Made by a program: the position numbers and the translations under genes. A stretch of 61,804 nucleotides of DNA, the filler included, from Jimgerdemannia flammicorona (Eukaryota): NCBI GenBank assembly GCA_003990765.1. It is 3 parts of 3 records of this genome, joined end to end, with 100 filler letters (N's around TTAATTAATTAA, not from the genome) between each part and the next. Parts side by side here need not be neighbours in the genome. Positions count along the whole stretch, not along the records: positions 41,274 to 61,804 come from RBNJ01001659.1; 2 more parts are not named here. One strand, written 5' to 3'. Position 1 is the stretch's first letter. Each line of letters opens with the position of its first letter. Below, in pieces: positions 1 through 61,804 of this stretch. The notes beneath the pieces were generated by a model. The model did no database searches. It was not told the origin of the DNA and was given only the letters and a program-made list of their open reading frames with translations.

Positions 1-672
1 TTTTTTTGAAGTATCATCTTGATCGGGAGGCTGAAGAGGCTCTGTTGTTCCCGACGGAGTTTGTGAATAAAGGGAACCGTATGTACCGTATCCCCAGATT
101 CGGCCGATAGTTCGGCTCCTAAGAAGAGAACGACACGTTTTCGAATCGCGAAGCAGATTATGAAACCGTGCGTAATTTTCCTTCGTATTGGTAGGTTTGG
201 TTGCATTCATGGATGGACTATTCGCTATTCCTGGGAGCAATTCAGGGGTGTTCATGGAGACGGGGTTGGAACTACCTGTCATTTATTCAAACATGTTGGC
301 TAGGTATTTATACAAGAAACTAGGCTGTTAAGCTACGTTTGGGTAAGGGACGTCGCGGTTTCGCCCTTGCTTAAGAGGCTCATCAGTTGGCTTAAAAGCA
401 ACCAAGACCGGCATAAGGAACCAGTCAAAAGGTTGAAAACACAGTGTGCGTATATAAGAGGAAAGGTGTCTATCAGGGAGGTCTCACCATGACGTCATGT
501 TTTAGTACGTCACTAGAGAACGGCATATTTTACAGTTCTGGCTTGTGATTGGCTATGATTAATGGCGTATACAAATATGGTCGCCAGTGGAAATTCTTGG
601 TTTGGGCACGCGTGACGTCCGCGCAAGCAGCACGACGCGCGAAAACATAACCAAAGTACTGTCGTCGCATTA

Positions 673-3653
673 ATGATGGAGCTCAGCGATTACTTCCGCG
701 ATACAGAACCCGAGGAGTGGAACCTCATTGGCTTTTATAAACACCGTCAACGAGAACCCGATTTCACGCGCGTGTTCCAGAAAGAGGCTTTCAAACTTCG
801 GAAAAGTCTTGATTACCTCCTGGAGAATGGCACGACAATTGCTAAAGCGCGTGCCGATCGGTTGATTAAGAGTCTAAAGGCAAGTGTTAAGCATTCATTT
901 TGTCGGGCATTAAAGAGGTAGTTTGGGATCTCCCCATGACTATGGGGAACATCTGCGTGTTGTACCCCTGATGATCTGCGTGTTCGTCGTGGTCTGGAGA
1001 GTTTCCACATGCTTCCATGGCTATGAGAGACAACTGTGCGCTGTCCCTCTGATGATCTGCGTGTTCGCCATGCTCTGCAGTGGAGACATAAATTCACACA
1101 ACTACGGAGGACAACCGCGTGCTGTCCTCTTTATGATCTGCGTGTTCGTTGTGGTCTGCCGCTTCGTTTTTTTATTTTATTTTATTTTTTTTTCAGATAA
1201 TGTCTCCTGGCTTTTTAAAATGTCACTGACATTCTGACTAATCTCATAAAAAGCAACATCGGAACAAGGATACGGACTCGAAGAAATTCTGGGACATCAT
1301 CGATTCACAATTAGTTATTGAGGTCGCAATTAAAGACAAGGAGAAGGAGATGCAGCTGGCCGAGGTAGGCGTTTCGCATTAGTATCCTAGCTTGGTGCAA
1401 ACGGCTAGATAATTGTTAACCACTTGCATTATTTCCTTTGTAGATTGGAGCAGCGTGCGGTGTTATGAAGAGGATCGGTGGAGCTCTGGTAGAGTAATGT
1501 TTCAAATGGATGATCAAAAACAAGCCTTGGTTTCTCCTGATTTATTTGCTCATGTTTTTGAGCATCTTCTTTATAGCAGAATGTGGGGAAAAGATCTGCG
1601 CGAGTGATGCAGGATGAACCGCTGCCCATTTCAAATGTAGCCTTTGATAAATCAAAAAAGGTAACACAAATTGGAATACTGCCCGTCGATGTTTTTAGTA
1701 TCGAAGAAATGACTTTTTGATCCACACAGGGTTTCTTTCATGTTACATAGATCAAACCGACGGTTTCCGAATCCGGACCCTTGCCAGACGAAGATCAAGC
1801 TGCGGAGGTATCCCCAGTCACTCAAAAATACTCAAATATTATAGCCGGAATAGTTGATGTTCGAGCGAATGATGAAGCTGCTCTTACTAAGTAAGTTTTC
1901 ATTTCGTCCTTTTGTTCTTGGCTTTGCATTCCTGCGATTTCTACACTGTTCTGACGTGATCTATTTATACTACGGTAGCCCCCTCTGGTGGGGTATTATC
2001 GATCTTCGGGAGGAGAGGGTGTCGCCATTGCCTGATCTCCCCCGCGCGAAGCAATTTCTTCCCGATGCGGAAGTCGACGAACTTAGGCAACTGGCCATTG
2101 CCGTCATCCTAGAGGAATCCTCTATTAACTTGTCCGCGGCGGCGCTTCTGGAAGCACTTACTCTCTCGGATATCATCAGCCTCCGCACCCTTGGCAGAGA
2201 AAATGGGGCCCGTGGAATTGCTGGAGTTTGCGCTTTACTTGAGAGCGAGAGTCGGACGAACGGACGGGCTGACGAGGAGTTCGATGTTCGATCGCAAATG
2301 CAACTCCTGTCGCAGCATCTGTTAAATGCACTGTCCCAGTCCGACTTCACGAAGGCCCAAAATCTCCATACTGACATCGGTTATCTACTTCAACGACGTG
2401 ATAAAGCACTTGATGAAGCCATAAAGGGATCTGAGGAATTCGATGACCGTGCGCGGGTACGGCAGGCATTGCCGAAAGTTAATGTGAATGACGACGATAC
2501 AGTTTATGTTGGAAAATGTCTGGAGGATGTGTAAGTACCTCACCATATTCTCTTTGTGAATTATTCTTCAATATTAACCGAGTCATTTGACTGATATCTA
2601 TCTAAAGGCACGCGTGGGTTCATGGGTACAACGGTGCCTCTACGTCGGAAAGGACGGTGGACATGCATTTGGTTGGACCGTTATCCAAAGCACCCAATAT
2701 TGTGTTCTCTTAGTAAGTAGTTCGTTTTTTCTTTCTCCTTTTGTCTGTGCCTTGTTCTGTCACGTACATTCAATAATAATTGGCCTTTGCATTGCAGCGG
2801 AGAAACCCACTCAGACGCCGATAGAGAAGAAAAGTCGTCACGGTCTGACTCCATCCGTTCTGGCAAACCTTGTGACTTCATTTTCTGGGTAAGCTTTTGT
2901 TCAATTTCACGGGGATTCGCACTCAATGTAGATGCTTGGGTTAACTAAGTGCAACTTCTTCCGCAGAGCCACGACCGAGAAGCTGGTGTCGGCGAGAACA
3001 CGGGTCCTAAGTACAAAGATCACCAGGACAAAGTCAAGACGGACTTCGTGGACATAATCAAAGTCGCTCGCGCACAACACATTAGGCTCCACACACAATG
3101 CATCGAACATAGTGGATGCAACCCTCTGCCGCTGACCCTTCATAACATCCTTACCCTGATCACCATGCCCTTTTTCCAAATTGTTGGCATGCGAATTCGA
3201 TTTTATATATTGATTCAAGTCAACGGAGATGTTTACGCGATATGGGAATGGGCGTCTGAGGACCTCCCAAAATATGATTCGGATCTCGGTGATGTAATCC
3301 TGCTTTGCAAAAGGTTCTTAACACATAGGGTGCGCTCTTTATTTGTTCTTTTTCTTTTTCTTTTTCGTATTACTTATAACGATTACTAATGCAGGGTTTT
3401 ATAGAACCTTCTGAATCGCGTAGGCCGGCTGAGTAACATTGTTATCAAGAAGGCTAAAATGATCAGAAACTCGATAAAATTGGCAGATACTTCGGAGAAC
3501 GTGGTATTAAACCAGATGCAAACTCCCACCAAGCCAAAGCCAAAAAGGTAGTGTATTTTATACCGTAGGAACCACGTTCTACTGCATTTGTTGTTAATTA
3601 CGTTTGGATTATTTGATGCTTCTAGAAAAGTTGCTGCAGGCAAAGACAAGTAG
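673..3653 (+). CDS. Multi-exon hypothetical protein, probably Crinkler-like with a C-terminal restriction-endonuclease-like domain
   Basis: Exons join in frame: 673-879 (GC donor AAG|GCAAGT), 1254-1364 (QHRNKDTDSKKFWDII...), further GT-AG exons, the long exon in ORF 1854-2534, the exon in ORF 2949-3389 and a last exon ending TAG at 3653. The motif CDFIFW...EAGVGENTG...K resembles the PD-(D/E)xK-like cores of CR-REase proteins. The family call is inference and internal exon boundaries are approximate. Confidence 0.55.
934..1159. repeat. Three imperfect 81-bp tandem repeats inside intron 1
   Basis: Core ATGATCTGCGTGTTCG occurs at 971, 1052 and 1133, an exact 81-bp period. Confidence 0.9.
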
Positions 3654-4470
3654 CAACGCGAGAAACACTGTTTCGTTTCAATTCAACAAGAGTGGTAATG
3701 TTTAGGGATGGGTTCTGAGAGTGGACAGCCAATACCAGGTAATATTTGCAGGCATTGTATATAAAATGCTCGAGAAGTGATCACTGTGTGTTAACCGAGG
3801 ATGGTGTACTTGACAGTCCCATCCATGGCTACGTAAATGTAGCGTTTTCTATCTAGATCAATGAACTCCTGTAACCCTCTACTTCATATTTCATTTTGCT
3901 TTCTTGTATCTTATGTCACGAAGAGGGAAATTCATTGTCGTGCAACGTATGCTCGCGACACGATACACAATATCTTAAAGGGTCTCTTGCACAATTCCAA
4001 ACGGTACTGAGAACGAAAACACTGGTACAAGCCAAAAGCTTGGACGTGGTAAAGAGCGCATCTGGGAAGGATTTCACGTTCATTGTGGATACCTGTAGTA
4101 ATTTTTTATGCTCCTACCTCGTCGTGTAATTTCTCGTTGATACTCACTTTTAGCAACCATTCTCGTTACCACGATAGATCACAAAACGTGGTGCAATTAC
4201 AAGCATCCTTGCAGGTAACCAAAAGCGATAATCGTATAGAGTTGCAACTGCCAACTTTTTCCATACACGATATGTAACATTGCTGCTGTTCGGCGCAGCT
4301 TCGTTTTATATTGCAACCACAGCTTTCGTTCCAATCTAAATTCAGGGAATAGAATTGTCCACTTTGATTTTCAGCATATCGCGTTCCTCCCATGGGTCGT
4401 GTCATGACAATGTGGCACAGCACATAAATTTGGGGATTTGTCACCTTCCCCCCTTCCACAGTTCTACCTC

Positions 4471-5352
4471 ATGCCCAACTACAACTATTACTCCGAGTCA
4501 GACTCTGCATCCGACTACTCCGAGGCATCGGAGTGCTCCGAGGCAGACTCTGATTCCGAGTGCTACTACTGCAAACCCTGTAACCGCTCCTTTGTCAATC
4601 AGAACGCTCTTGACAATCACCTGGCCAAAAACTCCTCCCACAATTACTGCCCATCGTGCAAACGCGACTTTTGCGATTCTCGTGCCCTTGACCAGCATCT
4701 CAACTCTGCTGTCCACCGTGGCAAAACTTTCAAGTGCCCTCTGTGTGATGCCATCTTCAATACTGTTAGCGGCCTTGGCCAACATATCGAAAACAATTGT
4801 ACCAACTTCCCTTTCACGCGCAAAGACATTCCAAAGCTAATCCAGATGGCTGAGAAGGTCATTGGCGCTCCAAACCTACTGACGTGCCCGCGCATTACAT
4901 ACGATGTTGACTCCAATAGCTACGCTACTGCCAAGACCAAGACCAAGACCTCTATCTCTACCCGGATAATCGTTTTTGACTCGGAGCATGCCCAGAATGG
5001 CGACGTTTACGAGTGCCCTCTCTGTGACCGCAGCTTTGGGACTTCCGCTTCCCTTGCTCAACACCTCGCCTCTTCTGTTCATGGATCCCCCGTTGCCGTC
5101 GTTGACGCAGACAAGGCCTGGGACGGTAGCTCCTTCGGGTGCTATCTTTGTAATCGCCGGCTGTTTACCCAAAATGCTCTCGAACAACACCTAAACTCGC
5201 TTGTGCATGATGCAAAAGAGCTCTGGTGTCGTGGCTGCGGTCATGAGTTCAAGGTCGTCTCTGCACTCGTCCATCACTTGGAGTCTGGCGTCTGCAAACA
5301 CGCCTCTAGCAGTATCAAAAGGGCGTTCAAGTATGCACTAACATCCATCTAG
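4471..5352 (+). CDS. Multi-C2H2 zinc-finger protein, single exon
   Basis: Repeated motifs CKPCNRSF...LDNH...H, CPSCKRDF...LDQHLNSAVH, CPLCDRSF...LAQHLASSVH, CYLCNRRL...LEQHLNSLVH and CRGC...HHLESGVC. The first ATG is at 4471. Confidence 0.9.
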   Translation: MPNYNYYSESDSASDYSEASECSEADSDSECYYCKPCNRSFVNQNALDNHLAKNSSHNYCPSCKRDFCDSRALDQHLNSAVHRGKTFKCPLCDAIFNTVSGLGQHIENNCTNFPFTRKDIPKLIQMAEKVIGAPNLLTCPRITYDVDSNSYATAKTKTKTSISTRIIVFDSEHAQNGDVYECPLCDRSFGTSASLAQHLASSVHGSPVAVVDADKAWDGSSFGCYLCNRRLFTQNALEQHLNSLVHDAKELWCRGCGHEFKVVSALVHHLESGVCKHASSSIKRAFKYALTSI

Positions 5353-5805
5353 CACAAGTCGTGATGTTACGATTATACGATACACTTTCTTACAAATGAA
5401 TATAAAGTATTTTCATTACAACTTGATTGTAGAAGAAGAATGGCATGTTTTATGTTTTATTTTGTATCCGTACTATAACTGATAAAATAAATTGCGATAT
5501 ATCAAACACGGCAAAGATTTCTGCAATAGAAAGTACGGTTAGTTAATGCTCTTTTCTCATTTCGCATAGGCTCACCTACAATTACTTAGTCACAAGCGCC
5601 ATTCTGTACACTCACTCCATCCGCAATCCAAATACAATTAGTAAGTATTCCTTGAACTATGTACTTTCCATGTACTTTCCACGTACTTGATGGAAGATGA
5701 GAGTCTTCGCAATTCTTTGACCCATAAATTAAGTGTTGAGGGTTATTCACGAGCAATGTTCTATTCGGTCACCGGTGGTGGGAGGGAACACGCGCTCCAA
5801 CATTA

Positions 5806-5808
<3 letters not shown>

Positions 5809-5856
<48 letters not shown>
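5809..5856. repeat. Poly(T) run of 48 nt
   Basis: Seen directly. Confidence 0.95.
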
Positions 5857-5858
<2 letters not shown>

Positions 5859-6270
5859 GCTATCGGCGTAGTGCCCAATCACTCGAACGCAAATCCGGAA
5901 TGTTCCAATCAGGATCGTCCGGTGGGATCCGGTGCGCAGCGGAAGGATTTTGGCAACTGAAGCTGCTTGCGATCATGCATTGACAAATAGAGAGCCACCG
6001 TATTTGCAGGGAATGTGGTGGAGTATTGAGCACGAGACTGTGGAGCAGCTGTACTTATAGGAGAGCGGTATCATCGAGCACCAGGTCAGGTCTAGTGCCC
6101 GTTAAGTAGGGAACTTTTAGGTGAAACTTAAACACGAGCTTCCTCAGCTTTCGTTGTAAATAGACCTTAGCATCATAATATTTGAAATTGCCAGGAAGGC
6201 AGAAATCAGGAGATAATGTAAATTCACGTTCACGTTGGCAGATATATTATCACTTCGATAGAGAACCCGC

Positions 6271-7523
6271 CTAAATTTTAGCCGCCCCCACCTTTCTCAC
6301 ACCATCCATCTCCTGCCATCTGACCTCCACCTCTTTCAACGCTGGAAAATTCTCTTTCAAAATCCTCGCACCCGCCGCCAATAACCCACGCACATCAAAC
6401 GACCGACGGTCCTGCCTCCACTTAATCGTGGGACTCAATTCCGTGACACAGGAAACAACTAGCTTCTCGAGCCCGCGGAACCTGGCAAACACCTGGGCCT
6501 GATCCTTGTGCACAACCATCTGCAGATACATGTACGACCAGCTGCTCCAAGCTCCCATCACCCGCACGCAGACGACCAGAATTAGCTCGTAGAGGTAGCG
6601 GCCAGAAGCTGGTAAGTGATGTCGTAACGCTGCGTATGGGAATAGGATTCTCACGAGGGGAGCTTCTGAAGTCGGCGATACAAAAGCTGCGCAAATTCGA
6701 CGTCTATTAGGAACAGGCCTGCCAGGGGCTGTGCCACCCAGTGAAAAGGGTAAGGAAAAGGCATACGATATTAGTCGCTAGTGTGGATCTGGCCCGGCTG
6801 GAAGGGTTTGCCAGTCAGCAGTATATACGCCGTGACGCGGTCAAGTGGCTAGTCAACGTGGAGGGTCTCGAGCGCCGAGAGGAAGGGGTGCAGCAAGGCG
6901 AGCTTTTCCTGTCTTTCGACGGTCTGGCCCGACATGTAGGCGAGAGTTTCGTCGAGGGAGTAGCGGAACTTGACACCCAGATGCCGTAGCATCCCTGGTG
7001 TGACGTGCTCGATCAGCTGGGCCTACCATTCAACCCCGGCATCAAACTCGAACCGTCGCAGGCCTGAACCGACGCATTCTAGAATCGCCAGCACCGCGTC
7101 TTTAATCTCGCCCATCCTGGGCTCGCTTAGAAATAAAAGGATATTGTTGAAATTACGGGTGAACATAGGACACGGAATCGCCGCCCGAAACGCGAAGAAC
7201 TACGTCACGCCGAGCGAAGACATGGGTTGTCGCGCGTACCACTGCACTGCACGCAAACCTTGCAGATCCTGCTCCGAATTTTCGGAACTCTTGAGAGTGA
7301 TCCTGACATGTCTCAACACCGTCCCCTCGAAGACGAACTGGCGCGAGATCTCAGATGGGGGCCATATCGTCGGCGACGACGTGTTAGAAGATGGCGAGGA
7401 TGGCATCAGGGACGTTAGTGTGCACGTATATATTGACACGGTTTTGAATGTGGCGCAGAGAAAATCAGGACTGCACACGCGATGATAGGCCACTAAATGG
7501 AGGCGAAAGAAATCCCCGTTCAT
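6271..7523 (-). pseudogene. Interrupted hypothetical protein (F-box/LRR-like C-terminus)
   Basis: Protein-like segments (LRHVRITL, LRRFEFD, LETLHV, LEKLVVS, FPALKEVEVRW) are broken by in-frame stops and frame changes that lack clear introns. Confidence 0.3.
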
Positions 7524-7759
7524 TTCTCACTTGTTTGATTCACGAACAATAAATTCAACCTTTGAACAAATGCTGCGTGACCTTATCATGATGTGCAAGT
7601 AACATCCACCTCAAGGAAACGAAGAAACTTTTCATTAGTTCACAGCTGGAATATGTAACACCACTTACTACACTGTTCAACACGACACCCACCCCCTTCT
7701 GTCCCATCAACCACTCTCTCTTTTTCCCATCTAACCCCCCCCCCTCTCATATAGCCACA

Positions 7760-10041
7760 CTACTCCGCCACCACCGCCTCCGTCTGAACAGCATTATTAG
7801 CCGCCGCGGCCTCGCGCTTCTCGATCGTCGAGGCAAGGACTTGCGAGCGGAACGAGAGACCCTTGGTGCGCTCGATGACGTTCTGATAGATAGAGGTGAT
7901 GGGAGTATTCATGATGACCGTGTTCTGTGTTTCGAAAAGGTTGGATGATGTAGAAAAGTGAGTCGATGAGATTAAAATGGTGATTCGGGATATCGGGATA
8001 AGAACAATGTGGATGGGGACCGAGTGTCTCACCTCCTCGAAATCGATCTTGGCGTCTACGCGAGTATCTCGGATCAGGTTCACAATCCATTTCTCACCCT
8101 CTTCCTGGTTCAGGTTGAGAGTCTGTGATAGCTCACTGTGGAAAACGAAGAGAAGAGATATTTGTTAGAACAGATATAGACAAAAAAAAAAAAAAGCATG
8201 ATCCGCATCACCGATGCCGATAATGAAACCCTGCTGAGTGAATCCAGCGCCCAACAACCCAACCCAACCTACCGAATATCAATTTTTTGATGTATCCTGC
8301 AATACGTCTCCGAGATGAATTGCCTTGCGTTTTCCATGAAATCCTCCTGCGCGGCGACGAGGAAGAAGTCGTTCCCGAGGACCTCTTGGCACTCCTTGAG
8401 TTTTCTCTGTGCGCCTTCGAAGTCAAATGCGACATAGAGGGCCTCAACGAACTCGGTGATGGGATCGCGGTACTCGTAGGATTCCTGCTGGAGAACTTTG
8501 ACGAGCTCCTTCATGTACGACTTGCGACGCTTATTGGTCACCACGGCCGTGGTGAGGTAGCGCAGAATCCACGGACACGACGTCTGGATCGTGTTGAGGT
8601 AGGCCGCCGAGAAGAACATGTCGACAATCCCATCCCGACCCTTAGGATGGTTGAAGAAGACGAAAAGCGACCAGTGGATGAGCCAAGTGCGTTGTTGGAG
8701 CTGATGGAGAGGAGAAGTGAAGTTCTGAAGTAAGAGGCCAAGATGGAGGTGTCAGATTAATATAAGCGTATACGGGTATATGAGTGCAAATGAAATCTCC
8801 AAAAATAGAATGCGTGCAAGCCCCACCTTTTGATCGATGGCCTCCCTGAGTTTCTGCATCTCCTCGAGCGCGGCGTCCCAATTACCCGTCAAAATTTCGG
8901 AGGCGAGCTTGCCCCACAGTGCAGACAGATTGAGCTCGTGGTCGGTTGACTAATGGAATGGGCGTACCATGGATAACGATTGGTATATAAGAATGCCACT
9001 ACATGGGTCACAGGTGATTGATCGAATCCCCATGACATTAATGCAAAACGGAGTACGAGCAGGAAAATCCGGATTCGCTCCACTCATTTCTCAACGACGC
9101 CTCCCAACCTCGCAATTATCAAACCACGATCCCTACACCCAACTCAATAGCCCCCCAGTTTTGACTACTCACCAATACTCGGAAATGGTAGAGCATATCG
9201 GCGGCACCTCCGTAGTTGCCGCAGTTGTATTGAAATTGGCCATACTGGTACAAGGTCTGAATCATCTCATTGTCAAACTGGAAAAGTGGGGGGATGAATT
9301 AATGGATTGAGTACGCGGTTGGCATTGCGAAATGAAGCTGTTCACGCTGGCATACGCGTCATGTCCTTGCTCAACACTCTATGGTCTGTTGCCTCTCAAC
9401 ACCCAAGCACCACGATCTCTTCTCTAAACCACCCTACTTCCTAAAACGTACATTGTAGCTTTCCTTCAAAAACTGCAGGTTTTGCAGTTTGTCCTGCCGT
9501 AAGGCGGCAATGACCTCGGGATTCTCAATGACGTCCATGACCTTTTGCGCCTGCTCTTGGAGGACCTCGAGCTGGGCGAGAACGTTTTCGCGTTTCACGG
9601 CAAATTCTGAAAGATTGGAAGACACGGCCGGATTGAGTATTTTGGCAAGCACTAGTTATTTCTTTGGTTCTCATCGTTTCTGGCTAAACTTCCCGTCTCC
9701 CTTCTCGCACCTAACGACAATCCACAGATTTGGAAATAGAGGACGGACCTTGCGGAATGTCCTCTGTGTCGTGGATCTGCTGGTATAGCTGGGTGACGAA
9801 ATCGACCATGTTGGTCTTCGATAGTAAGTCATATTTGGCCTTGATCAGGTCTTCGAAAGCGTAGACCTGGACGAGCAAAAATTCATGAGTATTAGAGAGA
9901 GCAGTCCTGGATTCCGGCGACACGAAGCGGAACTGTTGGGACAAGTACCTCTTTGAGAGTCAAGAATTCGAGGAGAGGAAAAACAAGGTGCCTATCAAGG
10001 AAAGACACCATACGCGGGGTGAGGTCGTACTTGGACGCCAT
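7760..10041 (-). CDS. EIF3E: Eukaryotic translation initiation factor 3 subunit E (INT6), multi-exon
   Basis: Exon 1 (9949-10041) reads [27 protein letters not shown]. Later exons give [88 protein letters not shown] and [16 protein letters not shown], all canonical eIF3e motifs. Confidence 0.97.
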
Positions 10042-10326
10042 TTTATTTTGTATCCGGAGAGGCGAGATGTACGCCTCTGCGATGCTCCTCAAACAAATTG
10101 TGTGCAGTGAAGATTTTGCATGGTGGCTGACTTTCACGGGACCAAGGAGTGACGTCCCCAGTGTCCAATTCGGGTATCGCGAGCAAAAGAGTCGCATTCC
10201 CCGTCTTACTACCTCCTCTTTTTCAATCCACTTAGGAGTGTGCTTTAGGTCCATACTCTGTTTATTGGTGGGTAAATATTCTTTAACACACCCCCTCCCC
10301 TTCTCCCCTCCCCCCACGGCGGATTT

Positions 10327-10388
10327 TGGATGGATAGTTCGGTTGTGTGGATGGATGGATTGATGGCTGGATGGATGGATGGATGGAT
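10327..10388. repeat. Imperfect (GGAT)n microsatellite in the divergent promoter
   Basis: Seen directly. Confidence 0.85.
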
Positions 10389-10773
10389 CGCAGGAAGCGT
10401 GTAGTTATGATGAGAGAGAAATGAGCAAGGGCGGGGAGACGTTTGGATCAATTGACGTGGATCGGCGAAATGGACTTTTGTACCATTGCGAGACATCTGA
10501 ATCGCGAATTCGTAATGACGACAATCGCCCCTCCCCCCCAGTTTGTTCGTCAACAACGGTGCCTTCAACACAATCCATTGAATATGCAGCCAACAACGAC
10601 ACGCGAAGCTCGTCGTCCATAATGATGCATGTTTCGAGGGTTGAAAGAGGGCGGGGAGAAGGAATCGCGCGGAAGAGCTCTACATTTGGGGCAGAACGCG
10701 ACCGATAACTCAAGTATCTAATCGTTACTTCCTAAACCTCCTTGACTCCAGTGGTCGGATACATACCATCATA

Positions 10774-11802
10774 ATGCCCCACAAACCCAGAAACAGTCTC
10801 CTCGTTTCCGGCATCCACCGGCTGACCCGGTCGCAGGTGTACATCAAGAGGGCGCTCTACAAGCGCAAGAAGACAACGCACGCCGCGCCGGCCAAGACCG
10901 GCCCCGGCCACAAGACGGTTGAGGTGAAGGGCGATAAGAACGGAGGAAAGCGCTTGGTTCCGGAGGTGAAGGCGCCGCGCTTCTACCCTGCCGAGGATGT
11001 GCCAAAGGCCAAGAAGGCGCGCAAGCCGTTCAAGGCCGAAAAACTGCGCTCCAACATCTCCCCAGGCACCGTCCTCATCCTGCTCGCGGGAAGGTACCGC
11101 GGCAAGCGCGTCGTCTTCCTTAGGCAACTCCAAAGCGGTCTTCTGCTCGTCACCGGGCCCTTCAAGGTCAACGGCGTCCCGCTCAGGCGCGTCAATCAGG
11201 CCTATGTCATTGCTACCTCGACCAAGATTGACATCTCGGCTGTCAAGGTGTGTGGATGGGTGGTATTTTGGGTGTGGAAGATTTATCGGTGGGTGGATTT
11301 GGGAAGGTTATCATGGCGTTGGTAAGAAGGCAGATAGAGGATGTGTTTTGAAGGAATATCTGCGAGTTTTTATGATCAGAAGGGATTATTCATTGGTATT
11401 TCGACGATTCTCATCTTCAATACGGTTTTCAATCAGATTGAGGAGAAGTTCGACGATGCCTACTTTAAGAAAGAGAAGGCGACGAAGAAGAAGGGCACCG
11501 AGGAGGAGTTCTTCGCCGGTGACAAGGTATATATATTACCACTTTCGATCGAATATTGCCATCTCACTACGACATGCGTCCCATTTTTCCCAACATCATC
11601 TTATTCACCTGTGTTGTAATCTCTTTCTCGCCCTACCAACTCACAGGAGAAGACCCCATTCCCCGAGACCAAGGCCACCGACCAGAAGGCAATTGACAAG
11701 GCGATTCTGGCCGTGGTGCATTCAGTCCCGCACCTCCGCTCGTACCTGAACTCCTCATTCTCCCTGTCCAAGGGTCAGTTCCCTCACGCCCTGCAGTTCT
11801 AA
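10774..11802 (+). CDS. RPL6: 60S ribosomal protein L6 (eL6); exons 10774-11247, 11437-11526, 11647-11802
   Basis: Motifs PRFYPAED and [55 protein letters not shown]-terminal [19 protein letters not shown]. The GT-AG introns join in frame. Confidence 0.98.
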
Positions 11803-12229
11803 ATAGCGAACTTGTTTTTTTTTAATAGAACCCTGGGAGTCGAAGCCAAAACAAACCAAAAAGAGTTCGGCAAAAAACGACGAGAGCGCGTCCCGCTTGT
11901 TTTGTCCTCGTGTGGTGTGTGTGCGTGTTGTGTGTGTGTAGGCTGCGGTATCCGTTTGGCGTGGCCGATTAAACGCAATAAACCATGTAGTCTCCAAGCA
12001 GTAGGAGGTTGGGGAATTTTACATATGGAGCGTGGATTTGCGCAAGCGACACTGTGTGGTACCGATCACGGGACTTCGTCTACCTTGCAGATTCCACTGA
12101 CAAGATACTCGTCGCTATTCCTCCCTTTCGCCATCACCGGTCTTGGAAAGCAATTGTTAAACGGAATCGAAACCTATTGCTACTGGTTCAGCCGATTTAG
12201 CAGATGAACCAGGCAGAAAATCATTCCCT

Positions 12230-12570
12230 TAATAATAATAGTGGGGTAGACTAGCTAAGAATGATAACCTTATTATCGAGCTGTCAATAGTATTTATAGT
12301 CAATTCTAAAATTAAATTAGTATTTATATAAACTTAATCATATAATTATAAAAAAAAATCAAAGTTGTATATAATATTTTTTTAGTTCTGTATAGTAGAC
12401 TTTAATAATAATTGATTAAATAAATAAATATATTATAATAGTAAATTTAATAATAAAATCTTTAAATTAAAAACTTAATTCAATTTAATTTATTAAAATA
12501 TATATACTATCTAAAAATTATTAAGTTAAAAAAAAAAAAATATACATACTTCATTTTCAGCAATATTATT
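12230..12570. repeat. Extremely AT-rich island, probable end-stage mutated repeat relic
   Basis: Abrupt compositional shift, TA-rich, almost no CpG. The origin is inferred. Confidence 0.45.
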
Positions 12571-13021
12571 TTCTGAAGTCAGATGTCGAGCTTAAAAGGA
12601 ACTATTCAAACAAATGCTGATAATTCACAAAAAAAAAAAAAAAATAAAAAAAAAAAAAAAAAGGGGGTGGGGGATTTTTTTTTTTTTTTTCTGAAAAGAG
12701 CAAGAGCAAGGGAGGTTTTTAAAGAATTTGTATTCAACATGAATAAGAATACCAACCCAATTTTAAATGTTATCCGAAACAAAGTGGTGTGAATGGTGAT
12801 GAATATACTAATGGATTGAAGTTTTTCAACAGATAACACTACACAAACTACAAGGGATGAAAACGGTTCGATACACGAGACTCAATTCGACATGTACATT
12901 CACATCATAAGCACGTTTTGTAAACAACGGTGCCCCCTACTCGTTCCCGCAACCGGGATGGCCTTCAATCGCACGACTAAGACCAACCAGGTCATCATCA
13001 AAATAAAGAGCACGGCCATTA

Positions 13022-16000
13022 TCAACTCTCTTTCTCCATGAAGAAGGGGTTCTCGCCCAGATATTCTTGGACGTTGTTGAAGTCTGCATACAAAGTGAAG
13101 GATTAGATGAACGTTGGCAGAACAGAGGGTAAAAAAGACACAGCTACTGGTTCGCAAAACATCCGAATTCATCGTCGACCTGGACACGAATAAAAGAAAT
13201 TCTCACCTAATCCAACGATGCGCTCAAAATGCGGCATGAACTCGCGCCGAGGTATGTACAGGTTGAACTCAAGCCAGGAGAAAACGGTGAACTCGTACTC
13301 GCGTATTTCCTTGGACGTCACGCCAAAGTACTTCATGACCGTCTGCAAACGGAACGAACAAAGAATTCAATGTTTGGCGATAATCATGGTGCAATTGGTG
13401 ACAAAAGCATCTGGTAAACGAGAAGTTCGATTGGTATATACTACACACATCCAGCAATGGTCCAAACTTCTGCCGATCCTTGGGCTCGTTCACTTTGGTC
13501 GCGAGGAAAAGGCAGCATCCTAATTGTTCGGTTCAACATTCCACGTACAAAAGAAAGATAGGAATGTCAGGTGAGAAACAGGAGGTTGATATAACAGCGT
13601 ACATAATTGTAGAGGGTGTGTCGTTGACACACCAATACGTACCAGCGATGAGTTTACGGTTCTTTTTTGTCACGAGTTCCTAAAGACACATAAGATTAAC
13701 GAAAGGCAGTGAGAATAAACGATGAGATTGCATACGTTAAAGTTAGCCACACTCATTACTCCAATACAACCAACGCTATTAACCTGTTCCTCCCATCCTC
13801 GTCTCTGCCTCCCCCCCTCTGGCAACCCACCTTCAGCACCAGCTTCTCGAAATAGGCAAAGCTCTTCGCGACGCTCGAAATCTCGAGATCGAGATCTCTC
13901 CCAACGGCCAGTAATCGAGCTTTGACGCTGCGGATCTTGGACAGCGTGATCGTCGGGTCGATCTCGGGGTGCGTTTGACGGAAGTGGTCGTTCAGCTCAA
14001 GCTTCAGGTCCGATGGGCGGGCGTATTGAATAATGGAGCCCTGGATGGTGAGCCGGTTGTTTGGGTGAGAGGATATTTTGGGTTGGCATAATATTATCGA
14101 TGAGGTCATAATGCGTCATGGGGTCCTCGTTCCTTTTCAAAAAGTGAATTCTTCTCCAAAGCCTATCCCGTGTTCTCCGCTTCCATCACCCGGCATACCT
14201 CCCACGGATTCGCTAAAATACCATCAGTGACATACCATAAAACACGGCAGGCTGATAACGGTGCGGTGCTTTCCTGTCTTCAGTTCCGGGTCATCCAAAT
14301 AGAAGGGATCATACGCGTTCGGAGATTGGTATAATTCGTCCTCGACTTCGGCCGAGGGTCTAATAAAGCGTGATGAAAATTTTGGACCTCAGTGAGATTT
14401 CGACAATTGTGGTCAATCTTCCGCGAGATTTTAGATAACTCAACCGCACCGACACATACGATTAACTATTCATATGACGTACCCGAGCGTGTTAAACGGC
14501 ATGAGCAAGTGACCAAAGGATTCGGCGCGCTTGCGTTTCAGTGAGTCGATGTTGGCGAGCTGCTTTTGACTATGGACATGGGCGACGGATCGATGTAGCA
14601 CGGGTCGATGATACGAGTTGAAATAATCGTCATGTCGTAGGTGCGGATCAACAGGAGAGGTTGGTGTCAGCGGTTCCGTTGCGCGCACCACAAATGCAGA
14701 ATCATTGCTGCCGCTCCCCATCCCGAAAACGTTAGTCTTAACATCAACCTCAAACCACCATTACAAAAGAATGGAAAGATTTATGCCAAACGTACATGTA
14801 TTCACGGTTGAAGCGCGTCCGCTTCTCCTGCTGCTGCCGGATCATCTCGTCGTTGTACTTGCGCACGGAAAAGATGCCGAGAGGAGTACCCTGGATGATA
14901 TCATATACAGATGTTAAGGGAATAACACGAGATGTAAGCAGGCGTGATATTGCCGAACATGTGGGAGAGAAAAGATGTATAACGTGAATGAGGAATCAAC
15001 CATTCTCTTCACTTCTCCCCAATCCCTGTTTGCTCCCCTCAAGATCCGTGTCAAGCCTCCGATCCCATCAATCCAAACAGAAACACCGCACGACTGAACC
15101 GAAATAAAATAAATAATATAACTCCGTCGACCTACCCCCTGTGTTGTGAACATCACGCTCCTCCTCTTCAATGCCTCGGATAACTCCTGCGGCGACGACC
15201 CGTGTGAGTAAACGACGCGCCTGAGCTGCCCGGCGCTGCCCTGCGCCGACGGCCGCTGATACGGTGCCCCTGACTCGCCCGTTAACGAGCTCGAGCCCTT
15301 CTGGTGCGTTCGGATCGTGCTGCCGTTAGACCCCTTGCGGGCTTGGTGCGTGCCGGTGGAGGCGCTGGGCGTGAAGGAACTAGAGGAAGAAGAGGTCGTG
15401 CGCGAGTAAGGCGGGGCGGTGGACGATGCCAGAGAGGTCGAGGCTGAAGGGTAGAGGACCGTGAGGTAGGTGGGTGATTAGTTCAAATTGAATTGTTCGA
15501 AAGATGGTCATTCGAAAAGCGGCATGGTCGACCGCGGCCCACATGGTGCATTGGATAAGAATCTGATAGGTGGATTCACACGTACTTCCGGATCGTTTCA
15601 GCTTTCGAGCGGCCTTCCTATCACCATCACCCACACCTCCTTCAAAATTAATCCGCCTGTCATCGCCGTCGTACGTCTGATATGCTTCCTGCGGTCCCCC
15701 ACTGTTCTCCCGCCTCAACATCGCCGCCTTTTTAGGATCCCGAGCAGGTCGTTCATCTACAAGAATTCCCTTTGGCCGAGGCATCTCAGCTCCTCCGTAT
15801 TCTCTATCATGGCCCTGGCTCGGCGTCGCCGTCACGGAATCTCCGGTCAGACGCTTCGACGATACCCGCCTGGGCTGATCCTCCGACGTACGATTTTCCC
15901 TGTTGCGTGCGGACCCCAGTGCCAATGTCGCGGAGGAGTCCAAGCTAATGTTGGCAAGGAAGCTGGTAGCGGCGGTGCCGTGTCGCATTGAAATTTTCCG

Positions 16001-16372
16001 GCGGGCGCGCGGGGCCCTGACGGTCTTTTCAGCGGCGAAGTTTGTCACCGTGCCGGAGGCATCGTCTTCTTCCTTGCTGCTACTGAGATCGTCGGCGGAG
16101 TCTGGTGGTTTCGGGGAATGGCGAGGTGTGGAGATGGGGGATTCGGTGAAAGGATGAGGTCCATTAAAGTCGACATTGAGATTGGCGTTTTCTTTGCCAT
16201 TGCGGTGATGGTTGTCGTTTTCGGGTATTGTTGATTTCGAGGATGGTTCACGGAGGGTGGTGTTACTTCTTTTTGAGTTGTCTCTATCGCCGAGGGATAT
16301 TGTTGACAGAAATGATAGGGCAGCTTGTCTATCTGAGTCCCGCCTTGAGGAACGACCTTTGGCCGTTGTCAT
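13022..16372 (-). CDS. CABLES: CABLES-family cyclin-like protein (Cdk5 and Abl enzyme substrate homologue), multi-exon
   Basis: N-terminal RQAALSFLSTISL. C-terminal YDPFYLDDPELKTGKHRTVISLP, IIQYARPSDLKLELNDHFRQTHP...ITLSKIRSVK, SFAYFEKLVLK, KNRKLIA and EYEFTVFSWLEFNL match the CABLES cyclin-box. The last exon (DFNNVQEYLGENPFFMEKES*) is inferred. Confidence 0.9.
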
Positions 16373-16589
16373 TTGTTGTTTCCAGATAAATTTATGAAGG
16401 AAATGAAGGAAATGGAAATATGTAGCGATATGCGGTAGTTGTTTTGCACTAATAAATGACGTCAGCATTATAATCGCACAAGACCACGTGGTAGTTACCC
16501 TGCATCCAAGTACAGAAGTGCTCTCAACCCCATTCGGGACATTCCCTTTTATTAGAGCGATTGCTATCGTGTCATCCTGTAAGCACTCA

Positions 16590-17260
16590 TTATCTAGAAA
16601 TATATATTAGATATTTTAATAAATCAATAGTTTATTAAAATTATAAATTAAAATTAAAATAAAGCAAATTAAATAAGAAAATATGTAATAATTTTATAGT
16701 TAGCTATAGTTTAGTTATTTTTCTTGAATATTCTGTTGTATTCTAGTTATCAATAATAATAATAATAGTAATAATTAAAAATATAATCATCTTTATATTT
16801 ACTATATAATAGTAAGGTTATAAATATTAGAATATTATAATATTAATTATTATAAATAATATATTAAACTTTTAAATAAATATTATATAAATTTTAAAAA
16901 TAAGCTAAATTTATTTAATATTTTAATTTTTAAAATAGTTATTATTATTAAATTATTTTAAACAGAGATTATAATAAAGTTCTTAAAATATAAATAATAA
17001 ACTAATTATTATTATAAATAATCAAAATTATTATAGTTAAATAATTAAATTATAATATTATTAAATTATATAATAAATAGCTTTACATTTTATGTATTTA
17101 TTTATTTTATAATAGATATTTATTTAGAAGAGAAGAAGGGAGGGTTTAATAGTAACCATCTTTCTAATTTTCATATACTAGTAGAGATTATCCAAGTAGC
17201 TAAAACACTTAAACTTAAACTCTGCCTCTTTAATCAAATCTAAATTGTTAAAATTATTGT
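16590..17260. repeat. Extremely AT-rich island, probable mutated repeat relic
   Basis: Same compositional signature as 12230-12570. Confidence 0.45.
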
Positions 17261-17714
17261 CATCTGCAACATATTAATGTCCAAAACTTTGAGGTGCCTG
17301 AAATGTTTCTAGAAACAATTGTGGCAAAGCAAACTAGCTGTTAATTATGGCTCGTCGTCGTTTATGGTTCGTCAGGAGACCGATCCCGATTATGGCCAAT
17401 CAGGTAATCAGCAAATACCAACCGTAGTAATAGCTTCACTGCGGTGATCAACCTAAACAGAAATTACGTGGAAGAACACAAATCTTCCAATAAGTTGGAT
17501 ATAGCCGAACTTGAAGTTGTGATACTACCGCTGCCACTCGCAAAGTTGGACGTGGATGATTATATGATAAATATATAGGTCAACAGATGACCTGCCACCC
17601 TGGCAATAAAGTAAATAAATAAATCCATTTTGGATTGTGAAAAGGACTGCGGCATTCGTTATTAAATATGTAGAATCACACCGCGCTTGGGCAACCCTCC
17701 AATCGCCTTTTCCT

Positions 17715-18496
17715 ATGCTTCTCTCACAATTCCTAGTCCCTTTCTCGGGTTACGTCCTCGTCACGAGGAATCTCAAGGTCCATGCGCGCTTCAGCAGCGT
17801 CGAATTGTTCCTCATCCTCTTTGTCCTTTCCTATGGTATTACCGAAAACTCCCTCGCGCTGTTCGGGGAACGACCGACCACCTTAAGCCCTGGGAGTGCC
17901 ACATCGGAATCATTCGCTTGATCCTGACCGCGGTGTACGGGCCTTACTCGGCGTTCCTGCACCTCGCCATGTTGCTCGCCACAAGGTCGCTAGCCGCAAG
18001 AGAAAAATAATAGTGCTGGTCTTGTCCCTTGGACCACGGCGTTTATTACAATTATCGCTGTCGTTGGCAACTACACCGAGGTCATGCTGATCCTCGGCAT
18101 CGTCAATCCTAGGACTTCCACATCATCGCTGATATATTTCTACATGCAGGAGTCTCTCTTCCAAATTCACAACCTCATCTTCTTGGCCGTTAGCATTGCC
18201 CACCTGATCGCGCTCGCGGTGACAAAACAGAAGGATGGAGTCGTCAAGCGCTCTGGGTGTCTGTCTTATCCTATACCGCACTTCTCTGAGACTTCCCCTT
18301 CTCCTTCAAGGTCTTGCCTATGATACTCGTCGTCCTTACGGCCGCCCTCTATGCCAGTGATTTCAAATCCATGCTCGGCGAGTCGGGCATCGAGCTTCCC
18401 ATCACCTGTGGTGACTCAAAAACCCCTATCGTGTCGAACGACTCTTGTGTGTCTGTCACCGTCCCTGTCACCGATGAGATACGCGATGCGACTTGA
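17715..18496 (+). pseudogene. Frameshifted multi-pass membrane protein
   Basis: Successive hydrophobic helices (VELFLILFVLSYGI, IIRLILTAVYG, IIVLVLSL, IHNLIFLAVSIAHLIALAV, MILVVLTAALY) are spread over different frames without convincing introns. Confidence 0.4.
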
Positions 18497-19489
18497 TTGT
18501 TCTCTAGTCATTTATTAGGTGGCTTGCTGTATATAAATTTACGGTTATTTCGTGTTTTATATGTTTTTCTACCTTTAACAAACCTTTTCGCACGTGTAAG
18601 TTTGATCCAAACCATAATATACATTATATACATTGCTGTTGTCCAGAACGGCATTGGCACACATATCCGTAAGTATAAGCGTAATCACCACTACAGGACA
18701 CACAATGAATCAAACAACAAAGTGCCGAACAATGTTTAAGAGACGTTCTCTCTGTCTCCATACATTACTCGCTTCGTCATGTGACGCGCTCGGTTCTCTA
18801 ACCTAACACATACTCTCTCTGTCCTCATGTCCCATCTGTTTTCGTCGCCTATATAATCTCGATTTTTGCCATACACAATCCCGCTCTTTCACCTCCCCTT
18901 AGTTGCGTGCTTTCACAGGGGGATATAAAATACATTTCCTTAGTTATGCCTGCACTCTTATTTATTATTCTTTTTAGCCTACATTGTCAGTGTTACTTAA
19001 ATGCATACCCTTTTCCCCTATTCGCTGTGTATGTCCTTCTTCATCTTTCCCCGCGAATAAATATTTTATTTATTCATACCAGCCCTCTTATATTGTTTAT
19101 TGGCAGTTGCGGCGCGGTGCACTGGCGTGTTACCTTTCTTGTCCTCTACATTGGTATCTGCATTGAATTCAAATACGAGTAGCTCTTGATGTGGCCTTTC
19201 TCTGCAGCTAGGTGTAGCGGGGTCCGACCATGCCTATAAATACTTCAATTCCACGTTGGAATCTAATCAATGTCACATGACTGCGGGATGTAACAGAAGA
19301 AAGAAGTTGATCGACAGCGAATCTTTCTTTAGGCTCATAATGTTACTTTCAATGCCACTGCCCCACTGATAGCAATTTGCAATCTTCTATTGTCACCTGC
19401 CTCTGCAATCTTCAAGTGCCTTCAAATGTCTTCTTCACATTAATGCTCCCTGTACAGAAGAATGCTCTTTGCTATTAGTGGTATATATG

Positions 19490-20537
19490 GTGGAAGGAGG
19501 GCAATGGTGATGAGTTGCCCTTTTATCAGTGTCAGATCAGTGTCTTCTCCACTATTTTGCAGATTCTGGTGCCTTCAGCTGTGTCTGGGGTGTACTCATT
19601 TTGGTGTAACATCTTCTTCCTTTTGCTATTGCTAATAAGGTATTGTCTTGGAGTATCACAGATTATATAAGAAGTCAGCCAACCTTGGGCATCAAGTGTC
19701 CAGTATAGGTTACCTACAGGTCCTTGATATCTGTGGTGGGACTTTCTGGCTTTGGCAAGCTTCTTGACAAGTGCAGTTCTAGTATAGGTGACTATTTCTT
19801 AGGTATTATTGGGATGGAAGGAGAGATGACCATCATAGATAAGAGGAAGGGTGATTACAGTAAACTAGTAGGGTGCCAGGCTGGGGGCAGTCATCAAGGC
19901 TGGAGTGAGTGCTGCTCTGGTCAGGCCTTTTGATTGGTGTAGAGTGGTTAGGTAGTAGGTATCACTCTCAGCTTCTTTTGGTAATATGTAGAATTGGGTC
20001 TTGGTCATTGGGGGGGTTGAGGGACCTGAGACTACCTATTTTAGATATCTTGGCTACACTTAACTGAAACCAGGAGCTGATACAGAAACATGATTAGCTT
20101 GAGTAGTAGAGTATTGGGGGTTTCCTCCTACCTTATGTGTAAGTTCTTTACTCACTTCATCTGAGAGAACCAGGCTCTATCCACTGTGATATACTTTGAT
20201 GAGGGTTTTTTCTTTATCTGTCATCCTCCTTAGAGTGACAGAGACTATTCTATTTAGCTTAGGTATGATCTTATATATACATTGAGGTCTTGGGCATATA
20301 CTTTTGGTCATTAGTATATGGTTAAGTTCCCCTTAGTAGTAGGGAGAACATGGTGTATAGAATGAGATGTAGACTACTATAGGCCCTACTGTATCTGGTA
20401 TGGTCAAGCTACTGGATAATAGCTAGCCTAGATTAATGAGAAGATAGTACTTGATGAGTAGTGGAAGAGAGTTTTGGCCTATATAGTCTAGATTCTTTTT
20501 TAATAAAAATCCACAAGACTTTGAGTCTGTAAAACAA
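19490..20537 (+). repeat. Dispersed repeat of unknown class, copy 1 (AATAAA near the 3' end)
   Basis: Colinear with the reverse complement of 41313-42365 (e.g. GGCATCAAGTG...TAGGTTACCT, TTTTGGCCTATATAGTCTAG). CpG-depleted. Confidence 0.8.
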
Positions 20538-20637
20538 NNNNNNNNNNNNNNNNNNNNNNNNNNNNNNNNNNNNNNNNNNNNTTAATTAATTAANNNNNNN
20601 NNNNNNNNNNNNNNNNNNNNNNNNNNNNNNNNNNNNN
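20538..20637. other. Artificial contig spacer N44-TTAATTAATTAA-N44
   Basis: A six-frame stop linker embedded in Ns. Confidence 0.99.
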
Positions 20638-23600
20638 TTTTTTTTATAGTCACTTGGACTGCCCTTTATTACCGAAGTCTATAGTTCTAACAATACAATA
20701 TCATCTCCACCCTCAACCAATGCCCTGTAGACTCAATCTTCCCTCCTCAACCCCCCCCTGCCTGAGCACCACTCAATTACCCACTACCCAAATCTGCCCA
20801 CTACTCTTCCGGGAGATGCACTGTACCAGACCCCGGTGGTGTCCCCCACCTAGCCCCCAACCTCGCCACCAGCCATTCAAAATGTCTAATAGCAACCACT
20901 CCCAATATGCCACCTTGTCCCCAACCCCAACCTGATGCCCTCCCTCAAATACATGAGCCCAATGCCCAGCCAACCCAACCTACATGGCCAAAGCCCAACC
21001 AAGGGTCAGCCATTCATCCCCAACCCCACCCAACAGTCACCAGCGGAGCTCTCCCCATCTCCCCCCTCCCTTGCCCTCCAAGGCACCTATCCCTACCCTG
21101 TCCCTAATATATCTCCAAAACTCCTCCAAAATCTCACACTCACCAAGCCAATATTCAGGCATTTGCACCACTCCCCCCTCCTGGTCAACATCGAAACAAT
21201 CCTTGCACTCGAATACACCACCATCTACCAAGTATCCAGACTGATAGTTCAGCATCACATTCTGCCATAGGACCTGCCACCATACCACCCAGAGCTTGGG
21301 GGGCAGCCACTGCCTCACCCTTTTGCTCCAAAGCTAGAGCCCATACCAGTCCCACTCCTCACCAATTCCAATCCTCTGCCAGGCTTCGGGCCACAGGTCT
21401 CCACCTAGGCCTTGCAGACACTCCAGACCCTCATCAAGCTGAAAGCTCTCTACTGGGACACCACCCAGTAGAAGCCTGTCCCACTGCCACATTCTTGGTC
21501 CCCAATCCTCCTTGGCCTCATCACCTTGCCACTGAAGTCCAATTTTCTTAGCACCATCCACCACCCCCCACCAGAAGCCTGTAAACTGCATCCTCTTGCT
21601 CCCCTCCATGGCCACCATCATGAGTAGATCACCCGAGTCACCACATGGGGAGTACCAAACCTCCCACAATCTCTGTATGAGTGGCACCCACTCTTGACCC
21701 CAAAGCTCACTCACCCTTCACAACCACCAAGCTCTCAGACATAGAAGCTGCTTAGTAAAGTCCACTAAGCCCAGCCCACCTCTTTCTATGGGCAGTGTGA
21801 GAACCTCCCAGCCAACCTGGCTACTCCACCCTCCCCAGATCCATGATCTTGCCATCTTCAACAACCCCTTGACCACCCAAGTTGGGAAATCCAAATGATA
21901 TCCCACATACCACAGCTTTGGCATCCAATATACATTCAGCACCATCACCCTTCCGGCTAGGGACATAGGCCAGCCTCCCCAATACAGCAGAACATTTCCC
22001 CACTCCAGCAGCTTATAGGCCCACCATGCCCGAGAAAGAAGAGACCTGAACACCAAGAAGTAGATCTCCAGATAATGTACTGGTTCCCCAGTTGGTACCA
22101 CTGTCCCCATGACCTCTCTACCAACAAAACCAGCACCAAGCACCAGGGTCTTGCATTTGTGCCAGTTTAGCTTAGCACCAGAACCCCGCTCATACCATTC
22201 CACAGACCTCTGTAACTCCCCCACATCCACCAAAGAGCTCAGCCTGACCACCATATCATCAGCAAAGGCCCCCACCTTCCAATTAATCCCTAAGATGTCC
22301 AAACCTCCAATCTGCTACCTAATCCTGTCCAGTAGAGGCTCCAGGGAGAGGGCATACAATATGGGCGACAATGGGTCTCCTTGCAGTACCCCATGCCTCA
22401 GGGGAAAGGTCTCTCCCCTATGGCCATTGATGACAATGCCACCTGACTGTCCTCCAGGAGACCAATCAAAGCTCCGCGAAACCCTGGGGGAATACCAATT
22501 CGTTTCAGCACTCCCTCCAACCATATCCTCTGCACCCTATCATAGGCCTTCTCTTGATCCAGAAACACCAATCTGCCATCCACCCCTGCTACCTGGGCAT
22601 CTTCAATCACTCCATGAACCCAAGCAGTCCCATCTCAAATCAATCGACCACTGACAAAGCCATGCTGCTCCACACCAAGCACCTGCTGAGCAATACCTTG
22701 CAGCCTCATCACTAAGATCTTTGTCACCAGTTTGCAGTCCATGTCAAGAAGCATAATTGGCTGCCAGTTCTTCCAGTCCTCTCGCCTCCCCTTATTCTTA
22801 TAGAGTAAGGAGACTAGCCCTAATCTCTGTCCCCCAATCCAAGCACCAGACTGAAGAACTCCATTGCATATAGCAGCCATTTCCTCTAACACCTCGCCCA
22901 CTCCAGCCATCTTCTGCCAAAAATCCCAGAGAAGGCCATCCTCTCCTAGGGCTGTCCCTTTACTTGTCGAAGCCACAACCCTGCAAATTTTCTCGCCAAT
23001 CACTGGGTCCCCCAATGCCCCAAGTCCCATGGCAGGGTTCGGGTGCCAATCCTCCAGCTGTCTTTCAATGTCCAGAGCATCCATTCCACCTTCCTCCTCA
23101 CTCTATAGATTCTCCCACCGAGTTCTCAATAGGCCCAGAACTGCCAGAGTCCCCACCACCAGCTCACTATCCTCATCCAGAACTCCCTCCCACCACTGTT
23201 TCATACATCGGGCTTGTAACAACCATGACAAAAACTGAGTAGGCCTCTCCCCCTCCTCAAGCCCCTGCCACTGTAGTCGGGCCATCATTCTCTACATCTC
23301 CACCTCCTCCTCTCTTCGCAACACTCCTTTAAGCTCCTCTACCTTCTGCCGGATTCTCACAATAAGCCAATCAGACACATCTCCATCATCCAGCACACCT
23401 ACCCATCTCTTCATAAGTGCAGCCAGATGTCATGAGGCCCACAGCACCTTCCGTCTTCGCTGAGCACCCTTCCCTCTCCCTGCTTCCCTCCAATATCCCT
23501 GAGCATTTGCCTTCAATCACCTCCAGTGGTCCACAATCCCAAAGCCTTGTTCCTGCCATCTAATGATATTTCTCACCACCTCCATCTCCCAACCCTCCCA

Positions 23601-26330
23601 CAATACCCTGTCCTCCAACAAGGAAGAATTTAGCCACCAATGTCCAGGCCCATCCTTATTTCCCCCAAACCTCCCCTCTCCAAGCAGCCCCCAGTGATCA
23701 GACCATGGACACCACACTACTTCCAGTGCCAACCAGATGTCCACTCCCCAACACTCTGCCATCAGAACCCAGTCAATCCTGGAGTCCAGCCCTGCCACCC
23801 AGTGGGTATACACTCACCACTCGGCCCAAAAATGTCTACCTGAGTCCACTAAAGAACACAGCCTCTCAGTCTCTAGCCAGTCTCCCAACCCACCACTTTC
23901 ACCCTGCATGCCTCTCCTGCCATCTGTTCTATCCATCTCCTTATCCTATACTATATTGAAATCACCCCCCATACAGTCCAACCCAACTCCTCCCAATATA
24001 CCAGCCTCTTTCAATTTACGAATCCAATCAACTCTCTCCCCTCTCTCAGCTGGGCAGTAACAAGACCCAACCATCAATGTGCCCCATCCAGGCCTCTTCC
24101 ACCTTCCCCACACCACCCGAGACTCCCAATGTCCAATGTCCTCAATGTCACCCATCCCTTTCTGAACAAGAATACACACCTTCCCCCTCTATACTGCTGT
24201 GCCCCCCCATTCCTTAGTCCAATCCTGGAAGTCCACATCTGCCTCATAATGAACATCCTATAACAAGAAGAGGTCTGCATTCAGTTCCTTAAGCCATCCA
24301 AATATATACTTCCTCCTAGCTGCCCCCCTCAACCCATTAATGTTCAATGAGAATATCTTGGTTGTACTGTTCATATTGAATAATGTTGCAATAGAGGTCC
24401 CAGTCTAGAATTCCATGCTCATCTCATCCCCAGCCAGATCCAAGCACCGTTCAGCTTCCATGTCACCCTCTGCAATAGCCTGAGTATCTAGTGCCTCCAA
24501 GATTTTCTGACATTCCACCCCATCCACTACCTCCATATCTGACCGGTAGTCCAAGCAGACTGCACACCACTTCTCCAGTCCCTTCCTCGCATTCCACAGG
24601 AAAAGTGCCCTGTCACTTGCAATCTTCCTAAGTTCCTCTTCTCGCTGATCATCAACCTGATATTCAACCAACTCCAGGAGGACAGCCAGGATCTCATTCC
24701 TCATCTTCCTCAGCACCTCCTCTCCCCGAAGGATCTCCTCCCAATGCCTCTCTTCCATCACCCTGAAATCCTCACCCCCCAGCTCCTTAGCTGCAACCCC
24801 TTCTAGGGTCTTCCACATCCACTTCTCCTCATCTACCGCCACTGCTGCACTCTGAGTAATCTGACCCCCATCCACCTTGGGGTCCACCAGTGTGCTCCTC
24901 CTCACTGACTCATCCCACTCCTCATCTGGTACATCCAGCAGCTCCTCCTCTCCCTCAGCTCCACCTGGGACACTATACTGAGGGCACACACTCTCACCCA
25001 TTTCGGCATCTGCCTCCAAATCACCTTCCCTTTCCTCCCCCACTCCAATCGGCACCACTCCCTGGGCCATTTCTCCCCCTTCAGCCCAGGTGCTCTCCCA
25101 CAGCCCTGCCACTCCCTCTTCTGAGCTACCACCAGCCCTATCCCCACCCAACTTTGCCAGCAGCTCCTTCTGGATTCTCCTCCCCTGCATCTTCTCCCAG
25201 GTCCCCTTCTCCATCTGGACCCTCTTCCCATCCACCTCCCCCACCACTGTCCTGGCCTCAAACTCCTTCTAGGCCAATCTCCTCCTTGCAACTGCCCCTT
25301 CCAGATCCTCCAGGGCCTCCAACAGGTCCTCTTCCTCCTCCTGGGTCCCCTTCACCCTTGTGACCTTACACTCCACTGGTCTCCACCTCAGCATCACTGG
25401 CCAATTCCTCGACTTCCCCATATTCTCCTTCTCAGCTAGCCTAACCCTGACATCAACATCACCAGTCCTAAGCTCTGTGCCCTCCCAGACCTTGAACCCA
25501 ACATCTACAATCTCACCATACTCCTTGATTGCCTCTACAACCAACTCTCTGGTCCTCTCCTTTGACATGATAGGGAGATCCAACACCACCAACTGCACCA
25601 CTCTGGGGTCCCAGCACATACATTGGGCCATCAGGACCACAACCCCACCCACCATCACCCCCTTCTCCATGGCTGCCAACAAGGCATCTTCCTCCTCAAA
25701 CCCCACCTCAATCCCTTCCTTTCCCCTCAGAAACTTCACAGATGCTGCTCCCTTAGCCTCCTGCGCCACCAGCCCCAAAATCATCCTCACTGTCACTGCC
25801 AAGCCCTGGAAGCACATCATGACTGTGAATTCCGACCTCGATTTCTTGAGTAACAGGGCCGACACCATGCCTGTCACCCCATCTGCCAGATCCCCAGGCC
25901 TCGTGCTCACTCTCAGTCCTGAATTGCCAACAGCCATCACATCTGGATTTTTTGCCAGATCCCCAGTCACAGCCCCATCAACAGTTATATCTACTCCGGC
26001 TCCAACCCTACTACCAGAGGCTCCCCTGGGCCACCTCCCTGTCCCCCAGCAGCAGCCATCGAAGCCTTCCCCAGGCCCAGCCAACCATCTAGCCCAGAAG
26101 CCATCTTCCCCATTCTGACCTTGTCAGTAAAGGTCAACCTCTCCCCTCCTCTCTGCCTCAGACCACCCCTTCCTCCACCACCAGTGCCTCGGCTAGCCAT
26201 CAAGGCCCCTGGCATCCCCAAACCATCACCCCTCCTCCCTACCTGCTGCCAGCCAAAGGCACTGTCACCCCCCTGGCCAGTATGCTCACCAGTTCAATCG
26301 TTACTATCCATGTTGTTAGCTATCAGACAT
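20638..26330 (-). mobile_element. Near full-length degenerate L1/Tx1-like LINE (ORF1 ~26320-24405; ORF2 from 24374: APE, RT)
   Basis: APE motifs MNSTTKIFSLNINGL, GGDFN and WSDH; RT motifs LDQEKAYDRV, GVLQGDPLSP and AFADD; AATAAA and an A-tail at the contig edge; many stops and frameshifts. Confidence 0.93.
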
Positions 26331-27299
26331 CAAAAATGTTGTAAAAAGTGTTGTCTGAGTCTTGTGTCACCCGAATGTTACTGGTGAAAGGCATGATATG
26401 GCACTCCTCTAAGCTCTGTCAATAATTCTCTACTCCTGGGCAGGCTGCTAAGACATGCTCTAGTATCTGAACTATCCCCCCATAAAGCTCAGTACACTAC
26501 TCACAATCTCAACAGCCATCAATCTCTATTAGTCCATATGATAATCCAATATCATATTTATCCTCAAGAACTATCACCATACTACTCAGTACTTAGGAGG
26601 CATCACTTGGTACAAAGCAGCTGCCCAACTCCAAATCTGTCTCCATTCTCACATCTCACCAATCCCTACTGCCTACCAGCCAACTAGCTATCTCCCAAGA
26701 AGGCCTGTCCTGGCTCATTCTAAAGTCTCTATCAGCAAATACTCCTCCAAGAGTCTATCACCTACTCTAAGCAAATTCAACCTCCACTACTACTATGCAG
26801 AGTTTACATTCTCTCCAATATCAGGCTCAGCCAATCTCATGACTAACTAGGTCTCTACAATATCTCACCAGAACTCTTGTACTACAATCTACCAACTCTC
26901 CCCACCTGGAGCAACTCCTTCATATTCTTCTACTTGTTACTATATAGGTAAAACCTGATCTTTCAATTGTCCACTGCTAGTCTGCCCCATCTCTCCTCAC
27001 TCAGTTCTACTAGGCAGCACCTCTACTAGCTCTGAAAGACCTTCAACTGCTGCCAAAAGTCAATCAATTCCAGACCTCTATCAGTCTCCCACAGTACTAA
27101 TATCTCTCAACCAATCTGTAGTTGCCTTTCTTATTACAGCTATCCTTCAATTGCCTTCTTTAACCTCTGTACCACTTACTCAGGAAAATTCAAATAGTAC
27201 TCCAAATACTATAGCTTAGGTAATATATATTTAAAGAGACTTCTTTTGCTCAAATCACTCAGAGCAAGCTAAGCCACACAGACATCTTTCAGTGAAAGA

Positions 27300-30200
27300 C
27301 AATATGTTTTCAAGTTTTTATTTTGAGCATACTGATGTACATCATGTGGTAGAAGTCTATCTACAAGGCACAACAAATTTTGGCAAAAACCATCAAGTTT
27401 TGGTGACATGGCTAGTCAAGGTTCCTCTAGCTCTGAGTGTCTAGAGAGGAGGAGGCCTGGTCTGGATATTCCCAAGAGCTTTGCAGCTATTGCAGGGGCT
27501 GGTATAGCTGTAGGAGGGGCTGATGATCAGGGGAGGTTCAGTGGAATCAAGGCCTGGCATACTGTGGTTGGAAGCAGGAGGGCTGTAGTCAGGCCCTTGG
27601 GAGTGGAGCAGGGGGGGTATAGTATTGACAGGGGGAGGGGTCAGGTAACAGGTCAGGTGACAGGTCAGGTGATAGGTCAGGTGGCTGGCAGGGGACAGGG
27701 GTCTGGTGGTATGATGCTGGGGACTAGTTCTTTTGTGGCTGGGCCAGTGGCTGGGAAGAGGACTACTGGTGGTATAGCTGTAACTGGTGAGGTGACTATT
27801 GGTGTTTCTGAGATTAAGAGAAAGGTAACTCTGGCAGCTGGGACAGGCAAGTTGATGGTGAGGCCCTTTTTTTACAAATCAGTATTGATGTGGGCAGTCT
27901 TGGCAAATTTTCTGAAATTGGTGATGTCAGCTAGAGAGGTTCTGAGACTAGTAGGAGAGGAAGTGGCTAGGGCAGAATCTTTGAAGTTCATCTCTTTGGT
28001 GGAGGCTATGGAGATTGGATTTGTGGAGGAGGATACAATGATGAAGGCACTGGAGAAAGGAATGACTATTAAGGGTGTCTGAATTGAGATGGCAAGGTGT
28101 TTGAGGTAGGACCCATGTGCTGTTCAACTGGTGGTAGAGGGTTTGCCAACTCTGGGCAGACAGGAGACCAAGGAGATAGTAGTGGAGGTACTGGGTGGCT
28201 ATGGTGAGATGGTGGATTTTGGGTTCATATTCTGAGAGGGCACTAAATTGAGGAATGGCAACTGCAAGGTAATGCTGCGACTGGAAGGCAAGGAGGCAAC
28301 TGGGCTGGAATGAGATTGGCCTGAGGGGATTCAAATTGGAGGGCAAGAGTGCAAGGTATGGAGGAGGAAGGGAGTGGAACAGGAGAAGAAAGAGTTGGTA
28401 ATTGCTCTGAAGGAGAGAGAGGCTGCAAAGGAGTTGTGAAAGAGGAAGTGGGAAGAGTTTGCCAAGGATTGGGTCTGGATTCAGGCAGATGGTAAGTGGA
28501 AGAGATGGAGGAAAGGGAATTGGGAGCATCTGCAGACAGCCCTTCAGGGGGCAGTAGTGGAAGAGGAGGTGAGAGTAGAGGTAGCTAAGAATCAGATGGA
28601 AGGAGTGGAAGTGGCAGAGATGTCCTTCTCCCAGCTGGGTGGTGTGGAGAGCTCAGTGCATGTACTGGTGAGAGGAAAGTGGGCAGATAAGAAGAAGGTG
28701 GGTGAAGGAGACTTTGAGGTGAATATTGAAGTAATGCCAGAGACTCAGGTGGAGGACACCCATATGGCTGGGGCAGCAAATATCCATTGAGAGTACCCTG
28801 AGGTGGTATATTTGGAGAAGGTTGTGGAGGAGGATAAGCTGGTGGATGTGGCTTTGGATGTATTGGTAGATAGAGAGCAACTGCAGGAGCTGAGCAGGAC
28901 CCCCAGGCCATTGACTCCTGGGCCCCTGGCAATGACAACAGAGAGCTGATATCAGGTAATGCTTGAAGAACTTGCTGAGGAAGACATCAAGAAAGCGGAT
29001 GTATTTCATGGATCTCAGGAGGCATGGGAAGGATTTCTCAATATTACAATGTAGGAGCCTAAGCTGGTGATGGTGATGGTTGCAGCTCTTCTGGATGATG
29101 AAGAATATGATGTTGATGAGAGCAGGATGGCAGACATCAGAAAGGTGGCAGCAGAAAGAGTGGACCTTTTCTGCAGCAGTGTGAATGGTGATTGAATCTG
29201 GAGGGTGATTTGTGAGGACCAGTGAGAGATCATTAGAGGAAGGATCAAGAAAGTGGTGGTGGTCCCAGCTGAGCTTTAAACATTTTCTTTGATGATGATG
29301 AACAGTTTACATATCTTATCAATCAATGTTAATGGATTGTATGATGGTGTTAAGAGGCAGAGGCTGTTTCGATGGCTTAAAGTCAGAAGATATGATATTG
29401 TTTTTCTTCAGGATGTTCAGATGTATGGAGAGCAGGACTTTGAGGTGTGGAGTAAAGAATGGTATGGTAGAATGGGTTGGAACAAGCAGGTGGGCATCTT
29501 GGTCAGTATAGGTAAAGATGAGCTGGTGGAGATTGAGGTCTATGGTGACAGATTGATATGGGGAAGACTAAAAGAAGGGGCAGGTAATGGTCTAGCAGTA
29601 GGCTTGGTTTATCTCCCTATAGTTGGCAGAGAGCAAAAGCAATGGGTTGAGGACTGGTGGACTTGGGAAGGTCAGGAGGTGGTTGCACTGGACATTCTGG
29701 GGGGGGATTTTAATATGGTGCATGATTGGGCACTAGACAGATCAGATGGAGGAGTAGGCATAGTGGTATCCTCTGGGCTGTCTCAGTGGCTTCAGGTGGA
29801 GCATGATATGGAACTGGTGGATGGCATCTATCAGTATCAGGGAGATGAGTCAGGACCTTTCACCTGGTGGCACTCAGTTGGAGACAGATTGGTCAAGACA
29901 TGAATTGATTAGGTGCTGGTAGCTGAGTGCTAGGGTAATATACTAGATGTTGTAGAGGTGCATTAGTGCCCTTGGTCAGATCATTAGGGAGTGGAGGTAT
30001 GTGGCAGATTCCAAGCAGCAGGCTGTGGTGGAGGGCACTGGTGTCTCAACATAGTCTTACTTAGAGGGAAGAAGGAGAGAGATCAGTTTGTGGACATAAT
30101 GTAACAGAAAGTAATATATTGGCAGAATGATGGGCAGTTAATAGCAGAATGGTGGGGTAAATTCAAACATTTGGCTGGTACTTACTAGTGGGATATTGGT

Positions 30201-33039
30201 GAAGTAGTTGAGAAGGAGCAGAAGGACAAGGAAAGGAGAGTAGAGAAGGGGCTGAGATGGCAATTAAAGCTAATGGAAGTGGGGAATCTGTCTGGAGAGA
30301 TGTGCCATTAGCTGGCAGTAGAGATGGTAGAGCTGCAGGCTGAATTGAGGGCAGCTGAGGATAGGATAGTAGATGGCCTGCTTGCCAGACTATGGGCAAG
30401 GCAGTTGGAGGAAGGTGAGAGGCCAACTAAATATCTGTCTGGAATTTTGAAGGCCAGAAGAGTGCGATACAGCTAGGCCTCAGTATTGTGCAAAGATGAA
30501 ATAGAGGTCTCAGAGATTACTGATATATTGGGAGAGGTCTCAGGATAATATTAGGCTCTCTGGCAGGATAGAGGAGAGTATGCAGAGGATGTAGTACTTG
30601 GGGAGGATGATGACAATATGGTGAACAATTGGTCAGTGGCAGTGGTACCTGAGATAGGGAGGGTAGTGATGGGTGAAGTGTCTTTGGATGAAGTTTTGGA
30701 GGTATTGTAGAAGATACAAACTGGTTTGTCACCTGGAGAGGATGGGCTGCCCTGGGAATTCTGGAAGGAGTTTAAGGCAGAGTTTGGCATCTGGTTGGTA
30801 GAGATGACCAACTTTATTCTGAAGGAGGACAGTTGGATTGACAATGGCTTCTTGGGATTAGTTACCCTCCTATATAAGGAAAAGAGCGATTGGCAGGTAT
30901 GGCAGAATTGGTGACCTATTATGCTGCTAAATGTGGATAGAAAGCTGGTCTCAAAGATTCTAGCAGGGAGGATGCAGCAGTATATGGGCATGCTGGTTGG
31001 TGAAGAGCAGTGAGGCTTTGTCAAAGGAAGGCAGATCAGAGATAGTACAGCTTGGGTACAGAATGTCTTAGAGGGCTGTAGGAGCTGGCAGGTGGATGGT
31101 AGGATGGTTTTCCTGGATCAAGAGAAGGCCTATGATAGAGTGTGGTAGATTTACTTAGAAGCCATTCTGAGGAAGATTAGATTTGGAGTAGCAGAAGCAG
31201 AGAGATTGATAGGCTTAGTATGGAAATACAGAGTGACAGTTATGATGAATGAATAGAGTGGCCTGGAGTTTTCTTTGGGGCATGGTGTGCCACAGAGAGA
31301 CTCTCTCTCCCCCCTCCTTTATATACACTCTCTGGAGTCATTACTGATATGGATAAAGAGATGGCTTTCTGAACTGTGAATGGGTGGTGTGGTCTGGAAG
31401 CTAGGTGCTTTCACAGATGATATGGTGGTTGGATTGGATAGTATGGAGGATGTGGACCTCTTGCAGGAAGGGGTTGGACAGTATGAGAGACTGGCAGGGG
31501 CAAAGCTGAATTAGAACAAGTGTGAGACAATAGAACTTGATACCAGTCTGGGGGAACATAGACAATTTGGATAATTGGTGGCTACTGAGAGTACTGTTCA
31601 GTATCTGAGTATTTGGTTCTCAGTGTATGGGACAGTCCTACCAAAGAAGTAGTGGAGTAGCATGATTCAGAAGTTGGAAGGTGCTTTGACTAGTTGGTCT
31701 GAGAGGAGTTTCTCCTTGATAGGCAGGATTGTGGTCTTGAATATATATTGGCTGCCTAAATTGTGGTATCTAGAATATCACTTGGACTTTCTGGAGTAGG
31801 TAGTGTAGTGGCTGAAGAAAATTGTGGAAGGCTGGTTATGGTGTTGGAAGCAGTCATAGGTTGGGTAGAATACATTAGTGATGTAGATGACTGATGGTGG
31901 CCTGGGATTGGTGGACTTCAGGCAATAGCTGAAGATACTTAGGAGTTGGTAAGGGTGCTGATTGGCTGAACTAGGTGAAGGGGGCTGGGGCAGACTAGTG
32001 ATGGACAATTGTGATATTTGGTTCTGCCTCTGTGGTGAGGTTTGGAAGGATATGTGGGGTTTGCTTCAGGTTAGAAATATTGGTTGACTGTGGTATAAGG
32101 GATTCTGGTGGGGCATGGTAGAGGTCTGACTGACCATGGGGTTGGCAGGACCAGAGATAGAGGTTGGTGAGGATTCTGAGTAGAGATGGTGGTGATTGAG
32201 AGACCTCCATATTGGTGATCATAGTCTGAAGAAGTACTCATTGGTTGAGGTGATGGAGTGGATCAGGCCTGGCCCTCTGGAGAGATGGCCAGCAGATTGG
32301 CAGAAGGCAGGATTGGGTGAAGGCTGAGAGTGGGGCCAAATCTGGAGTTGGAGAGCCACCTTGCTCAAGGTGGTACCCCCCAAGTACTGGATTGTATAGT
32401 GGTGCTTCTTGAGAAGAAATGTGATATTGGGGTATTGGACAGGATGGATAGAGGTAGATGGCTGTTGGGACTGTGAGTGGTGCAGTAAGGTGGATGGCAG
32501 GGTGGTTCAGTTACTGGAGCATGTTCTGGTAGCCTGCCCTGGTGTTGAAGAGTTCTGGCAGTATTTGGAAGATTACTGGTGCTCTGCTAGTAGAAGGACA
32601 GGAGATTCTGTCAGTCTAGTGGTCAAGTGCCAGCTGGTAGGGGAGATAAGAGATATCTGGAGTAGCCTAGGTCAAGTCCTGGAGGTCTGGATTCTGATAG
32701 CAGTATATTAGAGATGGGTGTTTAAGCAAGACCTGTGGTTAGGGATTGGTGAGCTGGTGGAGCAGTGAAAGTGGCTTCTTCAGGAGGTGGTATAAGGGTA
32801 GTAGTATCAGGGGAGGTGGCTTCAACCAGGGACCTTGCAGAAGGTACAGGACATTATCCAGCAGAGTCAAGGATACCTGGTGTTAGATGAGCATAGGGTT
32901 AGATAGAAGAAAGGAGTTGGGTGACCAACTCTACCTATATATGATATGTTATAGTAGCAGTTTGTAGTTAATTTTCATTATAATAGTGTTTTATATAGTT
33001 TGAATAAAGAAGTCCAAGTAAAATAATAATAATAATAAT
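27300..33039 (+). mobile_element. Near full-length degenerate L1/Tx1-like LINE, second family (ORF1 27408-~29278; ORF2 ~29290-32905)
   Basis: Motifs ILSINVNGL...YDIVFLQD, GGDFN, SPGEDGLP, LDQEKAYDRV, AFTDD and CEWC...EHVLVACP. Ends in AATAAA and (TAA)n. Confidence 0.93.
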
Positions 33040-33049
33040 ATATATTTAA

Positions 33050-33648
33050 AATCACTATACTGCCTATTAAAGAAAGATTTCTCTCAGACTAATTAGTCAG
33101 AGCTCTCTTCTATTTTAGTACCATTTTATGCTATCACTCTACCAGCAGAATTATCTCATATATAGAGAACCAAATTTCTAAATACTGAACAGTCTTACTA
33201 GTAGAGATAATTTTCCTGAATCTACTCTCCACTTCTAAGTCAGTACTAATTTCCAATATTTTACACTTTCTCTGATTTAACTTTGCCCCAGCTAGCATCT
33301 TATACAATCCAACTCTTTTCTGCAAAATATCTCTATTCTCAATACAACTCAATCTACTATCATATTATCTGCAAAAGTCCTCAGCTTCCAAACTACTTCT
33401 TCTATCTGCAGTTCAGTCAGCTGCTTCTTCAGTAAAGCCAACATAGATTCCAAAGAGAGAACATAAAGCAGAAGGGAAAGCAGATCACTCTGAGGAATAC
33501 TTCTACTCAATATGAACTCTGGATTATACCAACTATTTATCAGAATCACTGGCCAACTTCTGTAGATCAGTTCCATAAGCCTATCTGCCTCTACAGTACC
33601 AAACTCAGCCTTCTGCAGAACCACCTCCAAATAGCTCTATGTACCCTA
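33050..33648 (-). mobile_element. Highly degraded LINE RT fragment, inverted
   Basis: SIPQSDLLSLLLYVLSLE, TFADNMIV and GAKLN...KC; homologous to 31140-31730. Confidence 0.85.
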
Positions 33649-34099
33649 TCAAATAGAGCATACTGTAATAAAATCAAATAAAGTGAATATTTAATATCAC
33701 TTATTTATATATTAAACTTGAAGATTTTATTTTTGCTATTACTTTGCTTATGTTTTTTAATGATTCAATAACTGTAGTAAGTAATCTAAAACTATAACCT
33801 AATGCTCTGTTTTTATACTTCTTTTAAAGTCTTAACTAATACTGATAGAACTTTGATATATCTTCTGAGAGTAGAATATGAATATTTTTAGAGAACATTT
33901 CTTCATTTTCATATAATAAATTTCTCTATAACTGAATTATCATTAATAAAAATAATAAAATCTAGTATATTTCTTTCATTCTGACAGAACTACCTTAAAG
34001 AAAAATAATTATTATTTTTTATTTTTTGTTTTTTATTTTACCTAAAATAATCTATACTTAAAATAACTTATAAAAAAAATATATATATGTATATAAAAA

Positions 34100-35234
34100 G
34101 AAAAATAAATATAAATTTATAATAAAAAACATAATCAATAAACTTTAAGAGAGAAATGAAGAATTATTAAACCAAATTGAATAATTAAAAGTACTATTAT
34201 GAGTTATATAGTTGAATAATGAAGAAATTAAATAAGAGATAACCAAATATTTAGAGAATAGATATATTACTCATAATTCTGATCTAGTAATAATTGATAA
34301 AATCACCCAAATTAATAATGAAGAATACTGATCAAGGCTTTGTGAGAACTATTCTGCTGAAAGTTCTCAGAGAGGATATATTTATTTACTTTATTAATAT
34401 ATTCAATATTATAATAATTGATTAACACTATAATGAAATAAATAATATTAAAAAAGATATTTTCTCTACTCTGCAAGATTTAGATTCAGAGAAAAGTAAA
34501 AAAATTATTGAAAAATAATTAGAAGAGAATAAGATAAAAAAGGAACTATTTGAAGATAACTAAAGAGAAGAGTTTAGAAATTATTATAATCTTTATAGTA
34601 TTTCTTTTAAAGATATGGTAAAAGATATTACTAAATAAACTGCAAAAGTTAAAATTAAACATAAAAGTTTTAAGAAAATATTGAGGAACTTTTATTAGAT
34701 TATTCTGAATTAACAGAAAAAGATATAGAAAATGAAAGAGTTTATTGGTTAGAAGGAGAACTATAAGAATTATTAGAGAAAATCAAAAATAGTAAATGAG
34801 ATAAACTCAATAAGGTTATTATGAGAATTATTGAGAAATAAGAAGTAGATACCAAAACTCACTTTATTTCTTTTACTAAAATTAGCAAGGAATGAAATGA
34901 TAAAAAGAATGTATCTTTAAAAGAGAAAATTTGAGATAATTTAGAAATCATTTAGCAAAATTATGTTATAATTGAAAATCAAAAAAGAGAAATTTAAAAA
35001 TTATAAGAGGAAGTGAGAGATAATGCAGAATTATTGAGAAAGATAAGAGAAATAATTCAAATATAGAAAATACTACTTAATTTAGCTGATAAGTCCTTAT
35101 CTTTTTTACCTAAAAAGCAAAATAGATTTCAATACTTAGGAATAGGAATAAAAGTTAAAGCTCAGAAATTGATAGAAAAAATTAAGTCTTAAACTTGAGA
35201 AATAGTTGCTCAGATAGAAGTTAAGGTTAAGTAG
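34100..35234 (+). pseudogene. Decayed Mollicutes-like coiled-coil protein gene (candidate endobacterial origin)
   Basis: A long K/E/I/N-rich frame in which TAA/TAG fall where Gln would fit and some TGA where Trp would fit. It ends LPKKQNRFQ...KAQKLIEKIKS*T*EIVAQIEVKVK-stop, with no introns visible. Confidence 0.6.
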
Positions 35235-35235
35235 T

Positions 35236-35430
35236 ATGAAAGAACTACTTTATACTGTTTTAGAATTAGAGGAATGAGATAAAGATATAACTTGTAACTT
35301 TTGCTCTGATTTCAATAAAAGAAACAAAATAGTTTGTTAAATCAGAATTTAGAGTAAAGTAAGTTATAGAATAGTTAATAATACTTGTACTTGTGAAGAA
35401 TATATGGAAAAATACCTTTCTCTAATATAA
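35236..35430 (+). pseudogene. Small Cys-motif ORF remnant 1 nt downstream of the previous stop
   Basis: MKELLYTVLELEE(TGA)DKDITCNFCSDF...TCTCEEY; operon-like spacing TAG-T-ATG. Confidence 0.45.
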
Positions 35431-35459
35431 TTTATATTATACAAACTTCTGGCAATACT

Positions 35460-38400
35460 TTTCACAACAATTCAGAGAAAAGATATTATTAAAATGTCTT
35501 TGAGCAAGAGTTCTGACAGGTGTGCTGAGTCAGGTGGATCTGGAGCATTTGGCTGATAATATATGGAGAGGGGTTATAATCTGGAGATGAGCTCTTTTAG
35601 AGATATGAAAGATGGGGAGGACTCTAGAGAGTGACCAGTATCTGATAGAAATGGGGAAGATCTAGGCCCTCAAGTTTTACTAACAAGGTGAAAGAGAGTG
35701 GATGGCTGGTAGGTGCTTGAGCTAGTAAAGCTAAGGAGAAAGACAAGGCTAGCTTGGGGAGGGCAAGAGGTCCTTTGCTGAGAAGAGCAAGTATAGGAGC
35801 AGGAGGGGCTGTGGCTGGGGACAGTAGAGTGACTACTGATGGGGATATAATAGAGGATTAAGAAAAAAAAAAAGATGTGATGACTGATAGTGATACTATA
35901 TAGGGGGACAGACAGGGATAGAGAGACCTGGCTGATAGTATAATAGGCCTGGTAGTGATTCCATTACTCAAGAAGTCAATCTTAGAGTTTGCAGTTATAT
36001 TGTACTTCTAGAGTTTAGCAGTGATAGTAAGAATGATTCTGGGGCTAATCTCAAAACAGATAACTGGAGCAGCCTTAGTGAAGTTCCTGAAGAAACTTAA
36101 GGAGATAGAGATAGACTTTGAGGAGGCTGCCCTCTTGGAGGAGGCAATGAAGATAGGGCTGACTATAGGAGAGATTGTGGTTCTAATAACTTACTGTCTA
36201 AGGTGAGACCCCAGAGTGGTCTAGTTACTGATAAAGAGAGTACCCATAGTGATGATGGTCAAGATAAAGAGAAGGGTGGAGGAGGTTATGGTGGAGTATG
36301 GTGAGGTGGTTGATATCAGCTTCCAGGTCTGAGAGAGGACTTCTTCAGAATGAGAGATATAGATATCAGGCTCTGGTTGACTGAGATGGAGGCTTGGGAA
36401 AGCTAAGAGACTAGTCCTCAGTGCTGATGTGGAGGACATTTATCTGTAAGATAATGAGTAAAAGGGAGTATAGAGGAAAAGAAAGATCTGGTAGAGATAT
36501 TAAAGGAGCTCAGTGGAGTAGTAAAGTAGTAGGCCAAGATATGGCAGGTGTATGTAGACTCAACATATTTGGAAGTAGTAGATGGGGAGTATATTCAGGT
36601 GGATAAAGGGCAGTGGGAGAGAGTGCAGAGGTATAAGTAACAGAGGGAGTTGCTGGCTAGTTTGAAAGAGAAGGTGAAGAAGAAGGTAGTGCCCAGCTCT
36701 GATAGTACTGTAGGGGGTGCTTGAGAGAGTGTCTGAACAGATGTGGAGGTGGAGAAGAGTGTAAAGACTGTGGGTGGGAGCCAGGAGGTAAGAGCCCAGG
36801 CTCTCTATAATGATGGTATACTGGAGTTATGAGAGGAGAGCAAGAATTTGAGAGAGAGGTCTGGAGTTATATAGCCAAGAGCTGGGGAGAATATGGAGAT
36901 AATGAAGACTCATTGTATTCAGTTTGGAGTATCTGAGATAGCAAGTGGAGGGTGGATGGTTGAGGTTAGAGAGGATGAGCTGGTGGATATTCCTGAGGAG
37001 AAGTAGGATGAGTCTGTAAGTACAGGAGCAGACATGGTAATACTGGGGGCTGACCAACCAGCAATCTCTAGAGATAAGAAGATTGGAGACTTGCAGTGGA
37101 TATATATATCTGATGATAAATAACTTAGTGACTGAGGAGTTGAGAGATATAGATTTGTGAGTTATCAGTGAGGAGTACTGAGCAAGGGTACTGCAGGAAG
37201 AAGGTATTGTGGAGGCCCTGGCAACAGAGGTGTTGGCAGTATTTCTGAATGAGGAAGGCTATGAGGTAGATGAGATAAGGGGTGGTGGCTGCTAGGGAGT
37301 GGGCAGCCTATTGGTGGGAACAGAGGTATAGGCTAGAGATCTGGCAAGAGGTTTGTCTGGAGTACTGAGAGGAGATAGAGTTGAAGGATGATATATGTAG
37401 TAATGAATGAACCTCTGGTTGGACTGAAGGCTAAGTGGATTGAGAGAGAGGAAACTGCTGCAGAACATAGATTAGACTTGGCTAGAGAGAAGAGAAATAT
37501 AAAGTTATAAAGAGAATATATCTATTTTAACATTATTCCTCATAAACAGTACAACTAATATATTTTCATTGAATGTGAATAGCTTGAGGGGTGCTCAGAG
37601 GCAATATAACATTTTTACTTAGCTAAAGAGATTATAGGCAGATCTTTTTCTTCTACAGAATATATAATGTGAGAAGAACCTAGATCAATAGGAGTAGATG
37701 AGAGAATTGGAGAGGGGCAGCAGTATAGATAGACAAGATCAGGATACTGGTGCAGAAAGGGTAAGGTGAAATATGTGAAAGCAGAAATTGAGGGGATCAA
37801 CTGGTCTGGAGAGAATGGCATCAGCCAGAGTGGGAGTCAATTGTGGTTGGATCTTGTTACTGTCCTGCTGTTAGGGGCAAGTATATAGAATAGATTACTG
37901 GTCTTCTAGATAGTAGAGCACTTGTAGAGGCTGGGGTAGATATGTTGAAAGAAGACTTTAATATAGTGTATTTAGCACAGATAGATAGGACAGATAGGGG
38001 GAGAAATGCTGAAGGCAGGAGTAGTGGCCTAGAAGGTTGGGAGGAAGTGGAGCAACTTGGATTCTTGGTAGATATTGGTTGAGCAATATGGGGTGATAGA
38101 AGAGTCTACACCTATTGGGTGGGTGGACTTGAAACTAGAATAGACTAGATGCTAACAGCCAATTATTGAGATCTAGATATCTGAAAGTTAGTGGTGCCCA
38201 TGGTCAGACCACTGGGATTTATAGAGCATGATTGGTTTGGGGGAAGTAGAGATAGGCCTAGACATTGGTATCTCAATTCCTCCTTATTAGCTGAGAAGGA
38301 GTTGTGGGATACTTGGGCTGAGAATATTAGATAGAAAGTGGATAGTTGGGTCTATGAGGGCACTTCTGTAGATATTCAGTGGGTGAGGTTAAAAGAGACT

Positions 38401-41173
38401 GCTAGGAATTACTAGAGTGAGACCAGTAAGATGGCTGGAAGACAGTAGCAGAGAAGGATGACCTGGGTCTCTGCTAGATTAGTCTAGCTTCAGGAGAATT
38501 GGGCAGATCTTTTGACCTTAGAGGGGGTTGAGAATTAGAGGCTGTTGCAAGCAAGACTGGAGGTTACTGAGTTATAACAGATGTTGAAGAAGAGAGAGGA
38601 GACCCATATGTGAGGAATGGCTGTACAGCTATACTAGCCCTCTAAGTACCTTTCAAGGCTCCTGTAGATAAGGAAGGTGAGGCAGTAGTAAGAGAAGGTA
38701 CTGGGTTCTGATGGTCTGCTGGTACATGGTTCACAAAACATTTTGGGCTCACTGAAGGAGAGGTAGAGCAGTTTATAGAGTGAGAAGGAGGGGGGGGGCT
38801 AATGAGGCCACCATAAAATATACTTTAGAGGAGTAGCACCCACCTCAAGTAGATAGACTAGGTGATTTGGTGTTGTTGGTTCAGAAGGAGGAGATACACC
38901 AAGTTCTTACCATAACTTTGCTGGGCACTGTACCTGGCAAGAATGGTCTGCTCTAGGACTTCTGGAAGAAGATGGTGGGAGTCCCTGGAGTGCTGGGAGA
39001 GATGAAAGCACTTTGCAACTTGATATTATAGACAGGAAAGTGGGTGGGAGAGTAGGACCTGGAGTTGGTAGCACTGCTATATAAGGACAAAAGTAGAAAG
39101 GAGGATTGAAAGAACTGGTAACTGATCATACTCCTGGACATAGACAGAAGATAGTCACTAAGTAGTTGTGGTAAGGCTGCAGAAGGTGGTCCAGCAAGTT
39201 CTGGATGAGGAGCAGTGGGGCTCTGTTGGGGGCTAGCTTATTAGAGATAGTACAGTCTGGGTTTATAGCATTATTGAAGAGACTTTAGCCTATAAGCTAG
39301 ATGAGAGATTGGTCTTTCTGGATCAGAAGAAGGCCTATGATCATGTCTGGCAGATCTGGTTGATGAAGATACTGGATAGAATTAGAGTCCCCTAGTAGTT
39401 CTGAGTGTCAATAATCAGTCTATTGGAAGGGAGTAGGATGGCACTCATGTACAATAGTCATCAGGGGGTGGTATTCTCTCTGGATAGAGGTGTTCTCCAG
39501 GGGGACCCACTGTACTTTATTTTGTATACTCTGTCCTTGGAGCTATTGATAGATAGGATTTGGTATAAGATGGTAGAGCTCTCTATATTTGAAATTGTTT
39601 AAAAGGTTGGGGCCTTTGTGGATGATATGATGGTGGACCTTAGATCAATTGCTAATATAAGAGCCCTTCAGGAAACAGTAGAGTAGTATGAGGTACACTT
39701 TGGGGCAAAACTCAACTAGTATAAATATGAAATAATAGTATTAGATAATGGTCTGGTGGGAGGAGATATCATTGGAACAATTGTCTCTGCTAGAGATACT
39801 GTATAGTACTTGAGTATTTTTCTCTCTATCTATAGGTCTGTTCTGTCTAGAATTTGATAGGAGTAGAGAGTGACTATTTGGAGAGAGGCTCTGTAGAGCT
39901 GAGGAGGTCACTATATCTCTTTAGTGGGCTGTGTTTCAATTCTGAATATTTACTGACTTCTGAAGCTATGGTATTTGACATATGTATCACTTAGACTTTC
40001 TGATCTGAGTAGTGAAGAGACTTTTAAAGCTAGCCAAAGACGGGATCTAGGCTGAAAGAAGGAGTTAGATTAGCTGGGAGATCCTGTCATTACTAGTGAA
40101 AAGAGGAGATCTTGAACTAGTTGACTTACTGAAGAGACTTTATTATCTGAGAGCATGGTGGCTGAAGAGAGCTGTAGAACTAAGGGGGGGTGGCTGGGTA
40201 CCTCTGATGCAAAAGGTCTAAGAGATGAGGTTTTTATCAATGGGCTCATCTGGGGATCTATTGTCCTTAGTTAGACTTAGGAGTAGTGAATGCATGTAGT
40301 ATGAGGGCTTGTGGTAGGGGGCAGTTGATGAAGTATACCATATTGATCTTTGATGACAGGGGACTAAGGGAGAGATACCATAGGGTTCAGTAATATAGAG
40401 ATAGGACTGTATGTTATTGAGAGGTACTCTGCTGATTGATTTCAATATTAGTGATAGAGTGGAGTACCAGAGAGAGTTAGGACAGGATATATAGCCTAGA
40501 GGCTAGCAGATAGCAGGTATTGGAAAAGAGTGGAACTGAAATGAAATCTAGACTTAGAGTGCAAAGATGTAGTATTGGATACTGCCTAAGTTCTGAGTGA
40601 TATAGTAGTACTTGCTGAGAAGGAATATCATACTCAACTTTTGCTCAGGCTATCTTATGGAGGGGGGACAATTTGAGTATAAGAAGTATTATAATGTAGG
40701 ACAGAAAGGGGGTTTTGTACAGATACTAAAATATTGGCTTAGGGAGTATACAGTATTTGGAAACTTTTGGTTGACAGTTGAGACTTAATTGGGAGTAGTG
40801 AGGAGGAGGATTGATGAGCAAGATAGATAGGGAGACTTGAGAGATATATTGGTAGAGAAGATTGAAAATAAGTGGCTTATAGTTAGATGAGCTTTGACTA
40901 TATAGGTGGGGCTGGCTGGACACTGGTTGTTTGTTTTTGAGAAGAGGAGGTAATTGAGTTTAGAAGAAGAGCTGGTAAGATAGGAAGGATTGATGGTAGA
41001 TGTCTTGATGGGTTGATGGCTGGGATGGGGTCTGTAGAAGAGTCATCAGCAATACTTAGTAGAGAAGATTTGTAGGTAGAGTGGGGGGAGGATTATATTG
41101 GCAGATGATAAGATAGTCTTCAAGTATGAGAGTGTGAAGAGGGGGGGGGCCTAGGGGGATTGAGTAGTGGGCT
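35460..41173 (+). mobile_element. Near full-length, heavily mutated L1/Tx1-like LINE (same family as 20638-26330)
   Basis: ORF1 remnant (VRMILGLISKQITGAALVKFL), ORF2 starting near 37542 with ATG mutated to ATA, and motifs GVLQGDPL and AFVDD. Truncated by the contig end. Confidence 0.92.
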
Positions 41174-41273
41174 NNNNNNNNNNNNNNNNNNNNNNNNNNN
41201 NNNNNNNNNNNNNNNNNTTAATTAATTAANNNNNNNNNNNNNNNNNNNNNNNNNNNNNNNNNNNNNNNNNNNN
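41174..41273. other. Artificial contig spacer
   Basis: Same linker as 20538-20637. Confidence 0.99.
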
Positions 41274-42365
41274 TTTTTTTTTTTTTTTTTTTTTTTTGTT
41301 TTTTTTTTTTTTAATGAACTCAATGTCTTACAGATTTTTATTAGAAGGGAACCTAGACTATATAGGCCAAAACCCTCTCCCACCACTTACCAAACACTGC
41401 CCCCCCATTAACCTAGACTAGCTATTGTCCAGCAGCTCAACCATACTAGGTGCAGTAGGGCCTATAGCAGCCCACACCTCATTCTGTACACCATGCTCTC
41501 CCTACCACCAGGGGAAATCCAGCCATACACCAACGACTGAAGATGTATGCCCAAGAACCCAACATATGTATAAGGCCACACTCGAGCCAAATAGAATAGC
41601 CTCTGCCACTCTAAAGAGAATGACAGGTAAAGAAAAACCCTTATCAAAGCACAACACAGTGGGTAGGGCCTGGTTCTCCCAGTCGAGGTAAGTAAAGGAC
41701 TTATACATGAGGTGGCAAGAGACCTCCAATACTCCACTACTCAAGCCTGTGGGTCTCGATCACATTGCTATGTCAGCTCTCAGTTCTAGTTGAGTACAGC
41801 CAAGATATCTGAAATGGATAGTCTTGGGCCCCCCAACCCCTCCTGATGATCAGGGCCCAATCCACTGAATCACCAAAAGAAGCCAAGAGTGACACCTACT
41901 ATCTAACTATGCTATACCAATCAAAAGACCCCACCAAAGCAGCACCTGCTCCAGCTCTGATGACCACCCCCAGCCTAGCACTCTACTGGTTCACCATTAT
42001 TATCCTTTCTCCTATCTGTGATAGCCATCTCCCATCCCATCCCAACAACACCCAAAAAGCAGTCACCTACACTAGAACCATGCTTGCTGAGAAGCTTGCC
42101 AAAGCCAGAGGACCCCACTATAGGCACCGAGGACCTGCAGGTAACCTACATTGAGCACTTGATGCCTATGGTTGGCCAACTCTCTATGTAGCCCAAGATA
42201 CATCAAGACAGTACTTTGTTGGTGATAGCAAAAGGAAGAAGGCACCACACCAAAACAGATATACTCCAGATGCAGCTGAAGGTACCAGAAACTACAAAAA
42301 AGTAAAGAAGACACCAATCTGATACTGATAAAGAGGTAACTTGTCACTATTGCCTCCCTCCCACT
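41274..42365 (-). repeat. Dispersed repeat of unknown class, copy 2, with poly(A) tail
   Basis: Reverse-complement homologue of 19490-20537. On the minus strand it has AATAAA followed by an A-tail (T-run 41274-41312). Confidence 0.8.
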
Positions 42366-42489
42366 GTCCTATAATAGGTATAGTAAACCAACTCAAGGTA
42401 GAGGGAGTAATAATTGTGGAAAATAGACTCAGAAGGTTGCCTACCAAACCATTGTAACCAGTAAGGTAGTAGAGAAAGGGGCACCAACT

Positions 42490-42501
42490 TGTAGTCCTCC
42501 T

Positions 42502-42540
<39 letters not shown>

Positions 42541-42551
42541 TAGTCCTCCTA
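42490..42551 (+). mobile_element. Tail-only retro-insertion: TTAT(A)32 flanked by a 13-bp target-site duplication
   Basis: TGTAGTCCTCCTA at 42490-42502 and again at 42539-42551. Confidence 0.8.
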
Positions 42552-43599
42552 CTTCTTCTATAACAGAGAGGTTTAACTGGTAGGCTGACTCTTTGTAGCT
42601 CATTTTGGATTTGTATGACTAGTTGTGACTGGTTTCTGAATTTATATAAGGTTTTTTAATAAGGCAAGATATAATGATACCACTACTACTAAGTGTAATG
42701 ATTCTAGTTTCTTTAAGAGAAAGTAACTTAATCTGGAAGTTCTAGTTGACCTAAAGTAGCTCAAAGAGATACTTAAAGATTTAAGTATTCTTGAAGAATT
42801 TCTGAGAGAAAATATTCTAAGCTTTATTCAGGCAGAGAATAAGGATATTTATACATGATCTGAAAGAAAGATCTGGAAGAATCTTAAAAAGAAAGAGAAA
42901 TACCAAGAAATAGATTTTTGGCAAAGATGACTGATATGGTTCTATAATGTTCTAAAAGGTTCTATGACTAGCTAAGATAAGATATTTAGTATCAAGAAAA
43001 AACAAGAGTATTCTAGTAGTGTCTGGGCATTGAGAGAAGGTTTTTAAGTAAGTATAAAGTAGCAGAATATAGTAGAATGTTCAAGAAATAACAAGAAAAG
43101 ACTAACTAAAAGATGTGAAAATATACTAAGACTAAATATGACTGTGAAATTATTACAATATTTTTATATATAATAATATTACATATATAATATTTCTGAT
43201 ATTTATAATAGTAATATAATAATAATAATTAATTTAAGATATATTTATTAAAGATTTATAAAATTTAAAATATTATTTATAAGAGTATATATATTATTAA
43301 CTTCAACTTATTTTATAGATATAATCTTATATATATCTATAAATATAAATAGTATATAATTGATAAATAAATAAATTTATTTACTTTTTTTTTTATCTAT
43401 AATTATAGAAAGTCTTTTTATTATAATTATTATTACTTTTATCTTAGTAGACTTCTTTTTATTAATTAGAGTTATTATAAATAATAAGATAACTATTACA
43501 TATATTATTAAGTTCTTCAAAACTACTAATACTTAAAAAAATTAAAATAATATAGAAAAGATTAATATAATCTCTATATATGTATATAAGAATAATACT

Positions 43600-44676
43600 A
43601 TTTTTTTTTTTTTATATAATCTCTTAGACTTTTATATTTATTACTAAACTAATCTAAATCTATATAATATATAATATCCCAACCCTTACCCAATCTCTCT
43701 AGAAGACCTCTCTCTCTTCTCTCTCTTACTTCTTCATAACAGAATACTATTTACCTATTAATAATTACAATCTTCCTATTACTTTTCTTATAAACTCTCT
43801 CTATTAGATAGTAATGATAATCTTAAGGACTCTATCTCTACCACTAGTCAGATATAATGTCCACCACCAATCTCTCTTACTATACTATTCTCTTCTTTAA
43901 TTTTATCTATCTTCTATCCTCAAAAATATATAGCTAATATTTAGCCAATTTCACCTATACTACTAAAGTCCACCCAATAGTAAATTACTTATTATCAATA
44001 TATTCTATCAACTATAACTTCAAGTCTTCTCAATGATCACTCTCTCCACTCTCTTGCTCTGTTACTTCCAATTAACTACTAACTATTACTCAGTAATCTC
44101 TAAGGACTCTACACTCACTCAGCCAATATTCTAGCATATGTATAAAATCTCTCTCCTATCTTATATTATAATACTCTTCACAATTAAAGATCTCACTATC
44201 AACTAAATGATCTGAGTAAAAGTTCAATATAATATTCCTCCTTAGTATATATTACTATACTATACAGAAATTCAAAGAAAGTTACTACTATATCTCAGTG
44301 CTCTATAATCAGATATCAGCCTAGTCTCACTTCTTACTAATACCAACTAACTACCAGCTAACTGGCTACAGATTCTGGCCTATTTCCTATTAATACTTCA
44401 ACTCAATACTAATATCAAAGTCTATTAGAGAAGAGCTATTCAGCAGTAGCTTATTTTACCTCTATATTACTAGACCTCAGTATATCTCGTCTTTAGTATC
44501 TTTTCAATATAGACTAATATAACAAGTACCATCTACCATCTCTCATCAGAACCCTCTAAACTATAGATACCTACTATTCTTTAGGTCAACTATAGATAGC
44601 AAATTATCAGAGAATTCTCTAGAGAAGAACTATATCTCTCAGATCCTCTATATTAAAAACATCTATCTATCTCTAC
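43600..44676 (-). mobile_element. Extremely decayed LINE 3' fragment with A-tail
   Basis: T-run at about 43600 and a minus-strand AATAAA...AGTCTAAG that matches the other LINE 3' ends; residual similarity to 20640-21600. Confidence 0.65.
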
Positions 44677-45161
44677 TGTAACGTAGCGGACACTTACTCT
44701 TGAAAGTACGTCAGATTTCTGTATCTTGAAAACTTGACTGTTCTGACTCTCGCAGAGTCTCTTGAAGTTGTAGGAGAGAGTGGGTGAGTTCAAAGTATAT
44801 CTGCTTGCAGGCTTACTAGTTCCTTTGCTATCTCTTTGCTTTGAACTATTTTGATCTGAGGTTTATTCACTCAAAGATACTGGGTTATTTATACAAGTTT
44901 GCTAGCTATGAGATGGCTACTGAGTTACGCAGCTAAGTTATGAGTCATTTGGACTTTGTCAAAACATCTGGATAATATCTAAATGCTATACTAAATCGGG
45001 GTATTCGATTTGGATAATGTCCAAAATTTAGACAATGTCTAAGAATTTAGACAATGTCGAAATCAAGGACTGCTAACTATAAGGCTATACCTCTTTGGGA
45101 ATGGGTGCGATCAAGTGTCTATTCCCTATTTTCTTCTTCCAAATTTGGCTGTACCATCACA
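44677..45161 (-). repeat. 3' LTR of the gypsy element (485 bp)
   Basis: Minus strand TGTGAT...GTTACA, preceded by the purine tract AGGAGGAAGT. Confidence 0.75.
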
Positions 45162-45199
45162 ACTTCCTCCTGAATAGATGGTCTCATCCCTGAGGCATC

Positions 45200-45661
45200 T
45201 TATTCAAACTCCCAGGCTTCAATGGTCTGTATGGTCTTGTACTGTGCAATTTGCTGCATGACTGTTTCCCAATAATGTCTTCTCACTTTCTCGAAGTCAG
45301 TAGGGGTTACTCCTCTCAGGTGGTCTATCGCTGCTTCATCTTCTCGGAATAACTTGTGGATCCTTTTGGCAATAGTTATCTGTGAGTGGGAGAGTTGACA
45401 CTCGGCAATCCAGTCCTCCTTGGTTTTTGCTGGATCCTGATTGAGCACCTGTCCAAGCTTGAAGTACTCTTGGAATTCTGCCCGATATTGATAGGCTCTA
45501 AAGTGTGAGATCCAAGAGAGATGAGTCTGCACAATACTCTGAATATCCTCATAGTATGGCTCTATAGTTGGAGGCTCAGTGGTGTGCCATTATCTTTCGA
45601 TGGCTCTTTGGGCAGCACTAGTGATCTTGAGTGCCATTGCAGTACTTTTGTTACTGGCCAT
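45200..45661 (-). pseudogene. Extra ORF (~153 codons, one internal TAA) between integrase and the 3' LTR
   Basis: MASNKSTAMALKITSAAQRAIER*WHTTEPP...QTIEAWEFE. Its ATG overlaps the pol stop at 45651-45653. Confidence 0.65.
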
Positions 45662-48354
45662 GATATTTCTTGAGTCGGTTTTGGTGAACGGTGGTGGGGA
45701 TTATTGTGCCTGAGGGTTTTTGTAGCCAAAAGGTGGTCCCTTTTATATCTTGCACAAGGTAAGGTCCTTCCCACTTGGGCTCCAGTTTTCATGACCATGA
45801 AGCTTCTACTATATTCCGATACACTAGGACTTTGTCTCCTATCTTGATAATCTCCAAGGGCTTGTGGGTCTTTTCCACATTCCTTCATTATAGTGTCTGT
45901 ACCTTGGTTATGTAATTCTCAGCCTTCTTCCTGATTTGGTGTAGTCTCCATATTTCCATGTCCACATGTTTCCATACAGCATCTCTATTGGATGATAGGG
46001 TTCCTTGAGAACATTTTTCTCCGAACAGCATTTCTCGAGGGGTAAAGTGGGTGCTTTGTGATTGGATATCCCGGAGAGCAGATAATGCTATTGGCAGATA
46101 GTGATCCCAGTTCTTGTAGTTATCACAGATCTTGGCGATAACATTCTTGAGAGTTTTGTTGGTCCTTTCTACTTGTCCATTTCCTTGGAGGTGATAGGCT
46201 GTGGTCCGAATGTGCTGGATCTTGTACTTCTTGTAGAGAACCTCAAAGAGCTGGTTTACGAATTCTGTTCCTCTGTCTGTAGTTACTTATGTTGGGGTCT
46301 TGAACTGGCAGATGATTTCCTTGTAGAAGAAATCGGCGATTGACTATGCATTGGCTTTCTTGAGAGGTCCTGCTTCTATCCACTTCGTAAAAAGATCTAC
46401 AATGACAATGATGTATCGGTTACCAGTCAGGGTCAAGGGTAGAGGGCTGATTACATCCATTGCTATATGGGCAAATGGTACTGGTTCTATGTATGCTGAT
46501 TCTGGGGCTTGATTCCATTGGTCTTGTTTCTGTTTCTGGCATTTGTCACATGTCTTGACAAATTGTCTGATATCTTCCTCCATCCCTGGCCACTATATTG
46601 TTCTTCTTGCCTTGTTGTATGTATTCGTTCCTCCTAGATGGCCAAGTTCGTATACTGATTTCATCACTTGCTCCTTCTTGTATTCTGGTATGACCAGTAG
46701 TTTTCCTTTCTTCAATGTTTCTCTATCAGTTTTGAATTGTTTCCATGTCCTGTTGATAATCATTTGTGTCCATTCTTCCAGATGTTGGGACATCTTTCGC
46801 TGTCCCAGATATGTGATAATTCCATAGTAGAGCTCTTTATTCATGATTGATTTGTTGGTTGGAGGTGATTCGAGGTGTCTATGAGAGAGCATCTGCATTG
46901 GAATTTGTTCTTCCAGGGTAGTGCACGATGGTTACATTATAGGCTTGTAACTTCATTATCCATCTGGCATAGATTCCCTTGGGTTGTCCAGTTGTCAGTA
47001 GCCAGGTGAGAGCTGAGTGGTCCGTCTGGATGGTGAAGTGTCTTCTGGCCAGATAGTAGTGGAACTTTTCCACAGCCCAGATGACTGCAAGGCATTCCAA
47101 CTTGTAGGACTCATATTCTTTTTCAGCCCCTCGGGTTCCGCGGCTAAGATATGCAATGACATACTCTTTTTTGTCTTCTTTTTAAGCTAGAACTGCTCCT
47201 AGTCCTTGTGTGCTTGCATCCGTCTGAAGGATAAATTCTTGAGTCCAATTGGGTCATCTGAGGATGGGTGCCTGAGTTAGTCTGATCTTGAGTTCGTCAA
47301 ATGCTTTTTATTGTATACCAGTCTACTGGAACTTGGTATCCTTCTTGTTGAGTTCGTAGATTGGGCCTGCAATGTTGGAGAATCCTCTAATGAATCTGTG
47401 ATAGTAGGAGGCAAGTCCCATGAAGGCTTGGGCTTCTGTGACAGTAGTGGGCCTTGGGTATGCTGCTACCACTTGTATTTTGAGGGGGTCCGTATATGTT
47501 CCATCTCGATTGATGATATGGCCAAGATAGGAGATCTCGATTTCTGCAAACTTGCACTTCTTGGGTTTGATATACAGACCATATTGTCTTAGTCTCTCCA
47601 TTATCTGCTGTATGTGCTACAGATGTTCCTCAGGTGTCTTGCTGTAGATGATTACATCATCGACATAGACCATTATCCATCTTCCCATGTCATAGCGGAA
47701 GATTTTGTTCATCATTTGTTGAAAGCTTGCTGGTGCATTGCACATTCCGAATAGCATTCATAGGTAGATGTAGGTTCTATCTGGGGTGATGAAGGCTGAC
47801 TTTTCACTTGCCACTTCTGTGAATCCAATTTGGTGGAATCCTGAGTATAAGTCCAAGGTGCTATAGTACTGTGCTTCATCTCCCAGTGTTATAAGAATGT
47901 CACTGATGAGTGGCAGTGGTTGACAATCCTTCTTAGTGACTGCATTGAGCTTTCTGTAGTCGATACAGAGCCTTGGGGCAAATTCTCCAGGTTTGCTTCC
48001 TTTTTTCGGGGCTAGTACAACTGGTGAAGACCAGGGGCTGCTGGCTTCTTTGATGATACTGGCTTCTTCCATCTGCTTGATTTCTTCTCTGAGCCATTCT
48101 TGGTAGGCTGGCGGGACAGGTCTTGCTTTCTGATAAATTGGTTCAGTGTCTCCAGTATCTACCTCATGATAGTAGTGTGGAGTCTTTCCCTTAATATCCT
48201 TGAAATCTGTGGTGAGGACATCCTCAAATTTGTAGAGTATTTTCTTAAGTTCCTCCTTGAGTGGGAATTCATCTCCAATGGTGTAACTATGCTTGCTCGT
48301 GTTTTTCTCCTTCTTGTGCTCGAGTTCAGTAATCTTGGTGCTAGCAAATACTCC

Positions 48355-48667
48355 TCTTCCTGTGGATCCAAATCCTTTCTTTCCTCTTTTCATTTCCTCT
48401 AGATTCTTGACTTCTATGATCCTTGGCTGTATGATTGGAAAGATCAACATCTGTGCCAATTGGTCCTTCTTCTTGACTGGGAATGGAATTGTAGGATTGT
48501 AGTTCCTAGCAATGAGTAGAATTTCTCCAGTATAGTCTGAATCAATGACTCCTCCTTCAATTGTAATTTTTCTTCTAGCCAGGCTGCTTCTTGTCTTGAG
48601 AATCCCAATATGATCCTTTGGGATGGTCATCTCCAGTCCAGTTGTGAGTAGGGTGGTTGTCTGGGGT
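48355..48667 (-). CDS. dUTPase domain within gypsy pol, N-terminus removed at the Penelope-like junction
   Basis: Trimeric dUTPase motifs RSSLA, GGVIDSDYTGEI, AQMLI and RGKKGFGSTG, in frame with the RT. Confidence 0.93.
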
Positions 48668-48998
48668 GGAAGAAGGCCCAGCGGGAGCCAAGGGAGTGAA
48701 CCCAGAGCCAGTGTCAAAGCGAATGGAAGACATGTGGAAGAGCGTATATAAGGGGGACGAACAAAGAACGTAACCGAAAATGCATCAGCCGTTTATTGCT
48801 ACGTAAAAACGCGGTCCTTATATACAAAATACGACGTCCCAAAAGGGAGGACGCGCCACAACTTGGGGCGAACCGAATTAGGAACCACATGACTGCCGGA
48901 GATAAGCGGAGATAAGAGGGGAGCCAATCCCAGTTGCAGGATAAAAATCACAAACAAACACAAACAAAACAAATCCAAATCAAGATTAAAAAACATCC
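48668..48998 (-). repeat. Inverted copy of the terminal repeat (331 bp)
   Basis: Reverse complement of 49150-49480 with a few transitions. Confidence 0.97.
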
Positions 48999-49149
48999 TT
49001 GCCCCCTCCGGGGTCTCGCGCTCGCTCCAGGGTCTCGGCCTTACTCCACTCCCCTCTGCTGCCTTCGGCCCCTCGCTTCGCTTGGGCTCGCTGTGGCTCG
49101 CTCCGTTTCGGCCTCACCCCTTGCTCACGCTCACCCCTCCGGGGTCTGC
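48999..49149. other. Structured GC-rich hairpin cap with a Y-shaped apex
   Basis: Manual pairing: 49003-06/49141-44, 49010-14/49133-37, 49018-20/49128-30, 49030-33/49116-19, 49037-40/49110-13; apex hairpins at 49061-69 and 49070-86. Confidence 0.75.
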
Positions 49150-49487
49150 GGATGTTTTTTAATCTCGATTTGGATTTGTTTTGTTTGTGTTTGTTTGTGA
49201 TTTTTATCCTGCAACTGGGATTGGCTCCCCTCTTATCTCCGCTTATCTCCGGCGGTCATGTGGTTCCTAATTCGGTTCGCCCCGAGTTGTGGCGCATCCT
49301 CCCTTTTGGGACGTCGTATTTTGTATATAAGGACCACGTTTTTATGTGGCAATAAACGGCTGATGCATTTTTGGTTACGTTCTTTGTTCGTCCCCCTTAT
49401 ATATGCTCTTCCACATATCTTCCGTTCGCTTTGACACTGGCTCTGGGTTCGCTCCCTTGGCTCCCGCTGGGCCTTCTTCCTCCTCTG
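49150..49487 (+). repeat. 5' pseudo-LTR containing TATATAA (49324), AATAAA (49351) and the ORF1 start
   Basis: Positions 49167-49487 are repeated directly at 52630-52950. Confidence 0.95.
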
Positions 49488-50620
49488 CTGTACTGCCTGC
49501 CCTCGGGGCCTCTGTCCTCGTCGACGAGCTCATGGATGAGGTACTTCCTCCTCCCCCTCCCCCTGCCTTCACCCCCGCCACTGTCTCCTTTGAGACCTAT
49601 ATCTCATCTGCCATCCTTTCCCTCCCCCTGGACCTTCATCCTTCTGGTCGTCCGCTCCTCTCCCAGTTCCGGTCGGTTCTTGCTCTCTCCGCCAAGGAGG
49701 CTCGTCTCCACCGTGACGTCGACATCGTCGCTCCGCCCGCCATCCGCTACTCCATTCTCCCTGAGGCCTGCCACCAAGCCCTCTCTGAAGAGGTTCGTGC
49801 CGCCACCGCCGCCGCCAAACTCGCCGCCGCTGACACCGCCACTGCTTCTGCCACTGCCGCCTCCACCGCCTTCCACCATGCCTGTGCCGCTTTCGTGGCC
49901 TTCGCCTCCTCCCGCCTTTTGGATGCCGCCCCTTTCTGTAGCTTTGCCATCCACGAGGTTCCTTCGGTCACCGCCGACATCGATGCTGTGCGTCATTTCC
50001 TCCTCACCGGCACTTCCTTTGTCGCTCGTCTTCACGAGCAGGAGTCTTCACATGCCGCTGCTGCTGCTCACACCACCACCACTACTCCCCTCCCTGCCTC
50101 CCCCGAGGTTTTGGTCTCCGAGGCCATTCGCGCCGAAGCTCGTGCTGCTGCTCGTGCTGAGGTTCGTTCCTTCGCCACCGCCGCTGCCAAGGCCCCCTCC
50201 AAGACCCCCGCCAAGCCCAACCAGGCTTCGTCAGCCTCTTCCCGGTCCCCCTCCCCCACCAAGGCTTCCTCCTCCGTTCCCCCTGCCCCCAAGCGTGGCC
50301 GCCAACTTGGTTCTCGCCCCGTCGGGGCTTGGCCTTGCGCTGTCTGCTCCGGTCGCCTCCACCGTGCCTACTGGCACCCGGCCAAGTCCGTCTGTCCTCA
50401 TGGTGGTGTTCCTCGCGCTACTGCCCCTTCGGCTGCTCGCTCGCCTTCGGCCTCCTCTGCCGGTTCCTCCTCCGCCTCCTCTACCCGTGCCCCTGAATGT
50501 AAGGGCTGCACGAAAGCCTGTGGCCACAAGGTCTGGCACTCTGATGGGGTGTGCTCCCATTCGTCAGGCTCGCCACCTTCAAAAAAAGTCAGAGGGAAGG
50601 GGAAGGCCTCCCACTCTTAA
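49403..50620 (+). CDS. ORF1 of the Penelope-like element: Ala-rich helical region, Ser/Pro linker and two Cys/His motifs (Gag-like)
   Basis: Open 405 codons with CAVC...WHPAKSVCPH and CKGC...WHSDGVCSH. The ancestral start is probably 49415, which is ATG in the other two repeat copies. Confidence 0.8.
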   Translation: MLFHISSVRFDTGSGFAPLAPAGPSSSSAVLPALGASVLVDELMDEVLPPPPPPAFTPATVSFETYISSAILSLPLDLHPSGRPLLSQFRSVLALSAKEARLHRDVDIVAPPAIRYSILPEACHQALSEEVRAATAAAKLAAADTATASATAASTAFHHACAAFVAFASSRLLDAAPFCSFAIHEVPSVTADIDAVRHFLLTGTSFVARLHEQESSHAAAAAHTTTTTPLPASPEVLVSEAIRAEARAAARAEVRSFATAAAKAPSKTPAKPNQASSASSRSPSPTKASSSVPPAPKRGRQLGSRPVGAWPCAVCSGRLHRAYWHPAKSVCPHGGVPRATAPSAARSPSASSAGSSSASSTRAPECKGCTKACGHKVWHSDGVCSHSSGSPPSKKVRGKGKASHS

Positions 50621-52524
50621 ACTTCCCCCCAGCGTGGTTCTCCCCCGGTGTCCCCATCCCTTCTCGGATTCTGTCGTCGCTTCTGGTGCACCCTGAGTGG
50701 TTCCTCATGCTGTCCCCCCTTCGCCTTTCCCAGTTGCTTGTCCCGAACTTTCGGGTTTATTCTTCTCTTGGAACACTTTTGTCTCCTCCTTTTTCTTTGG
50801 CTGACTGCCCCCTTTCTCCCCTTCAAGTCTTTGCCTTATCCTTGGGTCCTCGCTTTGTTTTTCCTGTGACTCCCTCACAATTCTCCTTCACTGATCTGGC
50901 TCATCTAACACGTTTTCGTCATGCTCTTGACCTTGCCATCTTCTTTCAAGATCGTGGTGAGATGCCCTCTCGCTATTTTGTTCCTAGCGATTGGGTCCCC
51001 CCTCCCAATGTCTCTTCACACTGCGTATTCCTCGACATGGCTTGCTCTTTGTCCGTTCCTGGACATGCTCGCTCTTGCTTGGTTTTGGACCGTGCCATGC
51101 GTACCGTGCTTAAATCGGTCAAGCAATTGCCTATGCATTTGCTCACAGTCACTGATAAGAATCAGGGTTTTGCACTTATTCCTAAGTCGCTCTACCTTGA
51201 TGGCCTTTCTGCCCTCCTTCGAGCCATGGCTTATGAGCCTAGTGCTCTTGGATTGGATGAGGTTCTCATACTTCTTCGGGTTTCTCTGGCTCATGCTAGA
51301 TTGCTTTCGGATTCCCCGTTCGTGAACCCCATTTTTAACTTCTTCCAGGACTCTTTGTCCTCCCCGGACATTTCTCTTCTGGTTTTTTATGCTCTTCCTA
51401 AAGTTCACAAGCCTGTTTTGGCTTGGCGTCCTATTACGGCTACTTACAGTTCTCCTACCACCGAGATTTTGAAATGGTTATCCCGTTTCTTTCTCTCCTG
51501 GATGGCTCTCTTACAACACTGTCTTGGGCCTGAGTATACTATTCTTCGGGATACTCAGGAGCTTGCCCTTCTCTGCTCCACCATTGTGCCTGTTCACCGC
51601 TTTTCTCATTTGGCCTCTGGTGACTTCTTTTCTTTCTATACTGCTATTCATTTTGATGAGATCGATGATTGCCTTCGCTTCTTGGGCTCCTTAGTTTTTC
51701 CTTTGGACTCCCCAGTTTCATTGGCTTCCATTGTTGAGCTTACACTCCTTGTCTGCGGCTCTAATTATTTTGAGTCGGCCCTTGGCTCCTTTCACCAGAC
51801 TTCTGGTATTGCCATGGGAACGAATTGTGCCCCCACCCTTGCCAATCTTGTTGGCCTGGCCCATGAATTGCGTGTGTTATGTAATATTACTTCACCTCTT
51901 TCCATTGCATTCCAGGCTAGGGATATCTTCTTTCGCCGATACATTGATGACTTTATTATCTTCGCTATTGCTGGCATCGATATCCCTAGTATATTCCTGG
52001 GCGTCTACCCTCCCCATCATTCTATTACTTGGGTGTGCGGTACAACTAGTATTCCCTTTTTGGACCTTTCCATTTCCCTTTCTCCCTTCCGAACTGTTGT
52101 CTATTCCCGTTTTCCCTATTCCCAACAGTTCTCTGACTTCTTGTCCAATCATCCTCGTCGCACTCTTCTTGAATGTGTTCGTGGTGAGGCTCGTCATCTT
52201 GCATTATGCTGCTCCCGTCGTTCTGACTGGGTGTCTGCTGTTCGGGTTCTTGGCAACTTTGTGGTCCATCGTCGTGCCTACCCTATTTCTATCATTCGCG
52301 ATCTGCTTGCTTCTGTTGAATGGTCTGTTGTTCGCTCTTCCCTCCTCTCTCCCCTTTACCCCCCCTCCCTTCCCTCTCTCCCCCCTTACCCTCTCCATAC
52401 CCCCTCTTCTTTCCCACCCCCGATTCTTGTCGTACCATTTGATCGTGCTCGCTGGGTCGCTCAATGCCCTGATACCGTCCTGCACTCTTCTCTTTCATGC
52501 CATGGACTTTCATCTCTTTCCTGA
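50581..52524 (+). CDS. Penelope-like reverse transcriptase, uninterrupted, in the -1 frame relative to ORF1
   Basis: Motifs TDKNQG, FYALPKVHKP...WRPI, GDFFSFYTAI, QTSGIAMGTNCAPTLANL, FRRYIDD, IPFLDL, FLSNHP, GEARHL..CCS and RAYP. The ORF ends without a GIY-YIG domain. Confidence 0.93.
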   Translation, partial: KKSQREGEGLPLLNFPPAWFSPGVPIPSRILSSLLVHPEWFLMLSPLRLSQLLVPNFRVYSSLGTLLSPPFSLADCPLSPLQVFALSLGPRFVFPVTPSQFSFTDLAHLTRFRHALDLAIFFQDRGEMPSRYFVPSDWVPPPNVSSHCVFLDMACSLSVPGHARSCLVLDRAMRTVLKSVKQLPMHLLTVTDKNQGFALIPKSLYLDGLSALLRAMAYEPSALGLDEVLILLRVSLAHARLLSDSPFVNPIFNFFQDSLSSPDISLLVFYALPKVHKPVLAWRPITATYSSPTTEILKWLSRFFLSWMALLQHCLGPEYTILRDTQELALLCSTIVPVHRFSHLASGDFFSFYTAIHFDEIDDCLRFLGSLVFPLDSPVSLASIVELTLLVCGSNYFESALGSFHQTSGIAMGTNCAPTLANLVGLAHELRVLCNITSPLSIAFQARDIFFRRYIDDFIIFAIAGIDIPSIFLGVYPPHHSITWVCGTTSIPFLDLSISLSPFRTVVYSRFPYSQQFSDFLSNHPRRTLLECVRGEARHLALCCSRRSDWVSAVRVLGNFVVHRRAYPISIIRDLLASVEWSVVRSSLLSPLYPPSLPSLPPYPLHTPSSFPPPILVVPFDRARWVAQCPDTVLHSSLSCHGLSSLS

Positions 52525-52629
52525 TGCCCTCTGATTGCTCGTTCGCGTCTTCCTTCTGTTTCTTCTTCAATCCATTGCTCTCGCTTTGCATTTTTGTCAC
52601 CTTTTGGTGCCTCCGGTTCTGCTGGAGAG

Positions 52630-52950
52630 GATTTGGATTTGTTTTGTTTGTGTTTGTTTGTGATTTTTATCCTGCAACTGGGATTGGCTCCCCCTTTATC
52701 TCCGCCTATCTCTGGCGGTCATGTGGTTCCTAATTCAGTTTGCCCCGAGTTGTGGCGTGTCCTCCCTTTTGGGACATCGTATTTTGTATATAAGGACCGC
52801 GTTTTTATGTGGCAATAAACAGCTGATGCAATTTTAGTTATGTTCTTTGTTTGTCCCCCTTATACACGCTCTTCCACATGTCTTCTGTTCACTTTGACAC
52901 TGGCTCTGAGTTCGCTCCCTTGACTCCTGCTGGGCCTTCTTCCTCCTCTG
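52630..52950 (+). repeat. 3' pseudo-LTR (321 bp)
   Basis: Direct repeat of 49167-49487. Confidence 0.97.
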
Positions 52951-55900
52951 TAATTTTAGTATGGAGTGGTAAAGGGGACCTAGGTAGAATCAGGAGCTGG
53001 GGAGACCACTTGATATGGGGAGAATGGTATCAACCAGGGTGGGAGCCAGTGAGGGTTGGCTCTTACTACTGCTCTGCAGACAGAGGTGAGCATATTGTAT
53101 AGATTAAGGGTCTTTTAGAAGAGGGTGTTCTATTGGAGAATAGGGTAGATGTTTGGGAGGTGACTTCAATATGGTTTGGAATCTACAGTTGGATAGAACT
53201 GATGGAGGAAGGAGTGCTGGTGAGAGAAGTGGTGGCCTGAATATATGGAAGAAGGTAGAGAACCTTAGTTCCTTAGGGGATATGGGCAGAATATATTAGA
53301 GAGACAAGAGGATCTATATATACTAAGTGAATGGCCTGGGTACAGGATTGACTGGATCTTGATAGCCAAATGCCGGGGTATGGATGTTTGGAGGGCTATG
53401 GAGGTAGAGTGGTATCAATGGTCAGATCACTGGGGGCTGTTAGGGCAGGGGCAGTTTGGGGAGAGTGGAGATAGATCCAGACATTGGCATCTTAACTCCT
53501 CTCTGCTGGATGAGAAGGTATTATAGGACCCTTGAGTGGAGGACATTCAGGTGAGGATTGCTAGCTGGATACATAAGGGCTCACCAGTGGATATCTGGTA
53601 GACAAAGTTGAAAAAGGCAGCAAGGAGTTACTGGGGAGGAGTTGATAGAGATACTGGGAGATAGAGAAGGAAAAGAGTGAGGTGTGCTTCCAATTGGTTG
53701 ATTAGATTGTAGATAGAATGGGCAGAGTTGTTAAACTCTGGAGAGGGGGATGATTAGAGGCTAGGGCAAGCTAAGCTGGAAGTGATAGAGTTGCAACAAG
53801 TATTGAGAGAGGAGGAAGAGTCACATTTGAAGGGAATGGCAACTTGGCTGAGATAGCAGGGGCTTGAAGAGAGTGAGAGGCCTACAAGATACTTATCAAG
53901 GCTCCTCTAGGCAAGAAGGGTGTAGCATCGATGGGATGGAGTCCTGGACATAGAGGGAGAAATGGTACATGGTACACTACAGATCTTGGGGCTATTGAAG
54001 AAGCAGTGGAGGGGGCTATAGAGTGAGGAGGAAGGGGGTGCTGATGCTGAGACAATTGAAGACACTTTGGAGAGTTGGGAGCTACTGTATGTAGAGGGTC
54101 TGGGGGATTTGATCCTATCAGTCCAAGAGGAGGAGATCCAGAGAGTCCTGGTGGTAACTAAGCTTGGAATGGCACCAGGAGAGGATGGTTTACCTTGGGA
54201 CTTTTGGAAGAAGATGGTGAGAAACTAGGAGAGATAGCAGCCCTCTGTGACCTTGTTCTTCTAAATAATCAGTGGGTTGGAGGATAAGACCTAGGGCTGG
54301 TGACTCTGTTGTATAAAGACAAGGGAAGGAGGGAGGACTGAAAGAACTGAAGACTGATTATGCTTCTGGATATGGACAGGAAGATGATACTAAGATGATT
54401 GTAGTGAGATTACAGAAGGTTGTCCAACAGGTACTGGGAGAGGAGCAGCATGGCTTTGTTGGTGGCAGGCTTATTAGGGATGAGACAGCTTAGGTCTATA
54501 GTATCATTGAAGGGGTACAGACTAGTAGATTAGATGAGAGACTAGTCTTTTTGGACCAGGAGAAGGCCTATGACCACATTCAGTGGGTATGGCTGGGCAA
54601 GGTGCTGGACAGAATTGGAATTCTCCTAATCTTTGGAGCTTCTATATTGAGTCTGTTGGAGGGCAGTAGGGCAGCACTGTTGTGTAATGGCCACTGAGGC
54701 CTGGCATTTCCCTTGAGAAGAGAAGTTCCTCAGAGAGATCCACTGTCTCCTATTCTATATGCCCTTTCATTAGAACCTTTAATGGATAGAATTTGACAGA
54801 AGGTGGCAGGGCTCTTTCTATGATGTAGTGTGGAAGGTGGGGGCCTTTGCAGATAATATGGTGGTTGGACTTAGATCAGTGGCAGATATTGAGGTACTCA
54901 AGGAGATGGTCAAATGGTATGAGGCACATTCTGGAGTGAAACTCAACTGGCATAAGTGTGAGACAATAGTGTTAGACAATGGGCTAGTAGGAGGGGATGT
55001 CATGGAACAATTGTCTCTACAGGAGAGGCAGTGAGATCTCTGGGCATCTTCCTTTCAGTATATGGTTCTGTTTTGCTGAGAGAGGAGGGTGGCCATCTGG
55101 GGGAGGCTCTTAGAGGTTGGGGAGATTGTTGCATCTTCTTAGTAGACTGGGTATCAATTCTGAATGTCTACTGATTCCCCAAGCTGTGGTATATTGCTTA
55201 TCACTTAGACTTTCTAGCTTAGATGGTGAAGAGGCTGCTGAAACTGGCTAGGGATTAGATTTGGACTAGGAGGTAGTCCCAGATCAGTTGGAATACTCTT
55301 TCTAAACCAGTGGTTTGAGGGGGACTAAGATTAGTGGATTTTCCTAAGAGGCTATACTGCCTGAGAGCTTAGTGGTTGAAGTGGGCTATTGAACTATGAG
55401 GGGGGGGGATGGGTACCACTGATGCAGAAGGTGTGGGAGTTGAGGTTCTCTTCAAGAGAGACCTCAGGAGACCTTCTATCTCTGATAGATCTGGGTGGAA
55501 GCTGTTGGCTATGGTATAAAGGCTTCTGATGGGGAGTGGTGGATGGCATACACTACATAGGCTTACACTGGCATAGTAATGAAGGGGAGATGTGTTGGGA
55601 CCAGCAATGTGGAGATGGGACAGATTACTGTTGGTGGGCACTCTACTTCTGGAGTTTGATATTGGTGAGAGAGTGGAGTGTCAGCAGGGTCTCAGTCGGG
55701 ATCTCTGGCCTAGCAGTTGGCAAGCAGTGAAGATTGGTGAGGAGTGGGACTGGGCAGGAGTCTGGTCATAGAGTGCTGAGGTGAAGAAGTGGCTTCCTCC
55801 CAAGTTTTGGATAGTTTGGTGGCAGATACTACAGAGGAATATCATGTTGAATTTTCATACTGGATATCTAGTAGATGGTGGACTTTTAGAATGTGAGAAG

Positions 55901-56325
55901 TGTTATAATATAGGACAAGTTGGGAGATTGATGCAGATACCAAAACATTGACTGGGAGAGTGTGAGATTCTGGAGAACTTTTGGATAGCAGCAGGGAAAT
56001 AGCTAGGGGTGAAGAGGAGACCAGATGGAGAGAGAGGTCATTGAGAAGATTTGAGGACTAGGTTGGTGAGAGGTGTGGGTAATGAATGACTTACTGTAGG
56101 GTGGGTTTTAGATGTATGGATAGGGTTGGCTGGATATTGGCACTTTGTTTTTGAGAAGGGGTGATAGATGAGATTGCTGGAGAGGTTTCTAAGATAGGAG
56201 GGGTTGTTGGGAGATATATTGACTGGGTGGTGGATTGGATGGGGTCTACAGAATAGGCATTGGTACCAACTGGTAGGTGGAAGGGATCTGTGAACAAAGT
56301 GGGGGATGAGTGGAGATAGTTAATG
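52951..56325 (+). mobile_element. Degenerate LINE ORF2 beginning inside the APE domain
   Basis: VGSYYCS, WSDH, APGEDGLP, LDQEKAYDH and AFADN; colinear with 58680-61685. Confidence 0.92.
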
Positions 56326-56339
56326 GCCACTGCTTGACC

Positions 56340-59300
56340 CACTAACATTCATGTCACACAACCTTTGGAACATACTTTTGGATCATTTATTGGAGAAAGC
56401 TACTAAGAACATGGCAACAAACAAGCAAGCTGACATGTGTACTGAGTCAGGTGGACCTGGGGCCTTCAACTGGCAACATATTGGAAGAGAGTATAATTGG
56501 AGATGGGATCTTTCAGGGGTCCAAGTGGGCAGGGCAGTTCAGGCAGTAGTGGTGGCACTGGCAGAGGAGCAGAAGGGTAGGAGGAGAGAAGTTTCATGGA
56601 TATGCTGAAGGCTGGGGGATGGCCTGCTGGGTCTTATGGTGGGCAGGCATAGAGAAAGAGAAAACAAAGAGAAGTGAAGACATTTAGTTTCTTGTCTGAT
56701 AGATAGAAGGGCTGATGGTGAAGTCGCTAGGAGTAGAGGTGGACTACTGATGGGGGTATGATGGTAGATCAGAAAAAAATCAAGATGTGACAGTTGATGG
56801 AGGGGTCAGACCATTGGACCCAAAGCAGATGGAAGACCTGGCTAACAGTGTGATGGGGCTGGTGGTGGCGCCATTACTCAAGAAGTCAACTTCAGAGTTT
56901 GCTATAATCTTGTACTTTCAGGGCTTAGTAGTGACAGTGAAGATGGTTCTGGGGCTTATCTCTAGACAGATGGCTGGAGCTGCCTCAGTGAGATTTCTGA
57001 AGGGGCTGGAGGGGGTTAAGGTGGGATTTGTGGAGGCAGGCCCACTGGAGGATGTATTGAAGACAGGAGTTACTGTAGGAGAGGTGGTGGTCTCTATGGT
57101 ATACTGCTTAAGGTGGGACCCCAGGGTGGTTCAGTTTTGGTAAAGGGGGTGCCTATAGTGATGATGGCTGAGACCAGGAAGAGGGTTGAGGAGGTGATGG
57201 TAGAGTATGGAGATATAGTTGATATTAGATTTCAGGTGTAGAAGGGGACCACTCTCAGGACTGAAGATATGGATGTCAGAATCTGACTTTCTGGGAAAGA
57301 GGCCATGGGGAAGATGAGTGACTGGCCTTCAGTCATGCTGTGGGGAGCCTTTATTTGTAAGGTGTCAAGAGTGAAGGAGAGGGAGAAGAAGGAGAAAGAT
57401 CTGCTAGAGGCATTGGAGGAACAGAGTGGAGTAATGGAAAGAAGAACAAAGGCCTGGAAGGCATATGTGGAGATGACATACTTGGAGATTATTGAGGGGA
57501 AGTATATTCGAGTGGACAAGAAAATGTGGGAGAGGTCTCAGGGTTGCAAGTTGCAGAGGAAGCTGTTGGCAAAGCTAGGGGGAGAGACATTGATGTCTGC
57601 TGGGGGTAGCAAGGATGCTGGGGGAGCCAAGGCAAGTGTCTGGTCTGATAGAAATGGTGTGGTGGAAGGGGGGGGTCAAGTGGAGGCCAGGAAGATGCCT
57701 AGCTGTGATCTATATAATGATGGCACATTTGAAGTCTGGGAGGAGGACTGAGAGGATTCTTCTTCCCCTTCTGCTCTTGTCAGGCAGGGACCTACAGTGA
57801 GAAGATAAGGGGCAGTGGATGTGCCAATGCATGGGGCCCAGTGAGTATGATTTGGAGTTCCTGAGGTGGAAAAGAGGGGTCAGGTAGTGACTATAGGTGA
57901 GGAGGAATTAGTGAATGTCCCTGAGGAGGGGTGGGATGAGGCTGTGAGTGGGGAGGCTGACACAATAATGCTAGATGGGGGTTGACCAGCAATGCCTGGG
58001 GCGAAGGAGGTGGGGAACTTACTCTGGATATGTCAGATGATGAATAACTTGGCTGCTGAGAAGTTGAGAGAGGTGGACTTGAGGGTGATGAGTGATGAGC
58101 ATTGGGTAAGGGTCCTGCATAGTGATGGGGTGGTGGAGGCATTGAAGACAGAAGTACTTGCAGTTTTTCTGGAGGAGGAGGGGTATGAGGTCAATGAGGA
58201 GAGGAAGGCTGAGTTGGCTGTGGTGGCAGGGGAGTGGGCAGTCTACTGTTGGACAGAGCAATATGGCCTGCAGCTCTGGCAGAATGCCTGTCAAGAGTAT
58301 CATGAGTATTTTGAAGAGAAGGAGGAGGGGGAACTAAATGAGCTCTGAGGGGATTGGAGGCAAGGAGAATTAAGAAAGAGGAGTAGGATGCAGAACATAT
58401 CTTAGACTTGGTACAGGAGCAGATAGAGATGGAGTAGTAAAGAGAGTATGGGGACTTCACATCAAAATATTATTCTTAATGAACAGTACAACCAATATTT
58501 TCTCTCTTAATGTGAATGGGCTATGGGGTTCAGGGTGGTATAAGAACATTTTCACTTGGCTTAAGGAACTAGAGGCTGATCTCTTCCTGCTGCAGGATGT
58601 ATGGTGTGAGAATGAAGTAGATCAAGTGGAGTGGACTAGAGAATGGAGAGGAGCTGTAGTATGGATTAGTAAAGTAGCAATATTGGTATAGAGTAGCAAG
58701 GGGGATCTAGGGAGAATCAGGAACTAGAGAGACTGCTTGGTATGGGGGGAGTGGTGTCAACCTGGATGGGAGTTAGTGAGAGTTGGCTCTTGCTACTGCC
58801 CAGTGGCCAGGGGTGAGAGGATTGTATGAATTAAGGAGCTTTTAGAGGAGGGCACTTTCTTAGAAAATGGGGTAGATGTTCTGGGTGGGGACTTTAATAT
58901 GGTGCAAAACCCTCAGATAGATAGAACTGATGGAGGGAGGAGTGCTGGTGGAAGAAGTAGTGGCCTGGATGTATGGGAGGAGGTAGAGAACCTTAGCTCC
59001 TTAGAGAATATGGGCAGAACAAAGTGGGGAGAAAGGAGGATCTACATGTACTGAGTGAATGGCTTAGGTACAAGAATTGACTAGATTCTGTCAGCTGAAT
59101 TCTGGGACTTAGATGTCTGGAGGTCTTTAGAGGTAGAGTGGTGCCCATAGTCTGATTATTGGGATCTGTTAGAGCAGAGGCAGTTTGGGGAGAGTGGAGA
59201 TATCTGGGCATTGGTACCTTAACTCTTCTCTGCTGACTGAGAAAATGTTGTAGGACCCATGGGTAGAGGACATCCAGAAGAGGATAGTGAGCTGGAGACA

Positions 59301-61804
59301 GGAAGGCATGATAGTAGGTGTTCAATAGATAAGGTTGAAAGAAGCTGTGAGGGTATACTGGGGGGGAGCTGGAAGGAATGCTGAGAGGCAGAGAAGGGAA
59401 AGGATGAGGTATGCTTTGAATCAGTTGATTATGATAAACTCTGGTGAGATGGATGATTGGAGGTTAGTGAGAACTAAGATAGAGGTGGTGGAATTACAAC
59501 AGGTGCTGAGAGAGGAGAAGAAGATGTATATGAAAGGAATGGCAGCTAGGCTGAGATGGTAGGGGCTTGAGGAGGGTGAAAGGCCTACTAGGTACTTATC
59601 AAGGCTCCTTAAGACAAGAAGGGTGAGACATCGATGGGATGGAATTCTTGATACAGAAGGGAAAATAGTTCATAGTACACAACAGATATTGGGGGTGTTG
59701 AAGGAGAGGTGGAGAGGGTTGTAGAGTGAAGAGAAAGGGGGTGCTGATGCTAAAACAATCAGTGATACCCTGGAGAATTGGAAGCTGCTGCAGGTAGAGG
59801 GCCTGGGGGATTTGATCCTACCAGTTTAGGAGGAGGAGGTTCAGAGAGTCCTTGTGGCAACTAAGCTTGGAATGACATCTAGAGAGGATGGATTATCTTG
59901 GGACTTTTGGAAGAAGATGGCAAGGGTGTTCCTGGGGTATTAGGAGAAATGACAGCTCTATGTGACCTTATTCTCCTAAATAGTGAGTGGGTTGGAGGGC
60001 AGGACTTAGGACTGGTGGCCCTCCTGTACAAGGAAAAGAGAGAGAGAGAAGACTGGAAGAATTGGTGACTAATCATGCTCCTAGATATGGACAGAAAGAT
60101 GGTTACTAAGGTGATCATGGCAAGGTTGTAGAAAGTTGTCCAACAGGTACTGGGGGAGGAGCAGCAGAGATTTGTTAGAGGCAGACTTATCAGAGATAGA
60201 ACAGCCTGGATCTATAGTATCATTGAAGGAATATGGGCTTGTAGATTGGATGGGAGGCTGGTCTTTCTGGACCAGGAGAAGGCTTATGATCACATTCAGA
60301 GGGTGTAGCTGGACAAGGTGCTGGACAGAATTGGTGTTAGGGAATGGGCTAGTGGGAGGGAATGTCATAGGAACAATTGTCCCTACAGGAGATGGTGCAG
60401 TACCTGGGTATCTTTCTCTCAGTATATGGATCTGTCCTCTCACAGGTGTGGTGGAAGAGGAGGGTGGTCATCTGGGGAGAGACTCTTAGAAGTTGAGAAG
60501 GTCACCATATCTCACTAGCAGACTGGATATCAATTCTGAATATCTACTGATTCCCTAAGCTATGGTATATTACTTATTACTTAGACTTCCCAGCTTGAGT
60601 GGTGAAGAGGATAATGAAGATAGCTAGAGCTTGGATTTGGGCTGGGAGGCAGTCCCAGATCAGTTGGGATACCCTATCATTGCTGGTGGTGAGAGGAGGG
60701 CTAGGACTGGTGGATCTTCCTAAGAGACTTCACAGCCTGAGAGCTTGGTGACTGAAGCAAGCTGCTGAACTATAGGGAGCAAGATGGGTACCACTGATGC
60801 AGAAGGTATGGAAGATGATATTCTCCCTAAGAGAGTCCTCAGGGGACTTACTATTGTTGGTAGGTCTGGGTGGGAGCTGTTGGTTAAGGTATAAAGACCT
60901 CTGGTGAGGGGTAGTAGATGGAGCTCACCATATTGATTTGTACTGACATAGTAATGAAGGGGAGATGCTGTGGGGTCCAAAGATGTAGAGATGGGACAGA
61001 CTGCTATTGGGGGGTACTTCACTGATTGAGTTTGATATTGGTGATAGAGTAGAGTATCAGAGGGGATTGGGTCAGGATATCTGGCCTGGCAGTTGGCAAG
61101 CAGTGAGGATTGGTGAGGAGTGAGACTAGGCAGGAGTCTGGTCATAGAGTGCTGAGATGAGGAGGTGGCTTCCTTCTAAGTTCTGGGTAGTATGGTGGAG
61201 GATACTTTATGTTGAATTTCTATACTGGGCATCTGGTGGATGGGAGAAGACTGGATTGTGAGGAGTGTTATAATGTTGGACAAATTGGGAAATTTGTACA
61301 GATAACAGAACATTGGCTGGGAGAGTGTGAGGTTCTGGGGGACTTTTAGTTAGTAGTAGGTAGACAGTTGGAGGTTAAGAGGGGATCAGATGGGGAGAGA
61401 GATCAATGGGAAGATTTGAGAACTAGGTTGGTGGGAGGTGTGGGCAATGACTAGCTCACTATAGGGTGGGTTTTAGCTATATTGGTAGGGCTGGCTGGAT
61501 ATTGGCTCTTTGTTTTTGAGAAGAGGTAACAGATGGGTCTGCAAGAGAAGTTGTTAAGATAGGAGGAGTTGTTGGGAGATTTATTGACAGGATGGTGGTT
61601 GGGTTGGGGTCCCCAGGGTGGGTACTATTGCCATCTGGTAAAAGGAATCTGTGAACAGAGTAGTGGATGGGTTGTGATAGTTAATAACTTAGTAGTCATA
61701 GGGTGGGGAGAGAAAGATCTCCTAGGGGGATCAAATAGGGGTGGGCTCAATGTATTTATATCAGATAGATGAGTGTATTAATAAAGGATGGAGTCCAAGA
61801 GACA
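56340..61804 (+). mobile_element. Near full-length degenerate LINE (ORF1 ~56411-58440; ORF2 from 58479) with an internal RT deletion
   Basis: MNSTTNIFSLNVNGL and GGDFN are present. The segment with QGDPLSP and ADD is missing at about 60334. The 3' end has AATAAA...AGTCCAAG. Confidence 0.92.

What the first reader, a model, noticed from the sequence alone, without database searches (positions are those of the whole stretch)
48668..52950. Nearly intact endonuclease-less Penelope-like retroelement with a fold-back, three-repeat architecture at a non-telomeric site
Seen: an inverted repeat (48668-48998), a 151-nt structured spacer, a direct repeat overlapping the ORF1 start, ORF1 with two Cys/His motifs, an open PLE-type RT with YIDD and no GIY-YIG, and a second direct repeat. 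It keeps many CpGs and open frames while the flanking LINE and gypsy elements are stop-riddled, so it looks young. Known: EN-less PLEs (Athena, Coprina) are usually telomere-associated, and many PLE repeats carry hammerhead ribozymes. I see neither telomeric repeats nor a hammerhead core here. Inference: this is a distinct lineage that may replicate through a hairpin-ended DNA and integrate without its own nuclease.
Basis: partly seen in the sequence, partly recalled or inferred. Interest (0 to 1): 0.9.

Follow-up and report, generated by a model that had tools for sequence, protein, structure and literature searches.

The report
Endonuclease-less Penelope-like retroelement, fungal genome
A fairly young copy of a Penelope-like jumping gene that carries no nuclease of its own sits in a repeat-rich piece of a fungal genome, and its mirror-image repeats are the usual insertion pattern of this class rather than evidence of a new way of replicating.

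Summary
The repeats, both reading frames and the CpG contrast are real. ORF2 is a Penelope-like (PLE) reverse transcriptase with DKN and YIDD motifs and no GIY-YIG domain. Its nearest relatives also lack one. The host looks like a Mucoromycota fungus.

In an IQ-TREE tree the RT sits in a small, well-supported group with a Racocetra protein and metagenome proteins. That group lies apart from a GIY-YIG-bearing clade and from a long-ORF clade that includes a Puccinia protein.

The "fold-back, three-repeat" layout is the published standard form of PLE insertions: a pseudo-LTR plus an adjacent inverted 5'-truncated copy (PMC8557442). So it does not argue for hairpin-DNA replication.

Three sub-claims fail:
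- The spacer is not structured.
- ORF2 has one in-frame stop near its end.
- "Non-telomeric" is weak, because the element lies on a roughly 20.5-kb all-repeat piece joined to the rest of the window by artificial linkers.

No hammerhead or telomeric repeat was found. Soil-metagenome contigs show a multicopy family whose differences fall mainly at third codon positions.

Verdict: a new variant of a known kind, of moderate interest.

The parts
47323..48664 (-). Left flank: fragment of a gypsy-type pol (dUTPase + RT), broken off at the element boundary
   Evidence: Pfam dUTPase E 7e-21 and RVT_1 E 7e-7 on the frame 47758-48792. Contigs of runs X1 and X2 follow this flank up to 48667 and then continue with other sequence, so they are gypsy copies without the element (table 7).
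48665..48998 (-). Inverted copy of the terminal repeat (R_inv); its outer end is the element's 3' terminus
   Evidence: 334 nt, 96% complementary to 49150-49483. 13 mismatches, so the arms are not identical as an assembly fold-back would be.
48999..49149 (+). 151-nt spacer, C/T-rich like the element's sense strand, with CCCCTCCGGGGTCT near both ends in direct orientation
   Evidence: Sequence. Not more stable than shuffles (z +1.5). No significant similarity to the region upstream of R2 (score 52 against shuffles 43.6 +/- 6.3). A 12%-diverged copy is present in run X2 (record 11).
49150..49489 (+). Upstream direct repeat (R1, pseudo-LTR). Carries TATATAAGG (49324), AATAAA (49351) and the reverse of TATATAAGG (49395).
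   Evidence: X3 record 18 spans the spacer/R1 joint (49106-49273, 1 difference).
49532..50620 (+). ORF1, 362 aa: Ala/Ser/Pro-rich with two C-terminal Cys/His clusters; no detectable homologue
   Evidence: No Pfam hit at E<=10. Atlas best score 0.83. 18 of 27 listed differences in other copies fall on codon position 3 (p 4e-4).
50581..50587 (+). A7 run inside the 76-nt ORF1/ORF2 frame overlap (possible -1 slip site)
   Evidence: The downstream fold is no better than shuffles (z +0.6).
50707..52524 (+). ORF2, PLE-type reverse transcriptase. The frame is open from 50545 and the likely start is the ATG at 50707. Motifs LSLGPRF, TDKNQG, LPKVHKP, IAMGTNCAP, YIDD.
   Evidence: P0007 (76% identical) starts at the equivalent Met. 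RVT_1 only E 0.031. 7 of 9 listed differences fall on codon position 3.
52522..52524 (+). In-frame TGA that truncates ORF2
   Evidence: similarity to P0001 (PLIAR...) continues in the same frame after the stop.
52630..52950 (+). Downstream direct repeat (R2); its end is the element's 3' terminus
   Evidence: 92.8% to R1 and 91.5% to R_inv. 15 of 31 variable columns are C>T or G>A changes private to R2.
52951..56324 (+). Right flank: 5'-truncated LINE copy beginning at the element's last base, followed by a longer LINE copy from about 56430
   Evidence: BLAST to the copies at 58679-61685 and 37763-41046. Joint aligned. Exo_endo_phos and RVT_1 appear in sister copies.

Best explanation
This is one copy of an endonuclease-deficient Penelope-like retrotransposon family living in a Mucoromycota-type fungus.

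Anatomy. The unit is about 3.46 kb. It holds ORF1 (a Cys/His-knuckle protein, presumably nucleic-acid binding) and ORF2 (a PLE reverse transcriptase of the 'DKN' type). It ends in a terminal sequence of about 320-340 nt. That terminal sequence occurs three times: at the 3' end (R2), as an upstream direct copy (R1, a pseudo-LTR made by a partial tandem), and as an upstream inverted copy (R_inv). This is the ordinary complex insertion form of PLEs.

Shown:
- The RT family and the absence of GIY-YIG in this copy and in its relatives.
- The repeat anatomy.
- A multicopy family whose copies differ mainly at third codon positions.
- Both outer joints (gypsy|R_inv and R2|LINE) lie within 4 nt of the same position of the repeat. 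The element therefore presents its 3' terminus to the chromosome on both sides.

Inferred:
- Transcription runs from the pseudo-LTR.
- The RT extends chromosomal 3'-OH ends that it did not cut itself, such as a break, a gap, or another element's integration intermediate.
- The right-hand DNA end primed a full-length cDNA that jumped onto a second RNA 3' end, giving R1. The left-hand end primed a short cDNA, giving R_inv. The two were then joined in the middle.
For: RT identity:
- 2864 library proteins match at E<=1e-3; the best is P0001 at 51% identity.
- Four of 100 scanned hits carry a C-terminal GIY-YIG, which ties the family to PLEs.
- The conserved motifs align. DKN is present in 106 of 150 rows, while the GIY-YIG clade members checked have DKG.

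EN-less:
- No GIY-YIG in 11 element frames.
- 0 of 53 stop-terminated RT frames of metagenome relatives has one at E<=1e-5, and 0 of the 33 that are 700 aa or longer at E<=0.01.
- Relatives end shortly after the same C-terminal motif.

Placement: window + P0001 (99), then + Racocetra P0005, P0004 and P0006 (99). This group lies on the far side of a 98 branch from the GIY-YIG clade (99) and from the long-ORF clade with Puccinia P0015 (98).

Architecture. The same layout is described as typical for PLEs in PMC8557442. A two-ORF, repeat-flanked EN-less fungal PLE with a DKN motif is described in PMC13159263 (section 17 read).

Real rather than artefact: the arms differ at 13 of 334 positions, mostly at CpG sites.

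Family:
- 229 contigs of run X1 lie on the stretch and cover all 30 bins, at identities from under 90% to over 99%.
- Listed differences are third-position biased: ORF1 18 of 27, ORF2 7 of 9.

Host: RPL6e is 70-76% identical to Mucorales proteins.
Against: - No named PLE reference (Coprina, Athena, PLE-X, TERT) could be put in the tree, so the clade label is open.
- Only one full copy was seen. Its two flanks are different elements (gypsy on the left, 5'-truncated LINE on the right), so there is no empty site or target duplication. The integration steps are inference.
- Independent priming from two DNA ends does not predict that R_inv and R1 stop at the same inner base (GGATG), or that they share a 13-nt insertion absent upstream of R2.
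- R_inv and R1 are closer to each other (96%) than either is to R2 (92-93%).
- The host genome is not held. A nuclease supplied by another element, and closeness to a chromosome end, therefore cannot be excluded.
- Atypical hammerheads escaped standard descriptors before, as in D. virilis (PMC4209133).
- The third-position count uses only the 40 best-supported of 452 differences, many of them from a few contigs.
Confidence: 0.7

Rival explanations
1. The element replicates through a snap-back (hairpin-ended) DNA, and R_inv-spacer-R1 is the opened hairpin end.
For: The two arms are symmetric. They share the same inner boundary and a 13-nt insertion that is missing upstream of R2, and they are more alike (96%) than either is to R2. 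The near-palindromic CCCCTCCGGGG sits at both spacer ends.
Against: - The outer end of R_inv coincides with the element's own 3' terminus, which a random opening of a hairpin would not give.
- The spacer is not structured.
- Only 3 of 78 related loci have any inverted repeat of 60 nt or more.
- The same layout is routine in EN+ PLEs (PMC8557442).
Confidence: 0.06
2. The element is moved by a nuclease borrowed from another element of the same genome, either a LINE APE endonuclease or a GIY-YIG-bearing PLE. On this view it is a parasite, or an EN-loss derivative of the PLE-X kind.
For: LINEs with Exo_endo_phos domains surround it. EN loss inside EN+ clades is documented (PMC8557442). The complex pLTR layout is attributed by those authors to EN properties.
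Against: - No sequence similarity between the element's 3' end and the LINE copies.
- The RT lies outside the GIY-YIG clade on a 98-supported branch.
- According to PMC8557442 (abstract), EN+ PLEs are known from animals, the green lineage and protists; fungi are not listed.
- No CxC motif was seen by eye in the ORF2 N-terminus.
Confidence: 0.12
3. Passive co-integration. A LINE reverse transcriptase switched template from LINE RNA to the 3' end of the PLE RNA, making a PLE-LINE chimera.
For: The element's last base abuts the first base of a 5'-truncated LINE copy in the same orientation. This is the geometry of known template-switch chimeras.
Against: One joint only, and no microhomology at it. 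It does not explain R_inv. The family is multicopy and under selection for its own RT. Nested insertions in a repeat nest can produce such a joint by chance.
Confidence: 0.07
4. A telomere-adding Coprina-type element that capped a chromosome end or a healed break and was later internalised by rearrangement and further insertions.
For: 5 of 78 related loci carry CCCTAA-type repeats next to the element. Published Coprina are terminal (PMC13159263). The piece holding the element is only 20.5 kb and consists entirely of repeats.
Against: No telomeric repeat at either joint or anywhere in 41274-61804. The 3' terminus has no reverse-complement telomeric stretch.
Confidence: 0.05

Closest known systems
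Coprina (EN-deficient PLEs of fungi and some protists/plants), e.g. Coprina-1_Alen of Ascochyta lentis (PMC13159263)
   Same: No endonuclease. DKN motif, RT and thumb. Fungal host. Coprina-1_Alen also has two ORFs and flanking direct repeats, and is of similar size (about 4.5 kb against 3.5-4.3 kb here).
   Different: No telomeric repeats at the ends and no hammerhead found. An inverted repeat copy is present. ORF1 has Cys/His clusters and no coil domain was detected. The RT does not fall in the long-ORF clade that contains the Puccinia protein, but no named Coprina sequence was in the tree.
Canonical EN+ PLEs (Penelope/Poseidon, Neptune, Nematis) and Naiad/Chlamys (PMC8557442)
   Same: Pseudo-LTR from a partial tandem plus an adjacent inverted 5'-truncated copy. 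RT with N-terminal motifs and thumb.
   Different: No GIY-YIG at either end. DKN instead of DKG/DKA. No CxC motif. No hammerhead.
PLE-X (EN-less families inside Chlamys; Chara, Selaginella) and MjPLE01 (PMC8557442)
   Same: EN-less PLEs that are not tied to telomeres.
   Different: PLE-X keep the CxC motif and canonical hammerheads and derive from an EN+ clade. Here both are absent, and the RT lies apart from the GIY-YIG clade.
Athena / Terminons of bdelloid rotifers
   Same: EN-less, with two ORFs. The Atlas's nearest clusters to ORF2 are mostly from rotifers (leads only).
   Different: Athena is described as rotifer-specific, telomere-associated, and carrying telomeric repeat stretches and hammerheads (PMC8557442). 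The host here is a fungus.

Membership tests
Penelope-like elements (class) | RT with PLE N-terminal motifs (GxKF/Y-like, DKG-type), core RT with YxDD, and thumb; groups with PLE RTs | tested here: met
   LSLGPRF, TDKNQG and YIDD align with relatives. Hits include proteins with RT + C-terminal GIY-YIG. PF26215 HTH_animal is precomputed on the closest hits.
Penelope-like elements (class) | Pseudo-LTRs from partial tandems, often with an inverted 5'-truncated copy | tested here: met
   Feature as described in PMC8557442.
Penelope-like elements (class) | Hammerhead ribozyme motif in the pseudo-LTR (reported for all database PLEs in PMC4209133; absent in Naiads) | tested here: not met
   Rfam at E<=10: none. 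No CUGANGA(4-30)GAAA in the element. No CUGANGA in any repeat copy. Atypical variants could be missed.
EN+ PLEs (C-terminal GIY-YIG) | GIY-YIG endonuclease after the RT | tested here: not met
   Pfam on ORF2, on the frame after the stop, and on other frames: none at E<=10. Only about 430 nt remain after the ORF2 stop.
Naiad/Chlamys (N-terminal EN+) | N-terminal GIY-YIG linked by a CxC motif | tested here: not met
   ORF1 and the ORF2 N-terminus have no GIY-YIG. No CxC seen in the translation (by eye).
Coprina | EN-less PLE RT with DKN motif | tested here: met
   DKN named for Coprina-1_Alen in PMC13159263.
Coprina | Attachment to telomeres with reverse-complement telomeric repeats at the element end | tested here: not met
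   No such repeats at the joints or in 41274-61804. The chromosomal position itself is unknown.
Coprina | RT inside the Coprina clade in a tree with named references | not testable with these tools
It is outside the long-ORF clade holding a Puccinia sorghi protein, but calling that clade Coprina is my assumption.
Athena | Rotifer host, telomeric, two ORFs | tested here: not met
   The host gene RPL6e is closest to Mucoromycota. Two ORFs are present, but no telomeric repeats.
PLE-X | EN-less but retaining the CxC motif and canonical hammerheads | tested here: not met

The most novel reading that the evidence does not exclude
The element represents an undescribed lineage of two-ORF PLEs, without endonuclease or hammerhead, in early-diverging fungi and soil protists. 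It inserts inside chromosomes by letting both 3' ends of a pre-existing break (or of another retroelement's integration intermediate) prime reverse transcription. It would then show that the tandem/inverted pseudo-LTR layout of PLEs is produced by the RT and its template, not by the GIY-YIG nuclease as currently proposed. The many EN-less relatives that assemble as closed 3-6 kb units in metagenomes would belong to the same neglected group.
Probability: 0.2. Interest if true: 0.65.

Novelty: new variant of a known kind. Interest (0 to 1): 0.4.

Why it matters
EN-less PLEs are held to be confined to chromosome ends. The tandem/inverted repeat layout of PLEs is attributed to the cleavage properties of their GIY-YIG nuclease (PMC8557442). 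Here an EN-less copy shows that same layout, with no telomeric repeat at its joints.

If other copies confirm it, the layout would be a property of the reverse transcriptase and template. It would also give a fungal system for asking how PLE RTs, the closest relatives of telomerase, find 3'-OH ends.

The architecture itself is ordinary, and interstitial EN-less PLEs are already on record.

Tried and rejected
- Whole genome: none is held, so other copies, telomere distance and EN+ PLEs in the host could not be examined.
- RNA: no RNA holder was listed for the stretch, so nothing can be said on expression.
- Closer relatives with flanks:
  - The metagenome scan gave only loci at 21-30% identity.
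  - Genome contigs and viral contigs gave none.
  - A profile search in the word-indexed protein collection gave 5 hits, and none of the five brought an organism name.
- ORF1:
  - No Pfam hit.
  - No similarity to P0012.
  - A profile of 24 ORF1 or N-terminal regions of relatives scored the window's ORF1 at -0.1 bits, below several shuffles.
  - Atlas best score 0.83 with low recognition.
- Spacer: no significant similarity to the region upstream of R2 and no excess structure.
- Frameshift: an A7 run exists, but the downstream fold is not special. A homologue starts at the internal Met, so a separate ORF2 start is as likely.
- Repeat RNA fold: z -0.6.
- Rfam on 17 related loci: nothing at E<=0.1.
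- PDB by sequence: only generic RT matches, with TERT at about 3e-4.
No fold search of the RT C-terminus or of ORF1 was made.
- Earlier findings of this scan: nothing on this genome or sequence.
- Strand-asymmetric deamination as the cause of the LINEs' G>C skew was rejected: per-base G>A and C>T rates are similar.
- Gladyshev & Arkhipova 2007 is not held. It is cited only through other papers' words.
- The supplementary reference sequences of PMC8557442 were not opened, and sequences from outside the session could not be used, so a tree with named clades was left out.

Full report
**What is there.** The repeat finder and BLAST confirm three copies of one sequence of about 320-334 nt:
- an inverted copy at 48665-48998 (R_inv);
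- a direct copy at 49150-49483 (R1), 151 nt further on and 96% complementary to R_inv;
- a second direct copy at 52630-52950 (R2), 92.8% identical to R1 and 91.5% to R_inv.

Between R1 and R2 lie two frames. ORF1 runs stop-to-stop 49364-50620, with its first ATG at 49532 (362 aa). It has two Cys/His clusters near its end. The ORF2 frame, 50545-52524, is open for 659 codons and carries LSLGPRF, TDKNQG, LPKVHKP, IAMGTNCAP and YIDD.

CpG observed/expected is 0.75 in the element, against 0.27 in the left flank and 0.03 in the right flank.

- The spacer folds no better than shuffles (z +1.5).
- The ATG of ORF1 lies about 43 nt beyond the repeat.
- ORF2 is cut by an in-frame TGA at 52522-52524. Similarity to the closest homologue continues in the same frame after it (10/22 identical, E 5e-4).
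- The coding strand has only 12.7% A, and 5-9% at third codon positions. Stop codons are therefore rare, and a second 446-aa frame overlaps ORF1. Open frames alone say less here than usual.
- Better evidence that both ORFs are real comes from other copies. Among the 40 best-supported differences listed by read laying, 18 of the 27 in ORF1 and 7 of the 9 in ORF2 (from the ATG at 50707) fall on third codon positions (binomial p 4e-4 and 0.008). The caveat is that 412 further differences were not listed, and several listed ones come from the same contigs.
- ORF2 probably starts at the ATG at 50707. A 76%-identical fragment (P0007) starts at the equivalent Met, relatives start about 45 residues before the LxLGxKF motif, and the three listed differences between the ORFs are not at third positions.
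- A -1 slip at the A7 run 50581-50587 remains possible, but no special downstream structure supports it.

**What the RT is.**
- Pfam sees only a weak RVT_1 match (E 0.031).
- The exhaustive library search finds 2864 proteins at E<=1e-3. P0001 is 51% identical; the rest are about 20-36%.
- Of 100 hits scanned out of 152 held, four have RT followed by GIY-YIG: P0037, P0098 and P0101 and P0050. This ties the family to Penelope-like elements. The other 96 show no endonuclease, though many are fragments.
- The motif at the 'DKG' position is DKN in 106 of 150 rows, including the window. The members of the GIY-YIG clade that I checked have DKG. DKN is the form named for the fungal EN-less element Coprina-1_Alen (PMC13159263, section 17 read).
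- A profile of 40 relatives matches solved RTs only generically, with TERT at about 3e-4.

**No nuclease.**
- None of 11 frames of the element gives a GIY-YIG hit at E<=10, or E<=1 for the first three. These frames include ORF1, the ORF2 N-terminus and the frame beyond the stop.
- In alignment the relatives end 10-60 residues after a shared C-terminal motif.
- Among 78 related metagenome loci, 53 have an RT frame closed by a stop. None has GIY-YIG at E<=1e-5, and none of the 33 that are 700 aa or longer has it at E<=0.01.

**Placement.** A FastTree of 150 rows and an IQ-TREE (LG+C20, short search) of 50 rows agree.
- The window joins P0001 (99).
- It then joins P0005 from Racocetra fulgida (Glomeromycota), P0004 and P0006 (99).
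- This group, with seven other long-branched rows including a Stenamoeba transcript, lies across a 98-supported branch from everything else.
- On the other side are the GIY-YIG clade (7 rows, 99) and a clade of roughly 900-1200-aa single-ORF proteins (10 rows, 98) that holds a Puccinia sorghi protein.
- That long-ORF clade fits the published description of Coprina (one ORF, extended N-terminus, basidiomycetes), but this is my assumption. No named Coprina, Athena, PLE-X or TERT sequence could be entered, and the tree is unrooted.
- The window row has an unusual amino-acid make-up, which the tool flags.

**Host and setting.**
- The RPL6e frame at 10645-11322 is 70-76% identical to Mucorales proteins, with Glomeromycotina and Mortierellomycotina close behind.
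- That gene, however, is on a different piece of the window. Two 100-nt blocks of N44-TTAATTAATTAA-N44 at 20538-20637 and 41174-41273 look like artificial six-frame-stop linkers between separate contigs.
- The element lies on the piece 41274-61804, which holds only repeats.
- 'Non-telomeric' therefore means only that no telomere-type repeat lies within 7.4 kb to the left or 8.9 kb to the right.

**Flanks.**
- On the left is a gypsy-type pol (dUTPase + RT) on the minus strand, broken at 48664. Contigs of two soil-metagenome runs follow it to 48667 and then continue with other sequence, so they are copies of that gypsy without the element. That continuation is not found elsewhere in the window.
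- On the right, a 5'-truncated LINE copy in plus orientation starts at the very next base after R2.
- There is therefore no split target, no target duplication and no empty site.

**The layout is ordinary for PLEs.** Craig et al. 2021 (PMC8557442; abstract and passages read) describe full copies preceded by a partial tandem copy that forms a pseudo-LTR, 'often' with an inverted 5'-truncated copy immediately adjacent. They note that such structures trouble assemblies.
- The window's arms differ at 13 of 334 positions, and 21 of 31 variable columns across the three copies are at CpG sites. This fits decay in the genome and not an assembly fold-back.
- X3 record 18 spans the spacer/R1 joint with one difference. 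X2 record 11 holds a 12%-diverged copy of the spacer.

**How it likely works.**
- Directly visible: R_inv ends against the gypsy, and R2 ends against the LINE, within 4 nt of the same position of the repeat (...CTTCTTCC[T/A]CC). The element therefore turns its 3' terminus to the chromosome on both sides.
- This is what one expects if two DNA 3' ends facing each other each primed reverse transcription on the 3' end of element RNA. A long product from the right would have jumped to a second RNA 3' end, giving R1. A short product from the left gives R_inv.
- Since the element encodes no nuclease, the ends must pre-exist or be made by something else. This part is inference.
- It leaves two things unexplained. 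R_inv and R1 stop at the same inner base and share a 13-nt insertion absent upstream of R2. They are also more alike than either is to R2. Possible causes are a discrete short repeat-only RNA as template, copying of one arm from the other, or gene conversion between close inverted repeats. I cannot choose among them.

**Hammerheads and telomeric repeats.**
- Published EN-less PLEs carry reverse-complement telomeric stretches and hammerheads (PMC8557442). Fungal PLEs were reported with type-I hammerhead variants (PMC4209133).
- Here Rfam finds none at E<=10. The CUGANGA(4-30)GAAA core is absent from the element. No repeat copy holds CUGANGA.
- Atypical variants may still escape.

**Relatives in metagenomes (seen in passing, but relevant).**
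- 31 of 78 loci have start-to-end overlaps of 60-371 nt, 28 of them exact. They therefore assemble as closed units of 2.9-6.3 kb.
- One contig holds a 3196-nt unit more than three times at 100% identity.
- The units hold either one ORF of about 1000 aa, or an ORF1 of about 280-550 aa plus an RT of about 470-820 aa, like the window's 3.46-kb unit.
- Five loci have CCCTAA-type repeats. Of the 17 end-overlapping loci that I sent to Rfam, none shows an Rfam match at E<=0.1.
- Head-to-tail arrays, which are known for PLEs, explain this most simply. Circular molecules are not excluded.

**Comparison and verdict.**
- It works like, and by RT motifs belongs to, the EN-less PLEs.
- It is not filed under Coprina or Athena. 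Telomeric repeats and hammerheads were tested and not met, and clade membership could not be tested.
- EN-less PLEs away from telomeres are already known: PLE-X in Chara and in Selaginella rDNA, and MjPLE01. PLE families are annotated in Gigaspora, a Mucoromycota fungus (PMC13443276, one passage).
- My literature searches turned up no description of the structure of such an element in Mucoromycota. This is a limited search of open-access text only.
- I rate it a new variant of a known kind, interest 0.4.
- The hairpin-replication idea gets about 0.06.

Noticed in passing
window 20538-20637 and 41174-41273: Two 100-nt blocks of 44 N + TTAATTAATTAA + 44 N, the look of artificial six-frame-stop linkers. 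The window is probably three separate contigs strung together (1-20537, 20638-41173, 41274-61804).
   Followed up: partly
window 21000-33000, 35500-41050, 52951-61800: Several LINE copies (Exo_endo_phos, RVT_1) have a coding strand with G about 31-35% and C about 12% (GC skew about 0.5) and almost no CpG (1-5 per 3-5.5 kb). Per-base G>A and C>T rates between copies are similar, so the skew looks inherent to the family and not a one-strand deamination.
   Followed up: partly
L001-L078 (metagenome loci related to ORF2): 31 of 78 contigs close on themselves through end overlaps of 60-371 nt, giving units of 2.9-6.3 kb. L071/L072 hold a 3196-nt unit more than three times at 100% identity. Either head-to-tail arrays or circular molecules of EN-less PLE-type elements.
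   Followed up: partly
L003, L028, L032, L042, L057: CCCTAA-type (L032: AAACCCT) repeat runs next to the RT gene. In L042 they lie on both sides of the element, as in telomere-attached EN-less PLEs.
   Followed up: no
window 47758-48792 (minus strand): Gypsy-type pol with a dUTPase domain upstream of the RT (Pfam E 7e-21). Other copies of this gypsy are present in the soil-metagenome runs.
   Followed up: no
window 4408-5349, 7763-10404, 10645-11746: Host genes on the first piece: a C2H2 zinc-finger protein, eIF3 subunit E (split by introns, minus strand) and ribosomal protein L6e. CpG observed/expected there is 1.01, against about 0-0.3 in the repeats.
   Followed up: partly
window 49484-52629: The element's coding strand is 68% pyrimidine (A 12.7%), and third codon positions are 75-80% C/T. 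This bias creates long spurious open frames in other plus-strand frames (49356-50696, 51695-52534).
   Followed up: partly
window 49324-49403 (and the same places in R_inv and R2): Inside each repeat copy, TATATAAGG and its reverse complement lie 71 nt apart and bracket an AATAAA whose TAA closes the ORF2 frame. Possible promoter and poly(A) signals; not tested.
   Followed up: no
window 41318-42364 and 19490-20526: A roughly 1-kb repeat, 76% identical, in inverted orientation right next to both linker blocks, at the ends of two of the joined pieces.
   Followed up: no
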